Shown: positions 1 to 64,000, counted from the stretch's first letter. The stretch: DNA of 64,000 nucleotides from Psammoneis japonica (GCA_008632985.1 QPGO01000127.1:1-64000), one strand, 5' to 3'. A program made the numbers and translations. The notes: generated from the letters alone by a model not told the origin.

Positions 1-1225
1 GAAGTGCCAGCGGCACTCCCACGAGTCAATGTCACCACAGCATTGCACAGATGCAATCAACATTGAGGGGACAAAGGATGAGTGCAAGCAAAACTTGCAC
101 TCTCATCTCATCAACATTCAGCACAACATTGATGAAAGAAAGGAATGAGCTTGCTGTGGCTCGGATGGCATTCACAGACTCACACACTGCTTCTATGATG
201 TGGCTGGCATCATTGAAGCAGATCACGAAAAAAAAACCCCACTCCTGCAGAGGGGAGGCACAGACCACTGTCTCTCATTGGTCTCCGATCTGCGCTTGAA
301 AATGGGAGTGGATGTGTCCATTGAAGATGAGGTGTTTGAAATTGTCAAATGAGTGGCACAATCTGGTGATGTCTTGCTGGCACATCCAGACTTTGACAAA
401 CCATGTGAGATGCCTCTAAATGTCAACTGGGGGCAGTGGCATCCCAGGACATTGAGCCAGGCTTGCAGCTGTCAAAACATGGAAAGAACTCCAATTGGCT
501 CTTCTTGGTCAAAACATGGTCATGCGTGCTGGTCACAAAAATCTTGCTTGCAGTGAGGTCAGCATGCAAAGAGTGTGGTCCTGAGTTGTGGCATGTCAGC
601 CAAAGGACAAAAGACAACCTGGTCACTGGTGGTGCACTGAGTCACCTTTGGCTTGCACCCAGCTTGCACTCCAAGAGAAATCCAGAAGAGCTGTTGTGAG
701 ACACCAGATTGTTGCCCAGCACACGGAGCATTTGCTGCAGAAGCTGCCCAAGCAGCATTGTGCCTGGTTGGCTTCAGGCACACCTGAGGAGAGCAGCAAC
801 AAGATGTGCACTTGCTGATGCAAGCTGAGGACTTGCCTGACTGCTCCATTCACATGTTTTGCAGGGGAGGGTCATCACAACAGCTGATGTGCCACAAGGA
901 CAAAATCACCATGCCACAGTGAGGCCACAGGTTCCTCTGACTAAATTGTGCCACAAGCAGCTTTGGCATTCAGGTGAGGCACACACAGAAGAAATGCCCA
1001 TTGCCCCCAGCACTTCCATTGACCCAGTGCAAGGTCTGCAGGGCACTCTGCATGTGTCAGATGTGAGCAACATGTCAGAAGACAAAAGGCAGGACACACA
1101 GCATTGTGGAAGGTTGCAAGAAAAGGTTGCAGAGACAGTTCCCTGGGAGACCAAAGGCAGGACACAGCATTGTGGAAAGTTGCAAGAAAAGGTTGCAGAG
1201 ACAGTTCCTTGGGAGACTCCATGAG
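1..1225 (+). mobile_element. Ty3/Gypsy LTR-retrotransposon pol remnant (RT-RNaseH junction, integrase zinc-binding region), TpA-eroded
   Basis: Motifs VLLAHPDFDKP (cf. LAYPDFxKPF), LCHKQLWHSGEAHTEE (cf. WYHxxLxHPGxxRT) and HCGKLQEKVAETVPWE (cf. YGKLPxKxAExxPW), with Tyr replaced by His/Cys; broken frames. Confidence 0.65.
1086..1219 (+). repeat. Tandem duplication of ~67 bp within the integrase remnant
   Basis: aaaggcaggacacagcattgtggaa.gttgcaagaaaaggttgcagagacagttcc.tgggagac occurs twice head to tail. Confidence 0.9.
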
Positions 1226-1240
1226 CAGATGTGACCATTT

Positions 1241-1691
1241 GCAATGTGCAGCTGCCAATGAGAGTCAATGCATCACGGCAACGTGTTGCAGCCTTTAAAT
1301 GTCACAAAGGGCGTGACAAAAATGACCTTTTGTCTGCATGCACACTGCATTGTGAATTCACAGCGGAGTGATTCATCGCAACCATTGGGCAGGAGGCCAG
1401 GGGTTCGAAACCCTGAGTGGGAGTTGTCTGCAGCAATGTTGATCACTGTCGAACGCGTAAAACTCTGTGCAGTTCTGTGTGTTCCTTCGTGCGTGCCCAC
1501 ACTGTTCCACCAAAACCGTGCAGTGTCAGCACACGTCAGCAAAGAGCCGCATGGATGCGTGATGCATGGGGAGGAGTGCAATGTGCAGCTGCTGATGAGA
1601 GCCAATGTGTCACGGCGACGTGTTGCAGCCTTTAAATGTCACAAAGGGCATGACAAAAATGACCTTTTGTCTGCATGCACACTGCACATTG
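1241..1691 (+). repeat. Direct repeat of ~110 bp (1241-1352 and 1578-1691), possibly LTR fragments
   Basis: gcaatgtgcagctgc...gcagcctttaaatgtcacaaaggg..tgacaaaaatgaccttttgtctgcatgcacactgca present twice. Confidence 0.85.
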
Positions 1692-3080
1692 TTTTTGGAG
1701 CACTTCAACTCTGCCAGCCCATCTTCTGTTTTGTGCTGCTGCAACATGCCGCACATTGGCATTTAGAGTCCAGCACTCGGCTTGTGACACGGATCATCTG
1801 TTGCCACCTCATGAAGCTCATTCTTTGTTTCTGCTGCCTGCTGCTCTTGACAGGTCAACTGCCAAAGGCTTTGCCACTTCTGGCAGAGTGCTCTTGAGTG
1901 TGTGTTCTGACAATGAGATGAGGAGATGGACCTGCATCCTGCCAATGCTCCCAGAGAACACACAGAGAACACACAGCCCCCTGTTAACTTTGCAATGCAT
2001 TTGCAGACTGTGAGAACAACCCAGTTTCTGAAAAAAGCTTGAGAGTCAAAGCTGATGTAGATCCTTTGGCCATTGAAACCCAACCCCGTTTGATGAAGAA
2101 CATCCCCATCATCCACTCAGAGCTCTCATCATTCTGGGGGACGTTTCTGGACAGCTGCTGTTTGGAACAAATTCTGCCCATCTGTGTGTGCGTGTGGCAT
2201 TTGGCAGTGCAATGAGTCTGTCCAGCACTCACATGATTTTTCCAAAAACCCCAATTGTGCTGATTGACAGACTGCTCCGGCACAAAAAATCCTGTCCAGG
2301 TCTGCACAACATCGCGCATGCTCAGTGCAGGATTGTTCAAACAGCTGTCCAGGACAGCTGACGAAAATGTCACCAACACAGAAAAACTGTGACATTTTGC
2401 ATGCAAATGGGACAATTTTGTACAATCTAAAACCCAACTAATTTGCAAAATTGATCCGTGAAATGAAGAGCACATGCAGGCAGTGCACCTGCTCACGGTT
2501 GAACAGTGTGCAAATCCTGAGCCATGCATTGGAGCAGTTGTCAATCATCCAGTGTCCAACTGGCTCAAAGCTTGGACCCATTTCAAGCTCTGCTTGGAAT
2601 GGAGTGTCAGCAAGAGCTGCATCTTGCCTCGCCCAATGATCTGTCAGACAACAACATGCAACCAAAGCTGTCAACAAGCATGCTGTGGCAAAATTGAAGG
2701 GTTGTTCATCGTCTGATGCTTCTTCTCCAACACCCAAATCTGCCAGGTCAGCCATGCTCATGATTGATGATGAGAAGAAAAATGGCAAGAAATGCCATCC
2801 AATGAATGACTCCTTTCAAGGATGTGGACCAAAGCAAATGGTGAGTGTGCAACAAAGACTGACCGCCAGCAGGAAGTGCATGATTTCTGCACTGGTGAGG
2901 AGTGTGCCTCATTGCAGCATGGGGGCAATGTCCGTTGTGGCAGCAAGGAGCCCTTGGCATTTCTGCTGCAGTTGTTTTGTTCTTTCCTCACTTTGTGCTT
3001 GCTGGCTTTGATTCAAACTCAAAACGCGAAGCCGCTTCGAACAACCAACCCATGCAACATGGTTGCTGCTTTGAGCTTGC

Positions 3081-3322
3081 CATCTTGCAAAAGAACTCTG
3101 GAAATCAAATTTGCTTGGAAGGAGCACCAGGGCCTCAGCAGAAATGCCAAAAATGACAAAAAAGTCCAGAACATGATCCAGAAGCTGCGCAGAATTCATC
3201 GTAGAATCAGCGTCAGGGATGTCAAAAAATCACAAAATTCTGGACTCATTTGGCATTTTTGCTGGGGCCCTTGCACACTCCTTCTGCACAAGTTTGGTTT
3301 TCCGGTGTTCTTTTGCGGGGTG
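3081..3322. mobile_element. Short non-autonomous TIR element (MITE family 2), eroded copy
   Basis: Imperfect ~33 bp terminal inverted repeats (catcttgcaaaagaactctggaaatcaaatttg / caagtttggttttccggtgttcttttgcggggtg); a related copy lies at 47799-48024. Confidence 0.7.
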
Positions 3323-3689
3323 TGATGTGGCAGCTTGCGACTTCACTTGAAGAGATGATGACATGCACCAGCACACTCCGATCACGCACGATCACAAGTC
3401 CTGTGGTGCACTTGGCCGACACTCCAACAATTGATTGCACATGGAGTGCTGTGCATGAAAATGAGAAAGTGGACATTGTGTGGTTTTAATGCAGCGGTGC
3501 AAGCAAGGGGCAGTTGTTGCACAGTTTTTTGCAGCTGTGCACGTGAGAGATTTGAGTTCATTCTGGCACAGTGATCCGTGTGTTGCCAGGTTTTTGTTGT
3601 CTTCTTGGCATGGCATCGGTGGTTTCTGTGAGCAGCAGGTTGGCGGGCTTTCTGCATGAGCAATCTGGCCCCAGCGCGGTTCTCTGATG

Positions 3690-5250
3690 CTTGCACAGAG
3701 ATGGACCAGCACCATCCTCCCATTGAGGACGTCTGGAGCTGATCTGGGATGAAGGGATGCATGATCCCCTGAGGCAACGGTGAGTTCCCCACACCAAAGT
3801 GATGCTCATTCTTGCGTTGACACAGCTGCGTGCCTCTGAATGTGGCTTTTGCCATTTCTCAGCTGTGTGCAGTTTGGCAGAGATTCTGCATGGTGCCACC
3901 TTGGCTTCCTTGCCAAACAGTCCATCGCATGATGCGACAAAGGGAGCAAAGTGGCGACGTTGTTCAAGGCAGGGCTTGAGGTGCTTGCACTTTTTCTCTT
4001 GTTCGTGTTGTTCAAGAACTTCTTCTGGTGTCTTGGACAGGAGTGATTTTGCATCCGTGTCTGGAGTGCAAGCATCCATGATGGCATCTGCCCCTTTGTC
4101 CCAAAATCCTTTGAACAAAAGACAAAAGATCTCCACAGTTGCCATCCTTGGACATGTTGGAGTTTGTGTTGCTTTGTGAGTTGTTGGAGGTGCCTGGGCT
4201 TCCTGAGATGTGACCAACAGGGTCAACGAGGGGTTCGTCACGTGCACAGGAAGGCTTGAAGGCCACTGCAATTAGATCGCCAAGGTCTCACACACATCAT
4301 CATGTCATGAGATGACTGGACCACCCTTCTTGCACTGCAGAGGCATGGTTGATGGAGAATTTGCAGCTGCATCCATTGCAGTGCTCAGGATGGGTTCCAG
4401 TCCTGGGCAGGACTTTTTGTGACATTGGGCCTGCAGAAGTCTGCGTGCGAGCTCCGAAGCAAAATCATCAAGCAATGAATGCATCAATGATTGCCAACAG
4501 AAAAAGAGGCAATTTTGCGAGTGCATCTCCTCCTCCACACTTGAAGTGCATTCTTTGCGGTGTGCCTGGTGTGTTCTTCAGACATTAAAGAGCATGCCCA
4601 GTGCATTTTCATTGGCACAAATGCAGACAACACAAAGCCTTTGGCTTCACAAAACAGGCAGTGTGGAACAATTTTTTGTGACAGAACAAATGCGAAACAT
4701 GCGACGGATGACAAAAAACAATTGTGTCTCAGTTCAGTGGTGCAAGGTTCCACCTGGAGCTGGAGCGCGTCTCAGGGAGGTTGGGGGGAGTGCTGCCACA
4801 TTGCAGGTGGAGTGCATCAAAAAACTCGAGACAAGAGAGTTCTTTTCTGTGCCACCCAGTGTCAATGGGTGCACCGACAGCCATGCTCCAGCATTGGTGC
4901 TGCGTTTGACAGCTCTGGCCTTGAGGTTGGTTAGAGTCCGGAGGATCGCGCATCTTGGTGGCTTTCCCATTGGCAACTTCTTCTTTCACTTTGTGCACAG
5001 TGTCCTTGTGACTGCTGAAGAGAAATCAGAGCGGCCTCGAAGTGAGTCCATCAGGTGAGAGCACGCAAGGGTGCTTGCTCTTCACAGTTTTGGGGTGCAG
5101 ACTCCGTTGGACAAGGGATGGACAGTCCTGCAAATTTGATTGGGAGGGCAGACAGGCCAATCTCGGATGTCATCAGCCAAGGTTTTGTGTCATTTTGCAA
5201 GGGCTGAGATGAGCGCGCGGGGCTCAAGGAAGTGGCCAGTCCCACCTGCT
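3690..5250 (-). mobile_element. Non-LTR retrotransposon remnant with C-terminal restriction-like endonuclease (CRE/R2-type), interrupted by a MITE
   Basis: Motifs LPIKFAGLSIP, GAWLSVHP..GTELSCLEFFDAL, a Cys/His knuckle, and GFWDKG..D...DTDAKS..EQEKKCKHLKPCLEQRRHFAPFVASCDGLFGKEA..AEKWQKPHS..ARMSI..LRGS. Confidence 0.8.
4389..4771. mobile_element. MITE family 1, old TpA-eroded copy with 4-bp TSD TCAG
   Basis: Ends gatgggttccagtcctgggcaggac ... gttccacctggagctggagcgcgtc flanked by tcag on both sides; termini align with 45311-45700. Confidence 0.85.
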
Positions 5251-6014
5251 CGTGACTCAGTGCTTTGCTGCGGTGAAAATTGCGCAGGAGTTGTCGTTGG
5301 CAGCTCAGGTGTCATGCATGCATTGCATCTAATTTCATGTGCGGCTGCCAGCAGTTGGGCACATGCATCACACATGCACTGCCAGCAGTTGGGCACATGC
5401 ATCACTGTACCGTACATGCATTGCATCTTAGGTAATTTCATTCCATGTTCTTTAATTCATGAATGTACAACTTTGAGCGTTACATGCAGTTACTGTACTC
5501 CGCTGGACTTCGCCAAAATAACGCTAAGCACTACAGCATATTACGTACAAAGCCACGGCAAAGTAACTGCATGTAACGCTTGCAAGTTGTTTATTCATAT
5601 GTTAAAGAATGAGGAATGTTTATTAGGTGCAGCTTATATTGTTGTTAGCGGAAGTTATCTGACCGTTTTTGTCATCGTCGGATTCCTACGCAATTTTCAC
5701 CTTAGTAAAGTACTGAGTCACGAGTATGCGGGACTAAGCCCTTACATACACATATTTGTAGTACAAAACCCATTTACTATACGCCCATGAAGGGTTTTAC
5801 ACAGATTGTGAATTTTGAATCTGCGAACCACCAATCCGTTGCGTCCCCGCCCAGGACGTCGCCTCGCCAAAATGTACACTCAGTAAAGATTGATTCTGCC
5901 GGAAGCGAAAGAGCAACGAGAATGCTGAATGCTGGCTGAATGTAATGCTCAGATCTTCGAGCGACCTCTGCTACCGGCACGCATATTGTGGATATCTTCT
6001 CCTTTCTCCCAGCC

Positions 6015-7685
6015 ATGACGATGACACTCTTCCTGGCTGTTTTTCTTCTTCCGTTGGTGTCGTCGTGCATCACTCAGGAAGAAAAAGGCAGCTTGCTCGA
6101 CCTCAAAACTAGCACCTACGGCGTGCTCCCACCGTTGGGTCTACCAGGAATCCTGAGCGGCCAGTGTAATCCACTCGAGATCTGTGACTGGAAGAACACA
6201 GTCTTTGTCAATTGGGAAATCCGTTTAGAAAAGATTTCGTCGCTCGAAAACAAGCTCGGACTCGCAGAAGAAATGCACATTGCTTCGATCCCGATCATTC
6301 AAGGCGAGGAACCGAAACCTTACCTATCGTATGCCATGAAGAAAGTTGACATTCCAGGAGAGTCTAATGCCCAGGAGACCATTCAAGGTGACTGGCTGGT
6401 GTATGTAACAACGGATGATGACCCAGAACCGACTCTCATGGTGATTGAGAGCAATTATAACTTTGAGACGACCTCGCCGATGGGGAAGATTCCATCTTCT
6501 GACATTACATTCAAAGTCACTAGCGATGACATCACTGTCAACGTATCCAGCAAGGACACTCGCTTGGCTGTTTCTGTCACCAAGTCTACCACAACGAGCG
6601 CGAGTCTCGATGACATTTTCCTTGCTTCCTTCGACAAGCTGTATTGGCCAAACGGAGTTTATTCCATCCTTGCATCGAACGGGTCGCTTCTACTCGCCAA
6701 GGTGCAGGCTGAAGAAAAGGAACAGACACAAGGATGGACAGTTGAGCTTGGAAAAAGTCAATGGTCCCAGCACGTTGAGCCTGATCCTCAAAACGTAATG
6801 TACTTCACCCAGCCGATTGAACTGGGTGCGGAGGTATGGGTGAACATGGAAGATCTAGCCCGCTCGGAGCGGTGGCGTCTTTTGAAAGCCAGGAACGGGA
6901 TATACTGGCAGCGAACGTTGGACAAAACCTCCCTTATACAATCTTCTGAATGGCAACCTATTATTAACTTTCAAGTGTCACAGAATGTGCCAGCATACAA
7001 CATGAACTTTCGAATCAGAGAGGACAAGGTAGAAGAGCTTACAAAGTTTGTTTCTTTGCCTGATGACCTGGAGCTTGCCAAAATCCAGTTCCGAGAGAAT
7101 GGATCGGAACACTACATTCTGACACTAAACGTATACGAAGTAAATGGAATTGGCGGCTTAGTTTCTGGCTTTCGGCTAGAATGGAATACGTTTGTGAAGG
7201 AGTCTGGATCAGAACAGCCGCTATTCATAATTCTTGAGGCAAACTTCAGTGGGTCAACATTGGATCCCGTAAAGGGACTGCAGTTGGAGGGCGCAACAAG
7301 ATTTGACCTTGGGTTAATGGGAAGTAACGTCGTGACGGTGGTTGAACAGGATGATACTGAAGTAGATGTGTCATTTCCTTTGCCTTCGCCGTGCGAGCCA
7401 TATGAGCAAAGTGATAGCTGTGACTTACCTAGTCTCTCCTTTGTAGCATCCAATTCTCGGGTGTACTATGCAAATGGTGTCTATGACTTGGCACGCTGGG
7501 ATGGAAACACTTGGCGGGTGGAACCATTTGCAATAGTAGACCCGAAAACCGTCAAGCTAAATGTATTTGAGTCAGTTTGGAATCAGTTCATTGATCCAGA
7601 AGTCTATGAGGTTGTCGTCTGGATGGAACAACAGAAATATTTGATCACACCTTGGGCTAATGCAGAGGAAATCCCCGTGTGCTGA
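6015..7685 (+). CDS. Secreted protein with two internally repeated beta-rich domains (possibly acetoacetate-decarboxylase-like fold)
   Basis: Intact ORF with hydrophobic N-terminus and normal Tyr content; the two halves share motifs (W..YV/W..FV, Y..NGVY). The fold call is tentative. Confidence 0.7.
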   Translation: MTMTLFLAVFLLPLVSSCITQEEKGSLLDLKTSTYGVLPPLGLPGILSGQCNPLEICDWKNTVFVNWEIRLEKISSLENKLGLAEEMHIASIPIIQGEEPKPYLSYAMKKVDIPGESNAQETIQGDWLVYVTTDDDPEPTLMVIESNYNFETTSPMGKIPSSDITFKVTSDDITVNVSSKDTRLAVSVTKSTTTSASLDDIFLASFDKLYWPNGVYSILASNGSLLLAKVQAEEKEQTQGWTVELGKSQWSQHVEPDPQNVMYFTQPIELGAEVWVNMEDLARSERWRLLKARNGIYWQRTLDKTSLIQSSEWQPIINFQVSQNVPAYNMNFRIREDKVEELTKFVSLPDDLELAKIQFRENGSEHYILTLNVYEVNGIGGLVSGFRLEWNTFVKESGSEQPLFIILEANFSGSTLDPVKGLQLEGATRFDLGLMGSNVVTVVEQDDTEVDVSFPLPSPCEPYEQSDSCDLPSLSFVASNSRVYYANGVYDLARWDGNTWRVEPFAIVDPKTVKLNVFESVWNQFIDPEVYEVVVWMEQQKYLITPWANAEEIPVC

Positions 7686-7704
7686 TTGGTCGTATTCGAC
7701 AAAA

Positions 7705-7752
7705 TTCATTGTCGACCTTATAATACATTTCATTGTCGACCTTATAATACAT
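7705..7752 (+). repeat. 24-bp tandem repeat x2 downstream of the CDS
   Basis: ttcattgtcgaccttataatacat repeated twice. Confidence 0.9.
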
Positions 7753-8479
7753 GTTGTTGAATACGCCAACGGAACAGGAAAGTAGACTATGGGGGAAGTT
7801 ACATTAGGAAAGGAACGAAGAAGGCAAAAGACCACACAATTGCACTGGTGAAAGAGTGCTGCGAAACATTCATCAAGACTGGAGATTTGGAAAGGACAAG
7901 TGCGGCGTTGAAAGAAAAGTGTCGCGCCCTCATCCTCATTTTGATCCACCAATTTTGCAGAACAGGCTCCAGCTACAGAGTTCATGGCGACGCTGGTGTC
8001 ACATGCATTCACAAGGACAAGGGATGGTGTTGCCGTTCTTGGATCGAGAAAGAGACTTATGAAAAAGTTTGATGAACACGAGGGCTCGAGCATGACGTGA
8101 AACTGAAGAAACTTGGTTAAATTTATGCCAAAGAACATTTTAAACAACAGGAGCACAGCCCTTGAACGAACTTCGAAGAAATCGTTGAAGGCCCTCGTGA
8201 CAGTGATGATGTCATTACAAGGGCACATGAGGAATGAGCAAAATGAGATCTCCAGGGGGGAAATCATTTGCACCATGCTGTTGAAGAACTTCCAGTTGTG
8301 TGGTGGATGTGACTTTGCCAGAGCAATCATGGGTAAAACAGTGGAGGCTAACATCGCCATTGCACTCAAGATGGTCAAAGCACAAAGGACAAGTGATGAA
8401 GATGATCCTGCTGTTCTCTGCCATGTGGCTGGACCTGCACCAAGGACAACTGCAGAAATGTGGACTGTGAGTTGACTCT

Positions 8480-9750
8480 GACTTGCATGCACTGAACAAG
8501 TTGTGGCTGAGGAGGAATCTGTTGCAACAAGCCAAAAGTCAAACTGCTGATAGAGTGAGCCTGTCTTGCTTTTTAAGCATGTTGCCAACATGGTTTGTTG
8601 AGCTTGTGCCAGAAATTTGTTTTGTCAGCCTTGTGGCCACCACTCTTCCAGCCATCAACTTTTCACTCTCTTCTGTGTTGCCAATTTTTTTCTGCATGCT
8701 TCCACACACTGTTTCCTTGTTCATCATGAAAGTTGAGCAATGAAATTCACTCTTCTTTGATTCTGTCACTCATGTCAGTCAACCTGACACTGTGAACACC
8801 ACTCTCACGCATCACCATCTCAGGTGGCTTTTGGCTTTGCTGTCCGCCAACAGGCCACAGAATCAACTCTGGCCACTGCTTTTTTTAAGGCTGTCAATCT
8901 GACAAAGCAAGTGGAGTCGGTGGCAAGAAAACAACAACCCCTTGCTGCTGTCCAGATTTCAGATGAGTCTCTGTGCAGAGACCATCACAGGAGAGCTTGT
9001 GTGAATGCAAGTCACAACAGCCAGCACACTGATTGTGTTCTTGTGAGCCATGTGACTTGAGAGCAAAACTGCTTTGCACAAAAAATGGTGCATGGAACTG
9101 AGAGCACACATGTCATCTGCACGCAACAACTGAAATGCAGCACGCAACAAATCTTGTGCACAACCAAAAACTTGTCCAAATCCTGTCAACTGGCCCAGAT
9201 GAAAATGACAAAACTGCTGGAGAAACAGGCGTGTGTGTGCTCCCACTGCTGATTTTTCCAAGCAAGCTGTGTGGTGCCAAATGATGACTGTGTTCCTGCC
9301 CACTGCACTGTTGTGATCATTGCATGATCTTTGAAGAGACACCCTGCTGATGGCTCTGCCCTTGGCTTCAAGAAGAAACACACTGCAGGGTGCACACTGA
9401 CACAATGCATGTGCCTGCTTGTTTTGCAATTGTGTGTCAACAAAAAGTGGTTGCAAACTTTTCTGGCTCTGGCCACAGAGGTGTGCAATGGGGGGGGGGG
9501 GGTTGTTTTGTTTGTGCACTTGTTCAATCTGGGAGATTGGCAGCAGAGTTGGACATCAAACTGGGGGCAGTTGTTCCCATGTGGACAATGCGCCAGCTGG
9601 CATCTCTTTTGGACAGAGTTGGAGGATGTTTGTCACATGATGGTGAGATGTTTGGAAGAGGAAAAGGGCACAAAGCTGGCTGCACTGACATTGTCAAAAC
9701 CTGCAAGAAGACAGCCTTGAAAAAAGTCAAGAATGAAAGAGCCTGTGAGA
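8480..9750 (-). mobile_element. Degenerate transposase-like remnant, possibly MULE
   Basis: FCHFHLGQ resembles the MULE CxFH motif and TSSTNHV resembles TxNxxE; the region is TpA-eroded and fragmented. Confidence 0.3.
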
Positions 9751-10419
9751 GAAGTCAAAAAAGTGCGCGCCATTGACAGAGCTGCTCCAGGCCACAGACA
9801 GGCCTGCGACCCATCAAGTTGTTTGAGCTTTGTCAGTTTCAGTTGAACATTGCCCCATTCTTTTCAAAACAATGATGTTTGTGGGATCAATGTGTCAGTC
9901 AAAAAGAGGTGGGGCATCTTGTGCTGCTGCAAACAACATTTTTGGTTGGCGCACGTTGTTTTGCAAGAACAGAGGGAGAGTGGCAGGTGTGTTTTTTCAC
10001 CCCAGGTGGGAAAAACATGCAAACTGAGGTGGGACCTTGTGTCCAACTCCTGTGTGTGTGACAAAACCAGCATGGACTTCCCCCCATCATTTTGCTTTTT
10101 TTCAGACATCTGTTCTCATTTTCAAGTGCCAGCCACCAATTTTCTCACTTGTCAGTTGCACCCAATGTTAAATGGGGGGCCTTTGAAAAAGTCAGTGCAG
10201 TCCATTTTGATGCACAGTGTGGAAAGTTGTCACTGGGTGTGCCCACCGAGTCCAGGGCTCATTCAACGCCACCAAAGAAGGAGCCAGCAGCAACTCACAC
10301 CTGCATCAACTCAAGGGCACCCTGGTGCCAAACAGCGCCTGTGCTGTGCCCTGCAATTTTGGTTGCCTGTGTGCCCCTGCAGAGAAAAAAGAGTTGTTGG
10401 GTGTGCCATCGCACCTCTG

Positions 10420-10420
10420 G

Positions 10421-10457
<37 letters not shown>
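10420..10457. repeat. (GA)n microsatellite
   Basis: Direct reading of the sequence. Confidence 0.95.
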
Positions 10458-10785
10458 CAGCACACAGCACCGCCCGCCCATCCTCCTTTGCTCCACCCCT
10501 CTGTGCTCTGGTGCTTTGTTCAATGACATTTTGTGAGCTTTGATGGGCTTGTGAGTCCATCTGCCTCTCTATCATTCAATGAGCTGTCCACATCGAAGGT
10601 GCAATGCAAGTTCCCAATGCTCTGGACGTGCATGCAGGCTTCTCCAACTCCGTTTGACCGTGACACCCATGGCAATGTGGAACACTTCGATCACAATCAT
10701 TCAAATTTAGGGCTTTGTGCTTGATTGGGATGACTTTCTAAATAAAGAGTACCTCGCCAAAAAAGTCATTCACAACAATGCCACC

Positions 10786-12688
10786 ATGAAGAAGCAACAA
10801 CAACAAAAACGCCGTCGTCATTTGCGTCGTCGTGGTACAAGCCGCTTGTCTCGTGACAGTGCTTGGAATAAGTTGTTGAGAAGCATTAATTGGAATGCTA
10901 CGATCCTTACGCTCCTCGTAGTCTTGGTGACACTTGTTTTGTTTTGGGTTGTGATTGGCATTGCGTTCTTTCTCCAATCACCAACTACTTCTCCGAAAGG
11001 AACAAGGAAAAACGGGATCATTTTTCGAGGAGAAGAAAAGAATGGACTTACAAATCAATTACAAACAAATCATAAGCACCATATCATGAGAAATCGACTC
11101 GGTGGTGGTGGTGGTTTGCGAGAACCTCTGAAACTAAATGAGAAGAAGATCAAAAAATCGCCCAAACAACAGCAACAGCAACAGCATACGGTTGTAGTAG
11201 AAGAGAAGAAACCACCACTTTTATTTCCCCCAAAATTCCCCACTCAATCACGTTTTGATGACACTGTCAAGTTAAGTCAAGACGCACTCGACATGTGTCA
11301 CCGTACACTGTGGCATACACTGGAAACCACCACCATCGTCTTGCCCAATGACGAGACCTTTATTCATACCGGTGATATTGATGATTTGTGGTTGCGTGAT
11401 TCGGCCGCACAAATCCATCCATTGTTGGTTCCGTTGGAACAGCGTGATGGAACACACGCCAGTTTGGTCCAAGGCGATGCGCGGTTACAACGAGTGGTTT
11501 CGGGATTGATTCAACGCGTTGCATGGTATATTCGTCATGACCCGTATGCCAATGCGTTTCGTATTGATGATACGTACGTCTTTTCTCAAGAACAAAAGAA
11601 TATGGGACGACACGATTATATATCGACTTGGAATTATGAATTGGATTCGGCGTGTTATTATATGCGCATGGTGTATTATTTCTACAAGGCCATGCCACAT
11701 CATGGCATGTTTCAACAAGAACGTGTGTTTGAAGCAATTCAAATCATGGTGGATGTATGGATTGCCGAACAACATCACGAAGACGACGACAGCGTTGCCA
11801 GTGGTCCATTGTTGGATTGTCAAAATTGCAACAAACCGTATCGTTATCCCGGTTTATCCCGTAATGGCAAGGGTTCACCCACGGCCTATACCGGAATGAC
11901 GTGGTCGGGTTTTCGTCCCAGTGATGATGAATGCCAATACGGTTACTTGGTTCCGGCCAACATGTTTGCCGTGGTGGTATTACAGTACATGATGGAACTT
12001 ACTACAGAAATTTGGAGTGCCTTGTATCCAACGCAAGCACAAGAACTCCTTGCAAAAATGACCAAACTACAGAGCGAAATTCAATTGGGCATTGAAACGC
12101 ACGGTATTGTCACTCACGAAACGCACGGCAAGATTTATGCCTACGAAGTGGACGGTTTGGGCCATTCGCTTCTCATGGATGATGCCAATGTACCGAGTCT
12201 CATGTCGATTGCGTATTTGGGTTATGATTATGACGAGCAAGTGTACGAGGCACCAAGAGATTTATATTGTCCCCGACAATCCCACGTTTCACCATGGGAA
12301 CCAATCCAGACACGGAAAATCCATTGAAAGTTATGGATCGCCCCACATGGCAGCACGCATTCACAACAATGTCTGGCCCATGGCACTTGCCATGGAGGGA
12401 TTGGTCACGTCCGACAAGACCAAGAAACTCGAATTGATTGAAACATTGGTGGAAACAACGGGTGGGACGGGTTGGATGCACGAGTCGTTTGATGTGAACA
12501 ATCCCAAGCGCTTTACACGATCCTGGTTTTGTTGGGCCGATTCGCTCTTTGCCGAACTCGTCATGTCCGTCACGGACCAATGCCCAGATGCTGCCAAGCA
12601 TCAATACAAAATAATGTCTTGGCGTGATCCAAACCAAGTCGAGGGTGGGCCTTATGCGGCTGAAGGTGGAGTTGTACAACAGAGATAG
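10786..12688 (+). CDS. GH125 metal-independent exo-alpha-1,6-mannosidase-like protein, type II membrane; frameshift near 12250
   Basis: TGDIDDLWLRDS, HDPYANAF, YELDS, WSGFRPSDD, MDDANVPSL; C-terminal HESFD..FTRSWFCWADSLF lies in the 12092-12688 frame; N-terminal TM segment. Confidence 0.9.
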
Positions 12689-12797
12689 CAAATATAATGT
12701 GAAACAAGTATACTAAATGGTTTATGGAAATACAGACTCCTCTCCCAAAACTATAAATCCACCACTACTCATATTCGCAAAAGCATACTGTTCCTTC

Positions 12798-13175
12798 TTA
12801 ACGATCATTAATCGTCACATCCACTTCAACACCGGGTTCAATCGAAATGGACGTGATTTGCTTGACCACTTCGGACGGAGCATGCAAATCAATCAAACGC
12901 TTGTGAATGCGCATTTCAAAGCGATCCCACGTATTGGTACCTTCCCCGGATGGAGCCTTGCGGGTCGTGATGCGAAGCGTCTTGGTGGGGAGACGAACGG
13001 GACCGCTCACATGCAACTTTTTATCCAGCGCACCCTTTTTCAAGTCCGAACAGACCTTTTCGAGATTCTTGACATTGCGAGACGTCAACGTGATGCGAAT
13101 GCGGTGGACGACTTGCTGTTCTTCCGAACCGGCAGCGGCAAGATCCTTTTTGGGAGGGACGTAGGCAGATGACAT
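12798..13175 (-). CDS. RPS20: 40S ribosomal protein S20 (uS10)
   Basis: [69 protein letters not shown]. Confidence 0.97.
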
Positions 13176-13717
13176 GGTGTAAAACAAAAACAAAAAATCA
13201 CTTCCGACTGTATATTTTGTGAGCAGAAAACAAGTCAGGTGAGCATACTGACGGACGAGAAAATTGAAATTTCACATTTCACCATGATTGATCTTTCACA
13301 AATCGATTCGCTCTCAGACAACACTATCCCAACATCACATGCTTAGCATTCAGAATGCGTTCCATTACAGCGTCATGTTGGAGCAAACAATTCAATCATC
13401 AACAAAATGAGCAACGCACCGTGTCTTTCACAACACAATTCGACGGTAACGTGAGAAGTGAGTAGGTTTGGTGAAACGCTTGGTGTGCACCTCGTAGAAA
13501 ACTACGTGAGGTATTTTTCAGTAACAAGTACGACGGTAAGAGTACGAGTTCTGTAGAGCTCGAAACAAATGCTCTTCCGATGACTTGCATGACTGCCCGG
13601 ATGTCTTTCAACGGACATCCGATGCGTTGGACTTTCCGTTAGCCGTTAAATCAATTAACTTTGGCTCTGTCGGCGACACCCCCGAGCTCACAATGTCGCA
13701 ACAAGACAACAACAACC

Positions 13718-15340
13718 ATGTCGTCGTGGATGGATGTTAGAAACAGTTTCCTTTCTCCTTTTGTATTTTTGGAGACTCCTGATGCTGAAAGCAAACAACA
13801 TGTGGAAGGAAACAATACCGGAGTTTACGCCCTCTGTCTCTGCCGTGGAGGATCCAAGGGAATTAAAAAGAAAAACATTCGGATTGTTGCGGGAAAGCCC
13901 TTGTTGTGTTGGTGTCTGGATGCGGCGTTGGAATCAAATGTGTTTCAGAAAGTGTTTCTCTCCACAGATGATTCTGCTATTGAACGCATTGGTCAAAAGC
14001 ACGGATACCAAATTCATCAACGAGACCCGGCCACGGCGACGGATGGGGCGTCTTCTGAATCGGGGATTGCCGATTTTCTAAAGGCTCACCCGGAATGCCA
14101 TACGCTATGTCTTCTTCAGGCAACTTCTCCACAGACCCGAGCCGCGGATCTAAAGGGTGCTTATCAAGAGTTTTGCGTGTCAAAAGCCGACTCTCTCGTG
14201 ACGGTCGTACGCAGTCACCGTTTCTTGTGGGAAAAGAATGAAAACGGTCATGCCGTTGCCAAGAACTACGATCCAGCCAAGCGCCCATTGAGACAGGAAT
14301 GGGATGGAGAACTCATGGAAAATGGTGCCTTTTACTTTTTCACCACCAAATCGTTCCAAACGTCAAACTCTAGACTTTCGGGGCATGTTGTTGCTTACGA
14401 AATGGACGCGGAATCCTTGGTTGAAATCGACGAGCCTCGAGACTTGGATGTCGTTCAACGGATACTAAATGAACGAATGGTAGACAAAGAGTCCAAAAAG
14501 GAACCTATGAAAAGTGCCAAGATAATTGCAGAGATTGGAATCAATCACAATGGAAGTATGGATCTTTGCAAGAAAATGATAATGGCGGCGCACTTTTCTG
14601 GTTGCACCTTTGCCAAGATTCAAAAGAGAAATCCAGATTTGTGCATACCCAAGGACCAGAAAAGCAAGATACGATCAACTCCGTGGGGTGACATGACATA
14701 TATCGACTACAAGAGGAAGATTGAGTTCACCGAAGAGCAGATTGCGGAGCTTTGCGAGTTTGCAAACACGATTGGTATTACCTTGTTTGCTTCGGTCTGG
14801 GATAAGGATTCTGTCGACGTAATGGCCAAGTACTCGACCATTTCCAAAATCCCTTCCGCGTTGATTACCGACTTGGAGTTGTGCGCCTATGCAAGATCCA
14901 AGTTTTCCCATCTCATTATATCGACGGGCATGTCTACGGAGGAAGAGATTGAGGCTTGCGTACAGGCATGCTCGCCCGATGTTATAATGCACACCAATTC
15001 TACATATCCCTGTCCTCCAGAAGATCTTAATCTCAAGTATATTCTTCATTTAAAAGAAAAGTACCCCGAAGCGGAGATTGGGTATTCTGGTCATGAATAC
15101 GGAATCGTGACTACATTTGCTTCGTTGGCTCTGGGGGCAACATGGATTGAGCGCCACATTACACTGGACAGGTTCATGTGGGGATCGGACCAGCTTTCTT
15201 CGGTTGAAATTCCAGGACTACTCAAACTTGTAAAAGGTTCCACCGACGTAATGGCCGCAGTGCAGTACCCGCCAGGAGAGCGCCGTCTGTTTGAAGGGGA
15301 GCTTTCAAAGAAGAAGTCACTTCGTCCTACTACGAAGTAG
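13718..15340 (+). CDS. Fusion of acylneuraminate cytidylyltransferase (NeuA/CMAS-like) and N-acetylneuraminate synthase (NeuB-like)
   Basis: N-terminal RGGSKGIKKKN..GKPL, STDD, LQATSP, ENGAFY, EIDEPRD; C-terminal IIAEIGINHNG, KIQKR, KIPS, ISTGMS, HTNSTYP, GYSGHE, IERHITLDR..GSD; one intronless ORF. Confidence 0.9.
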   Translation: MSSWMDVRNSFLSPFVFLETPDAESKQHVEGNNTGVYALCLCRGGSKGIKKKNIRIVAGKPLLCWCLDAALESNVFQKVFLSTDDSAIERIGQKHGYQIHQRDPATATDGASSESGIADFLKAHPECHTLCLLQATSPQTRAADLKGAYQEFCVSKADSLVTVVRSHRFLWEKNENGHAVAKNYDPAKRPLRQEWDGELMENGAFYFFTTKSFQTSNSRLSGHVVAYEMDAESLVEIDEPRDLDVVQRILNERMVDKESKKEPMKSAKIIAEIGINHNGSMDLCKKMIMAAHFSGCTFAKIQKRNPDLCIPKDQKSKIRSTPWGDMTYIDYKRKIEFTEEQIAELCEFANTIGITLFASVWDKDSVDVMAKYSTISKIPSALITDLELCAYARSKFSHLIISTGMSTEEEIEACVQACSPDVIMHTNSTYPCPPEDLNLKYILHLKEKYPEAEIGYSGHEYGIVTTFASLALGATWIERHITLDRFMWGSDQLSSVEIPGLLKLVKGSTDVMAAVQYPPGERRLFEGELSKKKSLRPTTK

Positions 15341-15574
15341 TCTCTCTGGTTTTAGACATCGATCGTGTTACCGTTTATTATTTGGTCACAATGTTCATCA
15401 TGACAATGTCAATCGGATGTAGCTTCCAACAAGTGGTGCGCCGGATGCTCATTTTCTATAGCCTCCAACCAGCTAGACCGATGTTCATTTTCTATCCTCC
15501 AACAAGCTAGACGGGTTCCATCCATTATTAGGTCGCTTTATCGGCAGAATACCAAGTACAACAGCCTTCTATAG

Positions 15575-15680
15575 TAGCTAGCGTACCAACTCTAGCTGCT
15601 AGCTCTCTCTATTCTCTAGAGCTCTCTCTAGACCGGTAAAGAGGACCTACTAACTCTAGCTACCGGTAGAGTAGAGAGAG
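15575..15680. repeat. CTAG/CTCT-rich low-complexity intergenic tract
   Basis: tagctagc..ctctagctgctagctctctct..ctctagagctctctctagaccggt..ctctagctaccggtagag. Confidence 0.6.
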
Positions 15681-16849
15681 AAGAATATCTCACGACCGCG
15701 AAACGCGACTGACTGCGTTGCACTGTTGATGACTGCGTTGCATGCAGTGTATAAGGGTGTAGGTGTACAAGTATTGATTGTTGATCCGCGGAGCTATTCG
15801 CTGAATATCAGCAAGCAACAAACAACAGCATGGTACACTCGTATCCAACAGAATAGCCTGAAAAACCATGCCGCGTTCACGGTGGACAACTGAGAAGAAC
15901 GGACGATGCTTTGCTTTGCAGAGGAGACGTGAACTGGCCATCAACGAATTCTGGGAGATTTCTTGTGATTCCCTGCTACGAATCTCTCTTCGGGGAATGT
16001 CCTGACGATCTTACGATGCCGAGGAAAATGGCGGGCGGACCGGCCGAGCTGAAGGAGCACCGGTTTATTTTGAAAGAAGATTGAAGACGACGCCTTCAGG
16101 CGACGTGTGGGGCTGACCATTCAAACGTATGAAATAGTTTAGAAGAAAACGAGCAACTCGCATTTTCATGTGAGCATCACCGGGCCCAGCTTGTCCTTTC
16201 ATTGTTAGGCGTAACAGACTCAGTTCAACCTGCTCAAGATGCTCAATCACTCCCCCTCCGGTTGGATTCAGCGCTTCTTCTGAGTCATATACGTACTAAA
16301 TAATCATCTTGCCCTTTGCGCACTCAAGAATTGCATTCACAACTCTGCTGGGCTATTGTGGATAAAAGATCTGGCAATCGTGTCTTCAGGGCAACATTCG
16401 TACAAGCGACACACCGCTCCTCACAATCGTCCCTCTGCCAATGTTGATCTTCATTCTATAGTCCTTGATCTTCAGTCGCCATGCAGTCACTTCGCCCTAC
16501 TACAGAGTAGTCTCTTGAATTCTCCGTCCGGTTTTACTTAGTGGCCTTGTCTACGGTGTATTCGGTCACTATGTTCATCACGGTAATGCCAGTCAAAAGT
16601 CACTTCCACTTCTTCCACTTCGTGGTGTGCCGGATGCCCGTTTTCTCTACAGCCTCCAACTACTGGACGGTTTCAATCCATGTTCGCCTGATCGGCAGAA
16701 CCTCAAATGTACCAAAATGGCAGCGAGAGAGTCCGAGGTAACGAGATCGCATTAGTCTCGCCTGTGTCTAGCCGTTTCATTGACATGCAATTGACAAGAC
16801 ATAGACGAGAATTGAGCGCCTCTGAATGTCTGCGACTCTGAAACAAAAC

Positions 16850-19800
16850 TCACGTAGGGTTGACTGGATTACTGCGGTAACGAGAATGATTGATTAAAAG
16901 GGCACGGTGCCTGCTTTCGATCATTTCGACCTTGCGCCTCGCTCCGAATTCTTCGTAATACTTTGTTGCTTCTTCTAGCCTGTACGATGCTTCGTCAGAG
17001 TCACCACCAACGTCGAGCAAGTATTCTCCAAAGAGTTCAGAAAATAAGCCGGCTTCAAGCAAGAAACCTCCCCGCCGAGCAATGACGATGGCAGCTTGGT
17101 AAGAAAGGATGGCAGCACGTCTTTCACCATTTAACGTAGCGAACTGCGCATCAAAGAACGAATTGAAATGTACAACATTTGGATTGCCCTTGTCCACCCA
17201 ATCCTTGATGCGTCTTCGGATTGCAAACGCAGACCTGCGGTAAGCCTTCTTTCCCGTCCGACGAGCAGCAATAAAAGAAGAGATTCCCTTTGAGACGACA
17301 TCAAAGAGAATCACGGTTAAGGCGCCAGGATGAGACTTCATGGCAGCAAACGGGCCGTACTTTACAGCAAGCTTTGCACACGCTTCGTGCTCCCCGTACA
17401 TGGTTAGAATGTAGCACTCCAAGATACGACACTGGGTTTCGTAAAATGAATCTTGCATCAACCAATTTCGGTGGTTTTCGGCAGTGCAATAGTCCCCCAC
17501 CAGAGATAGAGGGTCTGTTTTGGTGCGCCCTGCCAAATTCGTGAACATTTGATAACTTAGAACAGTACTGCGATAGGCCACAATCTGATTCAACCCCTTC
17601 ATTTGTTGCAGATAAATTTCAATGTCGGCGATGCACAGGTCTAAGGAAAAGCTCGTCAAGTACCGCATATGGCAAAAGTTATGAATCGCCCAACATGCAC
17701 TCTCCGTATCGCCGGAACAAAGTCCGGATTTGTACGCACGCTCCAAAGGCTTCAGCTGGGCACGGATGGGTTGCGTCCACACCACTCCAAAGCAGTGAGC
17801 GACCAAGAGAGTACGCGACTCGACGAGGGGGGACGACTTGGGAATTAGTTTCAAGGCTGTCTGAGCCAACTCAGATCCCAGCCGAAGATTACCCATTACA
17901 CCTGCAAAAATAACCCCCAACGTCGTCAACGTGGAAGGCGTCACATCGGACCTCCCGTATTTGAGCGTCCAGTCAAAACTCCGAAAAAGCACAAGTGGCA
18001 GAATTCTATGCTGAGAAATGAAGAGGTAAACACCGAGGCGGTCTATCAATTGCAGAAGCTGGATCCTGGTCGGATCGCTTTCAACAGGGAGTGCCAAAAT
18101 ATCCTCGAGCAATCGGCCATTGCATGCCGCCTTCTTCACCTTTCTAATATGTAAGAGGGTGCGAAGGGACTGAATCACTTTGATTCGCGGAAAGACAATG
18201 CCAAACTGTCTCAAGAGGTCCAAGGTCTCCATGGCCGCCTCTTTTACATATCCTCGGTCTGCCAGACTATCCAACCACGTCATGTACACTTGCAGCTTGT
18301 CCTTGATGGGCAAGTCCGTTTCCTGCATGACGGTCTTGCAGTAGCTTTCCATCTTTTTCGCATTCCCTAGACAACTTTCGGCCGCAGCGCCCGCCGCAAA
18401 AAGATCTAGAGCCACTTCGCGATTATCCATTGGAAACGGCGTTTCCCCCAAGAGAGAAACTCCTCTGGAAGCATAGCTGCTTGCCGCATCAAAAGCAGAA
18501 ACAGCCATGGCTTTGGTGCATGCTTGGCGATTCAATTGAGCGAGTTCGAGTCGTTGAGCTCCATCCATGGGCAATTCGCCTTCGTTCAACAGATTCACCA
18601 CAACAAAAATATCCGATTCCAAATCCTTTGGTTGCAAACACGTCAACAGAGTCTGACCAACCAGTTGGCGAAAGGCGAGACGATCTGCCTCTTTGGGGAT
18701 AAGCAGCGAGGCAGCCTCTTGGATCTTATCGTGCGAAAAACTGTATTTGCCGATTTCTGCGTCTTGAAGGTAGCCGTCAGCGATTAGACATTCAAGATCG
18801 CATTTGACTGTCCCAGGCACAACGTCTGTTTTATGCTCTTCTCGGCGCATTTCTTGCAACAGCAAGACCAAAGTGTTTTCTTCAAAGGTCGAGCCCAAAC
18901 AAGCCGCTAAACAAAGAATCTCGCTCTGATTGTTGGACAAGCCTTTCATTTTTTCCAACAAAACGTCGACAACATTTTCACTCGCTCTTGTCTTTAATTC
19001 GATTTCATGCAAATCCCACGTCCATTTCATTAAGCCAAAGTTGTACGTTAGCAATTGATCGCGATGCAACAGACGCAGGAATAATGTGAGAAAAAACACA
19101 TTGCCCATTGTTCGCTTGTGACAAAGCGATGCAAGTCCCAGTGTTTGGGTAGAGTCCGAAATGGACAGAATATCATTGACAAAGTGGTGAACAGCCTCCA
19201 ATGTGAGATTTTCGACATGAATCTCTTGCATGCAAAAGCTGTCGTCCTTTTCTTTTGCATGCCATTTGCGCAGGTGACTCGACAATGGCTGTGTTTCAAT
19301 GACTTCGTTGGATCGATAGATGCCAATTATTAGCAATTGTTGTGTTGAATCATCATGATCCATCAACAAGGCGTCCAAAAGATCAAGCGAGGGTTCATCG
19401 GCTCTTTGCAAGTCGTCCAAAACCAAGACAAGCGGATGGAACTCTTGTGTAATAATTCGCATCCATCGACAAAATGCGTAGTTTAGTCTTTTCTTGGCAT
19501 CCATTGGGTTCTGTAGACTAGTAGCAGAACTCCGACTCCCAACATCCATGCACATGCTACTACCAAAAATTTCTTTTAGAATGGGAAACACTCGAAGCAG
19601 CACTTCCAATTCAGGGCCTAAACTTTCTTCCATACAAGCACACAAAGCATGAAATGCGTCGGGTGATTCTTGTTGAAGCGATAAGATTCGCATACAAATT
19701 GTTTCACAAACATCCGCTAGGGCCGAGTAGGGTTCCTTTTGATGCTCATCAAATTTGCCACGCACAAACAAGCCCTTTTGTTTTTGTAGTACAGGAACCT

Positions 19801-20119
19801 GCAACGTATTGGCCAGTGCCGTCTTTCCTGTACCAGAATAACCCGACACGAGAACAAATTGTTTCTTTTTCTTCTGCTCGTGATTGACAACATCCTCGAG
19901 TGCTTGAGAAAGTTGCTGGATTTCTGTCTCACGGCCATACAGGGTATTTCCAAAATTCAATTGATTGATTGTAAAGCCATTGTCGAGCTTGTTTACTTTT
20001 CGGGCAGACGGCTCAAACAACTGATAGGAAGGGGGCGTTGTGGATTTTTGTGGAAGCATTCCAAGATTTGATCCACCCGAGCGAGATTTGTCTGCAGTGT
20101 AAGCATGAAACTCATCCAT
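16850..20119 (-). CDS. STAND-like AAA ATPase with helical/TPR-like C-terminus (COG3899-like)
   Basis: LYGRETE, Walker A GYSGTGKT, GKFDE, Walker B LVLDDLQ, IYRSNE, GNVFF, FSHDKIQEAA. Likely start at MDEF (20119); the ORF extension to 20452 runs into eroded repeat. Confidence 0.85.
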   Translation of the reverse strand: MDEFHAYTADKSRSGGSNLGMLPQKSTTPPSYQLFEPSARKVNKLDNGFTINQLNFGNTLYGRETEIQQLSQALEDVVNHEQKKKKQFVLVSGYSGTGKTALANTLQVPVLQKQKGLFVRGKFDEHQKEPYSALADVCETICMRILSLQQESPDAFHALCACMEESLGPELEVLLRVFPILKEIFGSSMCMDVGSRSSATSLQNPMDAKKRLNYAFCRWMRIITQEFHPLVLVLDDLQRADEPSLDLLDALLMDHDDSTQQLLIIGIYRSNEVIETQPLSSHLRKWHAKEKDDSFCMQEIHVENLTLEAVHHFVNDILSISDSTQTLGLASLCHKRTMGNVFFLTLFLRLLHRDQLLTYNFGLMKWTWDLHEIELKTRASENVVDVLLEKMKGLSNNQSEILCLAACLGSTFEENTLVLLLQEMRREEHKTDVVPGTVKCDLECLIADGYLQDAEIGKYSFSHDKIQEAASLLIPKEADRLAFRQLVGQTLLTCLQPKDLESDIFVVVNLLNEGELPMDGAQRLELAQLNRQACTKAMAVSAFDAASSYASRGVSLLGETPFPMDNREVALDLFAAGAAAESCLGNAKKMESYCKTVMQETDLPIKDKLQVYMTWLDSLADRGYVKEAAMETLDLLRQFGIVFPRIKVIQSLRTLLHIRKVKKAACNGRLLEDILALPVESDPTRIQLLQLIDRLGVYLFISQHRILPLVLFRSFDWTLKYGRSDVTPSTLTTLGVIFAGVMGNLRLGSELAQTALKLIPKSSPLVESRTLLVAHCFGVVWTQPIRAQLKPLERAYKSGLCSGDTESACWAIHNFCHMRYLTSFSLDLCIADIEIYLQQMKGLNQIVAYRSTVLSYQMFTNLAGRTKTDPLSLVGDYCTAENHRNWLMQDSFYETQCRILECYILTMYGEHEACAKLAVKYGPFAAMKSHPGALTVILFDVVSKGISSFIAARRTGKKAYRRSAFAIRRRIKDWVDKGNPNVVHFNSFFDAQFATLNGERRAAILSYQAAIVIARRGGFLLEAGLFSELFGEYLLDVGGDSDEASYRLEEATKYYEEFGARRKVEMIESRHRALLINHSRYRSNPVNPT

Positions 20120-20345
20120 TAGAGGGAAGCATACATAGGCAAACAAGTGGGGGCTTGGGAATTCAAAAGTAGCGAGAGTAGAGCTAACAGTAAGCCCGTT
20201 TTGAAAACATCGTGAAAGATACAGAAGAGCCGTAAAAAAAACGTGCAGAGATATGAATGGGTCGTTAGGGGAGAGAGGCATCAGATTCGGGCTCGTGTAC
20301 CACGCAGATTCATTGATGATTGACATTGATTGATTCATCGCATCA

Positions 20346-23300
20346 GATGTCAGCATCTCCTGGTCACTGCAAGCACACCAGATGGACACACACTTGTCCA
20401 TCTGGACAGCTCTCTGGCCAAGGAGGAGGAGCAGAACAGTGAGAACCAACATTTTTGCTCACTCTTGCAAGGGAGCCAAACAGCACATGCATGACATGCA
20501 TTTGGGCAGGTGCCATTTGTGCGTGAGACTTGGGGCAGTTCTGCAGAGAAGAATCATTTTAAAAAGTCCATGGAGGTTGGGAGGAAGAGAAGAGATGCAA
20601 GAACAGAAGAAGCATGCAAACAGGGCACTCTCTGGCTGGCCTGAGTCCATGTCATCTGAGGCATGCTGCAAACCACACACCCAGCACTTTCTGAGAATCT
20701 GATGAGATTTCTTCTCTTCCCTTTCTTTGCACTGGTTTTTCTGATCAAAGTTGGACCACAACAGCTGTGGTCCACGAGATGCATCAGCCTTGCGGTCAAG
20801 GGAAAGATCTTCAATCTCTCTTTTGCAAGACTTTTAGAAAGCACTTCTGTCACCCATGCTGGATTGTTGAAATGTCCAACTCTTCTCATTGATCTCAACC
20901 TCTGGAGAGAATGATGGGTGGTGACAAATGTTGCACAAAGATCAGCCACCATGGTCTGCAATGCCGTCTTGCACCACAGTTTCTGCCTCAAAAAGCTTGT
21001 TCCCAGATTCGCTGTTTCTGTGAAACACTGGATGCCTTGTGGCGCTGTTTCTTCCTGAAAGACCTGTGCCACAGTTTTTCCAACAAGGAAACGAATGAAT
21101 TGTGGTCTGACTTCCATGGCAGCCAGGTCTTTGATGATTCAGGCAAGGATTTTGATGCAAAGCACTCCAGTTTGGTTGGCACCAAGGATGCCAGCCAGGG
21201 TTGATCCTTGTTGCAAGTGAGTTTGTCTTGTCCCGGGGAGGTGTCTGTGATGTTGGAGTTTGGACAATTGCCGCGGAGATTGGTGGAGCAGCAGGTGCTG
21301 GAGTGTTCTCATCTTTTCTGTGGCAACAATCCCTTCTGTTGCTTCTGTTTCCTTGACACCCTGGCACCCATTTGATCAAAAAGAAGTTCAGTGACATTGG
21401 CTGCAATTTTGCACAATTGTCGGTGCAAAAGGAGATGCATGCCTTTTCATCAGCAGCATGCTGGAAACAAAGCAAATCGCCCTTGCAATCATTGTCATCA
21501 TTGCAGTCAGCCCAGCAAGAAAACATGCAAAAAAGGAAGAGTCAACAGCAAAGCAAGCCCGTTTGCATGTGAGCACAGAGAAGAGGTGAGAAAAAGAAAA
21601 GTTGGTCAAACAAGTGCTTGACTGAAAAGACAAAAGCAACACAGTGATGACCATGTCAAAGGAACAAGACGTCTCTTGCCTGGCACTCTTGCAAAGGAAA
21701 AGCAGACTCAGGCACGTGCGCGCCATTGCAGTCATCGTTGACATGAACAAGAAATCCTGGAGGTGGCACATGGCACAAATCAACTCCTCTCTCAGCTGCA
21801 GCACTCTCCTGTTCACAACCAGGAACAACTTCTTTGTCATCTTGAGTGCGGTGTGCTGTCCATCCATTGCTTGCTCATCGACTGGGACTGCACTGCTCGC
21901 ACCTCCTTCTCCGACTCCTGTTCATTGCCCCTGCGCCAAGAAGCAAAAGTCAATTTTGTTTCAGTGCTGGTGTGCCTTCACCCTGCAATGCTGGCAACAG
22001 GTTGGTCCACACCCCCAGTGCGCCACAAAGTGCACAGCAGCAGGAGTGGATCTTTCTCACAGAAGAGCAGCCAGAAGCAAGCTGCCAGAGGGTGGGGCCG
22101 CTTCAGCAGCTGAAAGCCAGGCAGCTGGCACTGTGCATCATGATTTTCCTGGCATGCGCAACAGCTCCTTTGCAGCATCTGCTCGTTGGGAACCTGACGT
22201 GGTGATTGCAAGCACCCACCCACATCCCCTGCATTCACACAACAGAAAATGCCCTCACAAAAGAAGCCCCTCTCCCCAGCCCTTTGCACCCCCCCCCCCC
22301 ACTGCCCGGCTGGACATCTTGCCTGCTCCAGATTGCCCTTTGGCGCCATTCCTTCTGTTGCATTTCTGGCTTGCATTGTGGCAGGCAATTTGATTTAAAT
22401 CAACATCCTGAGCCAACTTCCACCCCCAGCTGAGAGACACCAGCTGGGCAGCAGCAACTGTTTCTTCTTGTGAGCCTTTCACACACCGGCCAAGAAGAGC
22501 TGACAAAAACAGGTGTTGCAAGCACCAGGCCTGAACATGGGCTTTGTCATTGACAACTGGCTCTGTCATCAATGAGAAAAGCAGGCATGAAAAATGCTCA
22601 TCTGAGGGTCCCCACTGCTGTGCTCCATCTTGGCATGAAATGAGTGACAGTCTTTTTGCTCTCAAATGGGGCAGGCATGTTCAAAGAAACCACACAGGCA
22701 CAGCTTCTTGCCCAGAGATGGCGCTGGCAATTTTTTGGAAGTGTCATGACAAAACACCTGAGTGTCAAAAGGCTTTTGATGTCAGCATCTCCTGGTCACT
22801 GCAAGCACACCAGATGGACACACACTTGTCCATCTGGACAGCTCTCTGGCCAAGGAGGAGGAGCAGAACAGTGAGAACCAACATTTTTGCTCACTCTTGC
22901 AAGGGAGCCAAACAGCACATGCATGACATGCATTTGGGCAGGTGCCATTTGTGCGTGAGACTTGGGGCAGTTCTGCAGAGAAGAATCATTTTAAAAAGTC
23001 CATGGAGGTTGGGAGGAAGAGAAGAGATGCAAGAACAGAAGAAGCATGCAAACAGGGCACTCTCTGGCTGGCCTGAGTCCATGTCATCTGAGGCATGCTG
23101 CAAACCACACACCCAGCACTTTCTGAGAATCTGATGAGATTTCTTCTCTTCCCTTTCTTTGCACTGGTTTTTCTGATCAAAGTTGGACCACAACAGCTGT
23201 GGTCCACGAGATGCATCAGCCTTGCGGTCAAGGGAAAGATCTTCAATCTCTCTTTTGCAAGACTTTTAGAAAGCACTTCTGTCACCCATGCTGGATTGTT

Positions 23301-24283
23301 GAAATGTCCAACTCTTCTCATTGATCTTAACCTCAGGAGAGAATGATGGGTGGTGACAAATGTTGCACAAAGATCAGTCGCCACGGTCTGCAACGCCATC
23401 TTGCACCACAGTTTCTGCCTCAAAAAGCTTGTTCCCAGATTCACTGTTTCTGTGAAACACTGGATGCCTTGTGGCACACTGTTTCTTCCTGAAAGACCTG
23501 TGTCACAGTTTTTCCAACAAGGAAACAAATGAGTTGTGGTCTGACTTCCATGGCAGCCAGGTCTTTGATGATTCGGGCAAGGATTTTGATGCAAAGCACT
23601 CCAATTTGGTTGGCACCAAGGATGCCAGCCAGGGTTGATCCTTGTTGCAAGTGAGTTTGTCTTGTCCCGGGGAGGTGTCTGTGATGTTGGAGTTTGGACA
23701 ATTGCCGCAGAGATTGGTGGAGCAGCAGGTGCTGGAGTGTTCTCATCTTTTCTGTGGCAACAATCCCTTCTGTTGCTTCTGTTTCCTTGACACCCTGGCA
23801 CCCATTTGATCAGAAAGAAGTTCAGTGACATTGGCTGCAATTTTGCACAATTGTCAATGCAAAAGGGGATGCATGCCTTTTCATCAGCAGCATGCTGGAA
23901 ACAAAGCAAATCGCCCTTGCAGCCATTGTCATCATTGCAGTCAGCCCAGCAAGAAAACATGCAAAAAAGGAAGAGTCAACAGCAAAGCAAGCCCGTTTGC
24001 ATGTGAGCACAGAGAAGAGGTGAGAAAAAGAAAAGTTGGTCAAACAAGTGCTTGACTGAAAAGACAAAAGCAACACAGTGATGACCATGTCAAAGGAACA
24101 AGACGTCTCTTGCCTGGCACTCTTGCAAAGGAAAAGCAGACTCAGGCACGTGCGCGCCATTGCAGTCATCGTTGACATGAACAAGAAATCCTGGAGGTGG
24201 CACATGGCACAAATCAATTCCTCTCTCAGCTGCAGCACTCTCCTGTTCACAACCAGGAACAACTTCTTTGTCATCTCGAGTGC
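20346..24283 (+). repeat. ~1.5 kb direct segmental duplication (20346-21849 and 22778-24283)
   Basis: Both copies start gatgtcagcatctcctggtcactgcaagc and end ctttgtcatct.gagtgc; near-identical, differing mostly at CG/TG/CA sites. Confidence 0.95.
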
Positions 24284-24413
24284 AGCAGTTTAGCCCAAAG
24301 CCACAGACAGCATCATCACCACCACAATTGCCACTGCAATTTCTTGTGGCTTCCAATTGCACAGAAGCTGAAACAGAGAACATGACCAGCAGCAACAACT
24401 GAATGAGTGGCAT
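22986..24413 (-). pseudogene. Secreted Cys-rich repeat protein gene, partly duplicated and TpA-eroded
   Basis: Signal peptide MPLIQLLLLVMFSVSA, then repeats C.GNC..D..C..GLNC..R..VPGC and CWADC.DD..C.GDLLCFQ..VPGCQG..RDCC (cf. the diatom CxGDCDxDxDC..VPGCxG..DYC repeat). Confidence 0.6.
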
Positions 24414-25980
24414 TGTGGACCTCTTTGGTGTGACTGCTTCTTTTGTTCATTGATCTTTGCTCCCCGCACTCTTCTCAACTTGGAGGAGAACGGCAAAACA
24501 CACACAATTTTGCTGTCATTTGGTTGAATGCAGTGACAGCAGCTGCAGGAGAGCATTTTTGTTCATGTTTTTCTAACTGGCGGTTGATTTGTGATTTGTG
24601 ATTGAGGACCTTCAATGTGTGTCTGCAACAAAATTGCATTGAATGAGCAAACCATCTTTCTCACATGAATGTCATGCCAGGTGCAGTGCCCACATTTCGT
24701 CCTTTCTTCTTTCAAGATGAAAACAGCTGCTGTGACAGCTGCAAGGAGTGCACCGGTGCACTGGCCACTCACCTGCTGGAGTTTTCCACTCATGGCACTC
24801 TGCAAACCACCTGCCCAGCGAGCCATGAAATGTTGCCATCTTTTCCTTCCCAATGGCTTTTCCCTCTTGACATCATTTTCTGAGAAAAAGGCTTGGCATG
24901 CACGGCCCCTCAAAGGGCTGCCCATGGCTTGAATTTTGTGCTCCTGCACTGCAGCCATTCCAAGATCCAGGCTTTGGCGTGCTCCAATTCTTCAAGTTGA
25001 AGAAGAACATCATGCAAAACACTGTGTGACAAGTCAAGTGATGCACGACAAATGCAGAAAGGTGTGAGAGACATCCAGAGACAGCACAATTCTGAAACAA
25101 CATAAAATGTTGCAGAAGACTGTCAACAAACTCGTTGATTCAGTCTTCCACAGATTGTGGACCAACCAGAGCTCAAGCTGACACAACAAAAACAGATTCA
25201 GGCAATGTGAATGACAGACACAATGCATTGGTGACTTGCCCTGTGCAAAGGCCTCACTGCAATGCTCCAAGAAGTGTTTTGCAACATCTTGTGGTTGTTG
25301 CTGCATCAAGAGATTGTTGCGTGTGTGTTTGTTTCTTCTGTGATCGCAATGTGCCTGCGGTGAGATAACACTCGAGAGTTGTGCGCTAATTCATCCGGTG
25401 CAAAACGCCTCTCTGCTAGAGAGCTCTAGCTGGAGCCTGCACTGCAAATGAGAATCACTCTGAACAAGCTGTTTTCGCTCTAAATGAAAAACAAACAGAG
25501 CATTTTGCTCCGATTGCAAGTGCCAAAGGACCAATTGTGGCTTTGCTCCATTTGAGCCACAGTCAGAGCGACATGCTCTGTGCACAAGACAATCAGAGCA
25601 AAATGCCAACATTTGCCCTGTCCAACCGCATTCAGAGGATGCCTTTGATTAAGTCCAATTGTTCAGGGCATTCGCTTCAAACAACTGCAGCCTCCTGCGA
25701 CCTTTTACATTCTCAGAGCAAATGGTTTTTTTTCAAAGCAAACGAACAATGAACATGTGCACACACAACAAGACGCAATGATGGACGATTCAAAGCGTCA
25801 TTGGCACACATGCACGCATGCATTCACAGTTGCCAGTCAATGCTCGTAATCTCGTTTTTGTTTGTGGCGATCTCGTCGACGAGCATCGTTGTTGCTCTGT
25901 TGTTGTCAATTGTCGCCTGTGTGTTGGCGCATCACACACACAACACAATTTTTGCATTTCCACCTTTGTCTGCACAAGTC

Positions 25981-28900
25981 ATGGCCTCCACAGCCTTCTC
26001 CACATGCTGCAAACATTGCTTCTCGACTGTTCCATTGACTCAATGTGACAACTCCAACAGCATCGTAAACATGGGTGATTGCCTCTATTCCGGCAAATGT
26101 CTCAACCTGGAGTGTTCAGTTGATTCCTTTTTTGTCTGCGAATGCTGCTGGAACAGCAGCAACACAAACAGCGGTGGTCGTCATCTTCCAATTCTTAAAG
26201 ATTGGAAAACCTGCGTCAAGCACGCCAAAACTCCAACTCATGTGCAATCCTTTGAAGCTTTGAAAGCCGCACCAACAAGCAGTGCAAATGCCGTGTGTGC
26301 ACCGGCGGAGCCTGCACACGACAAATGTTGGTGCAACGATGACAATGACGCCTCTGTTTCCGAGAGCAAGGAGCCTTCCAACCAAGATGATTGGATTTAC
26401 GACGTCAATGATGCCGGCTCACGTCCTCCATTGCGCATTGATGATCTCCGACAAGGTTTTGATCCGGGCTCCAACAGCCCGGCCTTTTTTTGGTACGAGC
26501 ATTCGCACCCCGGACAAGGCATCCAGAAATTGACAGCTGACGCTTTTAAATTGCCCGTCACCAAGGTGACCAAAGAAGAGGCCCATTTTTCACTTGTGAT
26601 GGCTAGCCTGCTTTCACAACTCACCGAGAAACAACGTGAATTGTTGGCAGAATGCATGCTGCAAGCCACAAACAGCCGTGATCCAGACTTGTCCATTTTT
26701 CGTCGGACTCGTGTCCCCACTTCTGTGAAAGATTTTGAAATGTTGCATTTGTCCAGCAAATGTGCCATTGTGCCAAATTTGCCTCATCCTGTTCCCAGGA
26801 AAACCGATGATGGCAGTCATTCCTGTGTTTCCTTTAAAGACGTGCTTGCAAATGAGTTGGCAAAAGCCACGCAATTTGACAAGTTCTGTTTTGATGCGGA
26901 CGTCATTGTTCAAGATTCGCAACCTGCCATTTCGCGCACACCGGCGGCGCATTCCTTGTTCATGGAACTTAAAGAAGATGTTGACGGTTTTGTGTTGCAT
27001 CTTTGGGTGCGAGAATGGCATGATGACTTCGATCCCAATGGCACGAAGAAGTCACGCAATCAAGTGTGGCTCAACACGCACACCTGCTGCCCTCCTCCCA
27101 ATTCTTCCAGTGGACGCCACACCTGCTTCATGGCAATGTTTGTCCAAGGGGTGGAGACAACATTTGAACGTGAACTGCAGTTGTTGTCTGAAGAATGCCA
27201 TTGGTTTTACCATGGCGGCCTGCAGAAGCTCGTGCGGGTTAAAGCTGGCAAACTCAGTGTTTGTGTGGATCGGCCTGAACGTTCCTGCATGTTTCGTGTT
27301 GGAGACCACAATGGCAGCTGTTCAACGTTTTGGGAACATGCCTGTTGTGCAGATGGAAACTGTTCTTTCAATCACTTGCCTCATTGTCAGCTCTGTCGCA
27401 AAGCACATGTGAGCAACCATTTTAGCACGTCCGAGGATCCTTCTGATGTCGCCGACAATTCACAGGAAGAAGGAGCACCAGTGGATGGCGCAGTTGCAAT
27501 CAACGTTCCTCCTGTTTCTAGCACATGTCCACACAATGCTTGTGTGTCCTGGAATGTGCTCGACACCGCGTTTCGTTTTCTGGCTCCGGCTGACCACCCC
27601 TGTTCATGTGACCAACGCGAAGGTGCACCGAAACCTCCCACTGGCAGGGAAGTGACTGTCTTCAACCCGTCGGCACATGACATCCAATCCACTCAAGACT
27701 TGGCCACAGATCCATCCACATCGACCGACTCTTCTCGTCGCAGACGCAAACGCCAACGTGTGGCCGCCCCAAGACAATGGCTGGCCTCCATCAAACTCAC
27801 TGTTCCCTGGTTGCAGCAAGCAATCGTGTTTGCGCATCACAACATGAGAACACATCCGCCGGGCACCCCAAGTGCCAAGCGCTTTTGGACCAAAGCTAAC
27901 CTCGCGGCCTGTCTTCGCACTTGTGCCGTCATCCAACGCCACATCGACACAGTGTGCGCAGCTGCAAAATGCAATCTGCCTTGCCCAACACATCCAGCAC
28001 CTTGGCTTAATCCCAAAGCACTTTCACGTTGTCATTGTGCACCAATGCACACCATTGGTCTGGGCAATGTTAAAAGTGATTTCGAAATGATGTCCAAATT
28101 GTTCTCTCGATTTGAACTTCAGGCAACCTTTGGAAAGCAAGCAAACAAATGCTTGCGGTCCATCCAGTCCCTCCGATCAACCAAATGTTTTGCGGCTCAT
28201 CCACTGTCCACCAGCAAGTGGGGCACAGGTCCCTGGGTCAGTGAAAATTGCTTCTTTTGGGCAAGGACAGCAAAATTTATGGTTGCGCTGCCTTTGCTTC
28301 ACCAACAACGGGCAATGGACAATCACTCGGATTGTGCAGGTGTGTCACGGATGTTGCTTCGATTCGCTTCTGCCACACAAGCTTGTCTGAGCTGAGTCAT
28401 GTCTTCGGAGCGCGTTGTTGGGGACCTTCACGAAATGGTTTTGACACATTTGGATGCAATGGTCGAGATGGACATGTGGTTGATGAAAGCACCCTCAGAT
28501 GAGGCAGACAACGATGCCGTAGAAGGCGACGGTGAAGTTCAGAAGAAAAAGAAAAAAAAGGCGAACTTTGTGAAATCTGTTTCACTTGGAATGCTGGGAG
28601 TCGCGGAATCCCACCAACATGATGGACCGGCCATTTTGCATTGGGAGGGTGACGATTCTGGAGAAAGTGGTGTGCAAACTGTGAGGCCAGAGGTCAGCAT
28701 CAAACGCAGCAATGCAGACTGGCAAACAATCGCTTTGCGTCACATTCACCAACAGGCAACCATTTCTTGGCTTTTAGAACGTGACAGTGAGAAAGGTTCA
28801 TCGAAGAACAGACGTCTAGATGGCATCTTCAAAATCTACAGAAACTGGAACACATTGTTGGAGGCAAGACAGCAATGCCTTCCCTTTGCTGGCCTTGTGT

Positions 28901-29331
28901 CGTCCGATTGCACTGTGTGGTTGTTGTTTTGACCAGTGGGTGAAAAAGGAGCTGCTCGCTCCTCTGTAACTGCAGTTGCTTTAGAATTTGTGGATGAGGA
29001 AGGTGAAGAAATTTTGGACTTGTGTTGGATGGCGCCAGTTCAAGTGACAGACAGGAGAAAATCATTTGATGCGGCAACAGATCTTTGCAACAGTTTGGGA
29101 CATCAGTTTGTGCTGGCATTGCCAAGGATGGAAGATGATGGTGAAACGTTCGCAAACAGCTTTTATTGTGTCAGCCATCTGTGGAATGAAAGAACCAGAG
29201 ATGGATGCTTTGTGAAATCGGAACTCAGCTTGGACGTTTTCGATGATTGGTTGACAGCCGGCTGGCCATCAACTGCTCTGTCATCCATCTTGGTTGACAA
29301 TCCAGCCTGTGTGTTGGAGACAATGGCATGA
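25981..29331 (+). pseudogene. CACTA/Plavaka-like DDE transposase with two in-frame TGA stops (28393, 28930)
   Basis: WHDDFDP..K..NQVW (D1), VDRPER (D2), PMHTIGLGNVK (HxxxLG), GP...WEG...GE (E); three collinear in-frame ORFs; only 4 Tyr in the 864-aa ORF. Confidence 0.7.
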
Positions 29332-29468
29332 GCAGTGCACGTGCTCCAATGGTGGATGGACCCGTGAAGGAGCAGCGCACTTGCTCTTTTGTTTAAAGAC
29401 GCGCTGTTGTGGCCGACACGCAGCTAGCTGCGGGGGACAAGAAGGACATGCGAGCTGGGCATCTGCTC

Positions 29469-32400
29469 TCATTTCATGTTCCTCTTTCTCTTTATGAAGT
29501 GGAACTGTGCAGACCAGTCCCTCATCACGTTTGACATTTTGTTTTTGGCCAAAATGTCCAACATCGCCTCTGGTGGATTAGACAGCAGTTTGTCAAAATT
29601 GAACTCAAATGCAATTTGAATGGGACCATGATCCCAGGTCGACCCGGCCCAATCATTGTCCTCACACAGTTCTTTGGCAATCTCCTCCATCGTTTTTTCC
29701 TCACTTTTGCATGAAAAGTTTTGGATCAATCCACCGGGAGGCAGCTCTTTGGGGTCACTGGAACCATCAAAGTGACAAAGAAAATTCGCCTCATCGTGGA
29801 AAACAAAAAATGACATTCCTGCAAAATGGACATCGCAGCAGTTTGCCCTCCCTTTGCTGATCCAGAAGCGAAACATTTTGCAAAGAATGTTCTCAACAAA
29901 ACGAATGGTGAAGTGAGTGTCTTTCTTGTCATCACCCCCGGGGTTGTTCAACTGCACGGTGAATGCACCCTGCATGGTTTGAGCCAAACGGAGCATGTCC
30001 GCATCGTCCATCTTGCCCAGTCCATGTTCTTCGGCAATTTTTATGTTGGGGAGGGAATCCTTTTTGCAGTGGCAACAGTGCAGCATCCAAACAGGAAGCT
30101 GGCCAATTTCTGCCATGATCGCAATCGAATGATTGAGATGCAAGACGTCACATTGCGGGGAGAATTCAGACAACTGATTCATCAGTTTCTTGTAAATAGA
30201 GACGATGTCTTTGTTTTGTGGCTTGTTTGCATGCTCACTCCAAATGTCGCAAATCCACTTTCCCTTTTTGTCATTCCGTTTTTTCCATTCAGCCTTGGTT
30301 GGCAAGGGTGGTCTCTTGCTGCGTGACGCACATCATGGAGGGATGCCTCTAGAATGTGCCTCTTTTACGTGGACCATCATTTCGTAAATGAGATGTCCCA
30401 ATCCGCAGGGGTCGCTTGGTGGCTGGAAGGCATTGACGGATAAAAGAGCCAACGCAACTGCTCCAAAGCAACATGACTGTGCCGGGTGCACCTCGAAGCA
30501 AGTCTGAACAGCGACAATCTGCGGCAACGCAAGTGAGAATTTGTCAATCATTGCGACAGCGAAGTGTAGAAAGAGCTGGTGGTGTGACGTTGGTTCCATG
30601 TTGCAGTCGCCTTTTAATGCATCGATTCCTTTGCACCCCTTAAATCCTGTCAAGTGATCACAGACAAGTGCTGGCTCCAGTCGTTGCCGGTGCACGGGCA
30701 AGTTTTGGTGGGTGCAAATGGCTCGTGTTGTGATGGGCAAGGCAAGTCGAATCCTCTTCTCCGCAGTTTCTACAGAACTGCGGGTGCAAGCAATGGCAGC
30801 ATCTCTTGTTTCTCCATCATCTGTGATTTTTGAAACAGACAAAACTGGGGTCATGTCTTTGTTTTGGCCGTTGCATTCATCCGAGTGGCAATCCGTAATT
30901 TTGCCAAATTTGGCATTCGCCAGACGCAGTGCCTCCACGACATCATTTGCTGAGGCATCCGGCAACGAACCCGCGTGGTCTTGACATCGGTTTTTTGTCT
31001 CTTCATCGTGCCACAATCTAGATGTAAAAGCAGGATTCAGTGTCTTTGCAATTTCAGACATTGACTCAAAAAAAGGCATTGCTTCCTCAGCCCCTTTCCC
31101 AACTCGAGGCCGTGCAACACCATCAGCGTGGCCTTCCCTTGTAGTGCTTGTGTTGGTGCAAACGCCGAAATCTGCAAAGTGGTCCTTTGGTTGACGATGG
31201 GTCCCAGTTTTCTTGGGCTTGTTGCTTTTCTTTTTCTGAAAACGTTTTCTCTTGCCAGTTTTCTTGCCAACATTGCCTTTCCTTGTTTTCTTTCCCTGGT
31301 TGCTTTTCGACTCACGTTCATGGCATTTGTCAATCAGCGCGCGCGATCGGTCCCAGTCAATGCGGCAGATTGGGTGTTTGTTTGGAAAGTGGTCAAGCAC
31401 CAACATGAAGTCATTGCAATGGTCGGAATCAACATCACACAAGGACCATTTGATGTCAGTTTCATCCTGTCCAAGTGTTGACGCCAAATCCGGAATTGGC
31501 ACTTGGCAGTGGGGGATGTCTGCTCTGCTTGCCAAGCAAACCTGCAGTTTCGACTGGAAGACAACATGCAGATGGGTGACGTGCTTTTGCCTGCGTTCTC
31601 CAGACAGTTTCCCCAAATTGTCAAGTGCTTTGGCTTTTCCAGAATTACAACGGAAGCAAGCACTGTTCATCTCCTCAAACACAAAAACAACATTGAACAT
31701 GTTTTTAGCATGCAAGCTCTCTTCTTGCAGCAGGGAGCGGGACAACACCATTTTCTCCCGCCGAGTCTTGCAGTTGCCAGTGAAAGTTGGACGCTGCATC
31801 TGCAAGGGCAGTGCTGCCTCAAAAGCGCTTGAATGGCAATCAGATGATTCGTCTCTGCTTCCATTGGGCAAATCAGAATCGGAGAAATCAATGGGAAGTG
31901 CTGACACAACTGCGCCATCATGCCAATGCGATGATTGGTCACTCTGACTTGAGAAAACAGAATCAATGACATCGCTGTTTGTTGATGGTTCCTCGATGTG
32001 ATGCACAGAAGCCGAGTCCTCACAGCGTTTTGCTTCTTCCTGCATGTGCTGCTCACTCAGCAAGCAAAGCAACCGGTCTGCTGGTCTTCGCTTGCGAGGA
32101 GGTGGAGACCGTCCCAGGGGAGATTCCAGGCTGCGTGACCTGGATGTGGCAGATCTTGCACGGTGTGAGATTGGACTGCAACTTCTGTTTCTGCGGAGTC
32201 GCACTTGATGAAATGGGACCATGCCACTGTTGGTGGGTTGACTTGTTCTGCTTGAACTCCTTGAGCGGATGCTGTCATCTGCAGAACGTGCGGGAGGATG
32301 GCTTTTGTCCCAACCGCGACTCTCAGATTTCCTCGATGCACCCTGCCTGTGCGAGCGCAACGAATGCCTGGGTTTGCGAACACGCGATCGACCCCGACAC

Positions 32401-33161
32401 CTGGATGGTGACCTCAACATTGTTGGAGACCTGTTTTTTGACCTGGAGGGTGACCTGCACCTGGATGGTGACCTGTGCGGTGACCTGTGTCTACGCCGAG
32501 GTGACAATCTAGACCTTTCATTGGAAGAATCCAGAGACCTTCGACGAGACCATTGCGGTGAACTGGATGGAGACCTTTGGCGTGACCTCTGCCGCGATTG
32601 CGATCGACCGTGGTGATCCCTGCATGGAGAGTGGGGAACAGCACCACAACGTTCCCTGCAACTGTGCCGGGAACTTGAGTGATGGCAACCCATGGATGGT
32701 GACCGACACCGTCGCAGATGCCTTTGACGAGAATGAGACCCAGACCCAGAATGACGAGACCTTGATCGACAAGGAGAACCATGCGAAGAAGTTCCAGAAC
32801 GACAACGATGTCTGGTCTGATGACGCGATCGAGACCAAGAACTTGACAAAGAGCAAGACCGAGGACTTGACCAAGACTGGGACGGCGATTGACACCTTCG
32901 TCGTTGGTGAGAATTCGACCTCGACCTGCATCGCCGTTTGGACAGTCTGCGTTCCCTGGATCTGTCGTTTGGATTTGACCACAACCGACCTGTGGAACTT
33001 TGAACAGGCGATTTGGATCTTTGACGAATCAAGCGACCCGGCGGATCTCTTGATGGACGCGCACTCCTCATCCTTCTTCCCTTGGGAGCGCCAGATCTGC
33101 TCCAAGCGGGAGCATCACATTTGCCTTTTCCACGATGCATGGATGGTTGGAATTTGAGCAA
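29469..33161 (-). pseudogene. Transposon cargo: RS-rich N-terminus, HxDxxN...Rx5[Y] module and helical C-terminal domain with ENxLCK; one in-frame stop at 30333
   Basis: The 942-aa and 278-aa ORFs share a frame; motifs CHSDECN, RDAAIACTRSS, FVENILCKMFR; 1 Tyr in 942 aa. Function tentative. Confidence 0.55.
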
Positions 33162-33924
33162 GCAGATGCCACAATGAAAAACAATGAGAGCAGAACAGCT
33201 TCACAACTCCTTTGTCATTTGTGCGAGAATGTGATCGTGCAATGATGATGTCGCCTTTGTGTGGTCGTGATTGAGAGATGATGCACATGTTGGGTGAGTC
33301 AGAACATCGGAATCCGGAATTTTGCATGTCATCCCCTCACGTGGCCAACTGGTTGTGGCCGCCTGCAGCGCCACAAACAGAACACCACAAAAATTCTGTG
33401 TTCATCATAGAATTTAACAAGAAAATGAGTCCCCTCTTTTCTGTGACATCACTGCATTTGCCGCATGTCACAACAACACAAATGTGGGAAAAGCATGCAT
33501 CCATGACACCGCCACTGACACCGCTGTTGTCATCAAACTTTGCTGTTTGTGCAGTGCTGTCATCATTCATCCTTCCATTGCATGTTGTCATTTTTGTCAA
33601 CTTGTCAACAAGTGTTGACAATGTTGTGACCTTTGGCAAAGGTTCATTGCGAGACACCACCAGAACCAAAACTTCATCGCTGCTGCAAGAACAACACTGA
33701 GCTCACGGCACAGTCTGTACATTGTTTCTTTGTCTCGCATCTCAGACAATTTGGTGTGCATGCTGCATTTCGTTGACTCTTTACAATCATCATCAGGTGC
33801 TGCCACGAAATTGGTTGCAGACAAAGTCAGCAACTTCCTTGCATCTCCGCGTCAACTGCTGACAATTGTGCAGCAACGGACGAGTGGGACTGCCAGTCCA
33901 TCGCCCAGTGACATTCCGCTAATC

Positions 33925-34223
33925 GGTTTTCAATGATGAGACCTGGAGAACTGGCTGGGGCACCCTCGTTGTGTTGCACAGTTTGAAGAAAAGGGGACCG
34001 GCTGATCTGGGTTGTGTTGGCAGACGGTGCAAGCTCCTTTTTCCTTGACGTTGTCAAGAACACACACATTCCAAGGCCACTGTTGTCGGTGGGTCGTCTC
34101 CGTCTGTCACATCTCTTCCCTGCATTTCCACGTCTGTCACCCACCAATGGTCCGCCAATTGGGTTTTCAACAATGAGACCTGGAGAACTGGCTGGGGCAC
34201 CCTCGTTGTGTTGTGCAGTTTGA
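33925..34223 (+). repeat. ~60 bp direct repeat inside the transposon
   Basis: ggttttcaa..atgagacctggagaactggctggggcaccctcgttgtgttg..cagtttga at ~33925 and ~34162. Confidence 0.9.
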
Positions 34224-34269
34224 CGCAAATGAGGCAGCAGCAAAGGGAAGCAAGGATTCGCCCACAATG

Positions 34270-37200
34270 TCAAGGGACAATGGAGTGAAAGCTCTTGCCA
34301 AAGCGGCTGTTGTGGCTTCCCGAGAAGAGAATGAGGAAATCCGGTTGTCACAGGAGGAGAACAACCACAATTCCCAGGAAGAAGATGTGGAAGAAGAGGA
34401 GGAGGAAATGCGGACATCAGAGGAGGACAAGGAAGCTGTGAATTCTAAGGAAATGGACAATGATGCTTCTCTGGAGAAGGAAGATGCGGTTCTTTACCAA
34501 AATCATCAAAATCCAAGGAGGGGGACATTCAACACATTCCCACCAAGCTCCGGCGTTTCGTGAATGCAGTCAAACATGACATGTCAAAGCGTGTGCGGGA
34601 CAATGTCCACCGCACTTGTCCCTTGTTTGCCGTGGTCAACCCAAGCACAGAACCAAAATCACTGACTGCACTGGCAAATTCTGGATGCGGGCCGAATGAT
34701 CGTGGGAAGAAATGCATTTTGTTGCATCACAACCAGAAGGGGTTGTCATCCGACTTCGGCAAAGAAGCAAGTAAAAAAGCAAGGGCAGCTGTAAAGGATT
34801 TTCTTCTTTGTGAATTTAATCAAGAAAACAAAGGCGACATTGTCGACTTGTTGAACAACAAACACACTCACATTTTGGGAATTTGTGCAATGCCAAAAAA
34901 TCAAGAAAGCGGCAAACTGGCAACTGATCTTGTCGCTGCATTGTTGTGTCGGTGCATTGAATTGGTGCCAGCAACAATTGTTGACCATGTTTGAGTCGAC
35001 AGAGGAGCCAAAGTCCATGACCATGGGTTGTGCCCCTTCCTGATTAGCCTGGCTCAATCTGTCGGCTGCACGGTTGTTGGCACTTGGGACACAATGCTGC
35101 ATTGTCAAGTCAAGCTCAAACAACACTGCTGTGAAAGTTTGGGTTTCGAGGACATCACAGAGGAAATGAATGAGGAGCCCTCTTGGGAAAGAGCAAGACA
35201 CCATTGGAATTGGAGTGCTTTGATCAAAGAGGACGGAGACAACACTGGGGCACTGATGGTGAAATGCAGAGTCACCACACGTTGTGCAAAAATTGCGTTG
35301 CCCATCTCTCACACAGAGGATGATTTCCAATGCAATGTAAAACATTGGCAAGATCGTGTTGGGTTCTGGAGCAGCAAGAAGAGACCCGCCGATCAATGCC
35401 AAGATTTGGTGGATCAAGAGAAAGACCTCATCTACAAATCGTCAGTGGTGATGGTTGGCAATGCGACACTGGATTCTTTTAAAGATTCCTGGCAAAAACA
35501 CATGGATGGATGCCAATGGTTTGACATTGGAAAGTGCATTTACGAATCCTATGAATGTTGCGTGGGTGCAAGTGACACCAACCAAGTTAAGTCACATTTC
35601 GAGACAACAGCTTTGTTTGCCGCAAGCGTCAATTTCTCCTGCCAAATGAGCGAATTGGCAAATGATGAAACATGGAAAAGAGCAGCGTTTCGATCGAGGA
35701 CTTCCGAGCTGGCTCAAAGAGCGAAATGTGTGAGGGGCAAGTTTGGCGCAACTGCGGAGTCGGGAACTGATGACCGGAAGTGTGTTCTCAACCCCAAGTG
35801 TTGCCAACGGAGTTGGAGCGATTCAGATGAAGACATGGAAATGGAAATGCCTTTGGGTGATGATGGAGCCACATGTCAACTTCTTGAAAGAATCTGTTTG
35901 AAGTGCAACACGTGCAACATGGTGTTTCCCATCGATTACAACCAGGAAGATCAAGGTGGACTGTCACCAGCAGCAACTTTGTTTTCAGCGCTTGCGGGAC
36001 CTTGCTGTGATCATGCAATGTGTGTTCCGGGCAAGTGCCCCATTTGCACTGCACAAAGCAAAAGTGCAGTGTACGAACTGCTGGTTGGTGCTGCACAAGA
36101 AGACAGAGAAACTCTGAAGGACCTGGAGAAACGCCAAGTGCGGTTGAACAAAAAGGATTTCTTTCTGCCACCTTTGCGACACACTGCAATTTGGTGCAAA
36201 GAAGCGGAACAACTGCATTGGCACCAGATCAATTGGTTGTTCCGACAATGTTGTTTTACAGAGCTGGCAAAGGAGGCGATGCTTGACAAAAAATTCTCTG
36301 CCAGGGGAAACAAGAGAGAAAAGAAGGAGCCAAAACCACAAGAGGGAGATGGTGACCTGGAGGAAGAGGAGTCCGAATCGGAGCCAGAAGATCAAGGTCT
36401 CCTTGTGTCACGAAGAAAAGTGTTGTCTGCTGGGGACAAGAAATGTCAAGATCTGTGTCATGAGGTGAGGATGCACTGTGAGGATGCCAAAGAATTGGCA
36501 CGGCTGCATGGTTTTGAGTGGGTCAATCGGGCCACACGGCCGGATGAAAGTGAGGTGCCAGGTGATGCTGTTGATTATGAAGGACCAGTTTTGTGTGGAT
36601 GGTTCGAAGATTTCAAGCACGGCAGAACATTTGCTGAAGACTGTTTTGGAGCGACGAATGACAAGGACATTGGAGGAGGGAAGATGAACCTTGTTCGAGC
36701 CGCAATTGAGGAAGCCAAAAAGAAACCTGACACAAGAGTGAAATTCAATGCCAGACAAAAGAGGCAAATCAGCAAAAGAGCTGATCACGCAACAAACAAT
36801 GGTCAGGTTCACAAAGTGAGATGGCTGACAGAGAAGGAGCCAACGAAGGAGGGGCTTGCAGCCGATGATGATTTTGAAGGTCCGGAGGGAACGCCAGCAT
36901 TCGTGGGGGTTGGCACAAGGAAGAAACCGCGCTGTTGTGCCATGGAGTGGGCAAGAGCCAATTTTCAGCAGCAATGTCCCACAGTGTACAAGGCCATGTG
37001 TGATTGGGAACCAGGGAAGAAATGGTGCAGACTGCCGGAGGGTCACGTGTCAGATAAAAGCGGGCTGGAATTTCCCAGCTCGGGACCCCCAGTCAAACAT
37101 CAACAAGGGAGAAAGACACGTGCGTGTTTTCGAGCCTGGCCAGTGTCCTAAATTACATTGGAGATGAAAGGATGGAGCGACACATTGTGAACCACATGGG

Positions 37201-37500
37201 TCATTCTTGCAGATCAGAGAACACCAACAACAAACGGTTGGAGTTTTTTTCAAAATGCCGAAGGCTGTCCAAACAAGGTTGCGTAAACGCAAGCGGCAAG
37301 ACAATGCAATTGTGGGCCAATTCTTCTTGCTTGGCATGGTTGTCGGGGCCAACGATTTCCAGGCATGCAGGTGTTTGCGAGTCACCAATGTTTTGCTGAC
37401 GAGCCCGGCCTTTTCTGCAGCACGCAACAGTTGGCACGTTTGCGGCAGTGTGCAAGGCTTCCCACCAAGGACATTCATCATGAGCCCCTTAGTTTGAAAA
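34270..37500 (+). pseudogene. Transposon cargo: large protein with a GNAT-like segment and a possible papain-like Cys motif near the C-terminus
   Basis: LVAALL..IVDHV*V..HDHGLCPFLISLAQ..HCCESLGFE resembles GNAT (RxxGxG..YYxxLGF with Tyr->Cys/His); KHQQG..TCVFSSLASVL spans a frameshift. Confidence 0.45.
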
Positions 37501-37779
37501 CACATGCCCGCGGGTTGATCCACAAAATGACTGAGCAATTTGTGTGTGCCACTCATTTCCTCGTCTGTGTGCGGGTGTGCGTTTAACCAACAGCGGCATC
37601 CATCAACAATGCATTGGCTCACAAGAGGCTTTGTCCACTGATCGTGATTTTGGACTTTCACGTTGTCCAATGGGGTGGCGCAAAGCAAAGGAAGGAAACG
37701 ATTCTTGGTCGCTGGTGTCAGATCTCTTTGTTTCACGGGAGCAAACACAAGCAAGCCGCTGCCCCACGCATCTTGCTCT

Positions 37780-38700
37780 GTCACTTTGAGTTTCTTCAGG
37801 ACAGTTTGTCGACGCTCGGCTGTGAGATAAAACTGTGAAGTTGCAGTCTTCCATGTCATGACAATTTGTTTACAATCCATGCCCGTGGAGGTGCCACGAT
37901 TGGGAAGAGATGATGTCATGCTGCAAAACCGATTGCAATGATCGGGTTTTGCTAAAACTGTGCCAGCTTGCAGCCATTTGCCCATGGCAACACAGGCAAC
38001 AGCATCAACAAAATGCTTGGGTTTAGCAAGGCATGACAGCATGCATCCACTGCATCCGCCCATCATGATTTCGTCAACAACAATCTCAAAGGAATGGTGG
38101 TGAGCCAACGACCGAGAGATTCTAGAAAGTTGTCGCTGAGTGTTGCGCCATTGTTTGCCAGCATCAATTCTAAAAACAATGCAGTGATTGGCACCTTCTT
38201 TACAGCCTGCATCAGACAACGGAGATGAGTGTGGTTGAGACAATCGTTTTCGCACTCACTGAGCTCCGCGGAGCTCAGAGTGCCTGGTGTGTGATGCGGC
38301 AGCGCAATGGTGTGATTGCGTGTAAAAGAGTTAAACACGTCGTCCGGATGCATTACCGTGCTCGGACCATGTTCTGCACTGAATGTGCTGGCAGTCCAAC
38401 AGTGGACAGGCCCATGATCACCGGCCACATAACTTCCACATGCAATCAAACATCCGTCGTTGTGCCCTCCGTCACAGAATTAATTGCAAACAAATTTGCA
38501 TCGGAGCCATTTGGCATCACTTTGTGCAGCAGCAATTCACCATCAAAGTGACGAAAAACAACTTCTTCTAACTGCTTGTGATGGCCGATGTCCATGGAAG
38601 AATTCATCAAATCTTCGCCATTGCGTTTTAAGCCACGCGGGCTAACGGCAACCAAATTGCACCCCCAATTGTTTGCCATGTCGTCCATGGCATCGTTTGG
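37780..38700 (-). pseudogene. Transposon cargo: class III PLP-dependent aminotransferase-like gene, frameshifted
   Basis: NGSDANLFA, GSYVAG, ALFLELML..G..LSDNFL, IVVDEIMMGGCSG (cf. DEIxTGxGRxG), MGKW. Confidence 0.75.
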
Positions 38701-39568
38701 GATTGTTCAATGTGCAAAAGAGCAAGATGCAAGATTCAAGAAGAGTCCCAAAAGATGATTGGATGGAAAAGAGGGGAGGGATCGCAGTTCTGTTGATGGG
38801 CTTGCGCAGCGCAGAGGATTTGTGAAAATGAGGTGGAGCAACGCATGTGCTCTCAATCACCAAAAGCGCAAAACACGTGCATTCTGCTGCACTGCGCATT
38901 TGCAGACAAGCCCTGTGCGTGGGGCCCCACACATGTTCCACACGCTGAAAGAGCAGCACGCGCGCGCGCATGCACTCCCACCCAATCGTGTGATTGCACA
39001 ACGCATTTCATTCAACAACGCAGATGAAGCGAGCACTTTAAAAAAGAACACACATGAAAAATCAAACTTCAACCATGGAAAATCATACATTCAAAAGTGA
39101 ACCAATGAGAACCCAATTTTTGTTTAAGGAAAATTTTGTTTCAAATGGGAGGAAAGAACAATCTTCTTAACACAACAGGTCGACATGGTTGTCAATGTTC
39201 ATTTCAGAACAACAGCGCTTGATTGAAACAATGAAAAATGCAGAAAAGAACAAAACTGAATGCAACTCAAAAACCGTGCAATGAGAACATGCAACCGTGA
39301 CTTTGCAATTGTGTTGAACAGATTCGGCTCGTCCCGGACCATCCACAAGCATGTAAAAAGCGATCAGAAGTCGAAAACACAATGACGAATTCATTTCATC
39401 AGACACAGGTGTCGGTCGTCAGCCTTGATCTTACAAACACATCGAGGGCAAACACTTCAACAGAGGGAAACACAACCCCATCAAGGACAGATGTTGCAAC
39501 AGCGGGGAACACAGGTGGGTGCATTTGAAATCGAAGTGTGCATTTGGAAGCCAACATTGTGATCTGAC

Positions 39569-42308
39569 ATGCAGTGGGAAGCTTCTGTGACAAATCCAGG
39601 GGAAAAAATAACAGCACCCAATCGTCCATTGGATTGTCCAAGAGACTTTTTCCATCTGACGACAGTGGCCAACCCCACAAGACCAGAGGATGCTGCTCTT
39701 TTGTGGTCATGCCGAAAGGCACGTCCACAACTTGGTGAGGTGGAGACGGTGCCGCCCAATGGCAAGAAGATGCTTCAAGAGGTGGCACAAATCCGGTCGT
39801 CCCTTCGACAACACATCATGACTCAATGCCTGGAGGGCTGTCGGAAAAATGCAATGGACAAGGAAGTGGCAATGCCATCAACAAACACCAATCCCGTCAC
39901 AACAGAAGACTTCAAAAACATTCTGGCAAGCATGGACAACACAACCGAGAATCAGCAGCTCGTGCATCAAGTTTTCCACGCCTTTCATCGCAACAGAGGA
40001 TGGCTGGCTGCTGCCATTGACAAATGGTTCACCGCAGACAACATGAAGCTCATGCCGCACGCCACGGACGCTTCCAGCAAACCTCGCAAAATGCATCGCG
40101 ATGACAGAGGCGGGTTCACTGTGGTGGCACGCCAAGCCAAATGTCAAACAATTGGAACGTTTGTGGAGTTTATGCTGCGGAAAGCAGGCTGGTGTGTGGC
40201 AACTGCAATGCACAAGAGCAACAAGGAGAATGGAGGTAAAACACATGTGGCCGTCCCCGCTGCAACCAATGCGGAAACAACAACCAAAGCAAAGTTTTAC
40301 GTCGTGTCGATGAAGCCAGTGGCGGTGAGTTGGTCGCACATTGTTTGTTTGTCCTTTTGTTGACAATCTTGTTTGGTTGACAACTTCGTTCCCATTTCCG
40401 GTCCTTGACAGCAGGAGGAGAACACCGAAGCATCAAAACAAGTTGCTCAGGGAGCATGCAGCAAAGACATTGACATTGCATCCCTTGTGGACCTTGCAAA
40501 AACAGCGAGCATGTTGTCAGAACAAATGGGAGTTCCGCTGTCCAAGGAAGATTTGCTCCAGTCGATTCATGGCAGCATGACAGTCACCAGTTCATCCCAA
40601 ATGGTCAACGAAGAGATTGTGCTTGATCTGCAACATGAGTCCGAAACTCAGGTGTCAACACTGACCATGGACACCGCACTAAATTGCCCATCCGAACCAA
40701 CGGCAAAGCGGAAGTTAACCAAGAAGGAGAAGGAGGCAGAGCAAATTCCTCGTCAGGAGTGCAATGATGAACTAGAACCCCTCACCATGGATTTGGATGT
40801 CATCGATGGTTGGAATTCCAATGACGAAGAGTTGGCAGAAATGGTGTCACAGGTGGCCACATGATTTGGTGGTCCAATTGCTGTGGTGTTGGATGGCTCT
40901 AACCAACTTCCGCTTTGATGCCTTGTTTGGCTTGTCAGACACAGTTGTCTGGGTCCCCTTGTTGCAGGACGGAACAAGAGCCCGGGAACGCTCCAGCGGT
41001 GAGAAAAATGCATTGTGTCATGCGGCTGAATTGCACGTTGCTCACACCACTGTTCTTCATGCAAAAGGTTGATGAGATGGACGAGCCAACTGGTGCAAAA
41101 GAAAAGGTGAGAGCATTGTCGGTGCTCCAGCTGTCAATTTGGACTGTTGCTCTAACAGCTCTTTGGCCTCATTGGGTTGCTGGATGCCACACCAAACCAT
41201 CCCAGACAGTTGAAACACTGGAGCGAGCACAAAAAAAACAAGTGAGTGAACAGAGTTCTGAGGCAGAGCGCGACACATGGATTGGATTGACCAATCACAC
41301 TGCTCCTGCTGTTCTTCATGACCAGGCAAATGAGGTGGTTGACAGTGGCAACAATGAAAAGGTGAGAGCATTGTCGGTGCTCCAGTTGCAAATGAAAGAA
41401 TTGCTCCAACCACTTTGGGGCGTCATTGCTGGATGCCAGACTCAACCATCCCCAGCTGCTGAAATGCCAGAGAGAGCACCACAGAAGACGGTGAGATCAC
41501 ATTGTCTTGCAGCCAATTGTGCAATTCATCGGACACGTCTCACACAGCCATCGTTGTTTGCAATGAGAAAGGTCGAAGAGACAATGGCAAATGGCGCAAA
41601 TGAAAAGGTGAGAGCATTGTTGGTGCTCCGGATTGCCATTGAGAAGTTGATCTAACGGCATTCAATGTGTGTCATGATGGCATTTCTTTTGCAGACTCAA
41701 CCAGCAAACCACTCTAAACCATTGTTAAATCCATTGCAAAACAAAGCGGTGAGAATGCATGATGAAGTCGTGCGGATTGTGCGCAGTGTCTTGGAAACAT
41801 CACCTCTCACTTTGTTGTTTGTTTGCAACAAAGACAAAGACAGCAAATGACAAACGCACACACAAAACTGCAACACTCGCTGTGGCTCAAGTGGATCAAA
41901 CAACTGCTTGCAATTCGCAGGTGCAGAGCAAATGTCATTGTTGATTTGGCATGCCTGTTGTTGTGTTGTCTTGTTCACGCACGCAAACCAATTGTGTTTG
42001 TTTGTTTGTGTTTGCAGTGCAAGTGCGAGGAGGCTCACTTGTTCCACGCCTTGGTCCATCAAGATGACGGAAAATGTTTCACTCAAGCGCACTTCAAAAC
42101 CAACCCACTGTTCCCTGCAAAGTGCTGTGGCGAAAAGTGTGATGTTGTTTTTGGATCAAGCAGTTGCGAGGTTGGACAAAGAAAGGCAGTTTGGGTTTGC
42201 ATGAACGCATTGAATGGTTCTTGCAATTGCAGGTTTGCATTGTGTGTGCAGTGTTGTCAAAAGACCATGTCAGCTGCATCTAACAAAAGGCACCGAAGGA
42301 CAACCTAA
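39569..42308 (+). pseudogene. Transposon cargo: uncharacterised multi-exon gene(s) ending in a Cys-rich segment
   Basis: Protein-like ORFs at 39569-40363 and 40487-40864; repeated AAG|GTGAG donor-like sites; Cys-rich end (CCGEKC..CMNA..CRFALCVQC). Confidence 0.4.
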
Positions 42309-43012
42309 AACAACAACAACAAATGACAAGGCAACGCAACACATGCGCACGACACAATGTGGTGTGTGATTGCTTGGGATTGATTTCACCGGCACAGTCA
42401 GGGTTCGGCGGATGTGTTTGTTGACAGAGTCAATCGAAGCACAGCTTCGTAAATGACAGTCATTCAGAGCATCAGCAAATTTGTTCACAGTTGTGATCTG
42501 TTTGAATGGAGAGGCTGTCGTCGTCCATTGTTTGTTCAGAGCTTTGCTCTAGTTAAATGTCCGTTGTTTGTTCAGAGCTTTGCTCCAATTAAATGGAGAT
42601 TCCACGGGCATCCAAACATTGTTCAGAGTCGTGCTCTGATTGAATGGACACAATCACAGCAGCGCTCTGAATGTCAGCACAATGCTCTAATTTGCAAATT
42701 GATTCTCTGTGTGCAATGCTCCAAACAAAATTCTGTGGCTCCGAGTGACCAAATTTACTGTGATTGTGCTCTGCGTGGGCGTTGTTGCCTTGATCAACTC
42801 TCATTTGCTCTGAATGTCCCACATTGTGTCGGGATGATTTAAACAAAGCGTTGCTCAGAATGAAACATTTGGAGCATGAATGAAGAGAATCTCATCCGCA
42901 GTGTACGCCATCAAGATGCCCGAGGTCCAAGCAGTGACAAATCGCGATCGCCATCATGCGAACGCGACGAGAACGCGAACTTAACTTGTGCGACCGCAGA
43001 GAACCATGAACC

Positions 43013-45067
43013 ATGACCAACAGTGGAAGAGAGTTCAGCGAAGCCATTGAAATGGAGCCGAGGGTCTCTGACCACAACCATTTCAAAACAATGGGGCGTG
43101 TTTCTCGAAACCCGTCAGTTCTCCACGTCATGCTCGACACATGGCCGCGACGACTGGCTCGCATCCCACAAATGAATGCGCTTTTCGTTACCCTCGACGA
43201 AAGCACATCATCAGGGGCGTGGGAGTGTTTTCAAATCATGCGATCCCTGTTCCAAAACAAAAGCTTCATCAACAGATTCGATCACCATTTCCATTCTGGC
43301 ATCCGCAGCTACTTTCTGGAAAAGTTCGACAAGGTCAAAGATGACTGGACTGTGCTTCTCTTCGATTCGTCGAAGGAGAACTGCCACATTTTGGTGTCTG
43401 AACTCCATGAACGCTTGCCCGAAAGTGCTTTCGAATCGATTCGGTGTTTGTCCTGCGGTTGCATCATTCACAGTGTTTCCAGCGAGTTTGCTCATTCAGG
43501 CCTCTTTTTCTGTCGCAAGCCTTCAACAAAGCTACTCCGCCCCCTGCCCACTGAAAGCGAACATGTTTCCGATGAAGCAGTGGCTTCGCTTGAAGCATGC
43601 CATGATCTACAGAAATCTCCAGCTATAGAAAGTGACTTCGGCACGCTGATTCCGGCTCGTTTTGGCTGTGTTCTAATGAGCGGCGATCCGACAGAACCAG
43701 ACTTCACTGATCTCGTGTGCAAAGCAATCCAAGAGGAGGACAGAAAATGTTTCTTGTTCATCCATGGGAAATCCAGACGAGCGGCTCTAATTCTTTCTGA
43801 ATCATCTTCCATTCCACACCAGCTCCTCCAAGATCTTCCCTTTCTTGTTCATCTTGTCCTCATTGCCAAAGAGGTGGCAACTAGATTCAGTGAAATGCAG
43901 GATGAGTTAGAGCAGCACTTTGCAGCAATTGGTTGGTTTCGGGTGTTTGGGGATGAAATGCACAAGTCTTCGGTTCTAGAAGGGGCACTCATTTCTCGAA
44001 GAAGGTTCACTTCGGACGAAGCAAATGGCTTTATTCGCGAGGGTGGAAACAACTGCCGAATTCTGTAGTTTGATCCCTTGACACTTTCCAAGATCACATG
44101 CTTCAATGATGCATGCCTCAAGACCAAAACTGGCATAGAACATGTCGCCGGTTGTGATCATGAAACCATCTGTGTTGGCAAGAGGAGCCTGAGTGCGTTT
44201 TTTGCTCTCCCTCTAAAGGTCTTCTTGGATTGCGGCCATGTGCCGTCCTGCAGATGTTGTTGTGACCAATCGCTCTTGGAGCAAGCTGACAGCTTTGACC
44301 GTGTCTTGTTCATTTCGCATCCATGGGTCACCAAGGAACACCCTGATCTGGGTGGTGAAATGTACAATGCCTGTGTTGAGGTGTTGCTAACATGTCTCGA
44401 GGATCTGAGACAAGGCCGACTGCTTGTGACCAGGGAAAGATTTGTGAATGTAGGAACAAGCCTTCCATCCAAGTGCTGTGAATTCATCAACTTTTGCCCT
44501 CTGAAACTCGAGTTGCCATCCGAAACAAGGATTGTTACAAAGATTGGGGTTTGGGTTGATTGGAGTTGTCTGCCGCAACAGCCCCGCAGTGCTCAGGAGC
44601 AGGATCTGTTCTGCAGATCATTGCAGTCGATGAACAATCTCATGTCAAGCAAGAAGACGCACCTCATTCCAGTCAAAGGCCCCATGATGGATCAATGCTT
44701 CCTTCGGTCATGGTGCAAGTTTGAATGCTTGACATCCGCCCGCTACGGCGATGTCCAGCATGGGGACCAGCAGCCGTGCATTGACGACATTTTGGAATTG
44801 GTTGACATCAAAGAAAAGAGTGCCCTGGACAAAGTCCACCAAACCATGGCTGGACGATGTTTGGGCCTGCCCGATGAGATCCTTGAGGCAGTGGTGCAGC
44901 AGCTAGAACACACGAGTGTCACAAATCAGAAGGACAAGGGTGTGGTGTGCCAGTTGTTTGCAGAGGAATTGCTGCGATCCATGGTGTGGCACCAGACACA
45001 AAGCGAACTCACATTTGATTTCGACGAAGGAGCGACAGTGCGAAGCAGTGCTGAAGAGATTTTCTGA
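43013..45067 (+). pseudogene. HET-like domain gene, partially TpA-eroded, in-frame TAG at 44066
   Basis: FISHPWVTKEHPD..G, VWVDWSCLPQ, CFLRSWCKFE resemble HET-like motifs (FxSHxW, WxDxxCxxQ, YxxRxWCxxE); the two ORFs are in frame. Confidence 0.65.
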
Positions 45068-45310
45068 AGCACTCAGAGCTTCTGCTAAAAGCACTCAGTG
45101 GATTGACACCACTGACATTTGCAACGACCCTGCTTGTTTTCCACAAGCGCTCGAGTTAGCGTGCAGGCACGTTGAGGGTTCCTGTGCTTTTACAAACATT
45201 CTGTGTAGCTGGCGATTCATGTTCATTGTCGGAAGGAACCTCCCGACCCACCCGCCTGGGGTCAGGTGCTCATCAATGATTTTTGCATGTCCTGCAATGT
45301 CAGGCAAGTG

Positions 45311-45700
45311 GACGCGTTCCAGCCCTAGGTGGGACTCCTTGTGACATTGGGCCCGTAGAATTCTACGTGCGAGCTCCGTAGTACGAGAATTTAATTAATG
45401 GATATATTTATCTTCAACATCAAATAAACGGCCAAGTTTGTGGTGCAATTATGCCTCTTACCACTCGACGTTTTTGCAACTTCGCCTGCCCTACGCGATT
45501 CTTAAGACATTGTAGAATCGCGCTGTAACAAAAAATGTCAAAAGTTGTTGGACGGATCGCTCAATAAGTGTACCGTAAAATGACACAAAATATCGAAAAA
45601 ATCACGTAGAAATCTACGTGCGCGACATACGACGAGACTCAAAAAACTATCGATGTCACAGTTCAGTAGTACGAGGTCCCACCTAGACCTGGAACGCGTC
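45311..45700. mobile_element. MITE family 1, young TpA-rich copy with 25-bp TIRs and 4-bp TSD AGTG
   Basis: gacgcgttccagccctaggtgggac ... gtcccacctagacctggaacgcgtc (23/25 inverted match), with agtg on both flanks. Confidence 0.92.
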
Positions 45701-47798
45701 AGTGATGCTCAAAGAATGCATCAACAATTTCATCATCAAAATTCACATGACTCAACGTTGGGCCCGGCACAGTTGGTTCGTGCTTCCCTTGCGCCCATGT
45801 GGCATGCTCGCGGATTGTTTCTTGCAGATCTCTTCATCTGCAAGTGCCAAAAAATCAACAAGATGCTGCTGCTGCTCCATTGACAGTTTCTTGGGTTTCT
45901 TTCAGGGAAGCTCTGCATCATCAAACTCGTCAAATGGCAACTCATCCTTGCCATTTTTGATGACTTTCACATTTTTGCTCACATCAAGCACACGTTTTTC
46001 ATCCTTGGGAAGAATGTCAAATTCAGTTTTCCACCCTGTGGTCAAATTTCTGGCTTCAAGTGCTCCAGAAAAACACACTCCTTGGTTTCCTGCCACTTTT
46101 GGAATGCACTGCCTCTGTGTGTTGTCGACATGAAACAAGCGATGCCATGTCACTTTGCGCCACTTGCCAATTTCCATTCGGCCGCTGCCAACACAAGTGT
46201 GCATCTTCTTCTTTCTTGAAGTTGCAAGATGTGTTTTTGAAGTTGTGTTGCTGCCACCACTTGCTGGTGGGTCAGAATTTCCCTCGTTGTCATTGTCGTG
46301 CTGCACATGCACTCCAGGAGTGACAAAATTTGACTCGCCTGTTGGGATTTGCTGCTTGGCAATGTCACCTCTCTCCAAAGTTGAGGTTGCACAAGTTGTC
46401 ACAGAAAGAGGTAAAACAACTGTGTCAGGTGGGAAACTGGCAACAAATCAGCTTCAACAGGCCCGTCGGAAGTGTTGAAGTCAGATGCCACGGTTTGTTC
46501 ACGCAAAAAGAAATTCTGTTGGATGCACCATGCATTTGGTGCATCGACATTGACAAAAACTTGCAAGATTTCAAAATTTCTTGCCTTGTGTGCCCCTCTT
46601 TCATTGAATGTCACCTTGCAACTGAGCAACAATCAAAAATCCAAAGAACTTCTTCAGATGAAGCTGCGCCAAGTTTACAAAAATGACCATTTTTGATGTG
46701 ATGTTTGATGTGACATTTTCAAAAAAATCAAATCAGAGTGGGTGACCACTGGCAGAGAGAGCCACTTGTGGGTTCAGCAGGCTGCTGCTGTCCCCTTGGT
46801 GAGTGTGGTCCAGGTGGCGCACAGCTGAGTGCATTTGGAGAGATTTGCAGTGGGCCGGTTTGGCAAAAATCATGTTGTGCTGCACCCATTTTGGCAAGTT
46901 TGACAAAAAATTGCAGCCAGCCAGTCTTGATTCAAAGTGTGGGTGCTGACACCCAGGAGCATGCGAGAAGAGATTTTAAGATGCCAAAGTTGCTGCCAAG
47001 AGCTGTGGTGGCATTGAGCTCTGGCGCTTTTTTTTTTTGTGGTGCAAGTGATTCAATGTGAGAGCTCACCTCCTTCTTGCCTGCTGGCGTGTCTTCTGGA
47101 GCTTTCCAAGCCCAATCCCAACCCAGCCAAGAGCTGCAAGAGCCACTTTCATGGCTCCATTGCTGTGCAGAGATTGGAGACTGGCTGCTCTGCATGAGTT
47201 CAAAAAGGCACAGCAGCAGCAGAGCAAAGCACTCTCACAGCAGCACACACAAAAATCTGAGAGTGCACAACGCACAACAAGAACAAACGGCAGCCATGGC
47301 TTTGGCTGGTGGCTCACAGCCCTCAGAAATTGAAGCATGTGTTTGCCCAGCTGGTGCTGTGCCACCTCCCAGGGCAGCACTTTTGTGCTCAGTTGTGCTT
47401 TTAAACCTGGACATGGGCAGGTTGGGGGCAGTTTGTGGTCACTTGCTGCAGCTTGAAGTTCTTTTTTTGTCTCTGCATCAAGTGAAAAAGCATTGTCAGG
47501 TGCACAGTGTGGAAAACTGGGCTCTGACATGATGACATTTGTTGCCCCACATTTTGATCTTTGTTGCACTGCAAATTGCACACACACCAAAATGCCTCCA
47601 TGCTGCTGCACCACGAACTTGGCTGTTCTTGGCCATCAGAGCTGAGAGAGAATTGCACTGTGATGGGTCAATGAGACAACAATCACAGCAGTGCTTTTGT
47701 TGATTTTTTGGGTTTTGTGCCATTTGTCATGTCTTCTCAAGAGCATTTTGACTCATGTCATTTTGTGCCACCATTTGGGGCTCAAGTGATTTGGATTT

Positions 47799-48024
47799 CA
47801 CCAGAAAAGCTCTGGAATGTCAAATTTGCATGGAAGCAGCACCAGGTCCCCAATGGAAATGCCAAAAAGTCTGGAATGTCAAGAAACTGCACAGAATTTA
47901 GCATGGAATCAGCACAAGGGATGTCAAAAAATTGTGACATTTTGGACTTTCTTGGCTTTTCTGCCAGGGCCCTGGTGCTGCTTCTGCACAAATTTGTTTT
48001 GTTCCAGCATTCTTTTGTTGGGTG
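47799..48024. mobile_element. MITE family 2, second eroded copy
   Basis: Aligns with 3081-3322 (ctctggaa..tcaaatttgc.tggaag.agcaccagg..gaaatgccaaaaa..agggatgtcaaaaaat..cttctgcacaa.ttt); CAC...GTG ends. Confidence 0.7.
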
Positions 48025-50837
48025 GCTTGCTGCAGACCTTGCTGGGAGGTGTTCTGGTGCCCAGGAAAGTTCATCAGGTAAACAACAAGCAGTGCTGGAG
48101 ACAACAGCAGCAGCTGCTTCACTGTGCTGGTTGAAAGCTGAGAGCAAGACAAGCCCACTGCTGAGAGACAAATCTCTGGCAAGTGCAGAGCGACCATCTC
48201 CACAACAACCAACCCACCCAGCGCTGCTGCTGAAGCAGCTGAAGCAGAGTGTGGTTGTTTGGGAATGCACGCAGGTCTTCAAAACTGCAGCCAAGTCATC
48301 AAATCAATGACAAAATCAACATGGTGCAAAACAATTTGCCTCAAAAGGCAATGGATGGAAAGACAGACACAAAACAGAAGGACTTCTCTCATCTCTGTTG
48401 AGTGACACCAGACAGATGACCCCTGCCTCCCTCTCATTCACAGGTGTCAACAATCAACAACAAAGTTGCAAAACCAAAGTTCTTGCACAACTGGCACAAC
48501 AACTGGCTGGTGCAACAAGTCCAGGGGACAACTCCTGCATCTCACCTGAGCCACAGCATGTGGCAAGCATGCAAGAAATGCTCCCAAAAATCTGCCAGCC
48601 TTTGGCCTGTTCCAGCCCCAGGTGACCCGCATTCCATCATGCAAGAGGCCAATTTTCTGCACAGTTTGCTGGCACATCAAAACTCCTTCAAATTTGATTG
48701 TTTAAAAAACAACAAAAAGGTGAAGGCACATAAAAATTTAAAGTTGTGTGTGCATTCATCCTTCAATTTGGAAAAAAAAGATTTTGAAGGAGAGTTTGCG
48801 TTGTGCCAAATGCAAAAACAATGGGCCACCAGTGATGGTGGATTGTGTGTGCCTGTGTGGGACACCTGGAGCAGCTGGAACAGGCCCTTTGATCCTCAAC
48901 AGAAAAAACAGTTGGGTCAATCAGTCAACTCCATTTGACTGCAACAAACTCATCACCATGGGACCAAAACCAGTGCTGCTGAAGACATGACAAAGTGCTG
49001 GGGGTTTGGTTGGTGACATGATGCGGTGTTTGGTGTCACCAGCAGGTGGAGTGCAGCATTGCCAAAAAGTGGGGGCTTGGGTTTTCAAAAGCAGTGAGAA
49101 AACAGCTGACAGCATCCAAGACAGTGGCGAGCTGCAAAAAAATGTGCGAGAGGTCACAGCAGGTGACAGAGGCACTTGTCAGATTTGGGCTCGTGTGCCA
49201 TGCGGTGCACAGATGCTCACTCACACTTTGTGAAAGAGGGGCCCATGAAGCCGCAGGCCTGGCACATTGTCTGTTCCTCACTTGGCTGCGAGATGCATGC
49301 ACCACAATTTGTGCAGAAGACTTGATCATTGCAAATTGCAAAATCATCACACAGAACAACAACTCAACAATGATGGTTTCCTGTTCCCTCTCAATGGTGT
49401 GTTTTGGGAATGCCATCATCACACATCATGTCGGAATGAACAACGGAAAAGAAAAGTGCAGCAAGTCAGCAGTGCAGTCAGCCAGCATGCATCGGAACAA
49501 ACAACAAAAAAAAAACAGCAAGTGGAGAGCACAGTGATCCTTGCAGGATGCAGGAGCACAAGATGAGATGAATGGTTGCGTGCCACCATGGTTGAGAACA
49601 CCTTGTCATGTTGGGACACAGTTCTGTGGGGGACAGGACAAGGAGTTGGTGTTGCTCTTCCTGTCTCTTTGGTGTGCACCAATTCTTTCCAATTGTTTCT
49701 TGATGCCATTGGCTTGTTTCCTTGATCTTTGGGTGGAACCACAGGTTCTCATGAAAGCAGATGCACCTTGCGCCATAGAGTCAATTGAAGCAGGGTGAAG
49801 AATTCCTTGCATCAAGCGTTTTGCACTGCTGCCGTTGCAGATTGCTGCGGGTGCGGGAGTTGACAGAGCCTTGAGGCCCAGTGGCAGTTGTGACTGTTCA
49901 GCATGTGCTTGTTGTCATGCAAAAAATAATTGAACGCCAACATGAGTTGAGCATCCAGACACCATGGCCAAGCCAAAATGCAAACGGCTGCAAGTCTTGG
50001 GCTGAGGACAAACCACCGCTGGTCATGTGGTCGAGACTCTCACGCAAAACCAATGTTGTGAAGAAAGATGCAAAGTGAACGCAATTTCATTTTCAAACAT
50101 GCTTCTAGTTTAGAGAAGAACATGGAACAATGATCATCACTCCAAAGCAACCATTGTTTCTTTCAAGGCTGGCGACTTCCCCACCCAAGAGTTGCCGCAT
50201 CGTGATCGTTCGAAAGGACAGCAGCACAACACACCATCAGAGTTGCCTTTGTCATTGTTGAATCGTTCAATGCATGAGTTAACCTTGGCTTGAACCTCAT
50301 CAGGTGAGGTCTTGGGCCTCTTTGCACTCTGTCGGCGGCAGCAGCAAAATAGCAAAAATGCACGAGAACGAGTGATGTCAAAATGGTTCATTAAATCAAA
50401 ACTGGGAAGCTGCATCGCATTATAGATGCTTTCTAATGGGGATGTTAGACACAATAATGCACCGATGCAGCCTCCCACATCAACATTGACGACGTCGCAA
50501 CAGCAAACTCACCATGGTTGAGGGCACACATTTGCCACACAAAAAGTACGAGGAATTCGGATGGCGGACGAACATTGAAGAAAATATTTTAGTCGAATTA
50601 TTCCAGCTTAATGATCACCCCCAGCCACGTACCGGTAGCAGAAGTTTCACCGCAGTGCATACTACATACAGTACATACAGAGATCTACAGTATCTATCAC
50701 TTCTTTATGTATGCTGTCCGTCCGTCGCTCACTCATCGACTGCGGGACAGCGGTCCGAAATTTTCAGAAACGTTATTTTGCCGTTACCAATGATCACTAC
50801 GTTTTCAGCTCACTCTGCTCAACGCACAATTGTTACC

Positions 50838-53059
50838 ATGGTGTCGGTCAAGAAAAAGAAACGCCCACCGCCCTACGGCGTCACTACTCGTCTTAAAAAC
50901 AGGCTCTCTTTGTTATTGATTTCGATTGTGGTGATTTTAGTAGTGACAAAAATCATGTCCTCCAATGTTAAAACAGCAAACAAGGTAACGCTCCAAGCCG
51001 CCAATCGCATCATGACGGCTGCACCGTGGTTGATTCCTTCCGAACAACTTGCCAACTTGTATGGGCACGTTTTGCAACAAGAAGAAGTGACTGTAGGACA
51101 GACTAGTATCTTTGGGCCACAACATTCTCAACAGAGTAGTAGTATTACTGGTCGATTTTATTCTCTGGATGAACGGCACGCGTACATGCAACACTATGGA
51201 GATCAGTGTCTGGCCGGATTATTCCAGCGATATATGGAATTACCCACGCTGCATCAGACTGAGATTTGGAAGTGGTGTTATTTCTATTTAAAACACGGCA
51301 ATGTCTATCTAGAAGCAGACAATGTTGTGTTGTTGCAAGAGTTATCCGAAATTATTACAAAACAACAACGAGCGGTGGGAATACGGATTGAAGGAGAATC
51401 GCGCATTCACGGTTCGCTCTTGAAATTGCCAATTTCGTCCAATTTACCACTGTACATGCTTCAAAAACTCCTAAAAGTACCCGTTTCGTTTTTGAAGAGG
51501 GACTTGTTTTGGGCTCAGCGAACGCTCTACGATGCGATTCACAACAATCACGATTGGACGCTGTACAAGGCGTCTTGTTTGGAATTGCACGATGGCTTCT
51601 ACCAACCACAACAGAGCAGTGTGCTACTGCAAGAACCCAAAGTGCTTTCCGTACAAGAAAAAATGATGCAAGTCTTGAAACAACAACCACACGCTTCTTC
51701 CTTTACAACAAGTCGTCTTCCTCCGACACACGGCAAGACGACTACCTGTCCCGTCAAGGGTGGGTATTGTTGTCAAGTCTCTTTGGAGGACACACCCATC
51801 CTGTTGCTTCGACACCCAGGTCCTTCTATCGAACAACAACAGTCTTCTTCTGATGATGATGAAGATTACAATTCCGTCGTGACGCTGGAAAAAACCGGAC
51901 TACAACCCAACGATGACATGACGCTATCCTTTTTTGACATTGCGTTACAAAATGATTGTTTGGACGCCACCATGGAATGTCACAAGTGTTTAAAGTCCAC
52001 AAAGCGAGGAACCTGTCGCGTCTGCAAAGAGTCGTGCCCGTGTTATTGCAATATCTTGTGTAAGATTCGTCCACCACCCAAACCAATCACCATGTTGTAC
52101 AGGGTATCACCACCTAAATCAAAAGGGACGCGTCCCGACTCATTCCCCGCATCATCCATCAAACGTGGTACGAAGATGTCACGCCGGAAAAGTATCCCAA
52201 CATGTCCGCTTGATTGAATCGTGGAAACGATCCGGATGGGAGTATTACTTTTACAATGACGACGTGGCGGGGGAATTCTTGCAAGAGCACTTTCCACCGC
52301 ACGTACGAGAAGCCTACGATGCCCTTTTGCCGGGAGCCTTCAAGGCGGACTTGTTTCGGTATTGCGTCTTGTTGATACGGGGTGGTGTGTACGCCGATAT
52401 GGATGTCTTGCTCGAATCCAATCTCGACGAGGCCATTGGCCCCGACGTGGGCTTCATGACACCCCAGGATGAACCGGGCATCAAGGTGGGACACCGGAGT
52501 TGTCTGTGGAACGGACTGTTGGCCGTGGCACCCGGACACGTGTTTTTGGCCAAGACGATTGAAATGGTGGTCAATCATGTACGGAATCGATTCACATCGA
52601 TCGACTATGACGACATGCTTTGTCCCGATCCGGCCTTGTCCGTCTCGCACACGGTCGATACGCTTTTTGTGTGCGGACCGTGCATTTTGGGTGCCGGGAT
52701 CAATGCCGTGTTGCATCGCATTTGCAAGCAGAATTTGAAATTGGTGAAGTGATTTATTTGAAAATTCCAGAGAGGTCCATCCGGACGATCCGCGCTTGAG
52801 CATTCCCGGACGAACGATTATTTTGCAACAAAACAAGGATGACATGGGTGCGCATCGATTTACTCTAGTTGAAAAGTCCCTCGTGGTGGCGGCGACCGAC
52901 ATGCCCGATTACGATGATAGACCGTCCCATATCAAGCACTATTCCGATACACACGAAAAGGTGGGTGTTTATGGACTCAAGAATTTGTACACCAATTCGC
53001 AACGTGCCAATGAAGAGATTCAGATTGTAGTGGAACAAACAGCAGAAGCGATAATGTAG
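50838..53059 (+). CDS. GT32 (Och1-like, DXD) glycosyltransferase, type II membrane; frameshifts near 52130 and 52730
   Basis: GAFKADLFRYCVLLIRGGVYADMD, LWNGLLAVAPGH; N-terminal TM; degenerate first GT32-like domain (EIWKWC..GNVYLEAD). Confidence 0.85.
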
Positions 53060-53158
53060 TAAATGTGGCAAGTTAGAGTTGCATACGCTTGACTCAGTTG
53101 TGTAGAACGATTTCGTTCCGACATGTACGTGATTGTTTTTGTTTTTACCTGCGACTGT

Positions 53159-56100
53159 TCAAGGCACGGCTGCCTCGAGAAATGCTGCGACGGCATCCCG
53201 ATCGCGGGCGAGACGAGCAGCATTTGTCCTAACGGCCTCCAAACCTTGTTCTAGCCTCCTCTGTCCAGCACCTGCTGGATGGGCAGGGTCGGCAAAGAAC
53301 GCTTCAACTTCGTCTGCCTCCTCCAACGTCCTGAGTCCTCGACAAGTAAGTCCAATCATGGATCCCCAAAGGACGTGTCCGGCTATGAAGCGTGCAGCGA
53401 GATTGTCAAAGTCATTCTTGAAATTCTGCCAGCACTTTTGGCCGCCCTCATCCGTTGTGGTAGCAAGGCCGTTGAGAACAAAGGAAATATCTTGGAAGCG
53501 TACCTTGCCAGAGTAGAGGGCATAGTCCAGCACGGCCGCGTGTCTGTCGGCATCCTTGACCCGGCCCAGGACCGAGAGGCAGCTTCTTTGAATGCCAGGG
53601 TCTGAGTTCTCCTCGTAAATGTGCTTGAGCTTGGCACAAACGTATTCCTCATCGGCTCGAAGGGCCGTTCTAAACACAGCGGTCCTCAAATCGCCGTCGA
53701 TAGCGTTGGCTACCGGATCCTCGTCGTAGGCCTTGAATCTCTTTAGTGCTTCCAAGCAAACTGTTTCGTTTCCGGCCACCCCCATCATGCCAATGATTGT
53801 CGAGCGCAGCGTCCCCGTGCGTTGATCGTCTTCAGGCTTAACATTCCAACCGATTGCATCCATTTGCTTGGTGTAAATGTGATCAAGAATTGTTGCAGCT
53901 TTGGAAAAAAGGGTTCGGCCCTGTAGAGAATGGAGAGTGCTGCAAGATTCTCTGACATTCCTGCCAAACAGCATACTCTGCAACGTCATGTTCTCCGAAA
54001 TCCTTACCAGAGCAGAGAATCCACAATGGAAGCGTAACCTGCTCGCCCGGCCGCAAAGAATCTGAGATCAATCCAAGGCGGTCAGTGGCCGACAGCGGGC
54101 CAGATGGGGACATTGCTGAGCTGAGCTTTCTCCACTGTTCACTGTGTAGGACACGCGGAAGAACGCTTCCTGCTTGGCATTCAGCTTGAACCACTTTTCA
54201 GCAGCTGTCCATTCGGCAATCCTGTCAAGTAGAGCAGGTGTCTCATCGCCGTTTGGCCCATTGATGAGCCAAGGACCCTGACTTCAGCCATATCCTGAAC
54301 AATCGCAGTGACAGGGATAGGCCAGGACGTAGTACTGTCATCATCTGGAGCACTACTGCCGGGGCCACCAGCAAGATAGCGTGGGCATGCAAGCTCATTG
54401 CCGTCCTCGGGTAGAATGACGATGGGATAACCGACCTGTAGAGTCCATGGAAGTGCAAGCTGGACAACTGGCTTGCCAGATGCATCTTCCATTGCCTGCC
54501 AAAAGTCGACCGAGACGGTGTTGCCGTACTTGTGCTTCTCGAGGTACTGTCGTATGCCTTTCAAGAAAGTTTCAAAACCCACGTAGGACGAAATCATGCG
54601 AATTACCGAGGCGCCCTTGGCGTACGAAATGGTGTCAAAGATCTCACCAATCTCATCTGCAGACTGGACTTCAACCTCAACCGGATGAGAAGAAATCATT
54701 GCGTCAAGATTCAGCGCAATGCCATAGACGCCTTGGGTAAACTCCTCCCAGGCATTCCACTCGGGAAAGATGTTATCAATACCCACAAACTCGAGGTATC
54801 GCGCAACGCCCTCCTTGAGCCAGAGCTGCGTCCAAAAGTCCGGCGTTACGAGATTGCCGTGCCATTGATGAGCTAGCTCGTGGCAAACAGTGCGGGCAAT
54901 GCCTCGTTTCATTGATTCCGACGTTGATCCCTCTCGGACCAAGATCTTGGCTTCTCTATAGGTAACGAGTCCCCAGTTCTGAAGGCGACAACAGGGGTTA
55001 GCAACTACGGAGTGCAGAACAAGGCAGTTTGTAAGGCTGAAATATACAAAGAAATCTCACCTCCATTGCCCCGGCAGCGAAATCGGGAACTGCCACCAAA
55101 TCCGATTTGGACAAGGGATAATTAACGCCAAATAGGGTTGCGTATAGCTCGAGGCACTTGCTGGCAACGTCGAGACAAAATCGACCCTAGCGTGCGAAAA
55201 GTGTAAAATTTATTATGGAAAGAATGAGTGATTGCGGAGATCGTATTGTTGAAAGTCGATCGCGTTGTCCCCATAACACTTTCACTTACCTCCTGTGACT
55301 TGCCAGGGACAGTGTAACGGTAGTAGTAACACCAGCTGTCGCCCCCTTGGTTGGTGTGGTTGATATGCCATCCAATTCGGCAACAATCAACGCAACCAAA
55401 TACGTGGACATTTTAGGCGTCACATCAAACTCATAAGTCGTTTTCACAACACAAACCACACTTCCATCGGCATTCTTTCGTCCCAACAGGGGTTCCGTGG
55501 ATGTATACTCGTTGAGGATGGGTGTATTGGAGTATGCCTTGAGTCCTGGCCGAGTTGGGTCTTGAACTAGAGTTATCGTGAGCTTGAATGTTGCCTTTAG
55601 GGCGGCTCGTCAAAGCACGGGAACGCTCGGCGGGCATCTGTAAGGTAGGGAAGAAAGACGGAAACAATAGGCAAGATATTGTTGATTTCGAGTCAACGTC
55701 ACACAGATACGTTTGCGCACAAACATACCAGTCGGTTCAAACTGAGTAGTGGCGATGGTCAACTCTCGTCCATCCAATGCGGTATAGGTAGATCGGTACA
55801 AGCCATGCATCAAATCATTTAGGATTCCTTGAAAGCGCAATACAAGCTTTCCGCTCGAAGATGGCTGGATAGAGTTTGATGGGAAAATAAGAGCACAGGT
55901 CTGCGTCGGATTGTGGTACCTAAATTCATAAGCTTGTGAGGCTGTACCTTCCGCTCCACTACCATCATCACAAGGTTGGTAGGTGGCACTCAGAATATCC
56001 AGTTCAATGGCATGCAAGAGGATGACATTATCCCCATCAGCACCCGTCACTGACACGGACGCTGAGATGTCAACGTCAATTGACACCTGTCCTGAAAACG

Positions 56101-56212
56101 TGTGGCGTTCGAGATCAATCGATTGGTAGTGCAAATCATAGTGACGTGGGATGGCTGTCGGATATAGCCGTCCTGGTCCTGGTGGTAGAGTTAGTTTTGT
56201 GTTGCCGCTCAT
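53159..56212 (-). CDS. M1 family (puromycin-sensitive-like) aminopeptidase, multi-exon, with apparent frameshifts
   Basis: PRHYDL, TQFEP, MSTYLVA, GAME|NWG split by a GT-AG intron (54979-55060), HELAHQW..WLKEG, YAKG, ERAP1-like C-terminus. Confidence 0.93.
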
Positions 56213-56319
56213 CCTCTCATGGTGAATGCGGCCCCTGATTTTTTTTTTCTGCATCCATCAGCCATCATGGCGTCAGTGCGCGGCGCCGCGTCCATAGCGT
56301 CGTCGATTTACACGACTCA

Positions 56320-57330
56320 AGGGGGCACGCAGAGAGCATCTCTTGCTTCATGGGTGAGTGTCTTCGGACTCAAGAATTTGTGCACCAACCTGGAACGGGC
56401 CAATGAAGAGATTCAGGTTGTGGCAGTGAAATGCAGCAGCAGAAAAAGCGCACATGGTGCTGAACGATGCGGAGCAATGCAGAGCACAGAATTTGCTCAC
56501 TCTTGATGCTGGTGGTGGGCTTTGACTTGCACATCACCTGGACTCCAAAATGACAGGGCTGCATGTGCAAAAGAGAGCTGCGCACTGCAGTCACTGGCTG
56601 CAGCTCCACGTGGTGTAGAGCACACAGAGTTTGGTGCACTCATGATGATGGCTGGCTTCAACTGGTGGCAACCTGGGCTCTGAATTGACAGGGCTGCACG
56701 AGATTGAAAGATTCCACAATTGAGTTGTCACTGTGCTCTGCAAAAATGACACAACACATGCTGACTGCAGCTTCAAGCCAAAGCACCAAAACACCACAAA
56801 CATGGTGGTGCATGGCTGGACTTGCAGAGGGGGCACAATTTTCCAGTGGAGCAATGGCGTTTTGCATGGCAGCACCACCACATCTAGAAACAACCATGTC
56901 ATGACACCGGTGGTGATGCAATGGTGCTGGTGGCCATCTTTCAATGTCTGAGTCTCCCGCCAGCAGGAGCAAGCATGGCGGAGTGGAGACTTTTAAATTG
57001 AATGCCAACAGCACAGAACCACCAAGAAGTTGGAGCTGATGTTCATGTGCAGAGCACATGTGGTGAGACATGCCATCTCACATCAAGAAGTTGATTTCTG
57101 GGTTCCATGATCATGCCAAGCTCTGACCAAGGCCACAACCAAAAAGCTCGTGGCCGTGTTCATCATCAGGAGCGAGAGTGCTCTCAAAAAGAAAAACTCA
57201 AATGGGTCATTTTTCCATGGTTGTTGGTGCCCAGTTGGAAGATTTCGAGCATGTGAGGAGCTGTGCAACACATGCAAACATTTGCGACACTTTCTTTCTA
57301 AATGCCTTGTGATGAGCTTCGATCGCGGTG
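56320..57330. other. Small TpA-depleted patch with a copy of the GT32 3' end and other degenerate gene fragments
   Basis: 56350-56425 translates VFGLKNLCTNLERANEEIQVV vs VYGLKNLYTNSQRANEEIQIV in the intact gene; minus-strand LAGDSDIERW may be an SGNH-like remnant. Confidence 0.75.
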
Positions 57331-57595
57331 GTGATAGTTCTCGTTTTTTTCGTGCGCGATCGGGTGAGACTATGAATAATTCTTGTATTCAAAAATAAAC
57401 ACTCTATAAAAACCTTATTCAAATGCAACGGTAATTCTAGGATTTATTTCCGGGATGTTCCTCATCAGTCGTGCTTTGGCAGCAGTAGCTGCACGTTTCA
57501 ATTTCAATTCTTTCGTGTTTTTATGGCACTCTCACAACTCAGAAAAACACTGAACGAACACACGTTTCGTTCGACTTTACCGAAGAGCAACAACC

Positions 57596-59485
57596 ATGGT
57601 CAAGCGCAAAATCAAGTCCACTTTCCGCGACTCCGTTGTGGCGGACTACAACACAATGAAGCTCGGGGAGAACGGATTCCCCGAGTACACCGAGATAGGA
57701 CTGGGTTCCAAGGTCCTTGTAATTTCCCAACTTGTCCGAGGGGGCGACCCAACCAGTGCCACGAATGAAATCCTTGTCCATGGAACAGCCGAGGACGTCG
57801 TCGATCTCATCCTCTTGCTCTTTGTGACCCGCAACACGCGAGGGGGCAAGGGTGAGAAGGATCTGGCATACAAAATCTTCCTTCGAGTCTGGAAGACACT
57901 TCCAGAGACAGCAAGCAAGCTGCTCCCCCTCTTTGTCCACTGCGGCTGCTGGAAGGACCTGCTGCATCTCATGTCACTAGCTACGGGTGACCCTGAGGCG
58001 ACCGGACTTGCCGACGCGGCCCTGACAATCATGAAGGACCAGTTTGTCAAGGACATGGCCACTCTCGATGCACACAAGCTCAAGCTGGTCGCAGCAAAGA
58101 ATGAGAGTGAACGTAAGGAACTCCGTCGGAAGGGACCTGCACTGAGTCTGCTTGCCAAGTGGCTCCCTCGTGAGCGGTCCAAGTTTGACAAGGAATTGGA
58201 CTTTGTCAACCGTTTCGCCAAGCTTGTCTGGCCCGATCTTCGTGAGCCCGACGAGTCGACAACATGGCAGTCCAACGGCAAGTCCAAGTACCGCCGGGCA
58301 GCGGCAGAACTCACGGCCTACTTTGAGCTCCCCGAGGTACTTCTTTCACTTCAGCGAGCTGACGAAATCAATTTTCACAAGCTTGCATCCAAGGCGACGT
58401 TTCGCTTGACAAAGGCCCTCCTGAACGAGGACAAAACGGGTAACCAGCGCTCTGATGACCCCAAGCGAATTCGCCTGGCGACCTTGTTCATAAGCATCTG
58501 GCCAAGAGCGGAGTCAAGGGAGGTCAGGTTATGCCGCATGAGATCGTCCACAAGATTCTCTATGGTGGCCGAATTTCCCGATCCGAGGAGCTTGTGCTCG
58601 ATGCACAGTGGAAGGACATGGTCAAGACCGTCGTCGATCAAGTCAAGACAAAGGCCGAAAGCGACGGACTGGATTTCAATCCGACAGAGATGGTGCCTCT
58701 GTCAGATGTATCTGGATCCATGAGTGGAGTTCCTATGGAAGTCTCCATAGCCCTTGGTATTCTCATCTCAGAGATCACTCACGAGGCCTTTCGCAACATG
58801 GTCCTGACATTCGAGAGTAATCCACGGTGGCACCACCTCGTCCCAACTGATGGCATTGTGCAGAAGGTTCGAAGCCTCGCGAAGGCACCATGGGGTGGAT
58901 CAACTAACTTTCTCGGTGCTTATCGGCTCATCCTTGATGTAGCACGAAATCATCAACTGACATGGGACGAGTTGCCCACACTGATTGTCTTTTCAGACAT
59001 GCAGTTCAACGAGGCTGCGCTGGGGTACGGATATCGCTCCGAGAATACTACTGAGATGGCCGATGTCCAAAAGACGATCGAATCTGAGTTCGCTGCAACC
59101 GGTCGATCTCTTGGCTGGTCGGAGCTGAAGCCCAAGCCGACTGTCTACTGGAATCTTCGAAACACGGGCGGACATCCCGTGCAGAATGACACGGAAGGCG
59201 CCATTCTCTTGGCTGGGTTTAGTCCTTCGTTGCTCAAGCTGGTCATGAACGGTGAGGCCATGACCGAGCAAGAGGTTGAGGTCGTCAACAGCGACGGAAC
59301 GGTGACAACGGAGAAGGTGCGACTGACACCCGCCAGATACTGCGCACATGTTGGACGACTCTCTGTACGACCCAGTGCGCGCCATCCTAGCATCCAGTGC
59401 AGAAGGGGTGCTGAACGAGTACACTCCACCTGTTCATCCAGATTCCATGGACATTGACGACTTTGCTCTTGTGCCATCCATATAA
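57596..59485 (+). CDS. DUF2828-family / vWA-domain protein; frameshifts near 58495 and 59335
   Basis: RNTRGGKGEK, GCWKDL, SLLAKWLPRE, LMPHEIV, MIDAS-like DVSGSM, WGGSTNF, VFSDMQF, YWNLR, GFSP. Confidence 0.88.
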
Positions 59486-59537
59486 ACTAGTCTTCTAATG
59501 TATCTACACACCCACGTCTTGACATGCTTTCGTCAGA

Positions 59538-60560
59538 TCATAGTTGAGAGTCTGTAAGCAGCGCGCACATTGCCAAGCCAACCAACCGAAAGGGGTGGCC
59601 CTTGGATTCAATACCCTTGAGATCGACAGAGTTCGAATCCCTTGACACTGCCTCCACCCATTGTGTCCAAGTGACATGCTCCTCGGACCAGCGACGGTTT
59701 AGTGGGTTGATGACGCCTGGTGACACATGACTGTCGACGGTGACCTGCACCATGGGATACACTGAAGGATTGCCCTGGTCATAAAGACGGATACCAATGG
59801 CATCTCTTGCTGAATACCTGAAGTAAACTGCACCCGTGCGTGGTCGATTATTTGTATACATACGTATCTGGTGCACCTTCAGTCACCGCCCTCCACTCAG
59901 CTGCGACGGCTTGGTACGGTTCCAGACAAGAACCAGTTGGCGCAAACGTCTCCTCCGTCCAGTCGCCGCTGCGCTGAAGTTGTAGTGGACGATGAGACAA
60001 CCGAGCTTCCAAGGTGGAAAGCACTTGTTGCGTAACCCATCGATGCCCGAGCGGCGATAGTGGTGATGTTCATTCGTAAAGTACTCGACTATTTCTTGAT
60101 AGTTCATGGTATCCACTGTTCTAGGCATTTGTATGAAGTGACCAAAAGACGAAACCAAGTCGTACAATCCTTGCTGCTTGGCTCGAGTCATGCGACAGTT
60201 CTCCCCAACGCATTTGGACCACCCTGGTCGTCGATTGGAGCACAAGTCAGTGTAAATCAAGAGGGCATCGGGATAACGCCGTCGTAACATTTCCAGCAAT
60301 AAGTTTGCGCCGGTCAAGCCCGTGATGGAAAACTCCAAGGTGATAGCATCATAATTTGGATCCTGCATACTACCCTCGTAGACTTTGCGCGCTCTTGACG
60401 CTTTTACTTTCGACGTGCACTAGCATATCACTTAGATTCAAAAATTCAGGGACCGTACACCTCGATGTCCGATCTTGCTCCTCCACTTATTCGGTTGACC
60501 TCATTATATTTCTACTATGGGACATTTTTTGGGCGGTGCCCTTACATGCACACTGGATAA
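59538..60560 (-). CDS. Hypothetical protein, fragmented by frameshifts or introns
   Basis: Collinear Tyr-containing ORFs at 59883-60368 and 59538-59876; no family recognised. Confidence 0.4.
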
Positions 60561-60614
60561 CTTGCACTGGAGGCTCTTCCACGTATAAGCACTATAGACA
60601 AATGACAGAGGTTT

Positions 60615-61890
60615 TCAACACAATGACACACCGACATAAATAGTCAAAGACGATACACTGGACCAGAGAAAAAGGTTCATCTTGTGTTGTTTCGGTCCAG
60701 CACTGGTCGTTGGAGCAGCCGTTGGAGCGGCCGTCGGCGCGGATGTGATTGCAACCGTTGGCGTGTCGGACGGAATGTCAGCTGGCATTGTGGAGCCGTT
60801 GCGTGTCGGACGGAATGTCAGCTGGCATTGTGGGTGAAGCCGTTGTCGCAGATGTTGGTGTAGCCGCTGGCGTGTCGGTCGGAATGACAGAGACGGCTCG
60901 GTAGTCGAAGTGGGTGTATGTTTGATTCGTAATATTCGTTGCATTCAGTTCTTCATCAAACACCTGAGATATGCTGTTAAGGCTGTAATCAAAAGCCGGA
61001 AAGACGATCTGGTTGAAGAAAATGTCAGCGTCACAGCTTGCGCCCACACAGATGGGTATATTCTTGGAGGGATAGCTGATAAACGCAGAAGTGTTGCTTC
61101 CGTCTTCTAGGATAGTGGTCTCTAAGCTCGTGTAGATGTCATCGAAGGAATAGAGGTATCCACCAGCGTCTTCACAGAGTGGCACCAACTCGCTGTTGAG
61201 GTCGGCAAAGTCGCAATCTTCCATAGTGGAGGTAATGTTGCAATACAGATCCGAATCAATCTTGTCCCCAAAGACATAACTTCCTGAACCAAGGCCCTCT
61301 CCAACATCTGATTCGGCTCTGTCAAGTTGAAACAAGACACGTGTCTCTTCTCGACAAGTATCGCTGAGAGCAAATGGGATCGGTTCGGCCTGGTAGGGTT
61401 CCGCCACCGGCACCACGCAATAGAGGGGATTTTCAATCACAGACAGATAAGTCTCAACGTCGCAGCTGGGTCCGATACACAAGGGAAGGTCAATCTCTTT
61501 AAAAACACCCGCATCAAAGCAGTTGGCGCTACCATTGATGCTGTACATCTGACCCCCGTAAAACTCACAGGCGGGCTTCATCATGTCTCGGAGCTCAGTG
61601 TAGGTGCAGGAAGGTTGCGTTGCTTCTTCGTCGCAGGAAAAGAAATTTTCATAATCCTTCCTTCCATCACCTTCGTCATCAACGAAGAAGAAGTAAACAC
61701 CGTCAAAATAGAGATCGTTGGCGTTCATGTTGCCGAGACTATCTAACTCTTGGAGGATTTCGTTTTCTTCGGTACAAGCTGTGGCATTAACTTGGAGGAA
61801 ACGGCGTCGATCCCGGCGTCCGACGAAAGGACGCATGCTCATAACAGGAGCAATGCAGGCGAGGACAAAGATGCTACGTAGGAGTGCCAT
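60615..61890 (-). CDS. Secreted/cell-surface protein with two Cys-containing repeats, a Pro/Thr/Ala stalk and hydrophobic C-terminus
   Basis: Signal peptide MALLRSIFVLACIA; repeated C(E)..GG..Y..LP.C.G.SCD; TAAPTAAP tract and hydrophobic tail in the 60615-60944 frame. Confidence 0.75.
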
Positions 61891-62129
61891 CTTTAGCAGT
61901 TTCTTTTCTAGATTCGACACAACTGAAATGAAAAGGTGCATCTTAGGATGTCTTATGTTCTCTCCATCTCTCGTCTCGCTTTGTTGTTCTGTTCGTTTTT
62001 TTTTGCTTGCGGACAACGCGATCTTTGGGTTCAACAACGCGCGAGCGAGCGTCACCGAGATTCGCTGGACACAGCCGAACACCGAACACCGACCGACTGC
62101 AGAACGCCATCTCCGACGACCGACCGACC

Positions 62130-63000
62130 GACGTCATCGCTCATTGTGTTGTGAGTGACAGCGAAACAACAAAACAATGGAAGGGCCATTGCACTCCGCA
62201 CGTCCCAGGCATCGTCTCTGGCACTTCCCTTTCCTGCTGTGGTGTCTCTTGTGTTTTGTGCCACAGAACTCCTCCTTTCACACATGCACGACTGCTGCAC
62301 CCTTCTTGCGGTTTTCTCCCCGGCCGTGCCGCCGCCAACTCAACTTTTGTTGATCATTTTGGGATCCACCACACCTGCTAGAAAGGTTGCACCACAGTGT
62401 CCCCTACGTCAATGTCTGCTGCCTCTGCATGGTGACAGCTGGCTCGCGAGCAACTCTCTCCAAAACCTCCCCAATCAACTGGGCAAGCCCTTTGGCTCTT
62501 TCTCTGTCTGCAGCATCACACCTTTCACAGCACTGCCCCCAGCAAAGCTACCCATCTTGCCAGGGAATTGTCCCACATCAAGAGCCAAGCCCCTCCTTTG
62601 CAAGTCTGCTGACTGCACCATCACCGCCTGCACGTGTGCTGCAGCTGAGGGCCCAGTGTGTCTCCTGAGCTGCTGCGCTCTCACCTCCCTCTCCTCCATG
62701 TGGCAGCTCCCCCACAAAAACCCCCTCACTGCCCAGTTCCTGCCCTTGTTGGGCAGAGGGGATGGGCTCTCTCTCTCTCTCTCTGCAATCTGTGATTGTT
62801 GGCAATTGATGCGATTGTTTGCAGTTGATGTTCTGTTTCTGCATCCATCTTCAGTGCTGAGTGCAATGATGGCAGATCTCTCACCAGTGGCACCTGCCAC
62901 TCTCTAGAGAACATCTCTTGGGTGAGTGTCTTTGGTCTCAAGAATTTGCGCACCAGTTCGGAAAGGGCCAACGAAGAAATTCAGATTGTGGTTGCAAAAT
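62130..63000. other. Small TpA-depleted patch ending in a third copy of the GT32 3' fragment
   Basis: 62905-62995 matches 56331-56425 and 52960-53032. Confidence 0.75.
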
Positions 63001-64000
63001 AAGGTGGCAGCAAACACAATGCACGGTCTCACGGGAGCAACGCAGAACGCAGAATTTTCGCCCTCTTGACGCTTTTATCATAGTTTCGACTTGTACATCA
63101 CTTGGGTTATTCAGAAATGATGTGATTGTACGATACAGAGAGAATGGCACTCTACAGTAGTTACATTCCATAACAACGACACCCACTGGCTACAGCTTCG
63201 AACCAAAATGCCAAAACGTCTACCGTATAGGGTATGGTATTTGAACAAAAAGGTAAAAGCACCGCAAACTACACTAGCTAGCCCCTTGTAAACTTATACA
63301 TTATCTTATGCAATCATACATTTGAATCAAGGGTCTATGGCAATGGGTTGTGGTCAAAATGGTGCGTTTTCTAAAAAGCCAACTCAAACTACACTGTTGT
63401 CTACGTCTTGCATTAAAACAGAAACAGCGGTGTATTCTTGTTCATCTGCGGCACCAGTTCCGTCCGACCTTTTGACATTTCAGTTTCAAGCTGAGACTTG
63501 GTGAGTCCTTCGTCTTGAACGCGAAAGCTCAAGTACATGACCGTCACGATGCCTCCCGAAAGGGGAGAAATGAAACGCTCAAGATTGTCTGAAGCACAAT
63601 CCAGAGGCCGTAAAGGTTTGCTTAGCATTCAAGCCACCGAATACCACCACATTGATCGCAAAGATCGCGATGATCATGACTGCAAGGATACCAAGAGAAA
63701 AGCAACGTTTGCCTTTGTTAGGGCAAACGACCGGCCAAGACTGGACATGGCTGAAGCGTTTTCAATCATGACTGCTTCTTTGAACATAAAGCCCGAAACC
63801 AACACGATAACACCAGGAAATAAAGTAGGAGACATCCAATCATGATACCAATCATGTACACGACAAACGCCAAGAGCATGGTACAGAGGCGTTTGAGTCC
63901 TAGCTTGAGACTGCCGCTCCAATCTGGCTCTTGACGAACATAAATGGATCCAACGACACGGGGGTATGCCCACCCATAATCATGGCTCCGGTATTTTCCA

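Follow-up and report, generated by a model that had tools for sequence, protein, structure and literature searches.

A TA-rich element in a TA-poor tract

The 64,000-bp stretch of Psammoneis japonica DNA analyzed here (QPGO01000127.1, hereafter the window) contains, at 45311–45700, a short element rich in the dinucleotide TA, surrounded by DNA from which TA has almost disappeared. This locus raises the question of whether TA is the ancestral state, lost by mutation from the surrounding tract and from other copies of the element, or whether the TA-rich copy is itself the derived one.

The element has the features of a MITE, i.e. a non-autonomous TIR DNA transposon. It is short (390 bp) and has no coding capacity, the longest stop-free stretch being 53 aa. 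It is bounded by clean 25-nt terminal inverted repeats (TIRs) at 45311–45335 (plus strand) and 45676–45700 (minus strand), which are 92% complementary, and a 4-bp target-site duplication (TSD), AGTG, is read from the sequence at 45307–45310 and 45701–45704. The TSD differs between the insertions, and the empty site has a single AGAG in its place (see below). A 19-nt subterminal inverted repeat (45351–45369, plus strand; partner at 45603–45621; 89%) lies further inside, and the copy number is high. A degenerate TIR pattern matched the window four times, at the four arms of this copy and of the relative described below, against 0.01 matches expected. The 4-bp TSD is variable and does not identify a superfamily. 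Pattern scans with the conserved subterminal 36–40-mer gave 0 matches in viral_contigs and 0 in metagenome_contigs.

Simple segmentation of the window delimited five large TA deserts. Together they cover 39,628 of the 64,000 bases (62%), with a TA o/e of 0.03–0.13, a CG o/e of 0.17–0.97 and TG/CA mostly at 1.4–1.9; the corresponding values for the whole window are 0.27, 0.66 and 1.5. GC content in the deserts is 0.46–0.54, near 48%. The main desert extends from 20300 to 50349 (TA 0.03–0.13, CG 0.22–0.97, TG and CA each mostly 1.4–1.8) and is broken only by the element and a few short patches. The other deserts lie at 1–5329 (TA 0.05, CG 0.32), at 8218–10707 (TA 0.04, CG 0.17) and, as 1.1- and 1.0-kb tracts within gene-rich TA-normal DNA, at 56194–57298 and 61956–62999 (TA 0.07 in each). 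The element carries 28 TA and 29 CG. At the desert rate of 5.9 TA per kb only 2.3 TA would be expected in 390 bp (Poisson p 5e-21), and both the anatomy given in the preliminary description and its picture of a TA-rich island within a desert of about 30 kb were thus confirmed.

The TA-normal blocks have a TA o/e of 0.4–0.9 and contain recognizable genes (GH125, a NeuB/cytidylyltransferase fusion, a STAND ATPase, an M1 aminopeptidase and DUF2828/DUF7788). The best named matches of the M1 aminopeptidase are from diatoms (Attheya 67%, Fragilaria 66%, Fistulifera 61%, Seminavis 57%), as against 53% at most for brown algae, oomycetes and Triparma. Neither this enzyme nor the NeuB fusion had an identical protein among its matches. 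The desert borders are sharp, and the intergenic spacers of the gene blocks are TA-normal too (24 TA in 15501–15750, for instance), so that the contrast is between domains and not between coding and non-coding DNA. TA loss is therefore confined to sharp-bordered domains, and gene blocks are spared together with their spacers. A Pfam search on 19 desert ORFs at E<=1 returned nothing above chance-level matches, and for most of the desert sequence in the window no origin was recognized.

The insertion is polymorphic

We looked for other versions of the locus in run X1, which contains 94% of the words sampled from the locus. This run is probably the sample from which the window came, and it therefore adds other copies and not an independent genome. 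Two of its contigs skip the element: one joins 45308 to 45704 (depth 34) with one letter between, and the other joins 45308 to 45710 (depth 60) with nine unmatched letters. The contigs carrying the filled site have similar depths, 61 and 70. Both empty versions have a single AGAG where the filled site has the duplicated AGTG. The insertion is thus polymorphic and hence recent, as had been claimed from the sequence of the TA-rich copy.

The 45308/45704 contig is about 11% diverged in its flank and may represent a paralogue or a distant haplotype, whereas no flank differences are listed for the 45308/45710 contig. The run thus contains three versions of the locus over 45308–45710, one filled and two empty, of which one is about 11% diverged in its flank; this suggests divergent haplotypes or a segmental duplication.

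A relative of the element has lost every TA in its alignable ends

A second copy of the same MITE, either old or from an older subfamily, lies at 4389–4771. Its TIRs are degenerate and, as the preliminary description had indicated, it has its own TSD (TCAG, at 4385–4388 and 4772–4775). The two copies are 62% identical overall, and of the 79 aligned columns at each end 62 and 61 agree. At the 10 sites where the ends of the young copy have TA, the old copy never does: six read TG, one CA and two AA, and one falls in a gap. Indeed, the alignable ends of the old copy contain no TA at all. The earlier count of eight TG/CA and two AA sites with none retained is therefore correct as to retention and the two AA sites but becomes seven TG/CA sites, the remaining one being in the ambiguous gap; the three sequence examples quoted for the change from TA to TG or CA are all present in the pair. 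The CG sites of the young ends fared differently, since 8 of 14 (57%) are kept. There are also 12 transversions between the two copies in 158 columns, and the interior of the old copy aligns poorly, so that this copy may belong to another subfamily and not be a simple older descendant.

Listed A>G and T>C changes in the family lie at TpA and run from TA to TG/CA

To go beyond a single pair, the variation in the whole family was read from run X1. At 80% likeness, 2860 of its contigs align to the element; by likeness, 431 are at 99% or above, 715 at 95–99%, 1069 at 90–95% and 645 below 90%. The summed word depth reaches 4.8e5 on the element compared to 61–104 on its flanks, a rough guide and not a copy number, and from these values we take the copies of the family to be of the order of thousands.

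Sixty variable places were found, consisting of 18 A>G, 18 T>C, 7 G>A, 4 C>T and 13 others; 40 of the 60 are listed individually, with depths that are sums over collapsed contigs and thus not copy counts. All 19 listed A>G or T>C changes within the element are at TpA, a context that accounts for 25.7% of its A/T positions (binomial 6e-12). Among the places listed, 17 of the 28 TA sites vary to TG or CA, as against 2 of the 44 TG/CA sites that vary to TA (Fisher p 1.8e-7). The TG/CA variants listed at the 17 sites make up 18–78% of the depth, and the highest converted share is 78% G at 45649. At two TA sites, 45403/04 and 45405/06, both a CA and a TG derivative occur; TA is the only dinucleotide that is one step away from both, which supports TA as the ancestral state.

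A family consensus with TG or CA at these sites would make the TA-rich copy the derived one. Weighted by depth, TA prevails at 10 of the 17 variable sites; the other 11 TA sites have no listed variant. TA is in the minority at the remaining 7 variable sites, with TG predominant at 5 of them (56–78%) and neither TG nor CA in the majority at 2. The consensus is thus mixed, and the reading of TA as ancestral withstands this check. In loose-end consensus sequences the converted interior of the old copy recurs across many contigs, so that a converted subfamily may itself have amplified.

Conserved tyrosines in desert reading frames root the change

The deserts contain long open frames whose homologues provide an independent root. 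The frame at 25753–28395 (plus strand; 880 aa, no Pfam domain) belongs to a multi-copy, transposon-like family and consists of 0.5% Tyr, 5.7% Cys and 5.0% His. It has 46 homologues with 36–49% identity on environmental eukaryotic contigs, none of them with a Pfam domain, and 29 of the 30 homologues examined contain 1.6–4.4% Tyr, about 2.5% Cys and about 2.8% His. Conserved Tyr columns were defined as columns covered by 15 or more homologues of which 60% or more have Tyr. At the 12 such columns the frame has 7 Cys, 3 His, 1 Tyr and 1 Phe, the Cys and His codons being TGY and CAY, whereas 245 of the 284 other conserved columns are kept (p 1e-8). A second frame, at 30333–33200 (minus strand; 955 aa, 0.1% Tyr, 24 homologues, all distant), shows the same pattern: 5 Cys and 2 His at 7 majority-Tyr columns, against 84 of 139 other columns kept (p 0.002). 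Pooled, the 19 Tyr columns contain 12 Cys, 5 His, 1 Tyr and 1 Phe, that is, Cys or His at 17 of 19.

The homologues are fair outgroups, because the TA o/e in the gene is 0.32–0.77 at 17 environmental loci of the 880-aa family, compared to 0.11 in the tract 25483–29492; in none of these 17 loci is TA as poor as in the window. The statement that TA is ancestral is thus supported by the variation within the family and by the outgroup columns.

More generally, Tyr accounts for 0.1–1.0% of residues in all six long desert frames against 1.8–4.6% in ten frames from TA-normal blocks. Changing TA to TG or CA destroys TAA and TAG codons and makes no new stop (TAA to TGA only swaps stops), so that frames remain open. 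The long desert frames are therefore most likely dead genes that stayed open after losing conserved residues.

One environmental homologue of the 880-aa frame (P0268, JGI) contains 0.1% Tyr, and 13 of its 15 conserved Tyr columns read Cys or His, suggesting that the same conversion took place in at least one other sampled copy. A single 90%-identity cluster of this family has 204 members over Mb-scale contigs, which is the behaviour of a transposon gene. Family members are about 1100 aa long. They have CxxC/H motifs at the N terminus and invariant motifs, W..DDFDP and DRPER among them, and they probably form an undescribed transposase family. In the ESM Atlas the 880-aa frame gave no more than a lead, to Plavaka/Transposase_21 (score 0.89–0.90), with recognition below the reliability mark. 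A Pfam search on homologues of both long frames found no domain except a Tudor domain on one protein, and the 880-aa family profile had no match below E 0.15 among PDB sequences.

Position counts as well as age, and TpA is probably lost faster than CpG

The difference between the two MITE copies had been put down to age. A second inverted-repeat element, at 5238–5735, shows that position counts as well, a point that the earlier reading missed. This element spans the desert border at 5329/5330, and its 52-nt arms (5238–5289 and 5684–5735) are 85% alike. The arm on the desert side has TG or CA at 5 of the 5 TA sites of the right arm. Both arms of one insertion have the same age, so that conversion here is bounded by the domain edge; alternatively, the arms may come from different insertions. 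The restriction of TG/CA to the desert-side arm also supports the direction from TA to TG/CA. The motif AGTCCCACCT occurs both at the ends of this element and in the inner part of the TIR of the MITE.

A third small repeat of about 90 nt (52960–53047, 56353–56444 and 62921–62999; 79% alike) has three TA in the copy that lies in TA-normal DNA. At these sites the other two copies, which sit within or next to the 1-kb deserts, have TG or other states, a hint that conversion can affect a single insertion and leave its flanks untouched. These repeats start at GGTGAGTG / GGTGGGTG, resembling a 5' splice site, and may be introner-like or intron-borne.

The relative speed of TA and CG loss can be assessed at three levels. 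In the pair, TA is gone from the ends while 57% of the CG sites are kept. In the family, only 2 of the 29 CG sites of the element have a listed change, against 17 of the 28 TA sites. Across the deserts, tracts with TA at about 0.1 still have CG at about 0.65, and a CG as low as about 0.2 goes only with a TA of about 0.04. From these three we infer that TpA loss outpaces CpG decay several-fold in these tracts.

Two direct repeats of 1.5 kb (20346–21849 and 22778–24283), 929 bp apart and 98.3% identical, are both TA-free. Of their 23 differences 22 are transitions and one is a transversion, and about half are CpG versus TpG/CpA, which places the duplication after the loss of TA. The repeats could be LTR-like or a tandem duplication. 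A 250-bp repeat common to two deserts (3074–3338 and 47802–48042) matches in both orientations (63–72%), which would mean a palindromic old element.

A TpA-specific hypermutation as the probable cause

The variation in the family and the outgroup columns establish the direction of change, from TA to TG or CA, and its restriction to TpA, just as the empty site establishes the youth of the insertion. Taking these together, we consider it very likely that a recent, polymorphic, high-copy MITE inserted into a silenced, transposon-derived tract that had been stripped by a TpA-specific hypermutation. A:T to G:C changes at TpA (TA to TG, and TA to CA when the other strand is hit) would strip TpA from silenced transposon-derived DNA, and a slower decay of CpG to TpG/CpA would run alongside. 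The young MITE would keep the family's original TA and CG because it inserted after most of this mutagenesis, while the copy at 4389–4771 and a large share of the family would have been converted. Dead transposon genes would persist as long ghost ORFs. The targets observed are the MITE family, a multi-copy transposon-like gene and intergenic tracts.

The same signature has been described in the chlorarachniophyte Bigelowiella natans (10.64898/2026.01.13.699255). According to that preprint, 231 of the 302 nuclear mutations in mutation-accumulation lines fell in an integrated giant virus and virophage, and 230 of these 231 were A to G or T to C, all at TpA. The rate is given there as about 6e-7 per site per generation, and the hypermutation occurred in only 11 of 15 lines, so that the only direct evidence for episodic action comes from that organism (10.64898/2026.01.13.699255). 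A per-generation rate about 1000 times background and activity in some lineages only are taken as marks of the B. natans type. The same text reports 124 clusters genome-wide of TpA-poor, CpA+TpG-rich windows and an enrichment of low-TpA genes for DDE and reverse-transcriptase domains (10.64898/2026.01.13.699255).

The two cases have much in common: transitions exclusively from TpA to TpG/CpA, confinement to regions, depletion of TpA with a gain of CpA and TpG, and depleted sequences that in B. natans are enriched in transposase and reverse-transcriptase domains and in unannotated genes. Three features of the B. natans type are found here, namely A to G and T to C changes that are all at TpA among those listed, the direction from TA to TG/CA, and regional confinement; with the cut-offs of the preprint, 37 of the 64 1-kb windows qualify as TpA-poor and CpA+TpG-rich. 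The cases also differ. B. natans belongs to the Rhizaria, whereas the best named matches of one protein here, the M1 aminopeptidase, are diatoms. There, a giant virus and a virophage are hit, Rho TpA is at least 0.45 and the clusters are small; here, 62% of the window is at 0.03–0.13, a MITE family, a transposon-like gene and intergenic tracts are hit, and CpG loss goes alongside. By analogy, the process at work in the window is likely to be of the same kind as the regional TpA hypermutation of B. natans.

Other known systems resemble the process in part. Like RIP in ascomycetes, it involves dinucleotide-specific transitions that inactivate repeated or mobile DNA and leave aberrant tracts beside normal genes. 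However, RIP changes C to T at CpA and yields TA-rich, GC-poor DNA, whereas here A:T is changed to G:C at TpA, TA is removed and GC stays near 48%. We therefore rejected fungal RIP as the origin of the deserts, the direction being the opposite and the deserts being TA-free at a GC of 0.46–0.54. Like the decay of methyl-CpG in vertebrates, plants and methylated diatom transposons, the process goes with a lowered CG o/e (0.17–0.7) and a gain of TG/CA. Methyl-CpG decay was rejected as the cause of TA loss, as it cannot remove TA and as 8 of 14 CG sites are kept where TA is gone; it accompanies the loss without explaining it. APOBEC3 (C to U in DNA) and ADAR (A to I in dsRNA) likewise hypermutate parasitic nucleic acid by context-specific transitions, but they act on ssDNA cytosines or on RNA. 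For a heritable A to G change at TpA of chromosomal DNA, we know of no characterized enzyme.

We lean towards an enzymatic process that serves as a genome defence and is directed at silent or foreign DNA. As to its chemistry, we tentatively put forward that the adenine of TpA in DNA may be deaminated and then read as G, the agent being a TadA/ADAT-like enzyme or another deaminase. Mettrop et al. propose a candidate ADAT2-like adenine deaminase acting on DNA, and the preferred 5' neighbour of ADAR fits TpA (10.64898/2026.01.13.699255). Stramenopile-specific CDD/CDA-like deaminases with Tudor arrays are catalogued, as uncharacterized, in PMC3239186. Strand-coordinated clusters of TG versus CA were absent from the five desert and four normal segments submitted to a runs test (z −2.5 to +2.0), with desert and normal classes alike; this result is neutral towards a deaminase and neither helps nor excludes it.

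Alternative explanations

A different chemistry would leave the same changes. If the thymine of TpA were modified or oxidized, to 5-hydroxymethyl- or 5-formyluracil by a JBP/TET-type hydroxylase, it would pair with G and give T to C. A change of TA to CA is indistinguishable from TA to TG on the opposite strand, and the equal numbers of A>G and T>C places in the family (18 and 18) accord with either. The 5-hydroxymethyluracil of dinoflagellate DNA occurs preferentially at TpA, and mispairing with G is a property of 5-formyluracil. Against this, the sole published proposal for the signature known to us is the candidate ADAT2-like adenine deaminase (10.64898/2026.01.13.699255), and we regard thymine chemistry as unlikely.

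The TA-rich copy might be protected rather than young, the element or its site escaping mutagenesis and being possibly as old as the desert. The one-arm conversion of the 5238–5735 element shows that the process depends on position, and gene blocks of a few kb do stay TA-normal beside deserts. Yet the flanks of the element are TA-free up to the target duplication (0 TA in 45751–46000), and the conversion of very many family copies, that at 4389–4771 included, shows that the sequence itself is not immune. Element-free contigs for the exact site, in the same run and at depths similar to the filled ones, also speak against an old insertion. Protection is thus very unlikely.

Selection instead of mutation, with TA (and CG) avoided for the sake of nuclease or restriction avoidance, DNA flexibility or nucleosome positioning, is still harder to maintain. 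A mild under-representation of TpA is common in genomes, and the gene blocks here, at 0.4–0.9, conform to it. But the loss of TA in the deserts removes conserved Tyr (17 of 19 columns), which selection for function would oppose. Moreover, individual MITE copies are found at every intermediate stage, and the replacement is always a transition product, TG or CA, which rises to 1.4–1.9. In B. natans, finally, the mutational origin was measured directly (10.64898/2026.01.13.699255). We consider selection highly improbable.

The reverse reading, in which the family master had TG/CA and a RIP-like C to T change at CpA/TpG made the TA-rich copy, draws on the facts that fungal RIP gives exactly a TG/CA to TA signature, that A>G and T>C at TpA relative to the young copy are by themselves symmetric as to direction, that TG is the family majority at 5 sites and that 45445 and 45512, TG in the young copy, are TA in 35–37% of the family depth; it is barely credible in view of the 2 of 44 TG/CA places listed as varying to TA against 17 of 28 in the other direction, the CA and TG derivatives at 45403/04 and 45405/06, the TGY/CAY codons of the window at Tyr codons conserved in outside homologues, the desert DNA examined, which is TA-free and not TA-rich whether repeated or single, and the direction from TA to TG/CA measured in B. 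natans (10.64898/2026.01.13.699255). Each of these last three readings, protection, selection and reversal, is thus contradicted by at least two results.

Significance of a probable TpA hypermutation in a diatom-like genome

What is new here, on our preferred reading of a TpA-specific hypermutation, is its signature in another lineage, on transposons, and over a much larger share of the DNA. Our literature search on TpA loss in diatoms found nothing, the B. natans preprint being the one report of the signature; a preprint on diatom transposons (10.1101/2025.10.24.684338) never mentions MITE, dinucleotide or TpA.

If the hypermutation reading is right, TpA hypermutation is no chlorarachniophyte curiosity: it would shape most of the non-genic DNA in an alga that belongs to another supergroup lineage, and its targets would include transposons as well as integrated viruses. 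In such genomes, dating transposons by their divergence from a consensus would make them seem far too old, converted copies would be missed by repeat finders, and long Cys/His-rich, Tyr-less "orphan" ORFs would be dead transposon genes unable to gain stops. The broadest version of this idea is that an alga of the diatom lineage has a DNA-editing defence targeted to chromatin domains, which clears TpA out of DNA of transposon origin more quickly than methyl-CpG decays, that this defence forms, together with that of Bigelowiella, an old and widespread SAR defence, and that most of the intergenic genome is converted; this could well be so, although we stop short of calling it likely. The MITE family, whose thousands of copies span all stages of conversion, would then provide dated natural substrates and a built-in clock for rate, episodes and targeting, and the polymorphic young insertion offers a defined locus for following the onset of conversion.

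One gene of the TA-normal blocks deserves a separate mention. At 13643–15340 (plus strand), a CMP-sugar cytidylyltransferase and a NeuB sialic-acid-type synthase are fused in a single frame. The best named relatives of this fusion are from a chlorarachniophyte (Amorphochlora) and Amoebophrya, followed by actinobacteria, which suggests a nonulosonic-acid pathway gene common to marine protists.
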